The notes under the pieces are model-generated. The model was not told where the DNA came from. It saw only the letters and a list, made by a program, of their open reading frames with translations, and did not search any database. A stretch of 62,105 bases of DNA, the filler included, from Asterionella formosa (lineage: Eukaryota): NCBI GenBank assembly GCA_002256025.1. It is 4 parts of 4 records of this genome, joined end to end, with 100 filler letters (N's around TTAATTAATTAA, not from the genome) between each part and the next. Parts side by side here need not be neighbours in the genome. Positions count along the whole stretch, not along the records: positions 15,564 to 31,023 come from NKIB01005429.1; 3 more parts are not named here. One strand, written 5' to 3'. The position numbers and the translations under genes are program-made. This document shows, piece after piece, positions 1 to 62,105 of the stretch (position 1 is the first letter of the stretch; each line of letters starts with the position of its first letter).

Positions 1-400
1 GGGATCATACCTGCTATGCATGGTATATATTAATTATAAATGTTCATTTACAACGAAATGTCCTGAAGTGCAATCCATTCATAAGTTAAAGATCAGGACC
101 CACCGCGATCAAATAATATTCATCTTATGTCATGCATATACAACGCAGCCACCAATGCTTGGGTTGCTTATGACATGAGAATGAAATGCAATTAAGCTTA
201 TGCATTCATAGGCAAAGAAAGAATGAGACCGGAATCAGGTCTTGAGATGTGCATATGGAATGATATATTGAATCTACCTTTGCATTTTAAAATATCCCGT
301 GTTAAAATAGCGGTGATATCCAACCTGTAATTATCCTGTAAATAACAAAAGTTATTCAGGTAATGATTGACGTAAGACATATTCAATGTGCTGTCGCATT

Positions 401-566
401 AAAATCATAGCATTGTTGCTATTGTCGCACATAATTCTGTTAAGGCGATATGTTCAGCATTCTGCTGTTTTTTTATTAGGCATAAAATCATAGCATTGTT
501 GCTATTGTTGCACATAATTCTGTTAAGGCGATATGTTCAGCATTCTGCTGGTTTTTTATTAGGCAC
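401..566. repeat. Tandem duplication, 2 x ~83 bp
   Basis: aaaatcatagcattgttgctattg...ttattaggca occurs at 401 and again at 484, nearly identical. Confidence 0.9.
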
Positions 567-1339
567 ATCGGCCACTAACTGACCAACAGGTGGGTTCATG
601 ACCACTAAAATTTCCTGGGCAGATTCATAAATAGTCGGCAGGTATGGCCCTCGGCACAGTACCCTAACCAGACATCATCATAGGGTTAACCCATGGATTT
701 GCTTGTAAAAAACATGCACGGAAGAAAAAAACATGAATAGAGTTAGCTGTGTTAGTATGATAATTTGCTCCGCGTAGAATTTCTACGACAGGAGAGGAAC
801 AGGAACCACAGGATTCCGAACAGGAACAAGGTTAGTAGTGTTAGTAATGTTAACTCCATGAACCTTATGTATGACCGTTGTTTCATATCCCATGCGTGGT
901 CGGTTGCATTAAAATGCATGTGCCCTGCCATTTCCACTGAGCACAAAATTATCATGTACAAATTTACGCTTGAAATGGTGGTTGTACTCTTGATACATCA
1001 CAGGACTGTATTTAGCAATGCGAAGACGATCTTTTGTTAAAATTGACACCAGTCACGCTTATTTTCTTGATGCATCATGGAATTGTCTTCAACTTCAACT
1101 ATTTATTTACGATTTTGTGTTAGAAAATTGACACCAGGTACGCGCGTTCTCTCGAAATAACACGATGCCTTCAGCGATGCGAAGTCGATTTTGGCTTATG
1201 GTAGAACTCATGCTTGAGGATGTGCTTGAGTTGATCTTTGAATGATTGTTGACTCTCGAAGTAAGTCAAAACCAAGCGAATCATTTTTTTTTGTTCTTTT
1301 CATTGTTCCACTCAAACACTTGTTGCCACGCATTGTCGA

Positions 1340-1720
1340 TCAAGCAAAGTGACAATCAACCTCAAATCTTCCTTGGCGGAAACCTCTTGATCTTCTGGCT
1401 GAGTTATCATGAGTTTTAGGAGCATCTTTAAGGTCTTGAGACAGGCAGCAAAGTCGATTATAAACATGTTGAAATGTTTTATTGAGTAATATCATGGCAT
1501 CCAGCCACTGTTATTGACTCTCAGAGATATCATGAAGAAGGTAATCTTCCAGCCACATCGCTCACTATGACTTTCTTGTTGAGACTGTTATGGTGGGACT
1601 GAGCATCTGAGTGTATTGCAATGCTCATCCAGTCAGACAAAACGATATCTGTGAGTCATCTTTTGTAGCAGTAGATGAACAAGCAAGGAATCTGCTGGAC
1701 TGAAGATATATGTGTTAGCC
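1340..1720 (+). pseudogene. Possible decayed HotDog-fold acyl-CoA thioesterase fragment
   Basis: Frameshifted pieces read like 'IFLGGNLL', 'MKKVIFQ', 'YGGT', 'ICES..FVAVDEQ'. Many stops; resemblance judged by eye only. Confidence 0.25.
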
Positions 1721-2494
1721 ATATCACAGGATTTACTGAGGAAATCAATAAACAAGCTTCCCCTGAGCGTCAATTGATCATGTCTTTGCTGTAAGACTCC
1801 AAATGTCGACCTGGCTTGTAAGGATACACAAAGAAGTTTGAATCTTGATGTTTAGTATGTTGTTATCCTTCATCAACAATGAGACCACTGGAACTTGAGA
1901 GGACTTCAACAATATTAATTCTAATTGGACTCTTTTTGAATTCAAAGTGAAGCATCTAACTAGAAGTAGTAGTATTTGTTGAATATATGAGCTTATTTGT
2001 TAATCCTTGTGTGTAACTCGTTCTCCAAGTCGACACCAAAGTATACAATGAGGGTTAGTCGAGTTCTCTCATTATTGAGTTCTTATACATATATGATATA
2101 ACACTAACCCTATACACATCTGTATTGATGCGCAAGATCGCTCACAAGGTACTCACTCATCACTGTCTGCGAGGAATCATGTCTGATTTGTTGCTGCTGT
2201 TGCCCTTACATTATATACATGGACTTATTGAATGGCGCCAACCCGGTGTGCAATTCATCTACATCTCCATGTCCACGTCCATGTTGATGGATCCTTCCAT
2301 ATGCAAAATGAACGAGTTTACAAAACGAGCATTGCTCACCATGTATGTCTCATAATCAGGGAAACATCCATAATGAAGATTGTAAACGTAAAATCCAACT
2401 AACAGATTAACAAAACGTACCCTAATTGATAATCAAAACAGAACATAACAGTTCCGTAATTAGAATAATAAATACTAGTTGATCCTTCAAGAGA

Positions 2495-3742
2495 TTACCA
2501 TAATGACCATTTCCCACGGAGGTTCAAATTGCGAAGTGCTGCTTTACCATTTTCTTGAACACCAGCATTCGATGGGTGATTTCGCAAAGAAGACTCAATA
2601 ACGGGTTTTCCACCAGCATTGGATATCGTCACCCTGTTGTTTTCATTCAAAGCCAAGTTCCAAAGTGCTCCACAACCTTTTTCTTGCACAGTAGCATTGG
2701 AGGAATGAGTCTTCATTGCAGACAGAATCGTAGTAATACCTCCTGCTTCAGCAATCGTCACTTTGTTGTTTTCATTATTATTAGCCAAGTTCCAAAGTGC
2801 TCCACAACCATAGTATTGCACAGTAGCATTGGAGGAATGAGTCTTCATTACAGACAGAATCGTAGTGATACCTCCTGCTGCAGCAATCGTCACTCTGTTG
2901 TTTTCATTAACAGTCAAGTTCTGTAGTAATGCACAATAACACTCTTGCATCTTAGCATTGGAAAAATGAGTCTTCATTGCAGACAGAATCGTAGTGAGGT
3001 TCAAATTTCGAAGTGCTGCTTTACCATTTTCTTGAACACCAGCATTCGATGGGTGATTTCGCAAAGAAGACTCAATAACGGTTTTTCCACCAGCATTGGA
3101 TATCTTCACTCTGTTGTTTTCATTCAAAGCCAAGTTCATAAGTGCTCCACAACCATTTTCTTGCACAGTAGCATTTGAGGAATGAGTCTTCATTGCAGAA
3201 AGAATCGTAGTAATACCTCCTACTTCAGCAATTGTCACCCTGTTCTTGTCATTATTCGCAGCCAAGATCCAAAGTGCTCCACAACCATATTCTTGCACAG
3301 TAGCATTGGAGGAATGAGTCTTCATTGCAGACAGTATCGTAGCAATACCTCCGGCTTCAGCAATCGTCACCCTGTTGTTTTCATTATTATAAGCCAAGTC
3401 CCAAAGGTCTGAAGCATTCCGTTCATTCATTCTCATCTTTGAAAGAATTTTAGCAATCGGAGACGGAATTGAAGTGGTTGGAATTTGGGTTGCTGGCAAA
3501 GAAGGAGACTGCTGAGGCATTGGAGTCACTGGAGCAGCAGCCCCTTGGGTAATATTCATGCGATCGCATTTTGGGCAGCTGTTTCGCACAGTCTTCCAAC
3601 CTCCAAATCTCTTCTTTTTGCGAAGCTGAATGTCTGGATGATAAGGACAGAGTCCATTCCTTACGTACTCTGCTTGTACGCCATGCTCATTCAAAATTGG
3701 AGCGTCATGCTTATGGCGGTCGAATGAAGCACCGAATTCCAT
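2495..3742 (-). CDS. Armadillo-repeat protein with an N-terminal CPxH...CxxC motif (415 aa)
   Basis: Intact ORF with ~42-aa ARM repeats (GCGALWNLA..NENNRVTIAEAGGITTILSAMKTH), a Pro/Ser/Thr linker and N-terminal CPYHPDIQLRKK...WKTVRNSCPKC. Confidence 0.85.
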   Translation of the reverse strand: MEFGASFDRHKHDAPILNEHGVQAEYVRNGLCPYHPDIQLRKKKRFGGWKTVRNSCPKCDRMNITQGAAAPVTPMPQQSPSLPATQIPTTSIPSPIAKILSKMRMNERNASDLWDLAYNNENNRVTIAEAGGIATILSAMKTHSSNATVQEYGCGALWILAANNDKNRVTIAEVGGITTILSAMKTHSSNATVQENGCGALMNLALNENNRVKISNAGGKTVIESSLRNHPSNAGVQENGKAALRNLNLTTILSAMKTHFSNAKMQECYCALLQNLTVNENNRVTIAAAGGITTILSVMKTHSSNATVQYYGCGALWNLANNNENNKVTIAEAGGITTILSAMKTHSSNATVQEKGCGALWNLALNENNRVTISNAGGKPVIESSLRNHPSNAGVQENGKAALRNLNLRGKWSLW

Positions 3743-4899
3743 GGTGGTTGATTTATGAAAGAACGCTTTACTTTTCGTGGTGTGTTTTGATCGTGCTTCT
3801 TTTGGAGACCTTTACATGCTTTGATTTTCCCGATGATATATATTTCTTTGTCCTACCGGTAGTCGTGTTTGATCTACATACATAATTCTTGAGTTCTTCC
3901 ACTTTTTCTCGTGGAATTCTACAGTATATGAAAGATCTAAATTCGTTCAGTCATTCCTATCCTGGAATTTTTGTCCAACGTGATTACAATTATATTCTGG
4001 ATATACCGTATCTATACTGGTACCACGTACAGGTAGTATAGCTATACCAACATCTACATATCATTGTGCTACCTGGTACGTAGTAACAACAATACGATTG
4101 CTGGACTACATACTGGTATGTAGACAATTCGATTCGATTACCGGTAGGGGGAATGATAAAAGGGTTTCTATACATATACCTATGGGCATATATGTAAACA
4201 TATTATTCATTACTTACTATGTACCTACTACAAGACCTTCTTTCCAACGACTAAATAACAATATATTTTTTCTTTCTTCCCATGCTCTGGGTTATATCCA
4301 CTTTCTAAGTAATTTAATGTATAGAGATGAAAGGACCTTAGCTATGTGGCATATATAGGAAATGGAACAAAAATTGTCTGTCACACAGATCATCTACCGG
4401 TAATTTTTTTAATAATTATAATTATGAAAATACTACTTACAGAATGGATCTTGTAGGAAAACGTTTCATGACTGATGAGGACATCCACCTGGTACATAAT
4501 AATCGGTAGGATGTTGCAGAAGGTGGAAGTATACTGGCATTTATGTATATTATATGATAGCAGAGGTAATTAAATCAATATAAAGAGTAAATAACCCCGA
4601 GGGTCATTTTAGCTCCCAGGTACAGTATTCTGCCAAGTAAAATTCCGGAAATGATTCAGAATTTTTCCCTTTCGACTCGGACCGACAAACTGTTGGTACA
4701 ATGTCAGTGTACAGACAAAGTGAAAGTGAGAAGCGAAGACTTGCTTTTACTTTTGAGCAGGGTAAATAATACCGTAGACCTCTTCATATCTTCTCCACGC
4801 ATATAAATAACTAGAGGTTATTATTATATTCAAACCACGCGTCAGACTTCATTTTATGTGGCAAGTCTGGACGTGTTAAAATAAACAACCCTCACCTCT

Positions 4900-5510
4900 C
4901 TTTTACAAGGCTTTGAAGAAACGCATGGATGTTTCATTTCCACCAACATTAGCTGGTGGTCAATTGTTGACCAAACAAATACAGATGGATAACAATTCAA
5001 AAATGGTCATCTCACTCACACTCCATTTTTTCGAACCAATACAGCTCATGGCAGCATTGCTACGCGATTCCGATATCATGCAACATTTTGTCTGTCACCC
5101 ACAAGTGAAACTTACAACTTGTGGAGAACGAATATATGACGAAGTAACTTCCGCAACTTGATTTTAAAATGCTTTCGACAATTTTAAAGGATCAGAAAAC
5201 AATGGAGTGTTGAAGACAGGGTATTCTTTTTTGCCCTGGCAGTTTTCAGTGATGGCTCACCTATTGATAAACAAATGAAACATTCGGAGTATCCCTTTTT
5301 GTTGACAATGTAAAACATGACATTAGAAGGAAGGAAAAAAGTTTATGGATGGCAGTTGGTATGAATCCCACCTAAATGTGATGTCTCCCAATCTAAAAGC
5401 AAATACGCTACAGAACACGAGTGGTGTCGTGTTATATCGCATAATCTTTTTATGCCTGCACTAATAAACCATTTTTTGGTGGTGACTTCGAAGGATTATT
5501 TGGTGCAATT
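4900..5510 (+). pseudogene. Decayed Plavaka-like (CMC-related) transposase fragment, copy 1
   Basis: Translation across stops and frameshifts gives LHFFEPIQLMAALLRD...ERIYDEVTSAT...LAVFSDGSPIDKQMKHSEYPFLLT...GWQLV...EWCRVISHN...GGDFEGLFGA. This matches the R.Y.E...SD.....YP pattern of Plavaka transposases and is paralogous to 5800-7500(-). Confidence 0.6.
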
Positions 5511-5799
5511 CTGTCTGTGAATAGATTTTCCATTAGATCTAACATTTTACTCAGCATACGTTAAAAAACTGATTGATTATTCAAATATTTTGACATGCTG
5601 ATGATAATTTTGATATATCAGCGGCTGTGTCTGTATGATCAATCGAATTTGTACATTAGGTTAGTAGCATCCACACGTTAGGTTATGCATGTATAAGAAC
5701 TCGTATATATTAGTTACCAAATCTAATCGGTTAACCAAAATTGTTGATATATTGATCAAATGTTCTGTTATGTTGATGATAATTTTGATTTATCAATGA

Positions 5800-7950
5800 C
5801 CGTATCGGTGTGCCCGTTGTCAATGGCGAAGATTGTCAATAGACATAATCCGGAATTTCTTGTCATGACAATTTTGTTAAAGCTGTTAATCCCGCCCTGT
5901 ACGATGTTTTGGGAATGTTACAATCACTTTGTCTTTCTAAATGTGCATTGATAAGTCTTGCTATCCTTTCAAAATATATTTTTGAAAATATATTACAATT
6001 TTGATTTTCCAACTTAGGTCTACACTGTTGCCAATGTAGATACAATTGTTGTTCAGAACGTGTATCATCATCAGTAATTGGTAGTTCCTTTCCACCACTC
6101 TCGTCATGTTTTTCTTCCTGGATATCTCCTTTTCTAATTTTTTTGGTTCAGGTACATTTGGACATGCTCGTTTGTTCAAAAATTGTTTCCAAACTTCAGT
6201 GACTGCTCTGTAATTGTACTGAGATTCTAGAATGTATGGCAACATTACTATGAGAAATTGGTGTAGAGTTTCGAAACGGGTAGCACCATGGACTCCCTGC
6301 TTATTACCACCGAAAAAGTGATAGGAAAGGGCTGGAATAATCGTGTTTTGTGATATTTGTCGACACCATTCATCTTTGGTTGCATATCTGCGACTTTGCA
6401 TTATATCAAACGAATCAGGTAAATTTGGTAACTTTTCATCTGAATGATGAATGTTTTTCAAAACCCATTCCAGATATGGTTCAGTGTAGCTCACAAGGAG
6501 TGGTTCGCATTTTGCATATGGATTATCAGAGTTCGGAGTAGTAACTGTACAGTCTCTACAGATATGTAGTCTGTATTTTCTATTCCGTCCTCAGAAACCG
6601 CATATTTTGTTGTGTTCATCTGTATCACCAATGATCATGCCAATTTCAAAGAAAACTTTCGTTTTACCCAATCCATGAACAAACAATTCATAACACTTGT
6701 TTTCATCACGAAATGGTTCCGATAAAAATTCCGTAGGCCGATGAGATTGAGCCAACCGGCCGTTCCTTACTCAAATCAGATTTATTTGAATATTTTTTAA
6801 GTCAGTAACTTTTATGTCAGGTAACAACGACACCAATTACCAAATATTTTGTTGTGTTCATCTGTATCACCAATGATCATGCCAATTTGAAAGAAAAACT
6901 TTCGCTTTACCCAATCCATGAACAAGCAATTAATAACACTTGTTTGGATCACGAAATGGTTCCAATAAAAATCCCGTAGACCGATGATATTGAGCTAACC
7001 GGCCGTTCCTTACTCAAATCAGATATATTTGAACTTTTTTCTAAGTCATTAACTTCTATGTCAGGTAACAACGACACCAATTACCATGCTTCCTCGATAG
7101 ACAAATTGAGTATTATTATTAACAATTGATGTTCAGAATGTTTCTGCATTTTGTCATTTGCGGATCCATCACTGAAAAGTCCAATTCCTACAAACAGGTG
7201 GCCAGCTTTTAGTTTCCCATCCTCTGAAGCGTGGGAATCATTTATAAGCTGAGTGAAACCATTCTGCAGAAGTAGTTTCATCGTTTTTGCGTATTCCGCA
7301 ATTTGTGAATTTCTCTTGCGGGTTGTACACAAAATGTTGCATCACGTCAGGATCTCGTAGCATGGAACCCAGTAACCCAACAGGATCAAAATAATGCAGA
7401 GTGCAGGGTAGTTGAAATCCTGAATTAGGTTCACTTTCTCATTGTTTTACCAACAACTTGCCCCTGTAAGAGATGGAGGAAATGATGTATTCAAATTTTT
7501 TTAAATGTCTGATGGGTTGGTGCACGATGCTTTTTCTGGAATTAGTCATCATCACGAGCCTTGAAAGCCCAATTCATTATATGATCAAAGTGTGATGGTG
7601 GCAAGAAATGTTCGTTGATAAATAACATTAGCTCTTACTAGATTGGGTCCATTGCTAATGTTTCTCTAGTGGGAATAGACAAGATGTATGGCAGAGGAAT
7701 ACGCTTTGATTGATTCAATAAAAGTCCTTCGTCGTTCATTGTTTGCAAAATACTGTATGTTTTTCCGGAAATCGATTCAAACTGTATAATGTCTTCACAG
7801 TCCTCTGTTGAGATAATATTATCATCATCTTCGAAACTATTATTTCCTTTGGGGAAAGAAACATCACAGGCTGGTTGCTGAATGCCTTCCAATATTTGTC
7901 TGAACGTGATGAGGTGTTCAAAGGGAGTTTGCAAACAGAATTCCGAAGAT
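5800..7950 (-). pseudogene. Decayed Plavaka-like transposase, copy 2 (longer)
   Basis: Ordered motifs on the minus strand: LHYFDPVGLLGSMLRD, GIGLFSDGSANDKMQKHSEH, IGMIIGDTDEHNKICG, GVHGATRFETLHQ, ERQSDCNIPKTSYRAGLTALTKL. Interrupted by stops, frameshifts and a tandem duplication. Confidence 0.65.
6602..7085. repeat. Tandem duplication, 2 x ~242 bp, inside the transposase relic
   Basis: atattttgttgtgttcatctgtatcaccaatgatcatgcc...caacgacaccaattac occurs at ~6602 and ~6844. Confidence 0.9.
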
Positions 7951-8506
7951 GCAACGATTGACGGATCTAGCTGGTGTTCTTGATGACAAACACGACATCA
8001 ACCAAATGGTACAAAAGAACGATTCAAGCAAATATTGTGATGCAATCTCAATGGTTTCCGATTTTTTCTCACTTTCTAGCCACATAGTGGACACCAGTTA
8101 TAGATCCTTCGTGTAGCACCTGATAACATTTGTCAACCAATACCATCAGACATCGAATGAAATGACTTCGTCTTCACTTGTAACTAAGTTTCATGATGAT
8201 ACGCATTAGTACCAACTAAACATTCATGTTAGAATACTGTAGAATTTGTCGGTACTCTCGAACAGTAGGTTTGCCCTACCAGTATTGCAGTATTCCTCAT
8301 GCCATTGATGAATTTCTTACGTTTTTGACGGTTACTTTACGGCTGGTACTTACCGTTGACCCAAACCAAAACCAAAAAACTTATTTTTTGGATTGGTTTT
8401 TCTGGAATTAGATCATAAGTTAGACCATCCTGTTCCGTCATGTTGCAATAAAAATGACGAGAGTTTCTGGTTACGACCACATATTTATCCATCAGTATTT
8501 ATGTTG

Positions 8507-9458
8507 TCATCCTGTCATTTCAGTTCGGCGACAGAGTGTCCATTTCTTTGCTTTATAGCTATCGACAAATAGAAATGTATCCGTAGAGCACCAATTTTTT
8601 AAACTATTATCCAAAGCTCCTCCAGAAATGAATCCGCAGAGCACCATTTTTAAACTATTATCCAAAGCTCCTCCATTGACTATATCTCCACGCATGAGAA
8701 AGATGAATTTGAATGGTATGGACAAATGTATTGCATGCTTGTTCTTATCCGCAAAATTATCCCATATGTTTAAACAGTTCCCTCCTAAAGACAAGGACAT
8801 TATCATTCCCCAAGGCATAGGAGTTTCCCTTTCGCATTCTGTCGGTGTATAATCTTGGTGTGGTTTCTGAGGTTTTGGGTAGCCATTCTTTCCAGAATTG
8901 GTGAACAGCATAGTGGCAGTGTGTGGTATAACTCTGAAGCTATTACCAGAGAAATCATCGGAACCTATTAGTAACAAGCACTTTATCAAATGCCAACATG
9001 TTTTTACATTTGTCAGATCCAGCTTTGAATATTTTAAGCTGTCGGTAAAATTCTTGAAAGAAAACACTCCCATGGCTTTCTCTTCCGCCCATGGTATTTG
9101 CAAGTGCTTTATATGTTGCAGTTGTTTTGAATGTTTGTTTCAACAAACGAATAGGAGGGTTATAGATTTTCTTGGAAGCACAAAAAGATTTCGCAAAATG
9201 CAAAAATGGATCGTCTTTTTCTTCCGTTCCGAAAAACTCATCATGAAGGAAAGATAAATTAAGGAAAAACACACGTTCTTGTTCAATTCCGTCGATAACA
9301 TAAAGGAAGTTATCAGTTTTCAGAACTGTTATGATCAACCGTAATGAATCAGTGATGAAACATGGGAAATCGTCATTTTCTGCTGGATTCGGTGGCATAT
9401 TTTGGTCTTTCTGATGTAGTCTAAAATCTCGAGGAAAGTAAGTTTTCCATAAAATCAT
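8507..9458 (-). pseudogene. 2OG-Fe(II) dioxygenase-like gene, frameshifted
   Basis: QKPHQDY (HxD), then LSIPFKFIFLMRGDIV[N]GG where the distal His appears as Asn (AAT), then GALRIHFY in a shifted frame. A ~40-bp duplication (8585-8624 / 8638-8676) and a frameshift near 9100 disrupt it. Confidence 0.55.
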
Positions 9459-9562
9459 CGCTGGTCCTATATGTTTCCGAAATTTCCTTGAAGTTTCAAA
9501 TGATTTTTTTTTAACAATTCAGAATCAAGTCTGCAAATAAAAACTATAAAAATAATATATGT

Positions 9563-9634
9563 CCATGATGCATCATACGATTGTGATCATCTGATCATAA
9601 TTTTTCGTTATATCATCTAATAATTTTGATAAAT
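9563..9634. repeat. 72-bp dispersed direct repeat, copy 1
   Basis: ccatgatgcatcatacgattgtgatcatctgatcataatttttcgttatatcatctaataattttgataaat is nearly identical to 12083-12154. Confidence 0.9.
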
Positions 9635-12082
9635 GCCTTTGTAATTTAAATAGTAACCCTTTTGACTACATATATTTAATTATTATATGTATTGTTTCTA
9701 TTTGATTCCTGTATTCGAATTTCTTGGTAGGATAATGTACCAGTTCAAGTAATGTAATTTGGCTCGTCATTTCCATCCGTCATCACTCCGATCTTTGCAA
9801 CAACAACGAAATACTAGCAATGACAAGTGGAATGAATGTTTGCGATAATGTCTTCAATTTGTTGGTCAAGTGATCATAATATCTTCAAGTAATTGTCATG
9901 TGCAGTGAACCTTTGTTCATGATCATTCAATAAAGAGTTTACAGGAGAGAAGAAACCATTCGAACTCGTAATGTTTCCGCACACAGCGCACAAAGTATAT
10001 CCGTTTCGTCCACTTCAGCATGACAATCTCGACAATCAACCTGTTTCGTAAACTAACACATTCTACTTGCTCTTGTTAACATTTTCAATTCTCACATGAT
10101 ACTACATCTACTATTGAGATTCAGCATAGAAGGAGATACGAAAATGTGCGTAACAGACTACTGTCCACATAGCTATAGTTATAGAATGATTCTGATTAGA
10201 ATGCATTTCATTTTGCTTCATATCGCTCGCTCGTTTCTGCATTTGGCATACTGTACTTGAATTAACTATTGAACTTGTCCGCATCTTTGATACCATCAAG
10301 CAAGAGAGCGAAAGCAAGTGGCTCTTTTCATTGTTGTTTGCCCATAGGAAAAATTTGATTTCTGTATCATCATTTGCTTGTTGGAATTGTCCATTGCCTC
10401 AAACCTGCTTGGCGTGTGCGTGCACACACTGTCGACTTGTTTTCATTGGTATGTTGTTCTTGTATTCACTGTTGAACTTGTCCGCATCTTTGTTAACATC
10501 AATAGAGTGACAAGTGGGTTTCTTCATTGTTATTTGCTCCTGGAAAAGTCGGTGTCCGTGTCATCCTCATCAATAGAGAGACAAGTTCTTTCTCTGGAAA
10601 AATTGGTACTCGTGGTATCATCTCATCATGATTGATAAGATGATAATGTGATATCATGATAGGATTACATCGATGGATACATCACCAAAGTATGATACGT
10701 AATAATGAATAAAGTACATCACATAGCTATGATGCATTGATCATAGAACTGTGATGATTTCTTAAAATGTATATGATATAATTTTGATCAAAATATGATC
10801 ATGTTAAATAAAATAAAATAAAATACGATAAAATATGTACGCAAGCGTTACCAAGACATCATAGAATATAAATCAAGCAATGTTTGTCATTTAATGTATA
10901 CAGTTAAAGTCAAAAATTAATATGATAGTATTATACAGTGGATAGGATCTAAGTATATGGATGCATTGATATGTACATCACTATAATATAATTTGTGATA
11001 TGGATTGATGCATATCACATACCGGTATCCTCAGCAACCAGCCATCACGTTAATTGTCGTGTCGTCTTTCCTTGTTTTAGCTATATATATGCCGGCATGT
11101 GAATTCTGTAAACACTACGCTGGCGGAACATGCATATTACACTGTGCTCTGTTCAACAATTACTACACGGTTACCATCACACCAGTTCCACCTCCACAAG
11201 CGCCGCAAAAAGCTCCGTGTTTCCTTTCCACTGTTTTACATCATATTCTTCTGGCCCTATGACAACTTTCCAAATGGCATTTCACGGATTTCATGGAAAG
11301 GATCAGTCAAACAAGAAACGAGACTTACTTCCATTGTTTACACTACACGACTTTATGTTTTCGGAAAAGAAGATGAAGAAAGTTATGAAATCAATCGAAG
11401 ATTCCTTTGAATACACTCAAAGATCAAATGAATTTGCACGGATTCATAATACTCCAGAAAAAATAAGGAAGCAAATATGCCAACCGATACAATAGTGGCT
11501 GAGATTGAAAAGAAGGAAAGATTGCTTTCGAAGAGCCAAGGAAAACCAAACAGTTGGTCATCTTGGATGAAGACTCTATTCGTACAGAGTCACAGTTCCA
11601 CCATCCAGTGTCGTATTTTGCTCATTCACCCGAAATCGTTGATAATGAAGAATAACTCAGTGATTCTCATTCATTTGATGAACAAATTCATGCGATGAAC
11701 GAAAATATCGGCGGGAATGTGGCAGACAACACTTTAGAAGTAGAAATGGTTGAAAAGTTGCAAAACCAAGAAACATATCTCACTATCCGTCCAGAACATC
11801 AAGATGAACATCATAAAAGCAGAGAAACTATTGCATTTCTAAAAGAATAGATATTCAAGAAAAAGTCTGAGCTAGATCAAGACCTCGAATTCAAGAAGAT
11901 CAATGCAGAAAGAGATGTGATGCTGGATAAGGAAGTTGATGCTCTGAATAGGGAACAAAGTCAGAAACACAAATTGAATCTTTTTCCAAATCATACATGG
12001 AAGAAAAAGAATTTCTTTGTAAAACCATGAAAAAAATCCAGAAGGCAGCTAGCTACGTCTGCAAATGAAAACCATCATATTT

Positions 12083-12154
12083 CCATGATACATCATAGGA
12101 TTATGATCATCTGATCATAATTTTTCGTTATATCATCTAATCATTTTGATAAAT
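12083..12154. repeat. 72-bp dispersed direct repeat, copy 2
   Basis: Matches 9563-9634 with about 4 substitutions. Confidence 0.9.
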
Positions 12155-12669
12155 AATTCTTGCAACAAGGACAAAACAGCCTTGTCGAGAGTGTTTGTGA
12201 TAAAATCTTAATTTGTTGTTCAAGTCATTATATGTCTTCGATGAATCATCATCTACATTGCACAGTATGTTTGTACTATGCAATCCGTTAAGAGCTTGAA
12301 AGGAAATCGAATGAAAACGAAATGGCTCATCACACAACACGATTATTTCCGGTCTGTCACCGGAGCATCGATCAGTGTTACAACCTCAATCATAATAAAC
12401 AACATTCATAATAATAGATCAGATCAATCTAATTCTATCTTACATCGTGTCTGTAACGAGAACATAATACATCTAGAATTGAAACACAGCATAGCAGGCG
12501 ATATGCACAAAGAAGCATGAGACTGTGTATTTATAGTAAACAGAGTGATTCTGGTTTCGTTATTTTCATGTCTCATTAGATTTTCTTTGTCATCGTTCTA
12601 GTTAATTACCTTTAAAGACAGGAGCGTATTCTTTGATGTATCTGGAATTGGTTCAATGTATGGCAGGCA

Positions 12670-13620
12670 GCAGTTGGGTTAAGACACAAAACTCGACAAA
12701 AGCACTACTTTGTAGATGTTCATGAAAAGCGAGACACTTGGCCTATCGCCCACCAGCCAGTCTATACTGCAAAAATGCAAGAAGCACAAGTTGAATGCCC
12801 ATTTATGGATTCAAGTTTCAGTAGTGCAACAATGTAAAATATTAGAAACCGGAAGTAACATTTGATCTAATTACGGTTTTAATTTTAATAGTATTGATCA
12901 TTGAGAGGAAGCAATGGTGGAAGAATGCCAAACGGGCGGGGGGAAACAACACAGAGGAGCCTAATTTTTCTCCCCAATGATCCCAGACCCTCTTGGATGT
13001 TACTTGCTACAGAAAATGGAGAACAGCCGACATGATCTGTTGATTGTTGCTTTATGGTGCCACTGACCAAAACCTCCAGAAATCTCAATGAGTTGCTTGT
13101 TTCTTGACTTGAGAATGCAAAAGGGATCGAAACCAGTGGAAAAATCAAACTAAAAATGCTCTGCAAACATCGGGACAATTGTGAAAGAGAAATGAAGGTT
13201 CTTGGGAGGAGAGGTAAAGGTATAATTGCTTCTGGTCTTGCGGGAACAAGAATAGATTGACCCAAACAATGTTGACAAATAATTACCTACGGGAAAAGGA
13301 AGCAATGATTTCAGCATCATCAATCTAAACACAAGCCCGCGCCACCTGATGTCTTCAATATAGCTACCTCGACTTCATCAATGAAGAAGTCAATGGGTGG
13401 AGCATGTGAGGAAAATAGGGGTTGAGGTTTTCTTGACGCTAACGTGGACCTGCTTGGCTGAACTCCTTGCAGATGAAGGCATTGAGTAACCTGGGCCTGT
13501 GAAGCCAAAGGATAAAGAAAAATCTACGACAAGGGTGGTGAGATAGTGTTTAGGAGGGGGGAGCAAAAGTTAAAATAGCTGAACGCATTTGACACTTGTA
13601 TAGACAATAGATGGTGGCAT
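12670..13620 (+). pseudogene. Decayed IS630/Tc1-like DDE transposase
   Basis: Pieces read across frameshifts: 'RQKHYFVDVHEKRDT' (YxDGHE-type motif), 'RGKG...IDPNNVDK', 'DFINEE', 'IGVEVFLT..AELLADEGIE'. Confidence 0.6.
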
Positions 13621-13820
13621 GCTATGGCTGCTCCTGGCTGACAGCTGCAAAGTCAAGAACAAACACAATGAGGGTGCACAAAAGACAGTCCAATTTTAAT
13701 CGACTGGCTAATACTTAGTTGTAAGACTCACCATTCTGCAATGGGGTGGACTTTTACATTGATTCGTTCAAAGCACAATCAATTCGAATTCTGTCCAGTG
13801 AAACAGCCAATGAAAACAAT

Positions 13821-15463
13821 TGTGGCGAAAAAGCGCAGAACAGATCAAGAGATTTTGAACGAATATTGCAGTGCAGTGTGGGCAAGTGGGTGAACATACC
13901 GTGTCATACGGTACAGGGTACCAACTAGCCGTTAGAGTGCTTTAGCGATAGTACAGCGTGCAACAAGCTTGGAGGAGCAAATGCGCTGGAACGGCGTAGG
14001 TATATATATCTTAAAGACTATGTTTTTCAACCTTTATCTTTCTTTCGTTGAGCACCACGTAAGTTGTTCTGCCGACCACACAAGCGTATTTATTCGGCTT
14101 ATCAGACCCACCGATCTACCGATTACCACTTGAGTTATCTTTGAATCGGAGAAGAGCGTACAGTGCGAGCGATTAGGAGCGTCGAATTCGAACCATCGAG
14201 ACAAGGCGTCCGGCGTCATGTGTTCGTAACGAATTTTTCATATACAGTATGTAGTGTCACGTGTGCGTACCGAATTTGGATGATGACGATCATTCGCAGG
14301 CATCGGTGACCGTGTGCACTCGAGTCATACCGACAGGTATCCACAGACGACCAGCGAGCAATAGCGATTGTTGCCGGAGTTGAACTGATCACTCAACGAA
14401 GGCATTGGCGAAACGGTGCTGCCTGCACACAAGTACTATTCGTTACAGCGGGAATCCACTGACGACATGCGTTTGCGTTTGCGAATTACTACCATTCTCT
14501 TTTCCCAGCAAATCTACTCATTATCATGGCGAATAACTTGGTCGGAGTCGCCCACGTTCTGTTGGCAATCGGTTTTGAGGTCGCTGTCGAACGTACAAAT
14601 ATCATGGCAGCAGGTATTAGCGAGTTTGAGGATTTCCGTTATCTAGTCGAAAAGGACATTTGTGACATGGCAGACGAATTTGGGAAGCGTAGCGTGGCAA
14701 ACGGAAAAATTGTCTTTGGACTTGGACGCACAAAGAAATTGACAGGTGTTATGCATTGGGTCCAGGATTACAATCGAGTTAACGACGTTCCGGACCACAA
14801 CGATTTCAATGTTGAGATTCTGTATCAATCGTTGAGCCTTGCGCAGATCAGGAAGTCCGACATAGATCTTGTGGCTACTAATTCCAAGGCTGCCGATCCG
14901 GGAAAATTTAAAGATGAGAGGAAGTGGCCTAAGTGGGAAAAGGCCTTTATCAACTACTTGGCTGTCATTCCTGGCGTTAGCGGCATACCGTTGTCTTATG
15001 TGGTAAGAGAAGCGGAGGATCCCAAAGCTGAGGCCGATTATGGCTCATTCATCGAGCGCATGATCCATTGCACCCCCCTTAACGGTCAGTATTACATTGC
15101 GGATGCGAGATGTGTGCATACATTGTTACTTGGTTTTCTACAGGGCGAACAGACAGAAAATTGGATTCGTTCCATCTCTCGTTATCAGGACGGTCGTAGG
15201 GACATGGTCGCGTTGAGGCGGCACTACGCTGGCGAAGGAAATTCCACACGTAGGATTGCCGACGCCAAGAAGATTCAATCATCCCTCCACTACAAGACAG
15301 AACGTGCGTTACCTTTTAACAAGTTCTTGGATTCAATACAACGTATGTTCACGATCTTCGAAGAAGAGAACGAGCCTTTGTCCGAAAGAGCGAAAGTAGA
15401 CGAGCTATTGTCCAAAGTGCAGAGCTCCGGCTTATCTGCCGCAGTCGCCCAACTCAGATACCA
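13821..15463 (+). mobile_element. 5' part of a Ty1/Copia (CoDi-like) LTR retrotransposon, cut by the scaffold end
   Basis: Gag ORF with a long leader. A candidate TG...CA LTR at ~13821-14028 cannot be confirmed because no second LTR is present. Confidence 0.6.
14526..15463 (+). CDS. Copia-type Gag (partial)
   Basis: Open frame running into the gap, with PGKFKDERKWPKWEKAFINYLAVIPGVSGIPLSYVVRE and DGRRDMVALRRHYAGEG, typical of diatom Copia gag. Confidence 0.8.
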
Positions 15464-15563
15464 NNNNNNNNNNNNNNNNNNNNNNNNNNNNNNNNNNNNN
15501 NNNNNNNTTAATTAATTAANNNNNNNNNNNNNNNNNNNNNNNNNNNNNNNNNNNNNNNNNNNN
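15464..15563. other. Artificial scaffold spacer
   Basis: N44-TTAATTAATTAA-N44, giving stops in all six frames. Confidence 0.97.
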
Positions 15564-16199
15564 GAACAACCTAAACTAGATTAGTAAACTCACAATAAGA
15601 ATATAGAAACGGAAAGAGAAACGAACGTCTCTATCTATAGTCTTCTTTGTCTAACGATATAGATCTATACAAAAAGGTAATACTTTAACATATGTGAACG
15701 ATATAATTCAACATTTCAGGTCTCGTAAAAATAATACCGAGTCTACAGAGATAATATTATAACGTGTTCAAAGTAAGCGTTAAAGCATAGCTTAAACCAT
15801 GCATGGCTGTTTTTAGTACCACGTACATATGTAGACTAGATGACTGCCAGTACCGGTAGAATATCCGTTAAGCATCATTACATACATGACCGGAGCAAAA
15901 ACTTGCCACCAACATCAAATGTATCGATATCATCGTTCGTCCGACGAAAAATGGACGATGCGATTACATGAATAGTACCTCGAGAAGACAAGCAATCCAA
16001 CGATCAACCGCATCCGTTAGGCAAAGAATCCCTACTGGCGTCATCGCGGAACTGATTTCGCTTCAAAACGGTCATGATGGACAACGATTGGCATGGTGAA
16101 AGGTGAATTGCCGGAGTCCACTTTTCAGGAGACGAACAAAAACGAGGTGAATTCTAGATGTAGATTATTTGAATTTTTATAGTATATAAAATGGTTTCC

Positions 16200-16669
16200 T
16201 TAAGTAGACCCCTTGCCGATTTCGGCAATCCCAGGGCTTGAAAACCGAGGGGCAATTGGTGTCTGTTGTCTTGCCAAAATGCGAACATATGAAATATACA
16301 AAATATATTTTAATGATGGGCAATATCGGACCTTTGGCAATTTTCGAGGTGAAGATAAGAAATATCCAAAATATATTTTATATGATGGGCAATAGTAGGC
16401 TAAAATTGACATTAATGCTATATTTTTGGGCAGTAGGAAAGCGAATGACGCGACGATAGCTAGAGCGGGAATTGCCTCAACAATACCCTTCTCGGCGGCT
16501 ACTTGCCTTCTCGTATACATGTGTACTCGGCTGGGATGGCACTCGTAGTGTGACCTTCTCTCAGCGCCGGGGGCGCCACTCGTACAGTCAACCTACTCGC
16601 GCCACCCAGCCTCGAAGATATGTACACTCGCAGGCAAGAGACCACCTCGGGCGTGTATTGCCTTCAGCA
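16200..16669. mobile_element. Non-autonomous repeat ending in a CTCG-periodic hairpin (copy 1)
   Basis: Homologous to 22903-23377, sharing gatttcggcaat, aaatatccaaaata and tatgatgggcaat motifs and the terminal hairpin. Confidence 0.65.
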
Positions 16670-16774
16670 CTACTCTTACCCTGTTGTTTTGGTACCAGGT
16701 ACCAGGTACCAGGTACCAGGTACTCAATGATCCGCTGCTTACAACATCTGTGCTAGCATTATTGTAAAGGGATC

Positions 16775-17530
16775 ATGTTGTCCTCCGCTGTTCGTTCCGC
16801 TGCTGTGCGCAACAAGGCCTCTCTTCATGCTAGTATTGCCCGTCGATGCATGTCGGGTACATACAAGTCGCAAACCTCTGCTGTGAGTCCATTGTCAACA
16901 GAATCAGGGCATTCTTTCTTTATCGCATACAATTGAGTCGAAGTAATCATTTTTGACGAGTTGAGGCTCACAATAATCGTTCTTCCTTCTCTATCATAGT
17001 TGAACCGTTTGGATAATGTTGATGAGGTTTTGTCGGGAGGCGCCGGCGTCCCTGTCGCGGATAATATTGAGTACGCAATTTCCAGAGTGGATGACTTGGT
17101 CAATTGGGCCCGCAAAGGTTCTCTCTGGCCCATGACGTTTGGATTGGCGTGCTGTGCTGTCGAAATGATGCATGCGGCTGCGTCTCGATATGATATGGAA
17201 CGGTTCGGTATGGTGTTTCGGGCATCTCCTCGGCAATCAGATGTCATGATTGTGGCTGGTACACTCACTAATAAGATGGCCCCCGCTCTCCGGAAGGTGT
17301 ACGATCAAATGCCTGAACCCCGCTGGGTGGTGTCGATGGGATCTTGTGCCAATGGAGGAGGATATTACCATTATTCATACTCGGTGGTGCGAGGATGCGA
17401 TCGAATTGTCCCTGTAGATATTTATGTTCCTGGTTGTCCTCCAACTGCCGAAGCTTTATTGTTTGGATTGCTTCAACTGCAAAAGAAGATCAAGGGTAAC
17501 AAGTCATTGCTCCTACGAATGAGAAAGTAA
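16775..17530 (+). CDS. NDUFS7: Mitochondrial complex I subunit NDUFS7/PSST (NuoB); exons 16775-16882 and 17000-17530
   Basis: Transit-peptide-like exon 1, phase-0 GT(gagt)...AG intron, and motifs [49 protein letters not shown]. Confidence 0.96.
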
Positions 17531-19007
17531 CGAGTATTATACAATACAGCTGGACGAGTTGGCATGTGATGTCAACTCCCTAAGAATTTGTCGAAACATT
17601 TTATATATTCATTTTTAAAAATCAAGTGCTCGCTGCCTATTATTCTTGACCGATTTTTGTTTGGCTTTTATTAGTCACAATAGATTCCCCCCTCTATATT
17701 TAGCACGACTTGTGCCTGTTATCATAGTCAGTATAGCCAAGGAACTGGTCTGCTGTAAAGGCAATTCTGGTTTTGACCACTGTACTCAACCCATATTTGG
17801 GGGAGGATACAATTGAAAAATAGTTTTTAAGAACAGGTGCCATGATGTATCTTACAAAGGACCCTTCAGCATCCTCTTAACAACTGATCAGCAGGGACAA
17901 GTAAAGCAACAAACATGTTATTCTAGCTATCAACAGCTGTGGCAATGGAGGAGTGACAGACGCAATTCCCAAATGGATTGTTTGGAGATATACTTTCTAT
18001 CTGCCAATTGCATACAAATTACTAGCTAATGGCCTACTGATCCATCAGCCTATTGATCCATCAGATCATCAAAGTGCCTCAAAACATATAATAATAGCTA
18101 ATCGTTATTTCCTATAGTTTGCTATCAATTACCCTGTTTATGAGGCCATTGACACTACCAAAAGCACCACCATTGTCAATCAATTGATTGATTTAGCATT
18201 GCTAGTGGTTTTCTCATGGTTAATTGTGGTCGAGGGGTGTTTCAATGGCCGATTTTTCCAAAATAAACAAGGAGTAACATAAAGTACTGTAGGTATTTCT
18301 TGAGAGACTCCACTAAAATTTCGGTGAAACTCGAAGAAGAAGTTTTACCTATCGGAAAACCGACTAAAACACCCCGGAAAATCCAAACGTTTGGCTATGG
18401 CGAAGGTTGCATGTGCATATTATTTTTACGACAAATACATAAGCAATGCAAAAGAACATCATGATCCAAAAAAACCCGTTTTGATGCATTCTGCCCATTT
18501 TCGGTATACGTAGACTGCCATACTATCTCATTGGTATCATGATACAATATCTGAAGCATTACATACGACAGCCATCGCATAGATACTATGACGTCTAGTA
18601 TCATCAGTCGGTACTACCATCAAATTAACACTAGTGGGCCGCATTTTCATAACAACAATTCTTGATGGCGGTGACGCGAGGTAACACCACAAGTAACATA
18701 TGGCTGAGCGATGGATGCTCGTCCTCATCAAGACCATCGCAAAAATCGCTACTCCGAAGTTACCAGGGTACCAGGTACAGGTACAGATACTATATCATAT
18801 GTGGAAGCAAGGAAAAGGAACTGATAGCTTAGCATTCTATCATCATCAGAATTCGCATGGTGGCAACAGCGAGACCTGCTTACACAGATCTCTAGTTGCA
18901 AGAAGTCTACTACTCCAAAGTAATTCGTGTCGCTTCGGCACGCAATCAATAACCAAGTTTTGAAGGGTAACGACACAAAAATCGTTCCATAGACAACACG
19001 ACACATA

Positions 19008-19679
19008 ATGCCAGCAGTATCGAAGGACTGCAATGCCTGCGTCAAGAGGAGCTGGTCTACTTTTCGACTTTTCCTTCTACACATGGCATTAGGTTTACAT
19101 CAAGGCGATTCTTTTACGGTACGGGAAAATATGATTCATCCAGAAACAGCACTTTTCGGTGCATCTAAAATTCAACGAGTCGGTCCCTCCGATGACGACA
19201 CACCATTTGTTCTTAATGGAAACAAACCGGAACAAGCAGAAGAGCCACTGGTAATCCCTGCTCATTCATTGGACATATTATTGTCGCCATCCTCATCTGT
19301 GGATATGAATCAGATGGGACCCACAGCTCTGGCATATCTTGGCGATGTCGTCTTTGAACTCTTTGTCCGCTCGCGCAAACTCTGGCCGACGAGGCGAACG
19401 GATGATCTTCAATTACAGGTCGTCGCACTTGTCAACGCCGAACATCAAAGTAAACTGTTGGCGTCACTTTTAGAAAATTTTGAGTTGACGCCGGCAGAAC
19501 TCCAAATATTATCCAGAGGCCGAAACGCATCCACATCGAAATCCAACAATCGAAAGAACCCAAAGGCCTATCAAGATTCTACCGCTATTGAAGCGTTGAT
19601 TGGATATTTGTATATTACAGATAAGGCAAGATTAGAAGTTTTGTTCAATTGGATTTCTGTTTTTCTGGAGCGCGTCTAA
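19008..19679 (+). CDS. Mini-ribonuclease III (MrnC-like), probably organelle-targeted
   Basis: ALAYLGDVVFEL, RGRNA and YQDSTAIEALIGYLY; no dsRBD; N-terminal extension. Confidence 0.88.
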   Translation: MPAVSKDCNACVKRSWSTFRLFLLHMALGLHQGDSFTVRENMIHPETALFGASKIQRVGPSDDDTPFVLNGNKPEQAEEPLVIPAHSLDILLSPSSSVDMNQMGPTALAYLGDVVFELFVRSRKLWPTRRTDDLQLQVVALVNAEHQSKLLASLLENFELTPAELQILSRGRNASTSKSNNRKNPKAYQDSTAIEALIGYLYITDKARLEVLFNWISVFLERV

Positions 19680-19838
19680 GGAGGAGCCTCCAATATTGCT
19701 TTCGAATTCTACCTCATTGTGCCGATTATTAATTTAAATTAGTAATATCCGACGTTAATTGATGTCAATGTACGAATACAATTTTTCTACCCATTGTCAA
19801 CAATTTTTAAAACACAGCCATTCCAAGCGAGGCGACCT

Positions 19839-20951
19839 TCAAAAAACGAAATTGGCGGCAAACCAATCCAAAAGATTTATTTGGATATCCTCCGACTTTT
19901 TCTCGGACATTGTAATGTCACCCCAAGGTTCAGAAAAGATTTGATTGCCAAATGGCACAGTTCGCTTGTCGCGCGCATTCATCCATGTCGTAACAGCAGC
20001 AGCGACTGCTTTGGGAGCTTCATGGTTTGGACAGTGTCCCACTCGATCCAACTCCAGATATCGCTTGGCAATATCTTTGGGCAATTTCTCTAAAATTTTC
20101 TTGGCAATGGTTGGCGTGCACCATGGATCCTTTGCACCAAAAATAACTAAACAATCGCAAGGCAATTCACTCACTTGCGTGAACCAATCCTTGCCAGTGG
20201 CCGGAGGCGACCACATGATACTGGAAAATGCAACGTGTGCACCCTTGCCTAGGGTACATGATTGAATTTGTTGAGGCAATTCTCCTTCAAAGGCCATTCG
20301 GTGAAAATACGCATTGTCCAAATACTTTTCAATTGTCGCCAAGTCTCGAATCCAATCAAAAAGCTTGCGACCAATTATCTTGGGTAGTTTCGGGGAAGGC
20401 AAACGCCCTGACCATCCAGGCAAATTCAATCCCCATACCGGCGTTGCATTGAGTAATACTAGACTAGATAATGGTATTCCTCGATGCGCCAAGGCGACGG
20501 CCAAATGCCCCCCTACGGAATTCCCCACTACGTGCGGTGAGGCCTTGACGACGACGTGAATGAACTCTTCCAGTTGTTCCAACCACGTGTCAGCGGAATA
20601 TTGAAGGCCTTGCTCTTGAGGGCTGAGGCCATCTTGGCAGTCTACGGGCCATGATTTCCCTTGACCTAGATAATCAACAGCATAAATGGTACAGCTCGAA
20701 TCCTGCTCTATTAATTCGGATATGAGTCGGTGTTGATGAAAGGATCCAACGCCAAAGCCATTGAGTAGTAAAATAGTTTTCTTGTCAATTCTGGTGGTCT
20801 CATCAGAATTAGCCGATTGAGCGTAATCAAAAGCGATAGAGTGGCCTCGCCAAGTCCAGGTTTTCTGCTGGATCGTGATGGATGAGGTGGCTTGGGCAAA
20901 TACGAACATCAAGAACGTGAAGTCTAAAATGAAATGCATGATAGGAAGCAT
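19839..20951 (-). CDS. Alpha/beta-fold hydrolase with signal peptide
   Basis: LLLNGFGVG, VDYLGQGKS, nucleophile elbow GNSVGG, GAKDPW, GHCPNHEAP. Confidence 0.88.
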   Translation of the reverse strand: MLPIMHFILDFTFLMFVFAQATSSITIQQKTWTWRGHSIAFDYAQSANSDETTRIDKKTILLLNGFGVGSFHQHRLISELIEQDSSCTIYAVDYLGQGKSWPVDCQDGLSPQEQGLQYSADTWLEQLEEFIHVVVKASPHVVGNSVGGHLAVALAHRGIPLSSLVLLNATPVWGLNLPGWSGRLPSPKLPKIIGRKLFDWIRDLATIEKYLDNAYFHRMAFEGELPQQIQSCTLGKGAHVAFSSIMWSPPATGKDWFTQVSELPCDCLVIFGAKDPWCTPTIAKKILEKLPKDIAKRYLELDRVGHCPNHEAPKAVAAAVTTWMNARDKRTVPFGNQIFSEPWGDITMSEKKSEDIQINLLDWFAANFVF

Positions 20952-21563
20952 AGTATTTTTTGATCAGCATATAGCTAAAACGATGTTAATGACAAAAAGA
21001 GTCAAATAGTGACGAAGACAATAGCAAACAGGCATACACTGTTTAGTCACCAACATTTGCATTTAAAATAAAAGTGAAGCAATTTTACCAAGACGAGTGA
21101 TCCTGAAATGGAAAACGAGATCAACGGAGAGGAATGGTGTCAACATCAGCATACTATGGTACCATACCTGGTACCAGGTACTAGTATCGGTTGACTATCA
21201 TACTATCATACTGGTACCAAGTATACTAGGTAACCGGGACTTTTCCCAAACAGGGTTGAAAAGAGAAAAGTATTCGTAAATTCAACTGCCCATTGGCATT
21301 TGCACCACCGATTGCACCACTATTACTTAGAGAAACCAAAAATGCACCATCAGACTACGCATATATAAAATCCGTGCTTTCTGCCTGCACTACCGTATTG
21401 ATATTTGCTACAGAGGATCACGATCAGATTCATCTTGCTGATCATCCACCATGACCAGAGGAGCAGTGAAAAGTGAACCATGCACATGGCGTATGATGCT
21501 GCTGATGCATCATGCAGCTATTCAGCATCATCCTTCCTCCTGCGTGGAGGATTGCTGGAGGTA

Positions 21564-23377
21564 AGACTCCTCCTGAGTAGGGTCTTACCTAGGCAATTCA
21601 CAAACTAGCTATCGGCGCGCTTTTCGCCACTACATTGCCCTTTCTGGTAACATTGAAATCCTATTTTATATAGTTTGTATGTTGGATGCGAACTAGCCAA
21701 TTGCCCATCATATAAAACATATATTGTAGATTTCACATGTACAGTTTTTGGATTACTCAATCCTGCAATTGCCCATCATATAAAACATATTTTGGATATT
21801 TCATCTGCTCCGTTTTTCGACTGCCAAACTACCTTCAATATTTTCATTGGCCCCTAGATTTTATTGCCGAAATCGACTGCCGTTTATTTAAGGGAAATGG
21901 ATTACTGATATCTACAGCCCCTCAATTGACTGCTGTTTACTTAAGGAAAATGGACTGCCGAAATTGGAAGGGAGTAGGATGAGCTATGTGAAGGCACAAC
22001 TTGATGGTTTTCTTTAAAGTGTCCATGGCAATTTCACTTTTTTCATCCCTGCTATCATCCAGCATGCTCCGAGGTATAACAACTCTGTTCGCTCATTGAC
22101 GTCTATAACATCGACTCTTAATCAAATGGATCTGGGTGGTTGTTGGATAATTCGACTTTTTATGGGATTCATATTGTCGTATTGTGCTTGCTTCGTCACA
22201 GTGGCGCCAAAATTTCGTTTCCCCTTTCTGTTGATTTCCGATAGCCTTTCCGGTCAACTCCCACACCCACAGTTCTCATCGAAAAGCAAGATGATAGCTA
22301 GGGTGGGGATTGCTTAAATTTTGGTTTCTTAAACTAATTTCTTTATTTAGGGGGAAATATGGGGCACATTGGATTTTTCGGCAGTCAATTTTAGGTTTGA
22401 GCAGTGGGACCATCGAGCAACGTCAGGAGTAGTATTTTTCATGGGAAAAAGTTTAGACACATCAAAAATGTATGGACCACCGAACATACCGGTACCAGTA
22501 TATGCATGAAAAATAGTCACACAAGAATGATTGGAACAAGCATCGAAAATTCGACACGATGTTGTTAAGCAACCAAAGTATGAAACGGAAATTGAAAGGT
22601 ACGACGTGAAAATGACAAGCAGGGAGTAAAATGAAAAGTGAAAAAAATGGGTCAGCGGAAAAATCGTGTTAAATTTTGTCAATGAATATTCATTAACAAT
22701 TGTCAACTCACACTTTTTTGTCGTTGCAGCCAACGAAATTTCAAAAATTTTCAGATCGGGCCTGGAGGAGCAGAAACCGATGCCTGAATGGATTAAGTGG
22801 CAATGCTTGTTTCTGATTTGATTTGGACTTGTGGTTGTGGAGGTGTTGGAGGAGCAACAGCTTGATGGCAGAAGTTTCTTGGTGCTGGCGGTGCAGAATT
22901 CTGGCAGTCGATTTCGGCAATAAAATCTAGGGGCCAATGAAAATATTGAAGGTAGTTTGGCAGTCGAAAAACGGAGCAGATGAAATATCCAAAATATCTT
23001 TTATATCATGGGCAGAGAGTAATCCAAAAACTGTACATATGAAATCTTCAATATATGTTTTATATGATGGGCAATTGGCTAGTTCGCATCCAACATACAA
23101 ACTATATAAAATAGGATTTCAATGTTACCAGAAAGGGCAATGTAGTGGCGACAAGCGCGCCGATTGCTAGTTTGTGAATTGCCTAGGTAAGACCCTACTC
23201 GGGAGGAGTCTGCCTACTCGTAATCTTGTGTGCTCGGCTTGGGAGGCCCTCGCAGGTTGACCTTCTCGCAGCGCCGGGGGCGCCACTCGTTCGGTCAACC
23301 TACTCGCGCCTCCCAAGCCTCGAACACAAGAATACTCGCAGGCAGTCTCCACCCTCGGTCGTGTCCTACCTTCAGCA
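21564..23377. mobile_element. Fold-back-like element with ~310-bp inverted arms (21564-21881 / 22903-23211) and a terminal hairpin on the right
   Basis: The arms are near-perfect reverse complements with one small indel. No credible protein between them; 22320-22590 resembles 30590-30810. Confidence 0.8.
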
Positions 23378-23536
23378 GTCTACATACGTGAAATGTAAAG
23401 TGCCACGTGCGTAGAATAGATACCTGCCGATATGTGATTACAAGCTGAAGCAACCTCCTTGACCTTCGATTTGTGATTGTTGTTTGCACATCGTGTTGTA
23501 AGAAGTGATAGCGGTAGTCTCCCACCGGAATACTAA

Positions 23537-25048
23537 ATGAGCAAGTGCCCAGTTGATCCCCGCAACATCAAAGAGTTCTTCTACACCGCAAATATGAAGC
23601 TTGATCTCCCATGGACGCCTTATTACTCACAATCAGGGGAGACCTTGACGGCGAGTCCTGACGACTCCCTCGCCTATTGGGCCCTAGCAGCGACGATAGC
23701 CTTTACAGTGCTGGTGTATTCCTTCGAAGGCCATTTGGATTCTCGCCAGAAGGAAAGCTACCTCGGAAAGATGTTTCCGAAGGCGCTCGAAGCGACGGTG
23801 GCTGCGATCGATGCGGAGCGCAAGCAAAACGGAAAGGAAGCCGCAGATGCGGATGCGGAGCCGCCATCGAACAAAGAGCTCCTTCCGCAACTGAAAGACA
23901 AGTTCGAGTCGTCTCAATCGTACGGGTTGGATAAAATCAACTTCGGCATGATTAGTTCCACCTTTGATACAACTGAAAGCATTGTCTATTTGATCATGGG
24001 CTTCTTCCCCTTCGTTTGGGACATGTCTGCTACTATTGGCCAGCGCTTTGGATGGACTCAACAGGACAATGAAATTAAGATCTCACTCATCTTCCTCGCC
24101 CTCACCACCATTATGGGAACAATAACCCAGCTTCCTTTTGAATTGTATTCGACGTTTCGCATCGAAAAGAAGCATGGATTCAACAAGCAAACCCTGGGTC
24201 TCTTCTTCTCCGACAAGCTCAAGTCGTTGCTTCTCACTGCTGCTATTGGAGGTCCCTTTGTCGCGCTTCTACTTACCATAATCAAGTCGGGTGGACCATA
24301 CTTTTACCTATACGTATGGGCGTTTATGTTTGTCTTCTCAGTCATTATGATGACGATTGTGCCAGTCCTCATTATGCCTCTCTTCAATAAGTACGAACCC
24401 CTCCCGGAGGGTTCCTTGAAAACTGCCATTTACAAACTAGCCGATACCTTGCACTATCCGCTCACCAAACTATTTGTCATGGATGGTAGTAAGCGAAGCT
24501 CACATTCCAATGCCTTCATGTTTGGCTTTGGCAAGAACAAGCGAATTGTTTTGTTCGATACGCTCATGACGCAAGTACACGAAGACGAGATTTTGGCGAT
24601 TCTCGGCCATGAACTTGGACATTGGAAGCTTGGGCATACCTTGTCGAACTTTCTCATTACCCAGCTATACTTTGGTGCGGCCTTTTATATCTTCTCCTTA
24701 TGTTACACATCGGCTGATCTGTATCGAGCCTTTGGCTTTGACTCCGCAGAAACCAACACACCTACGATCATTGCCCTCTTACTCTTCTTTCAAACCATCT
24801 GGTCGCCTGTGGACAAAGTCTTGAGTTTTGTATTGACCATGTTTTCCCGACACAATGAATTTGCAGCAGATGCCTTTAGTGTGGAATTAGGCATGTCCCA
24901 GAAGTTGCAGTCGGGTCTTTGCAAGATTCATTTGGAGAACTTAGGAGCCATGTGTCCAGATCCATGGTATAGTATGTATCATTATTCACATCCACCCTTG
25001 GTAGAACGCTTGAGTGCTATGATGAAAATGGATAAAAAGAACAAATAG
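23537..25048 (+). CDS. STE24: CAAX prenyl protease 1 (peptidase M48A)
   Basis: Multi-TM ORF with TFRIEKKHGFNKQT, DGSKRSSHSNA, HELGH zinc motif, EFAADAF and YHYSHPPLVERL. Confidence 0.96.
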   Translation: MSKCPVDPRNIKEFFYTANMKLDLPWTPYYSQSGETLTASPDDSLAYWALAATIAFTVLVYSFEGHLDSRQKESYLGKMFPKALEATVAAIDAERKQNGKEAADADAEPPSNKELLPQLKDKFESSQSYGLDKINFGMISSTFDTTESIVYLIMGFFPFVWDMSATIGQRFGWTQQDNEIKISLIFLALTTIMGTITQLPFELYSTFRIEKKHGFNKQTLGLFFSDKLKSLLLTAAIGGPFVALLLTIIKSGGPYFYLYVWAFMFVFSVIMMTIVPVLIMPLFNKYEPLPEGSLKTAIYKLADTLHYPLTKLFVMDGSKRSSHSNAFMFGFGKNKRIVLFDTLMTQVHEDEILAILGHELGHWKLGHTLSNFLITQLYFGAAFYIFSLCYTSADLYRAFGFDSAETNTPTIIALLLFFQTIWSPVDKVLSFVLTMFSRHNEFAADAFSVELGMSQKLQSGLCKIHLENLGAMCPDPWYSMYHYSHPPLVERLSAMMKMDKKNK

Positions 25049-25208
25049 TCACAATTGAATCAGAAAAAGTCATTGTGGTGTAGTAGGGTATAGCTGCCGG
25101 TATTCATGCTCTAGTTTTCGGTAGACTAGATGCATTGTTTAATTTATAATTCGAGGCTCTGCGTCGCCAATACGTTTAGCCTAGACTTCGATACCCCTCG
25201 GGGCTGTT

Positions 25209-26318
25209 TCACGAGAAAAACACTTCATTGTCCTGTCCTCGATACAGCATTGTTGGCTTCGTCCGAAGTACATCCATCCCGAGCACACAAGCTGGCGCAT
25301 CGACACCTAATGTCGAAGTCATAGCGACTAGCCCTGGAATATCACCGACGTAAATCTGACCACTTCCAAAGTCCACTGCTCCATCTGCCAAACTCACTGC
25401 CACCTTATCGACACTCTTGACCAATTGAATTCTCTCGCCCCCAGGCGGCCCAGCCAACAACAAAACATCACCCCGTGATGCAGCGTTGGCTGTCTTCACT
25501 GCATTCACCATGTTACTGAATGGATTTGAACCACCAGAGTCAGTGACAACTCTTCCTTTCACTCCCGCCAATTTGGCAGCTACAGCATTCACAACAGTTA
25601 TAGGTGATCCAGTGTCCAATAAGGCCACCATGTCTACACCATTGATGCGCACTATAACAGTAGGAAGCAACGTGATAGGGAGCGGTATGATGGGTACCTT
25701 GACCTTGTCAGTCGTGTCTTGACGTGTGCTGTAAAAAGTAATAGATCCAGCCCACTCGAATTCAACACCGCCTTGAAAGCAATCAAGAAATGCTTTGCTC
25801 AAGAGTCCGGCAGCGGCGGGACTGGGAAGAGCAGATGCAGTCAGACCTTGCATAAAATTTACTTCTCCGAGCCCTTCAAGTTGACAGTCACCAAGCAAAA
25901 AAGTATTTGCACCAGGCATGGCACCAGTTGCGGAGAGTCCAGGTGGAGCTTGGCCGACTACGTCAAGTCTTAATTCTTGGGCTACTTGAGAATTTAATGT
26001 ATTGGTATTGGCTGCCGTGTCGAGAACGAAGTCCAAAGAAACACCAGTTGCATTGCGTTCTTTCATGGCAGTAGTTGCCAAATGGGGAAAGCGGAGCCCA
26101 ACGGTAGGGTAGGGACCCACGTATTTGAGTGGGGCCCGGACAGAATAAGATGGATCTTCAGTTCCAACAGAAGGAGTCTCGGCCTGAAAACCGAAAGTAG
26201 AGTAAATGGTAGTACGAAATGCTGTCGGTCGCTGATGTGCCGGGACAAAGGCATAAGCAATGGAGAAGAAGACCAGAACCAACAGTGCATGTAGTTGAAA
26301 GGTCGTTTTCGCTGACAT
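25209..26318 (-). CDS. Two-lobed retropepsin-like aspartyl protease, likely plastid-targeted
   Basis: Signal peptide ending AYA-FVP; FVLDTAA and ALLDTGS motifs; AGLLS and VLGMD flap-closing motifs. Confidence 0.75.
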   Translation of the reverse strand: MSAKTTFQLHALLVLVFFSIAYAFVPAHQRPTAFRTTIYSTFGFQAETPSVGTEDPSYSVRAPLKYVGPYPTVGLRFPHLATTAMKERNATGVSLDFVLDTAANTNTLNSQVAQELRLDVVGQAPPGLSATGAMPGANTFLLGDCQLEGLGEVNFMQGLTASALPSPAAAGLLSKAFLDCFQGGVEFEWAGSITFYSTRQDTTDKVKVPIIPLPITLLPTVIVRINGVDMVALLDTGSPITVVNAVAAKLAGVKGRVVTDSGGSNPFSNMVNAVKTANAASRGDVLLLAGPPGGERIQLVKSVDKVAVSLADGAVDFGSGQIYVGDIPGLVAMTSTLGVDAPACVLGMDVLRTKPTMLYRGQDNEVFFS

Positions 26319-28016
26319 GACGGCTCTATACGATTATGATGTATTTATGGTTTAAAATCTTTCGATGTGAATTCCTTAGTGCATATTATGAACCTAACCT
26401 GGATTTATTGTTCATATCAGCTTAACCAATCCCATGTGATGTGTTGCAGGACGTTTTACATTGATGATGGCCCCCTTGACTCAGCCATCTATGAAGACTC
26501 GCTAACAAATCGTCAACACTTTTTCTTACATAGTAAGAATATCATTGCATCATCACTCATTCCGATTCACGACCCACGTGGTGACGAGGAGTCTTGAAAT
26601 GAATAGTTACCGGTATGTAGCACCTGGTACCCGGTACCTGGTACCAGTACCTGGTAGTACCCCACCAGGTATTATGAATCCTGAACATACCGTTAGCTAG
26701 TAAGTAATTCTTACCGGTGCGTACCTCTACCGGTAGGTAAATTCTACAAGAGTACTGGTACCGGGTAATTCTATGTGGTGGCATTCCGACCTGGTACCGG
26801 TACATGTGAAATCATAAATAGAGTCTATGAATGATAGGTATGTAAAAGGAACAATTCTAATCCTCCCCCGCATAATTAACACTCCAAGAACCTCGTAAAG
26901 CGATCATCATTATATTTCTTTTCTTTCGCATCCTCATCTGTAATTTAAGCATTCGAAATTCATTGACTCACTACATCCAACCCCGATGCATCCTGTGTTG
27001 TTTGATGCAAGTGTGACTAAGTACTCTTATACTTGGAGTACTCTGTTTCCCCTTCGACCTGAGTTCTATCCTTGCACTGTCGATGAATATTAGTTTAGAC
27101 TGGGCATGTGATAATAATAGCTTGTACGGCCTCTTCTTATGTATTACAGTATCTGGTGATGCCATCGTCAAAACTGACCACGTCGCTCTGATTGCTTTTG
27201 GGTGACGATGACAGGGGAGTAATCATGATATTGTTGCGAACTCAAAATTGCAGCCTGGCGTGGTTTGACTAGTCGGACTAATGATGCGAAGTGAAATGTG
27301 CCACGCTGTCATCCTTTCATTTGCAGTGGATACCAGCAATGCGCAGGTACATATTTATATTGTGCTACTAGTCTACCGTAATAATATATCCCTGACAAGT
27401 ACTGTACGTCCTACACAGATACATCGTTTACATAAACAGTCAAATCTGCTGATGTCATCATCACAATTTGCCACATGGGTGGAACAGCAATGGTAGATGC
27501 CTTCATGTTTTGTATGAACATATCATAAAAATAATACATGGATTAATATTCCTTGTTGATGAATCCGACGAAACACATTGTTTCTTTCAAGATACATCGT
27601 AAATACCGTAAGTAGTCACGAAAGAAAGGTGGAAATCTATTGACGTCCTTGCATAAAACTGCATGCTTTCAATTGAAAAAGCAAACAATGCGGCTGCAAC
27701 CGATAAAAATAAATGCTTTACCATGGAGAAAGTCGAATGAATCCAATTCTGCGATGAAATTGGCTTCCACCATAGCTAAATTTATTTATCGTTTTTTCGC
27801 TCGTGGGTCGAGTCAGAATACCGGTAACAACCGTTATCGTATTTGAAGTGTTCTTTTACTTTTTGACACGACGTGAAAATTTCGAATGTAGAAATCAGCA
27901 AAGTCCTGTTTGTGCAAGATTGATCTTGTTTGCTAACTCATGCTTCTATTACTCCCCTGCTGATTTATTTGTTGCAGGTATATGCATTCATTCAGTTGTC
28001 ACCAACAAATTACATC

Positions 28017-28646
28017 ATGTCAGCTTACGCCCTTCATTGCTTTCCTCCAATTCCCTCCTTGGACTACGAGCAAAACCAGTATGGCGCTTACAGCTTTGAG
28101 ATCTCCCCTGAAATAACTCAATCGATACACCACATCTCCAATCGTTTTGCCGACTCTATGGGCGAAATAGTTGTTAAGGTCACACTTGCCAAAATTGATT
28201 TTGCCCGACTTTGTAGGACAGGTTTGCATCCAGTCCCTCAACTGGCCAACCAAGGGGCGCAACTTACGAGCCACGAAGAAGCCATGGAGCTTGATTTAGA
28301 CATTCGCATGAATGGGCGGTGCTACAGTGCCTCCAGGAGCTTGTCTAGAATAGTGCAGTTGAGGCGAGATATACAACGAGAGTACAAGACCCAAGTCGTT
28401 CCGGAACTGCCCACAACGCTTCAACAAGGTCATCGAGGCTTTGCGATGTTGAAGGAGTTGTGCGCGAGGTATGCACCGGAAATGCACGAATGGTTTGCAA
28501 GAGTGACCTTGGATTTTCACGAGAGCTCAGCCTTGAACTCATTTCTGTGGGAACCTCTGGAACAGCAGCAACCACTGACAACATTGAATGGATCAAAGTC
28601 ATTTTCGACCTTGGGGAGTATCCCAGAACATGATGGGGACTCGTGA
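28017..28646 (+). CDS. Hypothetical protein (possibly PX-like C-terminal half)
   Basis: Long open frame with coding-like composition. YSASRSLSRIVQLRRDI...VPELP...LNSFLWEP loosely recalls PX domains. Start uncertain. Confidence 0.55.
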   Translation: MSAYALHCFPPIPSLDYEQNQYGAYSFEISPEITQSIHHISNRFADSMGEIVVKVTLAKIDFARLCRTGLHPVPQLANQGAQLTSHEEAMELDLDIRMNGRCYSASRSLSRIVQLRRDIQREYKTQVVPELPTTLQQGHRGFAMLKELCARYAPEMHEWFARVTLDFHESSALNSFLWEPLEQQQPLTTLNGSKSFSTLGSIPEHDGDS

Positions 28647-28868
28647 GAATGATATGCATTATTTGTACTGCTTGATACGATGCTACTGACTAGGATACTA
28701 GATCGGATACTAGGATGATGATGTAGATTAATGAAAAGAATGGTTTAGATGAGCCACTTACATAACTAAACAATGTCCTAAATCTTCAAATCTAGACGAC
28801 CTGCCAGACTGCCAGCTGGCCATCATTGAAAAGAAATAGTATTTATGAATTGTATATCTATTGATACA

Positions 28869-29213
28869 GGAAATGGCTCAGTCGGTTGAGCGAATTGCCT
28901 TTGATGTGTGGTTCAATTCCTGAAATTTTTGAGAAGCATTTGTTGGGTTCGACTCACACTCCTTACTGTCCTGCACAGTCTTGTCTGGTGTGCAAGAAAT
29001 AGTGGGTTTGCCCCCCCCCCCTACAAGCAGCTTGTGCCGCCTTCCTAGGCAGTCGGAGTTTCCCCTGATGCTGTGGCTAAGACAATCACCTATTGCAAAA
29101 GGTGGTTGGGGACTCAATTACACTAACAAAACTAGGGAAACACAGGTCTTGTTGGCAGGTAGCACAATGAATACTTGCCTTGAAAGAGGGGAATATGAAT
29201 GGGCTATAAAACA
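28869..29213 (+). mobile_element. tRNA-derived SINE-like repeat, copy A
   Basis: A-box TGGCTCAGTCGG (28874), B-box GGTTCAATTCC (28910), second B-box at 28945; body homologous to 38468-38791. Confidence 0.6.
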
Positions 29214-29730
29214 GATTATCATTTACTATCTATTGATACATTTGATTTGATGTGAGTGATTGCCAATGTCAATGAATTATAATTTCCCCCATCAGTTGGA
29301 AGCAATGAGTAAGATTCGAGTATACCAAGGTTGAATATTTTAGGCATCAGAGAATTTTGATCATGTATAATATGGTTGCTGGTAAAGACTATCTTGATTC
29401 TATGTACTGCAGCAGCATATTTGTATCAAAATGCAACTCAGAACATTCCATTCTTAAAAAGTGCCAATCGAACTTACCATTAGTCATATTCACTCCCAAT
29501 GGATATATATAATATTTTTGATTTCAATCAAATGCAATAAAACATAATTTTTTGATCTCATGAGTAGGATCACAAGCGGATAGAGTCGAGGATTATGGAG
29601 GGTGACCAATGTGGTAAATGGCAAACTCCTCAGAAAGCAGTTATCCTACCGCAGCGGATACAAGCATCGATTGCGTCAATTCAAACCAGATAAGTTACAA
29701 CCTTGTACATGAACGACAAAACACAGAGTC

Positions 29731-30168
29731 TCACAAAGACTCAGTCTTGCTACTACTTTCCACATTGACATCAACATTTGTCTCCGTCGATTTCTTCATA
29801 CGACCCCGACGACGTTGGCGTCGAGCTTTCTTTTCCTTTGCGGACTCATCATGCCTTTCTTCTATTTCGGCATTAGCAGGTGCGATGTTGTCGTGTAAAA
29901 TACTAGTATGTGATGATTTTGACTTGTGTCTGTTTCGTTCGCTTCGACTCTTTTCGTCGCCATTGTCGGCATCAGCAGGTGCAGCATTGTCATGTTCAAT
30001 ACCTGTGTTCGATGATTTTGACTTATGTCTGCGTCGTTCGCTTCGTCTCTTGTTGTCGCCGCCAACATGGTTGACAGTAGCAGGTGTGGTTGTTGAATCA
30101 GAATCAATCAAGATCTGTAAAACAGTTTCTAGGTCCACAACAGGTGAATCAACTGTGAGCTCGATCAT
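29731..30168 (-). CDS. Low-complexity basic hypothetical protein with an internal repeat
   Basis: Duplicated RSE..RHKSKSS...HDN.APA.A motif; may be a terminal exon or a relic. Confidence 0.35.
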   Translation of the reverse strand: MIELTVDSPVVDLETVLQILIDSDSTTTPATVNHVGGDNKRRSERRRHKSKSSNTGIEHDNAAPADADNGDEKSRSERNRHKSKSSHTSILHDNIAPANAEIEERHDESAKEKKARRQRRRGRMKKSTETNVDVNVESSSKTESL

Positions 30169-30589
30169 TTTATGAGATTTCCTGCCTTTTAGCCAACCAC
30201 TCTGAATGTAAGAATATCAAACGACCTTTATAAAAAGCCAGTGGCTGTATCTAAATATTATGCCGTGTGATAAGGTGTCGATCAATTGCAATGACAAAAA
30301 ACGAAGCAAGGTATTATCTAGCAGTGTCATCGATAACTTGCATATTGTGTTGTTATCTAAATGAGAGTGGTTGGTACCGGTATGCAAATTGCAGCAAATG
30401 TGGTATGATTCTTGGTTTTCTACTACGTACCATGGTACTGGTACCAGGTCAGAGGGTACCATGTCGATGCATCCTATGATGTATGATGACGAGGCGCAGA
30501 TGGTCCCAAAGAAGGCGCAAAACGAGCAGCTGAACACCAGCAATTCCCGCTCCAGCTATCGTCTTGGCATTCGGGTACTTCTAAGTAAT

Positions 30590-30810
30590 TTTTAGTCTCT
30601 AAGTAATTTCTTAAGTAATTTTTATTTAAGGGCAATATGGGGCACATCGAATTTTTCGGCAATAAAATTGCCGATTTTAGCATGACAACCAAAATAACGG
30701 TAATATGCGTAGAGATGGTACAGCAAGCGTGAAACACACGAGAATGATTGTAACATGCAACATCAACGAAAATTGAACATGATGTTTGGAGCAACCAAAG
30801 TATGAAATGC
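30590..30810 (+). repeat. Fragment related to the interior of the 21564-23377 element
   Basis: aatatggggcacat...ttttcggca and agaatgattg...aaaatt...accaaagtatgaaa are shared with 22320-22590. Confidence 0.65.
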
Positions 30811-31023
30811 AATGTAATAAGTAGCATCAAATGAGAAATAGAAAAAATTGCTTTGGGTTAGAAATGAAATAAAAAATAAGAGTTCCAATGGAGACATATG
30901 CATTGTGAATCATTGTAGTACTACTTACACACCAGGCAACATTGACTTTCCATCACCACACAATCGAAGACCGAAATAAGAAGGGAAAAGCTGAACCCAA
31001 TCTTGACCTACATCGTTATGTAG

Positions 31024-31123
31024 NNNNNNNNNNNNNNNNNNNNNNNNNNNNNNNNNNNNNNNNNNNNTTAATTAATTAANNNNNNNNNNNNNNNNNNNNN
31101 NNNNNNNNNNNNNNNNNNNNNNN
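31024..31123. other. Artificial scaffold spacer
   Basis: N44-TTAATTAATTAA-N44. Confidence 0.97.
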
Positions 31124-31641
31124 GATCTGCGAAGCGAAGCAAGGCAGGGCAAGACTGCAACGATAGTTGGTATCGTGGTATGATTACACTGCCTGCTTGC
31201 TGTGCCAACAGCCAAGCCAGAACAGCAAGAAAATCGGGAACAAGGAGGCAGCAAGGCAGGTTGTTCTTTCGTGTAATTACTGGTCATGGTGGTCCGTACC
31301 AGGCGCACTGCCAGGTACTGTAGTGGTACGTTCTGGTAGTACGCGCTGGCAACAAGAAGCGTCATGACAAGACTTGGAATACCAGCTGGTACCATGGTAC
31401 GTACGTGCGGTCCACATACACATGTCTGTGCATATAGGCAGTAGTCTACTGGTACCTGGTACCTACTACTCCGAGTACCGGTAGATGTGGAACATGCACA
31501 CGCTACGACTTGTGTGCTGGTCTCTCAAGGAGTATGCCGGTACCGGTATACCAGTACCTACCGGGATAGCGATGAACATTTTGTCTTTTTTGCCATGATT
31601 GATGATACTCACTCGTCCTTCACAATTGCAGCATTATTATT

Positions 31642-32070
31642 ATGCGCCTATTTGGACTCCTCTTGAATGGCATTTTGTTTGTCATACCACATGGCGGTAG
31701 TCGCAGTAGTAAGCAACAAGTACCACCGCCACTACCAACAATAATGATGATGATGACTACAGCTGCTGCTGCTGAAGCTGAAGCTAGCAACGATACTTGG
31801 AGTACTAGTAATGGTACTGGCACTACGATTCCTTACACTCCATGTGTTCGAATTTGTCGATACAATCAAAATATATACAATGGCAACGTTTGTATTGGCT
31901 GTTATAGAGAAGTCTTTGAAATTGCCAATTGGGACCGTATGACAAATATGGAAAAGAGTGTAACGTTATTGGATGCTGCTGATCGATGTAATCGTGATGA
32001 GGATGACACTACTTTACTAATAAAAGAGGAATTGTTACGACAGGCCAAGGTGTGGGGACAACAACAATGA
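31642..32070 (+). CDS. DUF1289-family Cys-rich protein
   Basis: TPCVRICRY...VCIGCYREVFEIANWDRM matches the DUF1289 pattern SPC..IC......C.GC.R...EI..W. Confidence 0.75.
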   Translation: MRLFGLLLNGILFVIPHGGSRSSKQQVPPPLPTIMMMMTTAAAAEAEASNDTWSTSNGTGTTIPYTPCVRICRYNQNIYNGNVCIGCYREVFEIANWDRMTNMEKSVTLLDAADRCNRDEDDTTLLIKEELLRQAKVWGQQQ

Positions 32071-32368
32071 CAGGATGAGCTATCCATTTTTAAATTTCCC
32101 TCCATCATGAACGTTCAATGTCTATATCATATGGAGTAGTATTCGTCTATTTGATACGGAGTACTGTACCTTTCAACCTCTAGACAGTTCGACCATTTTT
32201 CAGAGACAATGAAGTTCCAGATAAATGCTCGTGCTTGTTGATCTCTTGAAAAGTTTCAACAATAAATATTCATCTATTCACATCATATGCTTCGGTTGCA
32301 TTTCATCATAACAGTTTCCAATTTCAATAAATGCAGGATATTCATAAAATAATATATACATCACAAGT

Positions 32369-33085
32369 TTATTGAAATGCTAACTTAAAAAAGATACTCA
32401 GCAGCACGCATTGGAAGACTCCCCGAATAATATGCCCACCAGGGTACGGGAGTGGCGGTAAGCCTTCCATTTGGACGTCATGAGTCGCCATGTACACATT
32501 TGCTGGTGTAATTGCTATTGTTAGCAGGAACAGTAAGAAAGCAGGAACTTGGACTCCCGTAGGGATAACCCCCACTCCTGCCAATGCTAACCAAGCCCCT
32601 CCTCCAATTTCACACACACCGGTCCAATAGTTATGAAATTCACCATAGCTCAATCCCAAGAATCCTTCGGGCGCAGGGACTTGCCATAAGCCACCCCATG
32701 TGCCTTTGGGAGGCACCATGGTAACGAAAGCCTCCTTCATGGTAAAATGTGAGATTCCAGCGGCACAGAAGATGAGTCCCATAGGGACAGGCCATGTATA
32801 GTCTCGCCAGTTGCCATACCATCCATCAGGGAGCAGATTTTCCAAGCCAGACAACCCACTGATGCATGCGATAGTCCCAATTCCCAGTACGGCGGCAATG
32901 CCAGCAACTCCCAACTTTTGGAAATCGCCATCTTGCGCGGAAAGCAATACAGACGGATCCGGTCGTTCCACAACAGGACGCTCCAGGAATAGAGGTTGAA
33001 ATGAGGTAGGGGGCTTTGATACAGTCGTGGGAGCCACAAAGGCATGGCCTTGGGTGGTAAGGAGAAGCAGGGTAACGAATCGCAT
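32369..33085 (-). CDS. Plastid-targeted DoxX-like membrane protein
   Basis: [19 protein letters not shown] targeting signal, plus AGISHF...[13 protein letters not shown] and ITPANVYM. Confidence 0.75.
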
Positions 33086-33882
33086 GGAAAATGGTGTCAG
33101 CGAAGAAAAATGAGGTAAGATATCGGTATAGATCTTCGTGAGCACCAGGTCCAGCATCGTCAGACTGATGTCATCCTTCGTACACCGGAAGGCGGAAGGT
33201 ACCAGGTACCAGGTACCTGGTACCCCTGGTACCTCACATAACCAATGATAGGACCAGTTACCCGTACAAATGAATACTAACTATGTACTGGCACCTTACC
33301 GGTACTCCGACTGGAACATGATGTGGTCTGAGCACCAGTACTGGTAGTCTCTCGGAGACAGTTACTCCGAGTTCAAGGAACCATAGGTAGGCAGCAATAA
33401 TTTCATGATTTTTACCTGGTTCAAGGTACCTGGTACCAACTCCTGAGTTCTCCTTTTCTTTTGACTAGTTCGACTGGTCTTATTCAATGCTCCTGCTCCT
33501 TGCTTCGGCTGGTGGTAGAAACACACTTTCCTGTGGTCGTACAAGTTTGCTTAGGTGCTAGAACTTTATGACCTCCACCAAAATTCCGTGATGAGAATGA
33601 AAAGCACGACGAATTCCGGAATGGCTTCATTCCGCTTGATGGAGGATATGATTCATCAAGCAGGCCAGAATTGAAAACTATACCGGTACATGAAATAAAA
33701 CGTGCATAATAATTCCGGTTACCGGCATTACATACCACCGGTAGACATAAATAATTCTGCATCATGTCTTTTTGATTTCCGTCAAAATACAAAGACAACA
33801 TCCTCACCAGAACCTTATTCATCCCTGGCTACAGTCGCCTACCTGTAGATTCGCTTTCAGCCTCTCGCCTACTACACATGCC

Positions 33883-35325
33883 ATGGAATCGGCACGACGT
33901 ACCAACACAACACCCATCAAAGTTGTCTTTATTCATTTGGACCTTGGAATTGGAGGCGCAGAACAGTTGGTGTTGAGTCTCGCTGGCGCATCCCAAGCAG
34001 CAGGTCACAACGTGACGATTGTCACTTCGCGATGTGACCAAGATCACTGCTTTTCGCCCGTCAAGAAGCCCTTTGGGAAGTTGGCCTCATCTGTCCAGGT
34101 ATGTGGGAGATTCCTTCCCGCCAATTTGGCAGGCATGGCGACGGCGCTTTGCAGCTCACTGAGGATGCTGTACTTATCGTTTTGGACGATTAGAACTCAT
34201 CATGATGCGGATATTTTAGTAATGGATGTATTGCCAACGTCAATACCATTCCTCGCTTCCTTGACCATGGCGGGGGTATTGTTTTACTGTCACTTTCCCG
34301 ACAAGTTGCTGACGAGAGATACTGTCAATGGTGAGCCTACAGATGCTGGAGCACAGCGCTCGATGCTGCGCAATCTATATCGCTCCCTCTTGGATAGCCT
34401 GGAGGAGTCTACCATGAGCTATTCCGATGTTTTGGTGGTAAATTCAAACTTTACAAGATCCAAAGTGCAGCAAGTTTTTCCGAGCCTCCAGCAAAAAGCG
34501 ATGAAAGTGCTGTACCCTGCGTTAGAGATGGACAAGTTTGCAAAGCCCATCTTTGAAATTTCCAAAGACGCTCCCATTGTTTCTTTGAACCGATTCGAAC
34601 GAAAAAAGAATATTCAGCTGTTGCTACAATCTTATGCCTATCTAAAGGGAAAGGTGGTGTCATCACTGCCTCCACTCATTATCGCCGGTGGCTATGATAC
34701 TCAAAACGCTGAAAACGTTGAGTACCTTCACGAACTCAAGCAACTAGCCAAGGACCTGAGTATTCATGTTACTTTCAAAACCTCCGTCAGTGATGACGAA
34801 AGATCTGAATTGATGACCTCATGTCTCTGTTTGGTGTACACGCCCCATCTGGAGCACTTTGGGATTGTCCCACTAGAAGCCATGTATGCAGGTAGACCTG
34901 TCGTAGCGGTCAATAGTGGCGGGCCGATGGAAACGATTGTCCACGAAAAGACGGGGTACTTGTGCGAAGGAACTCCAGAGGCATTTGGACAAGCCTTGCT
35001 GGAATTGGTCCAGAACCCGAAGAAAGCCATGGAACTAGGCAAGGCAGGACATGAGCATGTGGTAGCCACTTTTGGGGTGAAACGGTTTGAAAGGGAATGG
35101 GTCGCGCTCGTCAGAGAAACGTCGAAGGTTGGCAAGAAGCGTTGGGAAATTAATCATGCTCGATATTGCATCTTTTCTGCCATCCTGCACGTGATTGAGG
35201 CAGGCGTTGTTCTATTGGTCGTTTTTCTATTGACCCAACTCTTGAGGCGTTTTGGAGTTCTACGACCTGATGCTCAGATATTGGGTTCGTTTCGAAGGTT
35301 CCTCATGGGGACGGATGAACTATGA
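33883..35325 (+). CDS. ALG2: Alpha-1,3/1,6-mannosyltransferase ALG2 (GT4)
   Basis: FIHLDLGIGGAEQLV, FYCHFPDKLL, SLNRFERKKNI, AGGYD, EHFGIVPLEAM, NSGGPMET. Confidence 0.95.
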   Translation: MESARRTNTTPIKVVFIHLDLGIGGAEQLVLSLAGASQAAGHNVTIVTSRCDQDHCFSPVKKPFGKLASSVQVCGRFLPANLAGMATALCSSLRMLYLSFWTIRTHHDADILVMDVLPTSIPFLASLTMAGVLFYCHFPDKLLTRDTVNGEPTDAGAQRSMLRNLYRSLLDSLEESTMSYSDVLVVNSNFTRSKVQQVFPSLQQKAMKVLYPALEMDKFAKPIFEISKDAPIVSLNRFERKKNIQLLLQSYAYLKGKVVSSLPPLIIAGGYDTQNAENVEYLHELKQLAKDLSIHVTFKTSVSDDERSELMTSCLCLVYTPHLEHFGIVPLEAMYAGRPVVAVNSGGPMETIVHEKTGYLCEGTPEAFGQALLELVQNPKKAMELGKAGHEHVVATFGVKRFEREWVALVRETSKVGKKRWEINHARYCIFSAILHVIEAGVVLLVVFLLTQLLRRFGVLRPDAQILGSFRRFLMGTDEL

Positions 35326-35464
35326 ACATCGGACATAACAATATATCATTAGCCCTCGTTTACTTTTAAACTACACATTCACATGGACTTGTCTGCCACA
35401 ACACACACACACACATCAAAAAAGGATGTTCCAATTGCAATACTCTCAATCAGAGTCCACCAAC

Positions 35465-36464
35465 TTAGGATTTTTCACTATAGGACTGAATGACAAATAT
35501 ATGCTCTTCTGTTGGTCCTTCAGGGCTTACTAAATCCTGGACGACCGCAGACAACATGAGTTCACCACCGGCTGCTGCCACTTTGTCCCGAAATTTACCT
35601 TCATTGACTGTCACCCGAGGATCCACCTTGAAGCGCAATAGTAGCATATCTACCTCGTTCGTTCCGATGGTAAATGATTGGTCAGTGTCGGATCTCAAAA
35701 CTACATCCATGAGGCTCTGCAGGGTTGCGGCGCGAGTTGCTTGCTAAAATGAGGGCGCAATAAGTTATTACATGAAACTGACTCAAAACACAGCACAGAA
35801 TAATGAACCCAAAAAACGTACATCCATTTCCGAAACTAGCACTCCATTTTCTTTGACCAGAGAAACTAAGCTAGATACATTTTCCCCCTGTGCAGTAGCA
35901 ATAGCCTGTAACTTTTCCTCATTACCTTTCAAGCTGAAACAATAGGGAGGAGTCAGGTGAGCTCGGAATCTACCCCAGACTCCTTTATAGCAAAATTATT
36001 TACCTCTCTACCGTACTCCCCAGTTTGGTGATTTCTGAATCAAGAACATTATTCTCTTGTTGGAGCCTGTTGACATCTTGTCGGAGCAGGTTTTGTACCT
36101 TTCGAAGGGCTAATATAGAGGATTATATTGAGAAAAACAGATTCGACAACGAAAAAATGTGTAAAATTGCCAACAACATCGTAGTGGACTCACTGTCGGT
36201 ATCTTCTAAATCCCATTGATACTTAAATACAGCACCTGCCACTGCAATAGCAACGATACCAGCAACGATACAAACAGCGCTCCCTTCAATGGCCATGGCA
36301 GCAATTGCCAGGACTCCTGAAGCAATGGAAAGTCCTTGCCAAAGTTTTGTCCAAAATGACCTTTCTAATTCATCTCGCTTTTTCTGATCTTCATCTAAGC
36401 CATCATCTTCCCTCTCAATATCTTGCAGTGATGGTGGTGGCACTGATGGTGTTATTTCTGTCAT
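35465..36464 (-). CDS. Four-exon hypothetical protein (2 TM, coiled coil, EF-hand-like loop); exons 36464-36194, 36109-36004, 35933-35821, 35743-35465
   Basis: Three GT-AG introns restore one open frame containing LRKVQNLLRQDVNRLQQEN and SDTDQSFTIGTNE. Confidence 0.8.
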
Positions 36465-37960
36465 GCTGAATGGTGTCAAATAATTAGTTGGTCGAGTAAT
36501 TATGTCACGATGCATGCTGTTTATTTTATTTCGATCCCTTACCCTTCACACCGCTAGCCGCTGCGTCCGTCCTCAGAAAGCAATTGAGTACCGGTACATG
36601 CAGTATACTATCGCCGGACAAAGAAGGGGATGATATTTATATAGCTATCTATGTTTAATCGCTCTACTGGTGCCGGTGCCGGTGCCAGTGCCAGTATGTT
36701 GCACATTAAATCTTAAGTACCGGTAGTAGAAATAGCAAATATACCTGTGTTGCTTCATCATTCCTTTGCTGGACATGATGTTGGCGATTTTCTAATTTTA
36801 AGAAAGAACCAAGTGGAAATGCTTCCTATTCCTCGGCCAATTCCAGAAACATTGAAAAGATTATGGCTTTTCTTCAACTTTTGGATAGGAAACATTTATA
36901 TTTTTGTACTGCACATAGCTACAGTTTTATCTCTCTTCTCTGTATCCTCCACTTCTTGTTGTTTCTGCTCCACTATGATGGTTGCAAGCAATGAGCTCCT
37001 CTCGAAGTGCAGGCAGCATCTCATGCTCTACAAGGGCACACAATTCTTCTTCTGATCATGGCAAGCAGCAATAGTACTATGCATTCTCCGTGTTCAAATG
37101 CAGAATGAAATAGCTACTAGGCTGTCCCAGCCAATCATGACATTGGTAAATTCCAGGTCCAGGGAGTTTATGCGTCTTAGATTTGTAACTAGCTACTTTG
37201 AAGTTTCTCCCTCCTCCATAGTCCAGAAGAATTGAGAACTTTGCTCCCCCAACAACTCAATCCATGAACACCTCCTCTCATGGAAGCTATGATTCGATAG
37301 CAAAGCAAAGCAAGTTCTATCTATAAGGTCACCCAGCAAACAAAGCTACTTGCCTGTCGACTTATTAAACCCACATGACATTCTTGTCCAGAAATATTTA
37401 CCAAGTGAAGTGGAAAGCTCGCTCACTTGTGGGAGGAAACAATCCAATAGTCGAAGATCCCACCATGAGGGATGATGGGAGGTGCGGGGAGCTTCTACAA
37501 GTCAAAATCTCCTAAAGGGTTGCTAATCCTAACACAGGACAAAATGAAGCGTTCCCATATTCTCAAAATCCATCATGGCCAAGTAAGTAAAGCCTGACTG
37601 CTGATCAAGTGCTTTCTCACCAACCTCATTGACTGTGGTTCAATAATTAAGAATTAAACTTTCAAGATCTTCAGAATCTCATGATGTATGGCCATGATTA
37701 ACTGGATCACCTGAAGTACCATCTTTCAGCTTGGATTCCAATTCCCTCCACCAGCCTAAAATTTCCTAAGTTTGATCAAGGACCATGAGGTTCAAAATAA
37801 CACCACACAGCCAAACCCACAGGCTCTTCACTGTTCCTTCCCAGGGGTTCCATGGTACATGCTTACTCATTGTTTGTACCTAATGGTAAAAATCATGATT
37901 TCTTTGTGCTTCCCAGAAGTCGTTAGCATTTTCCAACCCTTCTTAGACGTTCACCACACA

Positions 37961-38200
37961 GGGTAATGGTTTAGTCATGAGTAGTACACCTTGTGAGGTG
38001 AAATTGGGTTCGATTCCCACATTTTCCTCCTACTGTGTTGTCCGGGGAATGGCTTAGTGGTAAGCACACTCACTGTGGTGGCGGGTTACAATTCTTGCAT
38101 TCTCCACCTTTCTTTTTCATGTAGTCCCTAGGGTTTCGGGGGGTGCGGCTGACGAAAAGACAGGTCCCGTTGTACCGTACAGACGACTAAAACAGGAACT
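37961..38200 (+). mobile_element. Second tRNA-like/SINE-like element with two tandem heads
   Basis: TGGTTTAGT...GGGTTCGATTCCC (37967-38018), then GGGGAATGGCTTAGTGGTAAGC...GGGTTACAATTC (38044-38095). No complete cloverleaf seen. Confidence 0.45.
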
Positions 38201-38467
38201 AATTGTGTCCATCTATTTGGTGGGCCCAAATGCAATTATTGGATAGCTTTGATATACTATAAAAGTTAATTGATTTTTCCCCCTCCTGCTATTGTCCCTA
38301 GGGTTTTTCCATTTGGTAACGACGAGGCAGACAACAAAAGAAGGTCTAAGTCTCCATTGGGAGACAACTGCAACTTCACAACCTCTACAAATGTCAAATT
38401 CTTTAACTATGATAGCTCACGATAAATTTACTCAATAATTAAATATTATATATATTAGATTGAAAAA

Positions 38468-38791
38468 GGGAATGGTTTAGTGGTTTTGCACGTTGCCTTT
38501 TATCTGAGGTTGTGATGTTCGATTCCCGCAATTTTTCGAGAAGAAATAGTTGGGTTCGACTCCTCCACTCCTTGCCGTCTTGCAAAGTCTTGCCTGGTGT
38601 GCAAGAAATAGTGGGTTTCCCTCCCTACAACCCCTAATGATGTGGCTAAGATGATCACCTTTTGTGAAAGGTGGTTTGATACTCACTTCTGCTAAGAACA
38701 AAACCAGAGAAGCACAGGTCTTGTTCTTGGCAGATAGCACAATGGAAAACTTGCCTATAAAAATAGGAGAGTATGAATGGACCATTAAACA
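38468..38791 (+). mobile_element. tRNA-derived SINE-like repeat, copy B
   Basis: A-box TGGTTTAGTGG (38473), B-box GTTCGATTCCC (38517), second B-box at 38552; body homologous to 28869-29213. Confidence 0.6.
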
Positions 38792-39982
38792 TACTATCCT
38801 TTATATAAGATTGAAAATGCATTTTAGCTATTCATTATTTTGGTGGACCTGATGGTACCAACCAGGTCTGACAAAATACAAGCAGGCAACCTCTAAGTTT
38901 GTTCGGTCCTCCGCTGAAATGTGTATCATGGCACTGTCATCAACTCACTGTATGAAATCGTTTGTATCACAACTAAGTGACGTAAATATTGTATGCGAAC
39001 TTTATTCTTCCTTCAAAGCAACAATGCGACAATGTCATAATATGAGCAAATGACTACCAGTGTCAAGAATATGGCATCAATGGCTATATTGAGTCACAGG
39101 GACTGTGGACTCAACTATAGTCCAATGAGTCAAATGGTGTATTCCTATGTCAAGAAGCTTGCTAACGAGATTGATGTCTTAATTCAATCAGAAGAAGGAT
39201 TACATCGACGAAAAGGGAACACGAAGAACAGGATCTCGAAGTGTGATGAATGGGATTGACACTTAGTTTTAGTTTAAGCTTATAATTGAGAAATAGTGAG
39301 AATTGACAGAGTTAGGTAAACAGCGAAAACTAGCACGAAGGCTAGCAGCAGAAATATAAAAATTCTAGTGGTACAACAGGTAAGACGTACGTAAGAGCAT
39401 TGCTGTCAGACGGGAAGGAGTACGAGACCTTTTTACATACCCGTACCGGTACCGGCAAGCAAAAGTTCAGTCTCTCAAAATCAAGCTCTATTGGAGANNN
39501 NNNNNNNNNNNNNNNNNNNNNNNNNNNNNNNNNNNNNNNNNNNNNNNNNNNNNNNNNNNNNNNNNNNNNNNNNNNNNNNNNNNNNNNNNNNNNNNNNNNN
39601 NNNNNNNNNNNNNNNNNNNNNNNNNNNNNNNNNNNNNNNNNNNNNNNNNNNNNNNNNNNNNNNNNNNNNNNNNNNNNNNNNNNNNNNNNNNNNNNNNNNN
39701 NNNNNNNNNNNNNNNNNNNNNNNNNNNNNNNNNNNNNNNNNNNNNNNNNNNNNNNNNNNNNNNNNNNNTCGTAAGTTGATGTTTGATATGCATGGTCTCA
39801 CATTCTACTTTTATGCGACGACGCGGAACATCTGCATTTATTGTTGGCATATCTCTCACTTGCTTCTGAATCCATTCATCCTTGCTGCAGTAGTCATGTC
39901 CTTTCTCCTCCGAGCCAAGAACCGTCAGAGGTCCCATCCCCCAGACCAAAGTAATTTGATACCACGAAACAAAACATCATCA

Positions 39983-42900
39983 ATGATAAACAACTCAAAA
40001 TCTCCCGCCACGAACATCAGATCCACAGGAGGTGGTCAAGTTCAGCAGCTTGTTCAGCGTCAGAGGCCTCACGTGTATCAAAAGACAGTGCAGCGTAGTG
40101 TACCGAAGCAAATGCATAAAGATCAGGGGCAGCAAGCAGCCATACAAGAGGTGATTTCCATGGAAGAAGGTCAGTTTTTGAACATGGCGGAATGCAGACA
40201 CTCTTTGTGATCTCTCGATTTTCGGCGCCAACCAGTTTTTCGAAGCGCAATGACGCCTCTCGTCATTTCTCGCTCGTCGCTATGATGCCCCCTTGCTTCC
40301 TTCTTAAAACATGATTCACTCACTTGGCCGGAAATGATTCTTTTCTCTTTTTGATCAGTGATGGAAGACCTGCGGGTCCTTGAACAGCAGCAACGAGAAT
40401 CTCAGCGCAAACTCGCATCCAGTAGGCTTACCAAGGAGCATAAGGAGACACAAAAGACTAACCTGGAGACGAAGATCGCGTCATTGAAATATGCCAATGG
40501 GCAACAGCGTGCCCAGCTTGCTCGTTCACGTGAGCTTCTGCACACAAGTGCGTGCCAAGTAGGAACTGCCAAACTCCGTTCTGACACATCTGGAGCCAAT
40601 CTCAAGGATTTTGATAACCAATTAAAGGTTGCCCTTTCTTCCACTCGCTCAATGCAAGTCCTTCGTCGAAAGATTGATGGTAGGCTCATTCTAATGCGGA
40701 ACAACGACACTATCATGACACAATTGCTTGAGCAAAATTTAGAACAAGTCAAGGCAATGGAAAAGGAACATAACAGCGTCAACAACTATGAACTTTCGCT
40801 CCGTCGCATCATCCAAGAGAATCATGATAAAACTAAGCTCTACATGGACGAGGCTACGACAGTGCTCATGGACATTTCTGGATTGGAAGAGGACTTCGCT
40901 TCCGCCAAGCTCATGGAAGCCTCGACAAAGCTTCGCGCTGAAAGTATTGCAACTGCAATCGAATTTGAAAACAAGCGGCATACTGTATCCATGCAAACGA
41001 TGATTTCGAAGCTCGAGTTATCACGTCAGAAAGAGGCTACCAAGTTATGCCAGGAGAAGTCATTCCAAGATGAAATTAGGCTCAAGACAAAAACGATACA
41101 CGACGCATGGACGCGATTGATTGTGATTCAGAAACAAGAAGGTTATGTTTTGAGTTCCGAACCGGTCTATGGAACGCCAATTTCGTCATTTGATTCCGAG
41201 ATAATGAGAAAAAACGTCGAAGCCATCGACAAAGAGCTTCAGACTCTTCACGCTGCGAAGGAAAAGATTGTTGAAGACTCTGACCAGCAAACTCGTGCCA
41301 TAGCGGAACTCCGAGAGGAAGCTTTGAAAACGAAGGACGATGCCGAAAGAATTTGTCAAGTTGCGAAAAATGGTCGTAACGTGGAGCTTGCACGAAAGGA
41401 GAAGATGAATCGTTTTCGTGTCGAGATCGAGATGGAACGAAAGATTGTTTCTGATCTTCGTCGTGGTTTTGCAGACCTTCAAGTCACTCGGGATGACGAG
41501 AAGAGGAGCTTGGAAGTCAAGTTATCTGAGAGAACAGAGTCTATTATGAATGTCGAGGCCGAGCGAGAAAATTCGCGAAAATGTATCGCCGAAGAAGAAA
41601 GTACCATTGATAATTTGAAGGCTTTCTGGGAAACGGAAAAATTGGGGAATACAGCCAAAATTATTGATGCCAAGGGAGCTGCAGATCAAGCTCGCTCCAC
41701 CTACGATGTTCTTTGTCAAGAAGCTGAAACGTTTCAACAGCAGGCCGAGGAGGAGATGAACCGAGAGTTAGAAGAGGTAGAACGGGCACAGATTATTATG
41801 GTCGAAGAAGTACAGGCCGAGATTGCCCACCTACTGAGTCGTACGTTCTACTTGTGACTGGTTCCTTGTCTGTGCCGATTGATTTACTATTTCTTACCAT
41901 TTGCGATCATCACAGGCTACCCGAAGCTTACTCAGTTGAAAATAGATTATGATCCAAGGAAATCTCTGGATGATCAAGTCGAAGAGATTCTTGGTGACCT
42001 AAAAACAGAATGTGAAAACCGTATTGCAGTGGTCACCAACGAGCGCGAACGGAGGGAGCAGGAGCTTGTGGCGAAGGAGGCCAACAAACGTAGAAAGTTC
42101 ATGGAGAACAAGCGCTTAGAGAGACTGGAACGGATAGAACGTGAAGCCAAGGAAATGAATCTTGCTGCCCTCAAAGCAGCCGAAAAGGTGACAAGAGACC
42201 AAGAGCGCAAGAGGACCGAAAAATTGATCAGGGAAAAACAGCGCAAAGCTCGAAAAGAAGCGGAACAACAAGTCATCGCTGAACGTGAAAGGCTTAGAGT
42301 GAATGAGCTCAAAGCGAAGGAAAATAAACGGGAAGTGAAAAAGAAGGAGCTTTCATCTCACAAGAAGGGAGAAGAAGGGAAGGCACTGAAAAAGGCAGAG
42401 CAAGCGCGTGACCTTCTTCGGCACCAAGAGCGAGCGGCCGAGTGTGAAACAAATGAAAATTTGAATCTGATCCAAGGGCAAGTTTTAGAGCAGGAGGAGA
42501 ATCAAAAGAAGGAATTCAGCCGCAAGGCTCGGAAAGTAGTCGACAGAGAAATTGACACCGGAATTATTGAGGTTCCCCCCCATGACATGCATTGTTTTCA
42601 TGGAAACGTCAAAATAGGATCAGCATCCGACTTCGACTTAGGATGTCTTACACAACGAGAAGGACTGCATGTTCCAACTTTACTCAACTCGAACGAGAAC
42701 GACTTGGACTCCCATTCCCAAATGAGAGTCAGATGGGAAGGTCTGGACGATTGTGCGGGCCTGCATGACATGGGTTCGACCAGAAAACTGGTGACGGTGG
42801 GAGCGAAATTGTTTTCGGATCCATCACTCACTCATAACAACGATGAGTTGCAAGATACATACGAGGTGCCCAGTCGATGCCAAGTGGTCAACGCCACTGG

Positions 42901-43663
42901 ATCTAGTCGAGAATCGAGGCTGACCTCCTCATCGAAGGACAGATCTACAGTCAATTCTTTCGATGATACCAAAGGCACGACGCCTTCATTTAGTGGTCAC
43001 CACCGAGCTGGCGATGGCAGAAATTATACGAGACGCCGTAAACTCCCCGCTTCGTCGGCTTTGTCAAAGACCACTGTAGACTCTCTGCGCCAAGACGACT
43101 TTGGCCATAGCAAGGAGTCAGCATCTAATCGAATTCTTGTGCATCAAGCAACTTCGTTTTTGCACTCATCCTCATCGAGACATGCGTCTGACTCGCGACC
43201 TATAGACTCTGAACCAATTGATAAACCATCGAAGGAAATTGGCGATATTCTCGTCATTCAATCTAAACCATTGCATCGAACGAGTTCCGGAACTTCAACG
43301 CAAAATGAAAAAAAACGCATGGGCCGCAGGATTCTCGATGTGAAAAAATGTACAAAAGCTAGTAATGAAGGGCTCAAGTATGGGCCACCCACTTTGCGTT
43401 CTTTAAGTCCAAAATTGCTGAGTAAAAAACGTGTTTTTGAACCGGATGCTGCCCAAGCGTGTATTCAAACATCGGGAATTTCTTCTGGAGAACGTGCATC
43501 TCTTGCGAACAAGTCTCGACGGCGTAAGAAGCCTTCGAGTAGCAATAGTGCTGCTGATGTTGTTGCCAAAAGTGGAGTATTGTCTAGCAAGGTCAAATCG
43601 CAAAAGACGCTATCATCTGTGGTTGGCTTGGGCGGAATCGGCGACTACGATTTCGCATTCTAG
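39983..43663 (+). CDS. Large coiled-coil protein with a disordered tail; exons ~39983-40169, 40359-41840, 41916-43663
   Basis: Two phase-1 GT-AG introns join three ORFs in frame; long E/K/R-rich heptad regions. Start codon uncertain. Confidence 0.8.
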
Positions 43664-44443
43664 GCAGCTTTATACCGGTATATCATATGCGTTGTTGTGT
43701 CAGGAGGTATGCTTTGTAGGCCAATCAATGCATCTAGTATTGGNNNNNNNNNNNNNNNNNNNNNNNNNNNNNNNNNNNNNNNNNNNNNNNNNNNNNNNNN
43801 NNNNNNNNNNNNNNNNNNNNNNNNNNNNNNNNNNNNNNNNNNNNNNNNNNNNNNNNNNNNNNNNNNNNNNNNNNNNNNNNNNNNNNNNNNNNNTGGTACT
43901 GGTACCGGTACTTGAAGAAGAAATATTCCCCAAAATATACGCGACTATGAAATATAAAGACATAATTTCATGTACGACATTGTGTTCTTTTACCGGTAGT
44001 CCAGTCTACTTATCCGCCTTCACATTTTACATCCTAAATTTGGCAAGACCAATGCCAGAAGGGCACAATTCGACAATACCTTATTCGATGCACCCCTTCT
44101 CACCACCCTGCCTCCACAGTCTATGTAAGCTTGTGCAACCCAACAAACTCCACTCTACTACCTGTTTATTGAGGCACTATGAGGCGGTCTCAAACATTTA
44201 CTTAGCAATTAATTAAAATTAAATTATACCCAATAGTAAATTTTTCAATGATAACCCCAGGGCGCAATAACTTTTACTGGTATACATTCAATATATAAAC
44301 TGGGAATAAATGGACATCATCATTTAAAAAAATAAAAATCTCAGTGTATACCCGACAAACATTTCCCCAAGTTCAACCTCTCTGACGGCAGGGGTGATTG
44401 TTTCTAAGAATCAAAGACACGAATAATGATCGTATTCGCTATC

Positions 44444-46143
44444 CTAGATACCCGTAGATGGAGTGTGTGGACTTTGTGCAGCTGATGGAAGCTGAAACTC
44501 GTTTCTTTTGCACATAGTTCTGTAGCAGTCCTTGATATTCACTGAAGTACGGTTGCGAAGAGTCACTTCGTGTGCTTCCTTAATCTGGGCCCACTTCCCA
44601 ACTCCATACTTTAAGACCCCCTGGCGGATAGCCTCTTTTTCCTCATCTGAGAATCTCGTCTTCTTGCGTGCTCCATTTAGCTTTATGATTATTGGAGGTG
44701 GGACAACTTGGTTGGGCTCCTTTTGAACTTCTTCACCTTGGTATAAGACCTTACGCTTGGTGCTTCTGCTCTTTACTTCAGTTGTCGATACACCAACACG
44801 AAGTGGGATGCCAGCGGCGACTGGCGTGACAGCACCAAATCCTGCTATCACACCAGTGATGGCCACGTCAGGTGCAGTGGCACTGGTAGCTGACGGCATG
44901 TTGGCACTATCAACGGCAGCTTCGACAGATTCCACAGTGTGAAAAACGGTGTCTTGAATGAGATCGGCGGCAGCGACTGATTGAAAGGTGTCAGATCCCC
45001 ATTCAAGCATGATTTTATTGATCTCATGTCGAATGAAGCGCAAACCAAAAGGTTTGCTGTTTAATATTTTCCTCATGGCTCCTGCCGAGACAAACTGAAC
45101 ATACTCATGACCTCCCTTTCTCTTGCCAGCTCTCTTCGGACTGTCAAGCATTTTTTTGAGGAGTTCAGCCAACTCTTCGTCGTCTTTACTGCTTTCCTCA
45201 GCACATTTTCTGATATTTTTTAATGTCATCAAAGGTTAGCGTTGGTTCCGGAAAGAACTCACAATCAGCAATTCGAATTTACGTACAGGAGAGCAGCAGC
45301 AGCGTCTCGAAGTTGTCCCCTGAGTTCTGCTGTCTCGCTTTTATTTTCTCCTTGGTTTGCATAAAGTTCAAGTATCACCCGAAAGTCGGCGAGAGCAATC
45401 TGAGCATGAATAGCTCTGCGTAACCCAACAATTCCCTTGAACGTACGATCATTCTCATTTCCCTTAATGTCCTTAAGAATCTTATTCAACAATTTAATGA
45501 GTGCTTTCCACATTTCCTTGGTAAAATAAAGCAGGGGAGGGGCAGGAATAGATAGAATATCAAGACTGTCGTCTTCCTCATCTTTCTCCTGCATAACGAA
45601 GTCGTCATTATAGGGGTCGCAGCAGGCAGCAGCTAGCAATATCTTGCACATGTTGTATCTAGTCGCGAAAAGCTCGTCGGAACCATCGGATCCATCCTTA
45701 TACTCTTGTGATAACTTTCCCCAGAAGAACTGCAGTGGGTGCAAGTGAGTGAGTGGTCGATGAATGTTACAGTGAGCGACGACCGTCCAGTTGGCGACGG
45801 CGTAGAATTTGTACTGGCATCTACTTGTCAGTCCATTGCATCCATCCCCAGGAACCCTGCGACGGTTTGACTTTCGCTGATGCAGAGTCATTCAGAGCCT
45901 CTCATGACAGAACAGTACATAGATGCACACATGTCCACTACCTTGCGTGGCTCTCCATTCTGTTTTGGTTTTAATGGTTCGGCGAGGCGTTGCAGGAGAA
46001 TTCGCTGCACTTACCTCCAGAGCTTCCCAGTTCTTCATGCGATCGACATCTTGAGCAATGATCGCATCGGAGAAGTGTACCACTTGATGAAGGAGGATAG
46101 GCAAGGCCAGCTCGGGAATAGTGGTGGTAGTGTCTGCCATCAT
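44444..46143 (-). CDS. Telomere-repeat-binding-factor-like protein with a C-terminal telobox Myb domain (multi-exon)
   Basis: KKTRFSDEEKEAIRQGVLKYGVGKWAQIK...RNRTSVNIKDCYRTM. The intron 45286-45210 joins frames correctly; a donor is present at 46014; middle exon boundaries uncertain. Confidence 0.75.
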
Positions 46144-46575
46144 GTTGGACGTATTGAAACAATCCGAAATGGAAATTCACTTGTTTTTGCGAGAAGTTCT
46201 CGCTCATTAAGTGAGTTTCGCCATACAATTTTCAACGAGGTTTCACGTGGCCCAATAGAACCCTATTTCTAATAGGGTTAGGGTTGATTCAAACCTTTGC
46301 ATACATCGCATACCGGTGTTTAATATGTATGCAACCTTCTTCGCTTTATTTTATACAGCGGTAAATATTAATTTAACTAAGAAAACACAAGACTGATTAG
46401 GATTCTTCTCATACTGATTTTCTATTGCCCTTTTCGTCTAGAAACATTTGAAGCACAAAAGGATGCATGTGCTCAATCCTCCTTGATGTGAACAATTCGT
46501 CCCCCAGAGGTCCAGCAACCCACATTTTTTGTGCACCTTCTTTTCAACTTTGACCCTTTCCTGATGATTCATGTG

Positions 46576-46675
46576 NNNNNNNNNNNNNNNNNNNNNNNNN
46601 NNNNNNNNNNNNNNNNNNNTTAATTAATTAANNNNNNNNNNNNNNNNNNNNNNNNNNNNNNNNNNNNNNNNNNNN
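46576..46675. other. Artificial scaffold spacer
   Basis: N44-TTAATTAATTAA-N44. Confidence 0.97.
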
Positions 46676-47926
46676 CCACGATCCTGTACACTGCCGACAG
46701 TTCTGCGAACTCAAGGCACACCAATCAGTGACATTAGAGGAATAGGCACAATCTTTCAAGTTATAGGAGCAACACGAAGGAGCCACTACTGCGGTAGGCT
46801 GAGTAGTAGGAGGAGATGTGGTTGGAACATTCGGTAGGGTAGGTACCGCAGTTAAAGTGCTTGTTGGTGGGGGTGATGGAGGTGTGGTGATATCAGCAGT
46901 CGGTACAGGAGTCGGATTTACACTAAGGAGATTAGTTGGTGCACGAGTAGGTGTATTCGTCGGAGAAAGGGTTGGTGTTTTTGTTTGAGGGAGGGTAGGT
47001 GCAGTGGTTGGTGAAAGGGTAGATGTAGTGGTTGGTGAACGGGTAGGTAGTTTAGTTGGTGCAAGCGTAGGCATTTTAGTTGGTGAACGGGTAGGTATAG
47101 TGGTTGGTGAACGGGTAGGTATTTTAGTTGGTGCAAGCGTAGGCATTTTAGTTGGTGAGCGGGTAGGTGTAGTGGTTGGTGGAAGGGTAGGTAACTTAGT
47201 TGATGGGAAAGTTGGTGTTTTGGTTGGAGGGAGGGTAGGTGAAGTGGCTGATGGGAGAGTTGGAGATTTGGTTGGAAGGATGGCAGGCGCAATGGTGGGA
47301 AGGAGAGTAGGTTGCGCCGTCGTATTGCCATTCACAGGTAGAACATCGCAAACCTTTCGACCACTTGCATCTGCAAGACAAACGCCTCCAGCGCAGCATT
47401 CGCTGGATGAAGTACATCCAGCCCAGCGAGTAGTACATAATCGACGAGTGCTTGGGTCTATGAAAAATCCGCTGCAGGAACCACAATTCTGGGCATTTTG
47501 GTTGCACCATTTGTCGTCCCCACAAGTAGCCAAATCCCAAGAACAACAGAACTGGGGAACTTTGCACTGCTTGTTCCACTGGTCGAGACGGGTGCATACA
47601 GATTGGCCGCAGCAAGTGTCATTAACAGTCCCTTCTGAACCGTCAGGAACAATGTTACACTGGCCCCAAAGATTTGTACCAAAAAGGGGAATGCAAGTAG
47701 TGCGATTTGTGGGATCGATCCACGATCCTGTACACTGCCGACAGTTCTGCGAACTCATGGCACACCAATCAGCGGCATTAGAGGAATAGGCACAATCTTT
47801 CAAGTTATAGGAGCAACACGAGGGATCCACAACTGTTCTCCTTCCACCAGCATCCTCATCACCCTGACCAGCATGGGTAGGCGCCGGCATGACGAAGGCC
47901 ACCAACATAGCAACCAATAGCTTCAT
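46676..47926 (-). CDS. Secreted Cys-rich protein with a CBM1-like module and a Pro/Thr (PT) repeat stalk; 3' end truncated
   Basis: Signal peptide; SCCSYNLKDC...WC..S.QNCRQCTGSW twice plus a variant; LWGQC...C...DQWNKQC; (PTxx)n repeats. Confidence 0.85.
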
Positions 47927-49689
47927 GATTGCTGAGAGCGAGGAGGAGCAAAACAGCCGCGTCTGAGCTTAGATATCCTTGCGTATGTTCGTGTTATGTA
48001 TTAGGAGTTGTTCGCTCTATAAATTTTTGTTTGTTTTATGTGACAAACTCTTAACTTATAATGAATGACCAAGCCGAAATATAAATTCCGGTACTGGTGA
48101 ATGCGTGGATTACGATGAGAGCATGAATGTCCCATTACAAGACATAGTGATTCCCAATCTATATTTAAAAATGCAGGAAATGTGGAAAGAGTAGTAGTTG
48201 CCATCGCAAATCGGTTAATATTGCCCACAAAACTAATTGTCGCAGTGACTTGTAAATTAATTTATCTCTTTCCTTCGTCGCAGAGGTTTGGTTTTGCTTT
48301 GCAAATATTCGCGTTCCATCAGTGTGTCCATGCAAAGATATCCAGAAACACATGTAATGTGTCATGATAGATTGTCCAGCAATTTAAAACTTTGGTCGCG
48401 TACATACTGGAAATTTTTCGAATCTATACAGTACGGCCAGTGACTAAATGGAACTACCTGTTGCTGGTAGCTGGTACCAGGTTCATATGATATCGGAGTA
48501 ATTCTCATTGCTGTGCTGTACTTCTGTATCCTACCGGTTTTGTTACTGTGATGAATATCGCGGTCCTCGATCGTTTTTAATCGTGGTCACAGGAGCAAAG
48601 TCGACAGCCGGTTTTCTTCGGACATTCGGCGATACTACCTACAATTACATCTTATGTATGTTTGCATGAAAGAATTTTCAAATGACAACTCAATTTTGTT
48701 GCGACATATGAGACATAGCAATACAGTACGGGTAGTCTACTCCTGCTGCATTTGCAGTACATAGCATTTTACCGGGACGACACCAAGTACCTGGGAGTAC
48801 CTGATGGTTACCAGGAGACGATGGTCTATCTGACGAACTTCTCTCCAATATGGAGCAAACCACACCATTATGGTCCGCGTATTTACACAAAAAAAGAGGG
48901 GGGTCATTGCTTTTCGATGGGCACAGATTGAATCTTGCATCCTTGATTCTTTTGTGTTCCAACCATCCTCAGGTACTCCACCTCTTAACTACCGGGGTAC
49001 TTTGGCAACCTGGTACGGTACCGGTACCCAAGCTAGGAGAAAGGGTGTACAAAAGCAGTATCACATGCAAGTTCCGGGAAAATCCGAATATTGCGAATAT
49101 TTGTCCAAACATTCAAACTGGGTACGGTATATACCGTAAACCTCTTAATGTCTCCACGGACATAATAACTCCACATGGACCCTCCGCATCATAAGTCGCT
49201 CCACATTGGGGGTTCAGCCAATCATAATATCTCCACATGTAGGTAGTATTTTTACATGTGTAATGGCGCTGTAGGTTTACATCGTGACGTAACACGATAC
49301 ATGCATAGGTACCAGGTACCTGGTACCTGGAGTACCAGTAACATGTTTCTGTCTCACCATCAACCCGCTATCATGCAGCATGCATCTGTTTCGTTTTAGT
49401 AGCGGTACTGGTACCGTAGGAGGAGGAATACTGTAGCAGTACAGGTACCAGGTACCAGTACCCCGCACCTGTCACATTCAGGTATAGCGCAATCTGGTAT
49501 TTACCAGTATATGTAGCCGGAACAAAAAATTGTAAACACAGGTACCGGTGTATTGTTGTTATATCGGGGTACATGTACATACCGGTATACCTAATACAGC
49601 ATAGGAGTACATAACAGTGTAATATCAAGGCTCGCTGATGTTGCTCACTCATTTTCTCCAAATTACACAAGCAATACTGGCACTACATA

Positions 49690-50130
49690 CTTTCAACCAT
49701 GCTGCTCAATCTTACCAGTCCTTTTTCACTGTCTTCAACACATCATCCATCATTCCACTGCCAGTTACATTTCCATTGCTTTCCCATCATCACTGCCCCT
49801 GTCTCTCAAGTCAACACTCAAGGAGCCTTGTTGCTTTTTACTGATCATTGCTCAAACCACTCAATAATCATCCCGGCTGCTTTCCCATCATTTCCGGCGA
49901 CTCACTCATCATCATCATCATCACTTGACCTTCATCCTTCCTGTTCCATTCCCATAATTGCTCCAATACCCAGCCATCATCCCAGCTTCATTTTTGCTGC
50001 TTTCCCATCATTTCCGGCGACTCTCTCATCATCACTTCACCACCATCCTTCCTGATCCATTCCCATCATTGCTCCAGTACCCATCCCAGCCTCATTCTCC
50101 TGCTGCAGCTTTACCATCATTTCCGGCGAC
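49690..50130. repeat. Degenerate pyrimidine-rich tandem repeats
   Basis: Recurring gctgctttcccatcatttccggcgact and cattcccatcattgctcca units. Confidence 0.65.
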
Positions 50131-50133
50131 TTA

Positions 50134-51640
50134 TGTCATTTCATAACAAGACCACACAATTTGGTAATAATGATTTCCCAATACTGATTCCCCTATTAAT
50201 TCATCAATATTCAATCAACACACGATGTTGAACTGCTCAATTCTTTGCCACTTAGTATAGAATAAGTTACTTTCAATATATAATTAATACAACAAGGAAC
50301 GTCCTCCAGATGAGGTCACCTTGTCATTTCATAACAAAACCACTCAATTTGGTAATCATGGTTTACCAATTCTGACTCCCCTATAACTTCATCAATATTC
50401 AATTAACCCGCCTTGTTAAATGACTGAATTTACTGGCACAAAGTATAGAAAAAGGTACTTTCAATATATAATTAATAGAACAAGGAACGTCCTCCAGATG
50501 AGGTCACTATGTCATTTCATATCAAAACCACACAATTTAGTAATCATGGTTTACCAATATTGATTCCCCTTTAACTTCATCAATATTCAATAAACACACC
50601 ATGTTAGACGTCTCAATTCATTACCTCATAGTATAGAATAAGATACTATCAATATGTCATTCATACCAAGAGGAACGTCGTCCAGATGATGTCACTATAT
50701 GATCTGATAGCAAAACAACACAATTTGGTAATGATGGTTTCCCAATACTGATTCCCCTATAACTTCATCAATATTCAATCAACACACCATGTTAAACGTC
50801 TCAATTCATGGGCTCATAGTATTGAATAAGGGACTACCAATATATCATTTATACAACAAGAAACATTCTCCAGATGAGGTCACTATGTCATTTCATAACA
50901 AAACCACACCATTTGGCAATGATGGTTTCCCAATACTGATTCCCCTATAACTTCATCAATAGTCAATCAACACACCATGTTGAACGGCTCAATTCATCGG
51001 AAAGTAGTATAGAATAAGTCACTATCAATATGTCATTCATACAACAAGGAACATCCTCTTGATGATGTCACTATGGTATTTCATAACGAAACCACACAAT
51101 TTGGTAATGATGCTGGTTTACCATTACTGTTTCCCCTATAACTTCATCAATATTCAATCAACACACCATGTTGAACAGCTCAATTCATCGGCACTGAGTA
51201 TAGAATAAGGTACTATCAATATATAATGAATACAACAAGGAGCATCCTCGAGATGAGGACACTATGTCATTTCATAACAAAACCACACCATTTCGTAATG
51301 ATGGTTTACCAATACTGATTCACCTATAACTCCATCAACATTCAAACAACAAATCATGATGAACCGTACTTTTTTACTGGCACAAAGTATAGAATAAGAT
51401 ACTATCAATATATCATTCATACAACCAGCAAGGATCGTTTTCCAGATGATATCAATATGATATCATTTTATAACAAAACCACACCATTTGGTTATGATGG
51501 TTTCCCTTTACTGATTCCTCTATAACTCCATCAATATTCAAGCAACGCATTATGTTGAACATCGCAGTTCACTGGCACATAGTATAGAGTAAGGTACTAT
51601 TAATTTATCATTCATGCAAAAAGTACCATCTTCATGATTA
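50134..51640. repeat. Satellite array, about 8 x 188 bp, AT-rich
   Basis: Unit start tgtcatttcataacaa.accacac recurs at 50134, 50322, 50510, ~50698, 50886, ~51074, 51265 and ~51460, then decays toward ~51950. Confidence 0.92.
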
Positions 51641-52514
51641 GGTGTGTTGGTATACAATTCTATATCAATGCCGCACACCCACCTAATCTTTGCTACTGAC
51701 TCTTCTGTTTCTCTATCAATATGCATCCAATGTATGATGTGGAATGATTCAATTTACTGGAAGATATTGTACAATAAGTTACTATCACTATGCAAGTCAC
51801 TGGAAGATAGTATACAATAAGTTACTATCAATAGCTATATCATTCATGCAATTAGCACAATATTCTATAGCTTTGATGTCACCACACCATTTTATATCAA
51901 AGCAGCACAATTTTGCCAATGATTGTGTCCCACTACTGATATTCATATAACTTTTTTATCAATTTACCACAAATAGTAGCCACTTGAGGTTGAAATTATT
52001 GTATAACAAATCTTCCTTGATTTCGTACTTTTTATAACCATGGGAAGGTTCTTGGGATGCTGCTCTCACTCATTGACATGGCTGGCTCACTCATTAACTA
52101 CATTGCATTAGCTACTCTTAGTGGTCACCACTGTCAAATATTTTACATGGTTTCATGTATGTATAACATGTGTACCAGTATTTATGCTAAATTTTTATAT
52201 GGATGGTGTCTTTTGCTATTTATTTTGGTGTCTGATGACGTCATGAAACCTATCCCTATCCCCAAATTTGAGCGGATTAGGGTTAGGGTTTCACAATATC
52301 TCCACAACCGGTTTTATTACATCACTAAGCGTGCTCCACAAAACCCGAAAAGTACGTGGAGATATTAAGAGGTTTACGGTATGTAAGTAACCGGAAGTAA
52401 GCACACCGACTTTTTGAAAAAAAAAATGGTTAATACCGATATGCATACAGGGATGCAAGATGTATGTACTACGTCGTACTCCTGTGTATGATGCATAACG
52501 ATATTTACCACAAC

Positions 52515-52676
52515 TTTTAATGTCTGCATATGATGCTCCATACATGTGCCGTACAAACCATACTGGCGCAGCCACCAGATTAGGTACATGTGTGAGTGCT
52601 AACAACGGTGTACTCGAAACAGCAATAGAATAGTCATTGTAGTTCACCTTTATTCACAACAAGGCTCCCCTCAACA
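52515..52676 (+). repeat. 5' LTR (162 bp)
   Basis: Matches 57812-57978; starts TT (TG in the 3' copy) and ends CA. Confidence 0.92.
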
Positions 52677-52823
52677 GAACTACAATATCTGTTCTCTCTC
52701 CCTTGTCTGCACCTGTGACATTGCGGCTCTTGTCGGTGGTGCAAACCAGCACTGTTCTCAACAATCAACTGTGAAACACCGCTTGCCTGTTCACGTTCCC
52801 TGTCTCTCGGGCCTTCTTCCACC

Positions 52824-55800
52824 ATGGCGACTCCACTCGTTTCCGCTGTTTTCCGATTCCCCCATCCGCTCTTGACGCCGATCGAGGGCAGACCTACAGC
52901 CCTATTGTCATGGCTGCTGCTCCTTTTCTCTTACGTGCTGGTGAACCCTTTCTACCGCCCAAACATCCCGGCACCCAGCCAACACACAGTGCTACTGCAA
53001 CACAATCCCAAATCACTGCTGCCAACTGTCTCTTTGACACCTCCCTTGACGCATTCCGCCGTTACTCCCAAATCCGTGAAACTCTCTGGCAACAAATTTT
53101 AACAGCCATTGACCCTACTTACTACAATGTTCTGGAAGATGCTACATTTGGATGTGCCTACATCACTGTTCTGACCTTGCTTGCTCACTTAGAATCTACA
53201 TATGCAACGTTGAGTGCGGATGATTTAGAACTTAATTGCATGCGCTTGGCTGATGCTTGGACACCAGAGAAACCTATTGAACATTTATGGATCCGCATCA
53301 AACATCTTCGTGCCGTTGCTGATGCTGGTGGGGAACCTTTATCCAACAGTACTGTCATGCAGTTGACTCTTTCTGCTTTAGAATAGGCTGGTGTATACTC
53401 TCCTAGTGTTCAAACTTGGCGTGATCGCGCTGAGATGGACCGTACATGGGTTAATTTTTGCCCGCATTTCATGCATGCTGATAAGGAACGATTGCGCCTT
53501 GCCACCGCCACCACCGCAGGTTATCATGGTGCCCATGCTGCCATTCAAACCAGTGGCCCTCCCCCACTGCCATGGATTGCTGCAGCTGCTCGTGCTGTCC
53601 CTTCTGGATACACTTACAACATTGTCCAATTAGGCTAGTATTGTTGGACTCATGGTCTCACCAAAAACCCTGATCATACCAGTGCTTCTTGCAATCATCA
53701 ATCTTCTGGCTGGCCATCAAGTTACTGCCACCCTTGATCGACGTATGGGTGGCAGCGTCCGAATTCTCAGTGATGGTACCCGTCCCACCCAGCCACCCCG
53801 TGTTTCACCGCCACCTATACCGCTTTCGTGATGTGGAGGGGAGCAAGTTGCTATCGATAATACTATTAACAAAATCTTATCTCCCATCACGTGTCCCCCC
53901 ATCACACTCATTGCTGATTCTGGTAGTTCTGGCTGTGCGTCATCAACAATCGACCTACCACCAACCCTATAACCATTTAACTTCCTAATGGCAACCATGT
54001 TAAATCTACACATGAGGCCGAATTATCTTTACCTATGCTATTACCCGCTGCTCGTCGTGTACACATTGGCCCTGGTCTGCACAATTGCTCTTTATTGAGC
54101 ATTGGACAACTATATGACTCCGGCTATGAGGTACTATTCACCAAACTGCACATGTCTGTCTTATCCGATGGTCATTGCAACCTTCAGGGCCATCGCTCCA
54201 CCACTACTCGATTATGGCATGTCACCACCGCCACTATTGATCCATCATTGCCTACCCCTAAACACTATGCTGCTACCGCCATTGGCAGTCCCAATGCACC
54301 AGCCCTTGTTGCCTTTGCCCATGCGGCCCTCTTTTCTCCTGTTATCTCTACTTTGGAACCAGCAATACTCCATGGGTATCTTGTCAATTTTCCAGGTCTA
54401 ACTTTAACTACACTACGCAAATATCCCCCTCATTCTATCGCAACCATCAAAGGCCACCTCGATCAAACACGTCAAAACGTACGGTCCACATGTGTGCCCC
54501 CAACTATCATTGAGCCTGAACTTTCATCCATTCCTATCAATGTGCTGGGTGGTGCTGATTTCCACCCTGAGGGTCTTGCAACCCCTAGTACCTATATGTG
54601 TTTTGCGTCCATTATTGCACCCACAGGCCAAATTTACACTGATCAAACCGGAAAATTCATCCTCCCCTCCAGCACTGGAAACAACTACATTATGATTTTA
54701 TATGATTATGACAGCAACTACATTTTCGTTCAGCCTTTTCATAACTGAACCGCTTCCTGCCTCCTTGCAGCATAAAAAAATTACACCAACGCTTGTGCAA
54801 AGCTGGCTTACGTCCCAAACTTCAACGCTTTGACAACGAGTGTTCTACACTCCTCAAAGAGTTCTTGGATGCCGAAGCTATTGACTTTCAGTTGGTCTCG
54901 CCAGCTGTCCATCGTCGCAATGCTGCTGAACGTGCAATTCGCACCTTTCAAAACCATTTCATTGCCGGTCTATGCAGTGTCGACAAAGACTTTCCTCTTC
55001 ACTTGTGGAACCAATTATTAGTTCAAGCTGAACTTACTCTTAATCTTTTCTGTGGCTCATGCATCAACTCCAAATTGTCTGCTTGGGCACAGGTCAATAG
55101 AACTTATGATAACAATGGTGTCCCCCTTGCTCCACCTGGCTGTTGGGTCCTTGTTCATGCCAAGCCCCAACACCGCACAACATGGGCTCCGCATGCTCTT
55201 GATGGTTGGTATGTCGGCCCTGTTGTGGATTCCTATCGCTGCTACCGCATCTGGATGTGGGACACACGTTCCATCGAATCTGCAATACTGTCTCGTGGTT
55301 TCCCACCAAAGTCCACCTACCCTGTAATTCATCCACTGACCTCATCACGGCCAGTTTGCAGGACATTGCCTATACCTTGTTACATCCCACCACTCGGTCT
55401 CCTGTTGCCCCACTCACTGCAACCCACAAAGCTGCTCTCCAGCAGCTCCTTGAAATTCTCTCACCATCTGGCTGAGCTCACTAAACTACCCATCGCTCCC
55501 CTCCTGCATAGCCCCATTCCATCACTGAGGGTGCCCGGTACACCCATAGTATCCACCATCCCCCTTCTCCCTGCTCCTGATGCCTGTACACCTTTCCAGG
55601 TCTCTCCAACCCTTCGATGACGCTGCCCAACCACTGAGGGTGCTTAACCCTAACCCTAACCCTACCGACCCGAGTGTTGTTAACCCTACCCCTAACCCTC
55701 CCCTCGCTGGTAATCCTAACCCTAACCCTAGGTCCCCTCCTGCCAGTGGCCGCAAGATCATTCCAGCACCCCCTCACACCTATTGCGATGCTGTTGTGCT

Positions 55801-57730
55801 GCTCAGTCCCCTGCCACCTTGCCCTCCGGTCACTTACGAAACTACCAGGTACCATTGCGCTCAAGAGCCATCGTCGCCATAAAAACACACCACATGATGC
55901 ACCACATGCCAGCCATCCCCACACTTAATATTTGCTTGCCAACTGTGCTCTCTCCGCCCCTCCTCAAACCAGTGCTCCTCCCCTGGAAACTAATTTTTGT
56001 TTCCATGGCACCGCTATCAACCCTGACAATGGCAAAATTTCTGGATATAAAGAATTATTGACTTGCAGCACTGCACCGCCAACGGCCTAGAAATTGGTCA
56101 GTTATTTCAGGGCTTGGGACCCCATTCTGACATGCCCACAGGTACTAATTGCTGTTTTTTCATTCATAAGCATGAGATGCCCTCAATTGCCCTCACACAA
56201 ACGCGCCACTTACATCCGCATTGTGTGTGCCAATTGCCCCAAAAAAACCATTCTCAACGGGTTTGTTGGACTGCTGGGGTGATTGTGTAATTTACACTGG
56301 CAATGTCAGCACCAAGACTGCTGATCTCACTACTGCAAAATGTTTGTTCAACAGCACCATCAGTACCCCCAATGGCCGCTTCATGACTCTGGATTTATCT
56401 GATTTTTATCTGGAAAGTCATCTTGCACCTGCCGACTAGTATGAATACATAAGCATCCCTATATGGATGATCCCCCCACACATTCAAACCCTCTACAACC
56501 TAGCTCCCAAAATCATTGATGGGCACATCTATGTCGAAATCCGAAGTGGCATGTATGGGCTGCCTCAGGCTGGTAAACTTGCCAATGATCAACTTGCGCA
56601 GTTCCTGCTCCCACATCATTGCCTCCCCTGCCCAGTCACCCCTGGCCTATGGATGGATACCACCAGTGATCTCATGTTTACACTTGTTGTCGATGACTTT
56701 GGTGTACGTTACACCAAACGCAGTGACATGGACCGTCTCCTCACCACTTTACGCACCAAATACTGTCTCACAACTGATTGGACTGACTCCTGCTACATTG
56801 GCCTTACACTGACGCGGGACTACGAACATCGCACCGTTGACCTCACTATGCCTGGTTACATTGTTCGTGCTCTACAACGATTCATGCACTCCACCCCAAC
56901 ACACCCACAACATGCCCCCCATGCCTGGACTGAAACTAGTTATGGCGCTCGCCAGCAATTTGTTGTTCCTGATGTCACTCCTGTCCTTGACCTCCATGAT
57001 AAAACACGTGTGCAGGAGATTCTTGGTACTTTATTGTATTTTGCCCGTGCTATTGACTTTTACTATGTTGCTGGCCCTTGGTACATTGGCTACACAACAA
57101 GCAACCCCCACTGTGGCTACCTTGACTGCTATTACACACCTTCTCAATTATTGTGCCACTCATCCTGAAGCCACATTTCGCTTTACTGCCAGTGACATGG
57201 TCCTCCATGTTGAAAGCGATGCCTCCTATCAATCTGAAACGCGTGGTCGCTCCCGCGCTGCCGGCATTCACTTTCTCAGCTGTAAACCCCTGTCTCCTCC
57301 TTGCTTCACTACGTCCATCCCTCCTCTTAATGGTGCTATTTACCTACACTGTCAAATTCTTAAGGAGGTTGTATCAAGTGCTGCTGAGGCCGAATTAGCT
57401 GCTATGTTCCAAAATGGCGAAGAGGCATATGCTATTTGCAACATTCTTGCTGAACTTGGTCATCCCCAACCTTCCACCTATATTTTCACCGATAATAGCA
57501 CTGCCAGTGGCATCGCCAATGATACCATCCGACAAAAACGCTCCAAAGCTATGGATATGCGTTATTACTGGGTACGCGATCAGGTTCGCCAAGGCCAATT
57601 TCTTGTATACTGGAAAAAGGTAGTTTGAATCATAACGATTATTTCACTAAACATCATCAAGTTTCTCATCATATGTTGATGCGCCCGCACTATCTCCATT
57701 GCCCTCCATCCCTCCCTAGTCCTCCTAACT
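52824..57730 (+). pseudogene. Copia gag-pol with multiple stops and frameshifts
   Basis: Gag YCWTHG-like knuckle, SLLSIGQL, integrase YTDQTGKF / RFDNE / HRRNAAERAIRTF, RT MYGLPQAG and LVVDDFGV, RNaseH ESDAS / SSAAEAE / TDN / KRSKAMDMRYYWVRD. Confidence 0.9.
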
Positions 57731-57811
57731 ATTATGCGTGCTTGGCTTCCAATGCTGCTATCATCTCCACCCCGGTTCCTGTTCTTCTGCCTGAATCTGG
57801 TGGTGAGGGTG

Positions 57812-57978
57812 TGTTAATATCTGCATATGATGCTCCATACATGCGCCGTACAAACCATACTGGCACAGCCACCAGATTAGGTACATGCGTGAGTGCTAAC
57901 AAAGATGTACTCGAAACAGCAATAGAATAGTCATTATATTGTAGTTCACCTTTATTCACGACAAGGTTCCCCTCAACA
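57812..57978 (+). repeat. 3' LTR (167 bp)
   Basis: TG...CA, preceded by ggtgagggtg and followed by the ACAAC TSD. Confidence 0.92.
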
Positions 57979-59238
57979 ACAACCACTGTTTGCACTTCTG
58001 TACATTCATACCAGTAGAGAAATGCATTTAAACTAGGAGATTTCGGAATAAGGAGTCTTGAAACTCAAAATTGCGATTGAGGGGAAAACCCCCCAATCCA
58101 AAACCCCCTAATCGTAGCAACGGTCGGAAACTGGTTTTTTCAGAAAAAATTTTCTTTAAAATTAGATTTTGGTAATAATGAAATTTATTGGCCAGCGCGA
58201 AAACCGTTAGAATTTTCTAAATGTATAAGTAAGATTACCGGGGAGTGGAATATGAGTGCTTGCCAGCGCTGTGTTCCATTTTCGGCAAAATGACCGCAAC
58301 TTGCTGGTAGACAGTACCAGGTACCGGTAGTACTCCGGGGTGTCACTGTACGCCCTCGCATGTATAGCTAGATCACTCCCTACCAATACCTGGTTAGGAC
58401 AAAGCTTTGTGATAGATTTGGAATTTCATTTCGAAAAAATTTCGAAATGGCCTAGGCTGAGACTCAACCCGAACTAAAGCTTCATTCCAGCAAAGCTTGA
58501 AAGAAGAGTTCAGCAGCTAAAAAGATTTGCTATCGGCGGAAATGAGGCGTCCTAGTAGATCTTTCGACATGGTACCAAAAATCCAAAGCTTTGGATAAAT
58601 CATAAGAATTTCCTATTTTGAATGAATGCCACAACCTGGAAAATGCGTGAACGACAATTTATAAAGGTGCAATATTGCGCAGTTAAAGTATATGGTGAAA
58701 GGATATTTGTGGACTACTTTACGAAAAATTTGGTTTGTTTGTGAAGTAGGCCATGATGAAGTTGGTCTCAAAAAAGATTTGCCAAAGATTTGGCAAATAT
58801 CTGTCCAAATATTTCAATGCACCTATCGTGGAATAACATGATGAAGCTAGAGGTATCTCCGTTTCAAATCATCCAAAGCTTTGAACAATTCGAAACAAAG
58901 AAAGAATAATGGCTTTATAAACTGAATCGAAACTGATTACTTATTCGTTGAGTAGAGTGCATTGTCTAACATACTCTCTGTACTTGCATCAGGTTTCGAT
59001 TGATAAATTACTTAAATATTTTCAGTCGGAAGATTGAGTAAAATAACGGTGGCTTATAGTTTTTAACTGGAATGTCATACGTCGCCATATTCATACGAAA
59101 TACGACCATGTTTCAGTTAGTGGTTTGGTTTGGAGGTATGGGTGGCGATCTATGTGAGGGTTTACCATAATACCCCAGAGTAATAATTATTTTTAGGTTA
59201 CTTACCGGTAGTAAATACGTCATTTGATTTTACCTTTC

Positions 59239-59695
59239 ATATTGACGACATCAGGTGGCGCAGGCTTGTGAATAGATTGGTGATGCTGAAAGCATTGCTT
59301 CCTTTCCCATAGTAGGTACCTATTTGTCAACTTTGTTTGGGTCAATCTATTCTTGTTCCCGCAAGACCAGAAGCAATTATCCCTTTACTTCTCCTCCCAA
59401 GAACCTTCAATTCTCTTTCACAATTGTCCTGATGTTTGCAGAGCATTTTTAGTTCCCTTTTGATTTTTCCACTGGTTTCGATCCCTTTTGCATTCAAGTC
59501 AAGAAACAAGCAACTCATTGAGATTTTTGGAGGTTTTGGTCAATGGCACCATAAAGCAACAATCAACAGATCATGGCGGCTTTTCTCCATTTTCTGTAGC
59601 AAGTGACATTCAAGAAGGGTCTGGGATCATTGGAGAGAAAAATTAGTTGGATTTTCTGTGTTTGCCCCCACCCGTTTGGCAGCCATTCTACCATT
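59239..59695 (-). pseudogene. Second fragment of the IS630/Tc1-like transposase family
   Basis: Reverse complement aligns over ~450 bp with 12915-13360. Confidence 0.7.
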
Positions 59696-61384
59696 CGTCT
59701 GTAAATAAAAAATATCATGAAAATATGATCAAGGGTATCGTACGCTAAGTGGCACAGGATTTTCGTATATATGATAATTTTTGGATCAAAAATATGATCA
59801 AGGTATCTTGTATCTATGATGATTTATTAATATGTTACCGACCTTGAAGTATAATGATAATAAGAACATTATCATCACACAATGTATATAAACTGATCAA
59901 CAACATTTCCCATCAATATTATAAACCTTCTCATATTATTTTCACTTCTCGTGATCGCCCGATGTAAATTATAACTACAACGTATCCTAAAACCAGCTCA
60001 ACTCTATGCTATCATGTGAATTGATACATCGTAAATCTATCATAAACATGATCATAATTCTAATCACAAGCATTGTTCAAAATAGATTAAAATGGATCGT
60101 AATTTAACTATCAAGTTAAGCAATGCTATCTATTAATCTACATGCCAGCGACCCAGCGTTTCTCTCTCTACTCGGCTCAATGTATATTCCTTTCTTGCTC
60201 TTTCTTCCTCTGATCTGAATCGTGTGCGAGCCAGTGCCTTACTGATGCTGCGTCTCTTTCCCTGCTGTAAGTGTCATTCTAAACTTGCCGACTATTCCGT
60301 TGTTTGATTGTTTTTATTGTCCTATGCATGCAGTTACAGTTACAATGAGAAGGAATGGTTTGTTTGCTAGTCATGTTACATTGACACAAGAAAACGCAAT
60401 TCCATCGTATCCTCTTGCTTCACTTACCACAAATCAATGCAACTGATGCATAAGTCTGTAATAGTAACCTGTTAGTAAATTCTTAAATAAGTAAGTTTCG
60501 GGTATCCAATGTTGTGGAATAAAACTTACCGGTTCATTTTTGTCATCTTAACTTTGAGAGAATATAAACGTTTTGTTAGTTTTGTTCCAACAGAAGTGAA
60601 TAGGTCCAACGAGCGACAAGAGCACTTACGCAATTTGGTTTTGTTTTACATTGGTGCTCCCCAACAAGCAAAACGAGCTGCTGAATCAACTGAGAAAAAA
60701 GGAAGTGTGCGTTTAGTTAACAATTTGTTGTTGTGCTGCCTGCCTCCCAACGATTGTCATCCAAGTACCACGCACATTGATGGCTTCATTACCTTAAACA
60801 TTCTCCATCCTTCGAAGGCGCAATGTGTCGAAGTCACAATGTTTTTCGTAATGTATTGCGAAAACTTTCTTTTCTTGTCATGTGCTTTACTACTATGTAT
60901 CTTTTCATGAAGCAGCAGGCATTGTTTGTTAACATGACAGAACGATTTCAAAAATATATATGCCATGAATATAGAAATAAAATTTGTAAATATATATATA
61001 TTAAGTGTTGTCCATTTATAAAATTCAAACGCGCTCTCGACATGGAACATCTGATATGGTTGAGATGATCATACTCGCATATACATAATTCGAAAATACT
61101 CAATGCACTATATGTCCATTGTTTTCCACGACTACGTGTACCGGAATTGTTTCTGAAATTTGTTTGCATCGATATTTTCTACGTCCGTTGAAACTAATTA
61201 TTTAGACCGTTCAATTGCCGCAAGGGTTTTGGTAGCAAATTGTTTAAGCCCCTTTTTTGGTTGGGAGCTCTTCATGTGTACCGGTACATCATATGACAAA
61301 AACAATATATCATATATATATATACAGAGCACCAGTAACAGGTAGTAAGTGATATACTGGGGGTAGTCGGAGTAGAAAACTAGC

Positions 61385-61825
61385 AACAGAACACCATATG
61401 TTCAGGACTGTTGCTACTGCAGTGGGACAGTAAATCAACATAGTTTTAGGATCGTATGATTGTAAAAAACACCAAAAAAACACCATATGTTCATGACTGT
61501 TGCAATTACAGTAGAACAGTAAATCATCATAGTTTTAGGATCGTATGATCGTAAAACTAAAAACAAATCGAAAACTATATGTTCAGAACTGTTGCTACCA
61601 TTGCACACTGCAGTGGAACAGTAAATCATCATAGTTTTAGGATTGTATGATCATAAAAAAAAGCAGTAGTCGGAGTAATAAGCAAGCAATAGAACACCAT
61701 AGTAAATCATCATAGTTTTAGGATTGTATGATCGTAAAACTGAAAAGCGGTACCAGTAGTCGGAGTAATAAGCAAGCAATAGAACACAATATGTCTATGA
61801 CTGCTGCTACTACAGCGGGACAGTA
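61385..61825. repeat. Degenerate minisatellite, units of roughly 80-100 bp
   Basis: Recurring aacaccatatgttc...actgttgc...acagtaaatcatcatagttttaggat.gtatgat. Confidence 0.8.
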
Positions 61826-61902
61826 CCGGTAAATGCATTTAAGATCATCGAACTTTAAGGAAGACAACGACAACAAATGGTCGTGTTGCTGGTCCACTTT
61901 TA

Positions 61903-62105
61903 ATGGCCAAAGAAGGAAGCGACAAAAAGATCACCATTAAGAGCGGAACGAGAGAAATCGCTTATGACGCCAAGTCTGGACGATTCTTTGAGAATAACTT
62001 GCAGGAAGAAGAATGCATTCCTGACGAGGAATACTGTGTCGTCGATCCGGAAAGTGGGGAACTCATTCGTCTCACAGTAGCCGAAAAGGAGCGTATCTTT
62101 CTGGA
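61903..62105 (+). CDS. PGRL1: PGRL1-like protein, N-terminal part, cut by the window end
   Basis: MAKEGSDKK...EECIPDEEYCVVDPESGELIRLTVAEKERIFL resembles the YC..D.....L...EKE..FL start of PGRL1. Confidence 0.65.
   Translation, partial: MAKEGSDKKITIKSGTREIAYDAKSGRFFENNLQEEECIPDEEYCVVDPESGELIRLTVAEKERIFL

Follow-up and report, generated by a model that had tools for sequence, protein, structure and literature searches.

The long ladder-like hairpin found twice in this DNA is the fixed terminus (the last ~200 bp) of a DNA transposon family, and members of that family some 4.25 kb in length share both ends with gene-less ones and encode a Cre-fold tyrosine recombinase of Crypton type. The preliminary description of the window (the whole 62,105-nt stretch of Asterionella formosa DNA analyzed here) did not contain the identification of the hairpin as a transposon end, and its reading of the copy at 16473 as a second, selected hairpin at a promoter proves to be ordinary, this copy being one among very many transposon ends. 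We propose, tentatively and at slightly less than an even chance of being right, that this tyrosine-recombinase transposon of a eukaryote travels in the form of one folded strand and multiplies by replication. In this proposal the joined ends and an internal complement would form the recombination site, sheared G.A blocks would pick the strand, and a single strand would be exchanged over 1-2 bp of homology. Within that model the gene-less copy at 16473 would be a decaying passenger of a recombinase-transposon system, a proposition that we regard as evenly balanced.

Searches of the genome itself return 612 and 463 candidates, of which 40 each were scored, and all aligned copies match through ...CCTTCAG-N-A and diverge beyond it, giving sharp ends. 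An end motif occurs 495 times in the assembly as an exact match. Full gene-less copies start with R-GCAAT and measure ~2.12 kb in subfamily A, to which the 16473 copy belongs, and ~2.43 kb in subfamily B, that of the 23180 copy; window features are collected in Table 1. In three DNA runs, contig depth summed over one copy exceeds the depth of its flank ~900-2500-fold, a figure that is not a copy number and that we read as "very many". Contigs of RNA run X15 also span the element, which does not demonstrate expression. Pfam at curated cut-offs finds no coding signal in 110 frames from four gene-less copies, and tblastn finds no recombinase remnant in the same four. The element has no true terminal inverted repeat, an inverted copy of the left end being present internally, and likeness between the two ends is weak in subfamily A (0-3 of 2000 shuffles) and absent in B. 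An apparent LINE-like "5-prime truncation", or one-ended rolling circle, was rejected as an artefact of searching with the hairpin: in the first 100 of the 495 end-motif matches left ends are no less common, and the break points do not lie at RGCA. The family also inserts into itself, with one hot spot near position 126 of subfamily B (TTTTCGG^CAGT; at least three independent A-type insertions, at L047, L178/L206 and L208) and a second at the hairpin foot (L036, L094, L199, L223).

Table 1. Transposon features and neighboring host genes in the window.
Feature	Position	Strand	Remarks
Subfamily-A non-autonomous remnant	15690..16669	+	Corresponds to 1142-2121 of the full 2.12-kb copy, 94.8% identity; left part absent
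Subterminal repeats ending GGGCAAT	16282..16393	+	Common to A and B; possible protein-binding sites, judged from sequence
Inverted internal copy of far (left) end	16442..16475	+	~30 nt; overlaps hairpin base at TGC
Putative internal half of folded recombination site	16471..16484	-	Arm ATTG, 6-nt spacer, arm CAAT
Terminal hairpin	16473..16669	-	~200 nt; five opposed CGAG/CGAG blocks (CTCG on +), GC-rich tip; best fold on -
Right end	16657..16669	+	Arm ATTG 16657-60, element spacer CCTTCAG 16661-67, host-derived NA 16668-69; crossover beside G 16667
NADH dehydrogenase 20-kDa subunit gene, NDUFS7-type (host)	16775..17530	+	Oxidored_q6 match; ATG at 16775 predicted from sequence
Rearranged subfamily-B copy	21559..23377	+	Inverted block 21559-22314, internal deletion; hairpin 23180-23377
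CAAX prenyl protease gene, STE24-type (host)	23537..25048	+	Peptidase_M48 match
Third copy, left end	30539..31009	+	Subfamily A, positions 1-471; broken off by assembly gap

Loose contig ends lie at both element termini, at the same two bases, in all four public runs used (runs with small shares were left out): on L214, a locus with a full A copy, they fall at 1465/1466 and 3584 in each run. Moreover, run X4 contains a 525-nt contig that joins L214:1343-1468 to 3585-3983 with a single AGCA and without the element. This empty site, deduced from piece lengths and equal depth, means that the L214 insertion is polymorphic and was made without duplication. The presence/absence comparison suggested in the preliminary description for defining the ends and any target-site duplication is answered by an empty site in another sample, which fixes the ends and reveals no duplication. 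Paired copies likewise show 0-1 extra base in 15 of 15 cases. The target preference is T-N5-RG^NA-R-T, with the crossover beside an invariant G. When this G is numbered 0, left junctions have R at -1, variable bases from -5 to -2, and T at -7 in 37 of 48 non-nested cases; a fixed 6-bp TGCTGA core is not supported, only RG being invariant at this junction. Of 101 right junctions, 93 keep the element's spacer CCTTCAG, with a variable base and then A next to it, and the spacer is also kept in 38 of the 43 right junctions that were retrieved without it in the query; none of the other eight of the 101 resembles host spacer. At left junctions the element spacer is absent, host sequence standing in its place, in 52 of 54 cases, and the remaining two resemble the element spacer (junctions with near-identical flanks were merged before counting).

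Paralogous pre-insertion sites, which could be compared at 13 of 94 right junctions and 10 of 52 left ones, locate the exchange within this motif. At seven right junctions the target reads GG and the junction shows the element's AG, and L165 has the element's C where 8 of 10 paralogues read GGTA. At L236 the junction has GA and 6 of 10 paralogues read AGGA, so that the G at +1 comes from the target; L047 is consistent with AG^GC, L040 and L221 are ambiguous, and L031 is a rearrangement. These comparisons place the exchange between -1 and +1 and reduce the apparent 4-bp repeat to RG, the host origin of the +1 base being indicated by two to three direct cases together with base frequencies.

The recombinase gene lies on the CGAG strand between the same two ends and reads inward from the hairpin end. 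At L079, a locus carrying the left-end motif, both ends are present together with a 304-aa frame on the CGAG strand that contains HGRR..SRH..Y. Used as a query, this recombinase piece gives 61 genome matches, 30 loci of which represent 26 distinct places, and the left end is found 0.8-1.1 kb behind the gene in 12 of the 19 places with enough flank. Left end, gene, and full hairpin follow one another across 4.25 kb at L200, and the hairpin end also lies upstream of the gene in L208, L203, L194, L199, and L206; L200, L208, and L203 are complete or near-complete parents, the latter two with collapsed hairpins, and L198 is a B-type parent. An intron separates the catalytic halves of the recombinase, with a GT donor in 8 of 10 copies examined. 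The R-H-R-Y residues of tyrosine recombinases are present in long members, spread over two exons and several broken copies, and the window copy is gene-less. Every copy seen in the assembly is broken somewhere, none being an intact autonomous one, and intact 433-aa recombinase exons are present in other samples. Cis linkage of ends and enzyme is no proof that the enzyme moves the gene-less copies, although we infer that it mobilizes them in trans.

The upstream exon matches DUF3504 at E ~1e-3, which is under the curated cut-off, and has 252 relatives at E<=0.001; Atlas neighbors of the recombinase exon are KIAA1958/Ndc10/DUF3435. In several homologues a single chain comprises both halves and the residues R, K, HxxR, H, and Y align, and the predicted fold of a full-length homologue resembles Cre and QRICH1 (E 1e-4, TM by target 0.6). 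Among solved structures, the best match to the recombinase profile is XerA (E 0.0017); the model of the element's own exon alone gives QRICH1 at E 0.0035 and weak Cre rows, with nothing at E<=0.001. Two homologues are named jgi/Psemu1, which we take to be a diatom gene set, and distant homologues P0029, P0076, P0105, P0107, and P0124 lie on metagenome contigs of 2.9-3.7 kb, about the size of a whole element. Loci related to two of the recombinase proteins were not found in viral or prokaryote contigs. A Phage_integrase search of the genome gives three bacterial-looking matches and misses the element's recombinase family, and hence such family searches are insensitive. Bacterial-looking contigs in the assembly (L107, L108, and L109; G000:C14089, C3434, and C3841) carry a gene of XerC type with a GC content of 66% and a fragment of an integron-type integrase.

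The scars fit, as indirect genomic evidence, a single strand exchange with microhomology only at the cut. By analogy with integron attC and CTX phage, bacterial systems to which descriptions of such a mechanism have so far been confined, we give a model in which the substrate is one folded strand and only one exchange takes place as good a chance of being correct as of being wrong. The joined ends consist of arm ATTG, a 7-nt spacer, and arm CAAT, and the hairpin foot is their complement with a 6-nt spacer. The CGAG strand would exit the donor as a single-strand circle, in which the joined ends would pair with this internal complement, so that one strand would yield a double-stranded site for the recombinase. 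This enzyme would swap only the CGAG strand with the target, homology being needed at the 1-2 bases beside the cut, and host replication would finish the insertion. Sheared G.A pairs in the CGAG blocks would hold the CGAG strand folded, the other strand having T.C mismatches, and this difference would set strand and orientation. Cleavage by tyrosine recombinases occurs between arm and spacer, as stated in the available text of PMC4246890, and this position, on the CGAG strand, coincides with the mapped crossover. L110, which has naturally joined ends and may be a tandem dimer, is predicted to fold into a single rod of ~125 bp whose stem contains the junction. If both strands were exchanged between unlike spacers, either end should be able to receive either spacer; a hairpin end with its own spacer and a far end with host spacer are expected of one CGAG-strand exchange followed by replication, as for attC and CTX attP(+). 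Similar scars would also result if both strands were exchanged and repair were strongly biased, or if a cruciform formed on double-stranded DNA, and no single-strand or circular intermediate was observed.

The same element and enzyme might instead employ conventional Crypton chemistry on a double-stranded circle, a possibility that we take seriously while doubting it. The hairpin would then be an accessory. It might form a cruciform or offer an array of binding sites to the recombinase or a helper, it might act as an RNA structure upstream of that gene's transcript, or it might simply have resulted from repeated binding sites in which mismatches keep a perfect palindrome from being cut. A double-stranded circle is the model proposed for Cryptons in the available text of PMC13565253 and PMC3212892, and Starships use a circle according to the part seen of a preprint (bioRxiv 10.64898/2026.09.21.753150); moreover, collapsed hairpins are frequent and the CTCG repeats recur every 16 bp. 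This chemistry leaves unexplained, however, why the spacer is kept at the hairpin end (93/101) and almost never at the far end, how crossover proceeds with 1-2 bp of homology, and why the element has an internal complement of both its ends.

Rolling-circle movement by an HUH enzyme, with the recombinase as cargo, is very unlikely. The element would then be Helitron2/Helentron-like, with an unusually long asymmetric inverted repeat and hairpin, and its layout does resemble the 3'-ATIR followed by a terminal hairpin that is described, together with insertion without duplication, in the accessible parts of PMC3627910 and PMC5148889; the one-strand bias would also be accommodated. On the other hand, the ATIR of the element is ~30 bp long and ~195 bp from the end, compared with 8-15 bp and 20-30 bp for Helitron2, and the hairpin is about ten times longer. 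A tyrosine recombinase rather than RepHel is the sole gene between the ends in A-type and B-type parents alike, and the arms and spacer resemble a recombinase site. In addition, Helitron_like_N has no match in the genome, by a weak search whose control was also silent, and PIF1 has one sub-threshold match, which is an AAA ATPase.

We consider it extremely improbable that the family is a non-autonomous DIRS-like retrotransposon with an internal complementary region that rebuilds the ends after reverse transcription. DIRS1 has the same geometry, in which an internal region complements both ends with a three-base overlap, as well as a tyrosine recombinase and a habit of self-nesting (PMC3266345, PMC7192593, as far as their available text goes). 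Unlike DIRS1, however, the element has no reverse transcriptase/RNase H, no reverse transcriptase frame or motif being found in the four 4.25-kb copies scanned; it retains the recombinase intron with its GT donor (8/10 copies examined), and it has no long or conserved inverted terminal repeat. Furthermore, its complementarity is imperfect by design, and the fixed mismatches between the ends and the internal complement exclude the copying of one from the other. Two other systems were set aside on the basis of partial sources: Replitrons use a different enzyme and are not detected in diatoms (PMC10288648), and the terminal inverted repeats and target-site duplications of Plavaka do not fit the element (PMC12730594).

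On the basis of its enzyme and scar, the element is a Crypton-type tyrosine-recombinase DNA transposon, the comparison with named Cryptons being made by description. Like the Cryptons (CryptonA/DUF3504, CryptonS) in the accessible text of PMC3212892, PMC13465315, and PMC13565253, it encodes a single tyrosine recombinase and no reverse transcriptase, inserts without duplicating its target, shows what looks like a short direct repeat at its ends, and has a DUF3504-like domain. It differs from those descriptions in its 200-nt mismatch-ladder hairpin, its internal inverted far-end copy, its RG^NA target in place of TATGG, its gene-less derivatives in very high copy number, and its one-sided spacer inheritance; nor does it have the TATGG termini and 5-6 bp repeats of CryptonS. 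Full-text searches returned no description of a Crypton with such a hairpin, and supplements or Repbase could hold such ends. With integron attC/IntI, as presented in the available text of PMC7439510, PMC4792948, and PMC5027507, the element shares a tyrosine recombinase, an imperfect palindrome whose structure is conserved, unpaired features that select the strand, microhomology confined to the crossover, and, presumptively, a single strand exchange. In contrast to attC, it is eukaryotic and self-mobile, its hairpin is 200 rather than 53-152 nt long and has symmetric G.A blocks instead of extrahelical bases, and its site is complete only when the ends are joined. CTX attP(+)/XerCD, as described in the part seen of PMC4246890, similarly has two inverted, singly imperfect sites that fold on one strand into a usable site, with homology only beside the first cut and completion by replication, although the element has its own recombinase and a degenerate genome-wide target instead of dif.

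Within the window, the CTCG rungs of the 16473 hairpin stand at 16491, 16510, 16526, 16542, 16579, 16596, 16611, 16627, and 16646, with CTCT at 16558, all exactly where the preliminary description had placed them. The ladder pattern has two matches in the window, the 16473 and 23180 copies, and none in 100 shuffles. RNA folding gives z-scores of -3.6 on the plus and -7.0 on the minus strand for 16465-16675, and -9.35 on the plus strand for 23172-23385; with DNA parameters, the corresponding z-scores are -1.0 (+) and -2.9 (-) for the 16473 copy, and -6.1 (+) and -9.4 (-) for the 23180 copy. In all 51 copies examined (the end finder skipped 8 of 59), RNA and DNA parameters alike predict a better fold for the minus (CGAG) strand, a bias that is partly built in because the folding programs favor G.A and G.T. 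Modeled folding thus makes the reverse strand the better-folding one, a point absent from the preliminary description. Each rung on that strand is CGAG opposite CGAG, a tandem G.A, and CGAG blocks in DNA hairpins are reported from NMR to be stable and to consist of C:G, two sheared G:A, and G:C pairs (PMC10085684, available text). A looser ladder pattern gives 48 loci that appear by eye to be tandem repeats or chance matches, with no ladder hairpin among them, and a ladder scan of metagenomes gives two loci, the true copy L110 and an unrelated repeat (L111). The apex pattern has no matches in viral contigs, and a pattern built to leave out subfamilies A and B did not find a third subfamily. 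The hairpin tip also occurs in four tandem copies at 37-bp spacing (G000:C5708:13293-13428), and contigs of run X1 switch strand within the hairpin at L214:3431-3485, which points to inversion of the tip in one or more genomic copies.

The hairpins at 16473 and 23180 are copies of two subfamilies, and the compensation between them is a subfamily trait. CTCG columns differ between A and B at 0 of 40 positions and other columns at 38 of 162 (p=1.6e-4). In stems 1-3, 11 of 39 gap-free pair positions have changed on both sides, four of these being Watson-Crick in both subfamilies and several others G.T wobbles on the CGAG strand. The earlier claim that pairing is kept as the spacers change holds for two A-T/T-A swaps in stem 2, which are real differences between subfamilies, but the 3' arm quoted for it, aagatatgtaca, contains three private changes that weaken pairing. 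Altogether the window copy has seven private changes, mostly pair-breaking and including CTCT, and has the most among the 30 A copies because it was used as the query. Rungs decay at the background rate within A (15/1200 vs 62/4829) and, through CpG loss, above background within B (75/757 vs 152/3074), two duplicate copies having been removed before counting. As a result, selection on structure, as inferred earlier, applies to replicating lineages (0/40 vs 38/162) but not to genomic copies such as that in the window.

Arm-to-arm conversion, which had been raised as a full explanation of the covariation, is seen in one of 30 A copies (L025), where it has turned one rung into a perfect complement. 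Because conversion erases rungs, it cannot explain their conservation, but it might account for some of the compensation in the stem. For collapsed, two-rung hairpins there are 55 exact matches, compared with 85 for intact ones, and the 108-nt skip that characterizes them is present in runs X1 and X2 too. In a poorly resolved tree of 39 of the 51 copies, those with full upstream sequence, collapsed hairpins are scattered (nine changes, at least three of them forced), and six collapsed copies of recombinase type cluster with weak support. Their frequency and scatter indicate that the inner three rungs are fragile and may be dispensable.

Both window hairpins do end, as noted previously, about 110-160 bp upstream of housekeeping ATGs, at 106 bp (16669 to 16775) and 160 bp (23377 to 23537). 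An outward ATG-ORF of 100 codons begins within 300 bp of 17 of 55 hairpin ends versus 315 of 2558 control RGCA sites (12%, p=3e-4), the control being crude and the test one that misses short first exons, including that of NDUFS7. The corresponding count at far ends, 5 of 27, is no different from that at hairpin ends (p=0.29). The suggestion of promoter-targeted insertion or a regulatory role consequently retains a mild enrichment but loses specificity for the hairpin, and promoter proximity fits a mild insertion or survival bias. There is only a slim chance that the hairpin serves the host as a regulatory element or non-coding RNA before housekeeping genes, as its position before the two window genes and the 17 of 55 ends might suggest. 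Such a gene is missing at 38 of the 55 ends, the far end does not differ significantly, and the one insertion tested (L214) is absent in another sample; the private changes in the window copy mostly break pairs, and Rfam gives four matches over 15600-31000, all at E 2-10 and none to the hairpin.

Transposition of a Crypton has never been demonstrated experimentally according to the part seen of a 2026 review (PMC13565253), and the CTX phage was described in 2016 as the only reaction resembling single-strand recombination in integrons (PMC4792948, available text). New here are the empty site, the position of the crossover, and the retention of the spacer on one side only. If the proposed folded-strand mechanism is true, an integron/CTX-like reaction would operate in a nucleus, and the element might be a DNA-transposon counterpart to the internal complementary region of DIRS. 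The family is young, polymorphic, and high in copy number, and its mapped crossover and defined substrate of 130-250 nt make the question testable with oligonucleotides and one protein. A eukaryotic recombinase that is structure-specific and relaxed in its target would be of interest to tool builders as well.

Elsewhere in the window, TTAATTAA occurs in mid-gap at 15464-15563, 31024-31123, and 46576-46675 and is probably a scaffolding linker. A 333-aa frame at 14463-15461 runs into a gap and has no Pfam match at 0.05; it presumably resembles retrotransposon gag. About eight 188-bp units with ~80% identity form an array at 50132-51913, and 125-bp direct repeats 5.3 kb apart flank a strongly C-skewed region at 52517-57938, possibly an LTR-type element. 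Finally, another repeat of ~400 bp is present as two inverted copies, at 12961-13361 and 59239-59646, that are ~93% alike.

Follow-up and report, generated by a model that had tools for sequence, protein, structure and literature searches.

What is the role of an imperfect hairpin of ~195 nt that carries the tetranucleotide CTCG in both arms and lies among the genes of a freshwater diatom? The hairpin occupies positions 23180-23377 of the window, by which we mean the whole stretch of DNA analyzed here (62,105 nt, linkers included). The window is made of four ~15.4 kb pieces joined by N...TTAATTAATTAA...N linkers; these pieces are taken as separate assembly contigs, the second of which (15564-31023) contains this hairpin, termed copy A. 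Genes near the hairpin are intron-poor and eukaryotic. A CAAX prenyl protease (M48) gene (23537-25048), whose nearest named relatives are in pennate diatoms (71-75% identity), starts 160 nt downstream of the hairpin, and an RNase III domain protein, an alpha/beta hydrolase and others are encoded nearby. Public runs in which this stretch occurs carry the labels freshwater, lake or algae metagenome. Copia-type retrotransposons are regarded as predominant in diatom genomes, and rolling-circle or other single-strand DNA transposons are hardly described in diatoms. We favor, at somewhat less than even confidence, the explanation that a DNA transposon family of a freshwater pennate diatom, very abundant and non-autonomous (without proteins of its own), has this hairpin as the module of its right end, and that the hairpin serves as a strand-discriminating cis signal for single-strand transposition.

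The ten CTCG starts in copy A are spaced 19-16-16-16-21-17-16-16-19 around a GCGCC-ggg-GGCGC centre. Spacers in one arm are reverse complements of those in the other, while the CTCGs themselves are direct repeats. A preliminary description of this DNA had listed these positions, spacings, the centre and four complementary spacer pairs, and direct reading of the sequence confirms all of them. The pattern CTCG-N10-18-CTCG-N10-18-CTCG has 13 overlapping matches in the window vs 0.08 expected, a number reached by none of 100 shuffles, and all 13 are confined to 23198-23357 and 16491-16649. Both strands of copy A fold far more stably than their shuffles, and the minus strand folds better, as had been proposed. 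The RNA folds reach -101.3 kcal/mol for the plus strand (z -7.9) and -132.1 for the minus strand (z -14.2), with 0 of 200 shuffles equally stable on either strand; the corresponding DNA folds reach -50.6 (z -6.7) and -62.5 (z -9.9). The expected advantage of tandem G.A steps is also seen in the energy model, where the 2x2 loop formed by minus-strand CGAG/CGAG contributes -0.7 kcal/mol vs +1.4 for plus-strand CUCG/CUCG. It had further been noted that several plus-strand C/A mismatches become wobbles on the minus strand. They do, but the effect is weak: an arm-vs-arm census, which includes a few flank bases at either end so that some of the counted mismatches fall there, gives 5-6 A.C-type and 2-5 G.T-type mismatches per copy, and we reject this asymmetry as proof of the functional strand. 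Evenly spaced mismatches of a one-strand-only kind are an unusual feature for a transposon end.

The features on which the following argument draws are given here by position in the window.

15687-16475, plus strand: B-type body (L) followed by motif M (16442-16475); its right end is hairpin copy B; 88-93% identical to the metagenome contigs L001-L003.
16476-16669, plus strand: hairpin copy B, 78% identical to copy A and in the same CTCG register, with the right end at 16669.
21553-22314, minus strand: element C, complete, 762 nt; left end (AGCAATCCCC..., inverted M) at 22314-22293, M at 21613-21592 and right end at 21553.
22315-23377, plus strand: element A, ~1.06 kb, non-coding; R-like body, right-end region, M and hairpin.
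22903-23147, plus strand: non-coding region adjacent to the right end, in which a ~44-nt motif (...TTTTATATGATGGGCAAT) occurs twice, together with a TATA-like stretch rich in A/T.
23148-23183, plus strand: motif M, a subterminal inverted repeat abutting the 5' side of the hairpin, with the core GAT(T/A)GCTAG...GAATTGCC.
23184-23377, plus strand: hairpin copy A, with five CTCG/CTCG steps and the GCGCC-ggg-GGCGC apex, terminating in ...CCTTCAGCA at 23377, the right end of the element.
30538-31023, plus strand: B-type left end, consisting of CAGCA, inverted M (30540-30573) and body R, which runs to the contig end.

The hairpin is part of a repeat. Besides copy A, we found copies B and C in the window and, by scanning metagenome contigs with the 21-nt apex, the three contigs L001-L003, which are 88-93% identical to window 15687-16669. 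One step of copy B reads CTCT, and the same step is CTCG in L001-L003. The region at 22903-23147 has its homologue upstream of copy B, and 21564-21881 is an inverted copy of 22903-23211 (97-98% identical). In copy C (minus strand, 21553-21591), the hairpin interior is deleted and only the first ~31 and the last ~12 nt remain; a comparable interior deletion, a 101-nt skip from 16524 to 16626, is present in 11 DNA and 3 RNA contigs. The hairpin was in no case found without the repeat body among the copies examined. A total of 125,831 contigs of DNA run X1 map onto window 15570-31020. Their summed depth, a sum and not a copy number, is 1.9-2.2 million at 15570-16601, 0.27-0.35 million at 21246-23309 and 2.8 million at 30534-31020, while single-copy contigs over genes have depths of 724-905. 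Summed contig depth across the repeat regions is 300-3500 times that of the single-copy flanks, which we read as a repeat family of hundreds to thousands of copies; from the depth of this one DNA run, about a thousand copies appear to be present in this freshwater diatom genome. In the X1 contigs the B-type family also reaches leftward beyond the limit of the window copy, with a loose end at 15690 (agreement 0.95).

The only match of the apex 21-mer in prokaryote genomes lies in a GC-rich Dehalococcoidia MAG (L004); it has no CTCG ladder, the similarity ends at the 21-mer, and we read it as chance. Viral contigs gave 0 matches to the hairpin apex and 0 to motif M. A ladder of three CTCGs with N12 spacers matched viral contigs at least 135 times at no fewer than 120 loci; the best 15 matches are mostly tandem or low-complexity repeats, none of them resembling the present hairpin, and 12 of the 135 matches listed have inverted copies of at least 2 of the 3 spacers.

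Every hairpin copy shows a common layout: a non-coding body, the ~34-nt M, the hairpin, ...CCTTCAGCA, and then differing flanks. The non-coding sequence to the left of M contains, in each copy that has a hairpin, two of the ~44-nt motifs and an A/T-rich stretch. Motif M (GATAGCTAG...GAATTGC) has 5 matches in the window vs 0.07 expected. The flanks differ past ...CCTTCAGCA (CCTCCAGCA in copy C) in four of the five right-end copies (A, B, C and L003), and the bases that follow are CAGCA|gtct, |ctac, |atcc and |attt. Likewise, 58 X1 contigs leave the window sequence after 16669, and the agreement among them is only 0.38. Because the flanks differ past the 3' foot of the hairpin, the foot is the boundary of the repeat, which we call its right end. 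In the fifth copy, L001, a left end follows the hairpin directly: this contig corresponds to window 15916-16669 joined, via one CAGCA, to window 30538-30971 (the latter 95% identical). The two halves lie 13.9 kb apart in the window with ordinary or housekeeping genes between them; another element therefore has its left end at position 30538, and L001 represents a head-to-tail junction. Five X1 contigs contain this same right-left join, which is rare (summed depth ~1,100 vs ~770,000 for the right end). Also among the X1 contigs is a right end followed by a second right-end fragment.

Inverted M at 30540-30573 is 88% complementary to M at 16442-16475 over 34 nt. The left ends of both subfamilies align over ~32 nt (AGCAAT...TCTTG), and this conservation identified the complete 762-nt minus-strand element at 21553-22314. 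AGCA precedes ATTCCC or ATCCCC in 3/3 left ends; left flanks read ...cac|CAGCA and ...ttta|AGCA. In both subfamilies, AGCA and inverted M at the left end can pair with the M located just inside the hairpin. The element reads 5'-AGCA and inverted M (~30 nt), body, M, hairpin, CAGCA-3'. By reading of the sequence only, no hairpin was seen at the left ends. Element A lacks its own left-end inverted repeat, and R and L, compared at their far ends, do not overlap. One contig, found in both DNA and RNA, joins 58 nt of the left end to the last 36 nt of the right end and is read as a mini-derivative. A 4-bp duplication or a fixed target could account for the AGCA on both sides of the sole complete element. 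Of the preliminary suggestion that the hairpin is an ssDNA terminus of a mobile element, the terminus is supported by the multiple copies, the sharp repeat boundary and the defined left and right ends, whereas action as single-stranded DNA is something that we infer.

The repeat holds only short stop-to-stop frames that look non-coding, the longest (130 aa) running through the hairpin itself, and a 217-aa frame at 22350-23000 has no Pfam match. A scan of 23 window ORFs yielded no gene for a transposase, Rep or helicase, and none was found in L001-L003. All four element ends of the second contig lie in 5' intergenic DNA and face the neighboring genes.

We compared the hairpin between the two subfamilies, A and B (the latter represented by L001). 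Identity is 60/64 over the central 64 columns, 39/61 in the 5' outer arm and 55/69 in the 3' outer arm. Eight of the 72 predicted pairs are changed on both sides and are still paired; shuffles give 2.0 +/- 1.2 such pairs (0/500 reach 8), and slid controls give 0-2. These eight compensatory changes are eight positions in one contrast, the single A-vs-B split. The five CTCG/CTCG steps are in register in both subfamilies, in the full copies A, B, L001 and L003 and in the partial copy L002, and the register conservation anticipated in the preliminary description is thereby upheld. The sole in-register exception is in L002, where one step is flipped to CGAG, the exact complement of the partner arm. 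Conversion between the arms thus does happen and, if unopposed, would wipe out the steps. It also makes compensation a weaker proof of selection than it looks. Bases 16549, 16617 and 16619 of copy B are replaced in most family members, and the replacements, as read from both arms, pair better. The orientation of the hairpin relative to M is identical in A, B, L001, L003 and the partial L002.

Three RNA studies have contigs that span the hairpin, some of which extend past its end into differing flanks. In the poly(A) run X14, 2-4 contigs cover 16549-16619 and others cross 23365/23375 into other flanks; record 25 of X8 and record 13 of X12 also cover the hairpin. The hairpin appears to be part of longer transcripts, or of carried-over DNA, all four runs used being assembled contigs, which carry no information on strand, ends or level. 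About 80 nt upstream of the hairpin, the sequence has an A/T-rich, TATA-like stretch. Rfam gave 0 matches at the gathering score over the whole window and 0 at E<=1 in 22850-23450. The idea of a free-standing gene for a strand-specific ncRNA, one of two put forward in the preliminary description, is not supported: Rfam has no matching family, no copy of the hairpin was seen outside the repeat body, and the RNA contigs run into the flanks. The statement that the structure belongs to no described family agrees with the Rfam search and with open-access literature, in the main texts of which we found no description of such a hairpin. Searches of this literature, judged by title and abstract, also gave nothing on diatom transposons with terminal hairpins, nor on non-autonomous Helitrons of this kind in diatoms.

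How might such an end work? We propose that the element moves via a single-stranded DNA stage, in which the hairpin would fold on one strand and mark, for a transposase, the end of the element and a cleavage point a few bases past the hairpin foot. The five CTCG-vs-CTCG steps would give each strand a different fold, with tandem G.A steps on one and pyrimidine mismatches on the other. Each folded step would be a two-fold symmetric site suited to a dimeric protein, and the steps may tell the enzyme which strand, and in which orientation, is bound. The repeat, its terminus, the left end, the conservation of steps and stem, the strand asymmetry, a Helitron2-like layout and the precedent of IS608 together lend this single-strand signal tentative support, short of an even chance. 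Against it, if the orientation is HLE2-like (hairpin 3'), the top strand, as the one transferred, would have CTCG, the weaker form, and not CGAG. A bolder version, which we regard as doubtful, is that the repeat represents an undescribed diatom family of single-strand transposons, HUH-type or similar, whose ~195-nt right-end hairpin provides five tandem-mismatch sites (G.A/A.G vs T.C/C.T) as a binding ladder by which a dimeric enzyme discriminates the strands. We know of no strand-discrimination device on such a scale in described eukaryotic transposons.

An unlikely alternative is a MITE-like or foldback-like element moved in a cut-and-paste manner by a DDE transposase. M and inverted M would then be the true terminal repeats, the hairpin a subterminal palindrome, and the ten CTCGs duplex sites, at ~16-bp spacing, to which the transposase or a host factor binds. 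Both ends do have, at or near them, inverted repeats of 30-34 nt, the elements are small, non-coding, of high copy number and in 5' intergenic positions, and in duplex DNA the CTCGs form a direct-repeat array on one strand. The AGCA flanking both sides of the complete element could be a 4-bp target duplication, but AGCA is identical in every copy and is therefore not a random duplication. Moreover, the extreme ends are not mutual inverted repeats (AGCAATTCCC... vs ...CCTTCAGCA), ~195 nt lie outside the right repeat, and sites bound as duplex would have no need of palindromic spacers that change in a compensatory way. Cut-and-paste elements do not typically give head-to-tail junctions with a single shared CAGCA, or a right end that continues into another right-end fragment. 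A MITE or foldback element with inverted repeats at its extreme termini does not fit, since the ends are not complementary and the hairpin lies outside the right repeat. It is highly improbable that the repeat is non-mobile, either as a dispersed promoter or regulatory module of the host or as a palindromic low-copy duplication. Its depth is hundreds to thousands of times that of single-copy DNA, with tens of thousands of X1 contigs mapped; its boundaries are sharp with unrelated flanks, and it has deletion derivatives and copies in three metagenome contigs. In favor of a non-mobile module are the gene-facing 5' intergenic position of all four element ends in the second contig and the local inverted duplication formed by A and C (97-98% identical).

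The hairpin could also act as RNA, as a small-RNA precursor, a guide-RNA-like scaffold reading into the flank, or a minus-strand RNA. We consider this quite unlikely, and an RNA role could exist alongside a DNA role. The contigs in the libraries of three RNA studies, the TATA-like stretch ~80 nt upstream and the very stable minus-strand RNA fold are consistent with it. However, Rfam offers no match even at E<=1, the RNA data are contigs in which DNA carry-over is possible, and in outward transcripts the hairpin would have the CUCG form, which is the weaker one; the sharp boundary of the repeat just past the hairpin foot and the pairing of left and right ends are features at the DNA level. Very unlikely, in our judgment, is a Crypton-like tyrosine-recombinase element that excises as a circle and integrates by crossover at an AGCA core common to junction and target. 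The same 4-5 nt (AGCA/CAGCA) at both ends and the existence of a junction form with a single copy of them would suit such an element, and Cryptons, which have 4-6-bp terminal direct repeats, are reported from one diatom in the available part of their description (PMC3212892). Hairpins or palindromes are unmentioned in that part (PMC3212892), CryptonS termini are mostly TATGG, and no recombinase gene is at hand. GCA also falls within the M pairing, and the 'direct repeat' may be the end of an inverted repeat.

If the hairpin is the right-end module of a transposon that moves as single-stranded DNA, it could show how a transposase distinguishes the top from the bottom strand. With co-varying stems, five steps fixed in sequence and register, and a clear strand asymmetry, it is a natural test case. 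A family of about a thousand copies, by the depth of one DNA run, in promoter-side intergenic DNA would matter for diatom annotation, assembly breaks and gene regulation. Should the hairpin prove to be no more than the subterminal palindrome of an element that moves by cut-and-paste, this would be routine repeat annotation.

Known systems resemble the element in part. Parvoviral terminal hairpins occur in both orientations (flip and flop); a hairpin-telomere or parvovirus-like terminus is rejected here, as the hairpin has a single orientation in A, B, L001, L003 and the partial L002 and the left ends are without a hairpin. The attC sites of integrons are recombination sites recognized as folded single strands, in which unpaired bases decide the strand used. 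The 'double-D' of AAV is a palindrome flanked by inverted D sequences in junction forms, and is similar to the M-hairpin-inverted M arrangement in L001. Both attC and AAV differ from the present case in enzymes, hosts and sizes.

A worked-out precedent for recognition of a folded strand is IS608, of the IS200/IS605 family. As described in the accessible part of the source, its imperfect subterminal hairpins are recognized as folded single strands, on one strand only, the right end is cleaved a few nt beyond the 3' side of the hairpin foot, and there is a junction form in which RE and LE abut (PMC3201880). The element described here resembles it in its right-end palindrome, in its RE-LE junction form and in the fixed tetranucleotide of its left ends. 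In contrast, IS608 is bacterial, has hairpins of ~22 nt at both ends and uses tetranucleotides unlike each other (TTAC, TCAA), according to the same portion of the source (PMC3201880). It also has a Y1 HUH transposase; in the present element no left-end hairpin is seen and the junction is known from assembled contigs alone. Replitrons, which are eukaryotic elements with a Y1 Rep, have short direct terminal repeats and a palindrome near the right end, and occur in algae, including stramenopiles (PMC10288648, in the part available). Our element has AGCA at both ends. The right-end palindrome of Replitrons is only 11 bp, and the available part of their description gives no inverted repeats and reports that they were not detected in diatoms (PMC10288648). 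Replitrons and Cryptons were both considered as a home for the family and not adopted.

Canonical Helitrons (HLE1) are rejected: in the accessible account they start with 5'-TC, end with CTRR-3', carry a palindrome of 16-20 nt located ~11 bp before the 3' terminus and insert between A and T (PMC4067079), whereas the element here starts with AGCAAT..., ends with ...CCTTCAGCA and has a hairpin of ~195 nt. The best match in topology is the Helitron2/Helentron group (HLE2; HINE, DINE-1). Within the available portions of the sources, the 5' inverted repeat of Helitron2 is located 0-2 bp from the end and its 3' counterpart sits just upstream of the 3' hairpin (PMC3627910), and HLE2 elements carry short inverted repeats at their termini, with a 3' stem-loop after the right repeat (PMC11417382). 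The order of a 5'-end inverted repeat, its subterminal 3' partner, a hairpin and the terminus is the same as in our element; HLE2 derivatives are likewise non-coding and reach very high copy numbers, their right ends are more conserved than their left ends, and compensatory changes keep their terminal structures, as far as the accessible text describes them (PMC3627910, PMC4067079, PMC11417382). The differences lie in scale, target and partner. HLE2 palindromes measure 5-20 bp in these excerpts compared with a hairpin of ~195 nt (about ten-fold) with five registered mismatch steps here, and HLE2 inverted repeats measure 8-16 nt compared with 30-34 nt. The excerpts further describe HLE2 insertion between T and T and T-rich termini, whereas here the left flank reads c|AGCA and the right flanks read AGCA|g, c, a and a. 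HLE2 elements have a RepHel partner, and no Rep-helicase domain is present among the 23 window ORFs scanned. With the T-T target absent and membership in HLE2 unproven, we describe the repeat as a non-autonomous DNA transposon with HLE2-like ends.

The four pieces of the window, each of 15,430-15,463 bases and probably a distinct contig from a fragmented assembly, are joined by linkers at 15464-15563, 31024-31123 and 46576-46675, each consisting of 44 N, TTAATTAATTAA and 44 N, and additional N runs are present at 39498-39768 and 43744-43893. Both the start and the end of the second piece fall within the hairpin repeat family. Elements A and C, two adjacent members of this family on opposite strands, lie tail-outward within a 2.6-kb divergent intergenic region (20963-23537), which is bounded by a hydrolase gene on the minus strand and a prenyl protease gene on the plus strand. 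All four of the element ends in the second piece are directed toward neighbouring genes, an orientation that, with n = 4, may be due to chance.

One hairpin step is altered in L002, a metagenome contig carrying a family copy. At approximately 100-110 in the minus-strand reading (columns 90-95 of the hairpin-copy alignment), this step is CGAG and not CTCG. Because the CGAG step is the exact complement of its partner arm, the sequence suggests arm-to-arm conversion within the palindrome.

Heptamers of the GGTACC(A/T) type form short arrays dispersed across the intergenic DNA of the window, and one such array was also located in L003, another metagenome contig with a family copy.

GGTACC(A/T)-type heptamer arrays (window positions unless stated)
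16690-16725
21159-21190
26613-26660
30430-30480
31450-31479
33201-33233
33414-33445
48465-48494
49304-49336
49440-49471
58302-58334
L003, 757-780

In copy B (hairpin at 16476-16669, plus strand) and in L003, an array lies 20-40 nt past the right end of the hairpin element, and at the left end at 30538 an array lies approximately 60-110 nt outside the element. The DNA run also shows these arrays to be high-copy in their own right, with loose ends at positions 16690 and 16723/16724.

Summed depth in the same run, which is not a copy number, reaches approximately 393,000 at 28986-29501 and 48,000 at 18150-18665, compared to approximately 800 for single-copy sequence, and these two segments probably represent other repeat families. 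Inverted copies of approximately 400 nt at 12961-13361 (first piece) and 59239-59646 (fourth piece) are 90-100% complementary in blocks and constitute another dispersed repeat. Tandem repeats include an array of at least seven units of a 188-nt repeat at 50132-51643 and a 24-nt repeat at 46908-47315, the latter lying in an open reading frame that gives a weak match to a glycine zipper. Finally, 52517-57938 is a degenerate Copia-type retrotransposon that is not related to the hairpin family. Its 125-nt direct repeats, at 52517-52641 and 57814-57938, share 94% identity, and its broken frames give weak matches to RVT_2 and to a retroviral SH3-like domain.
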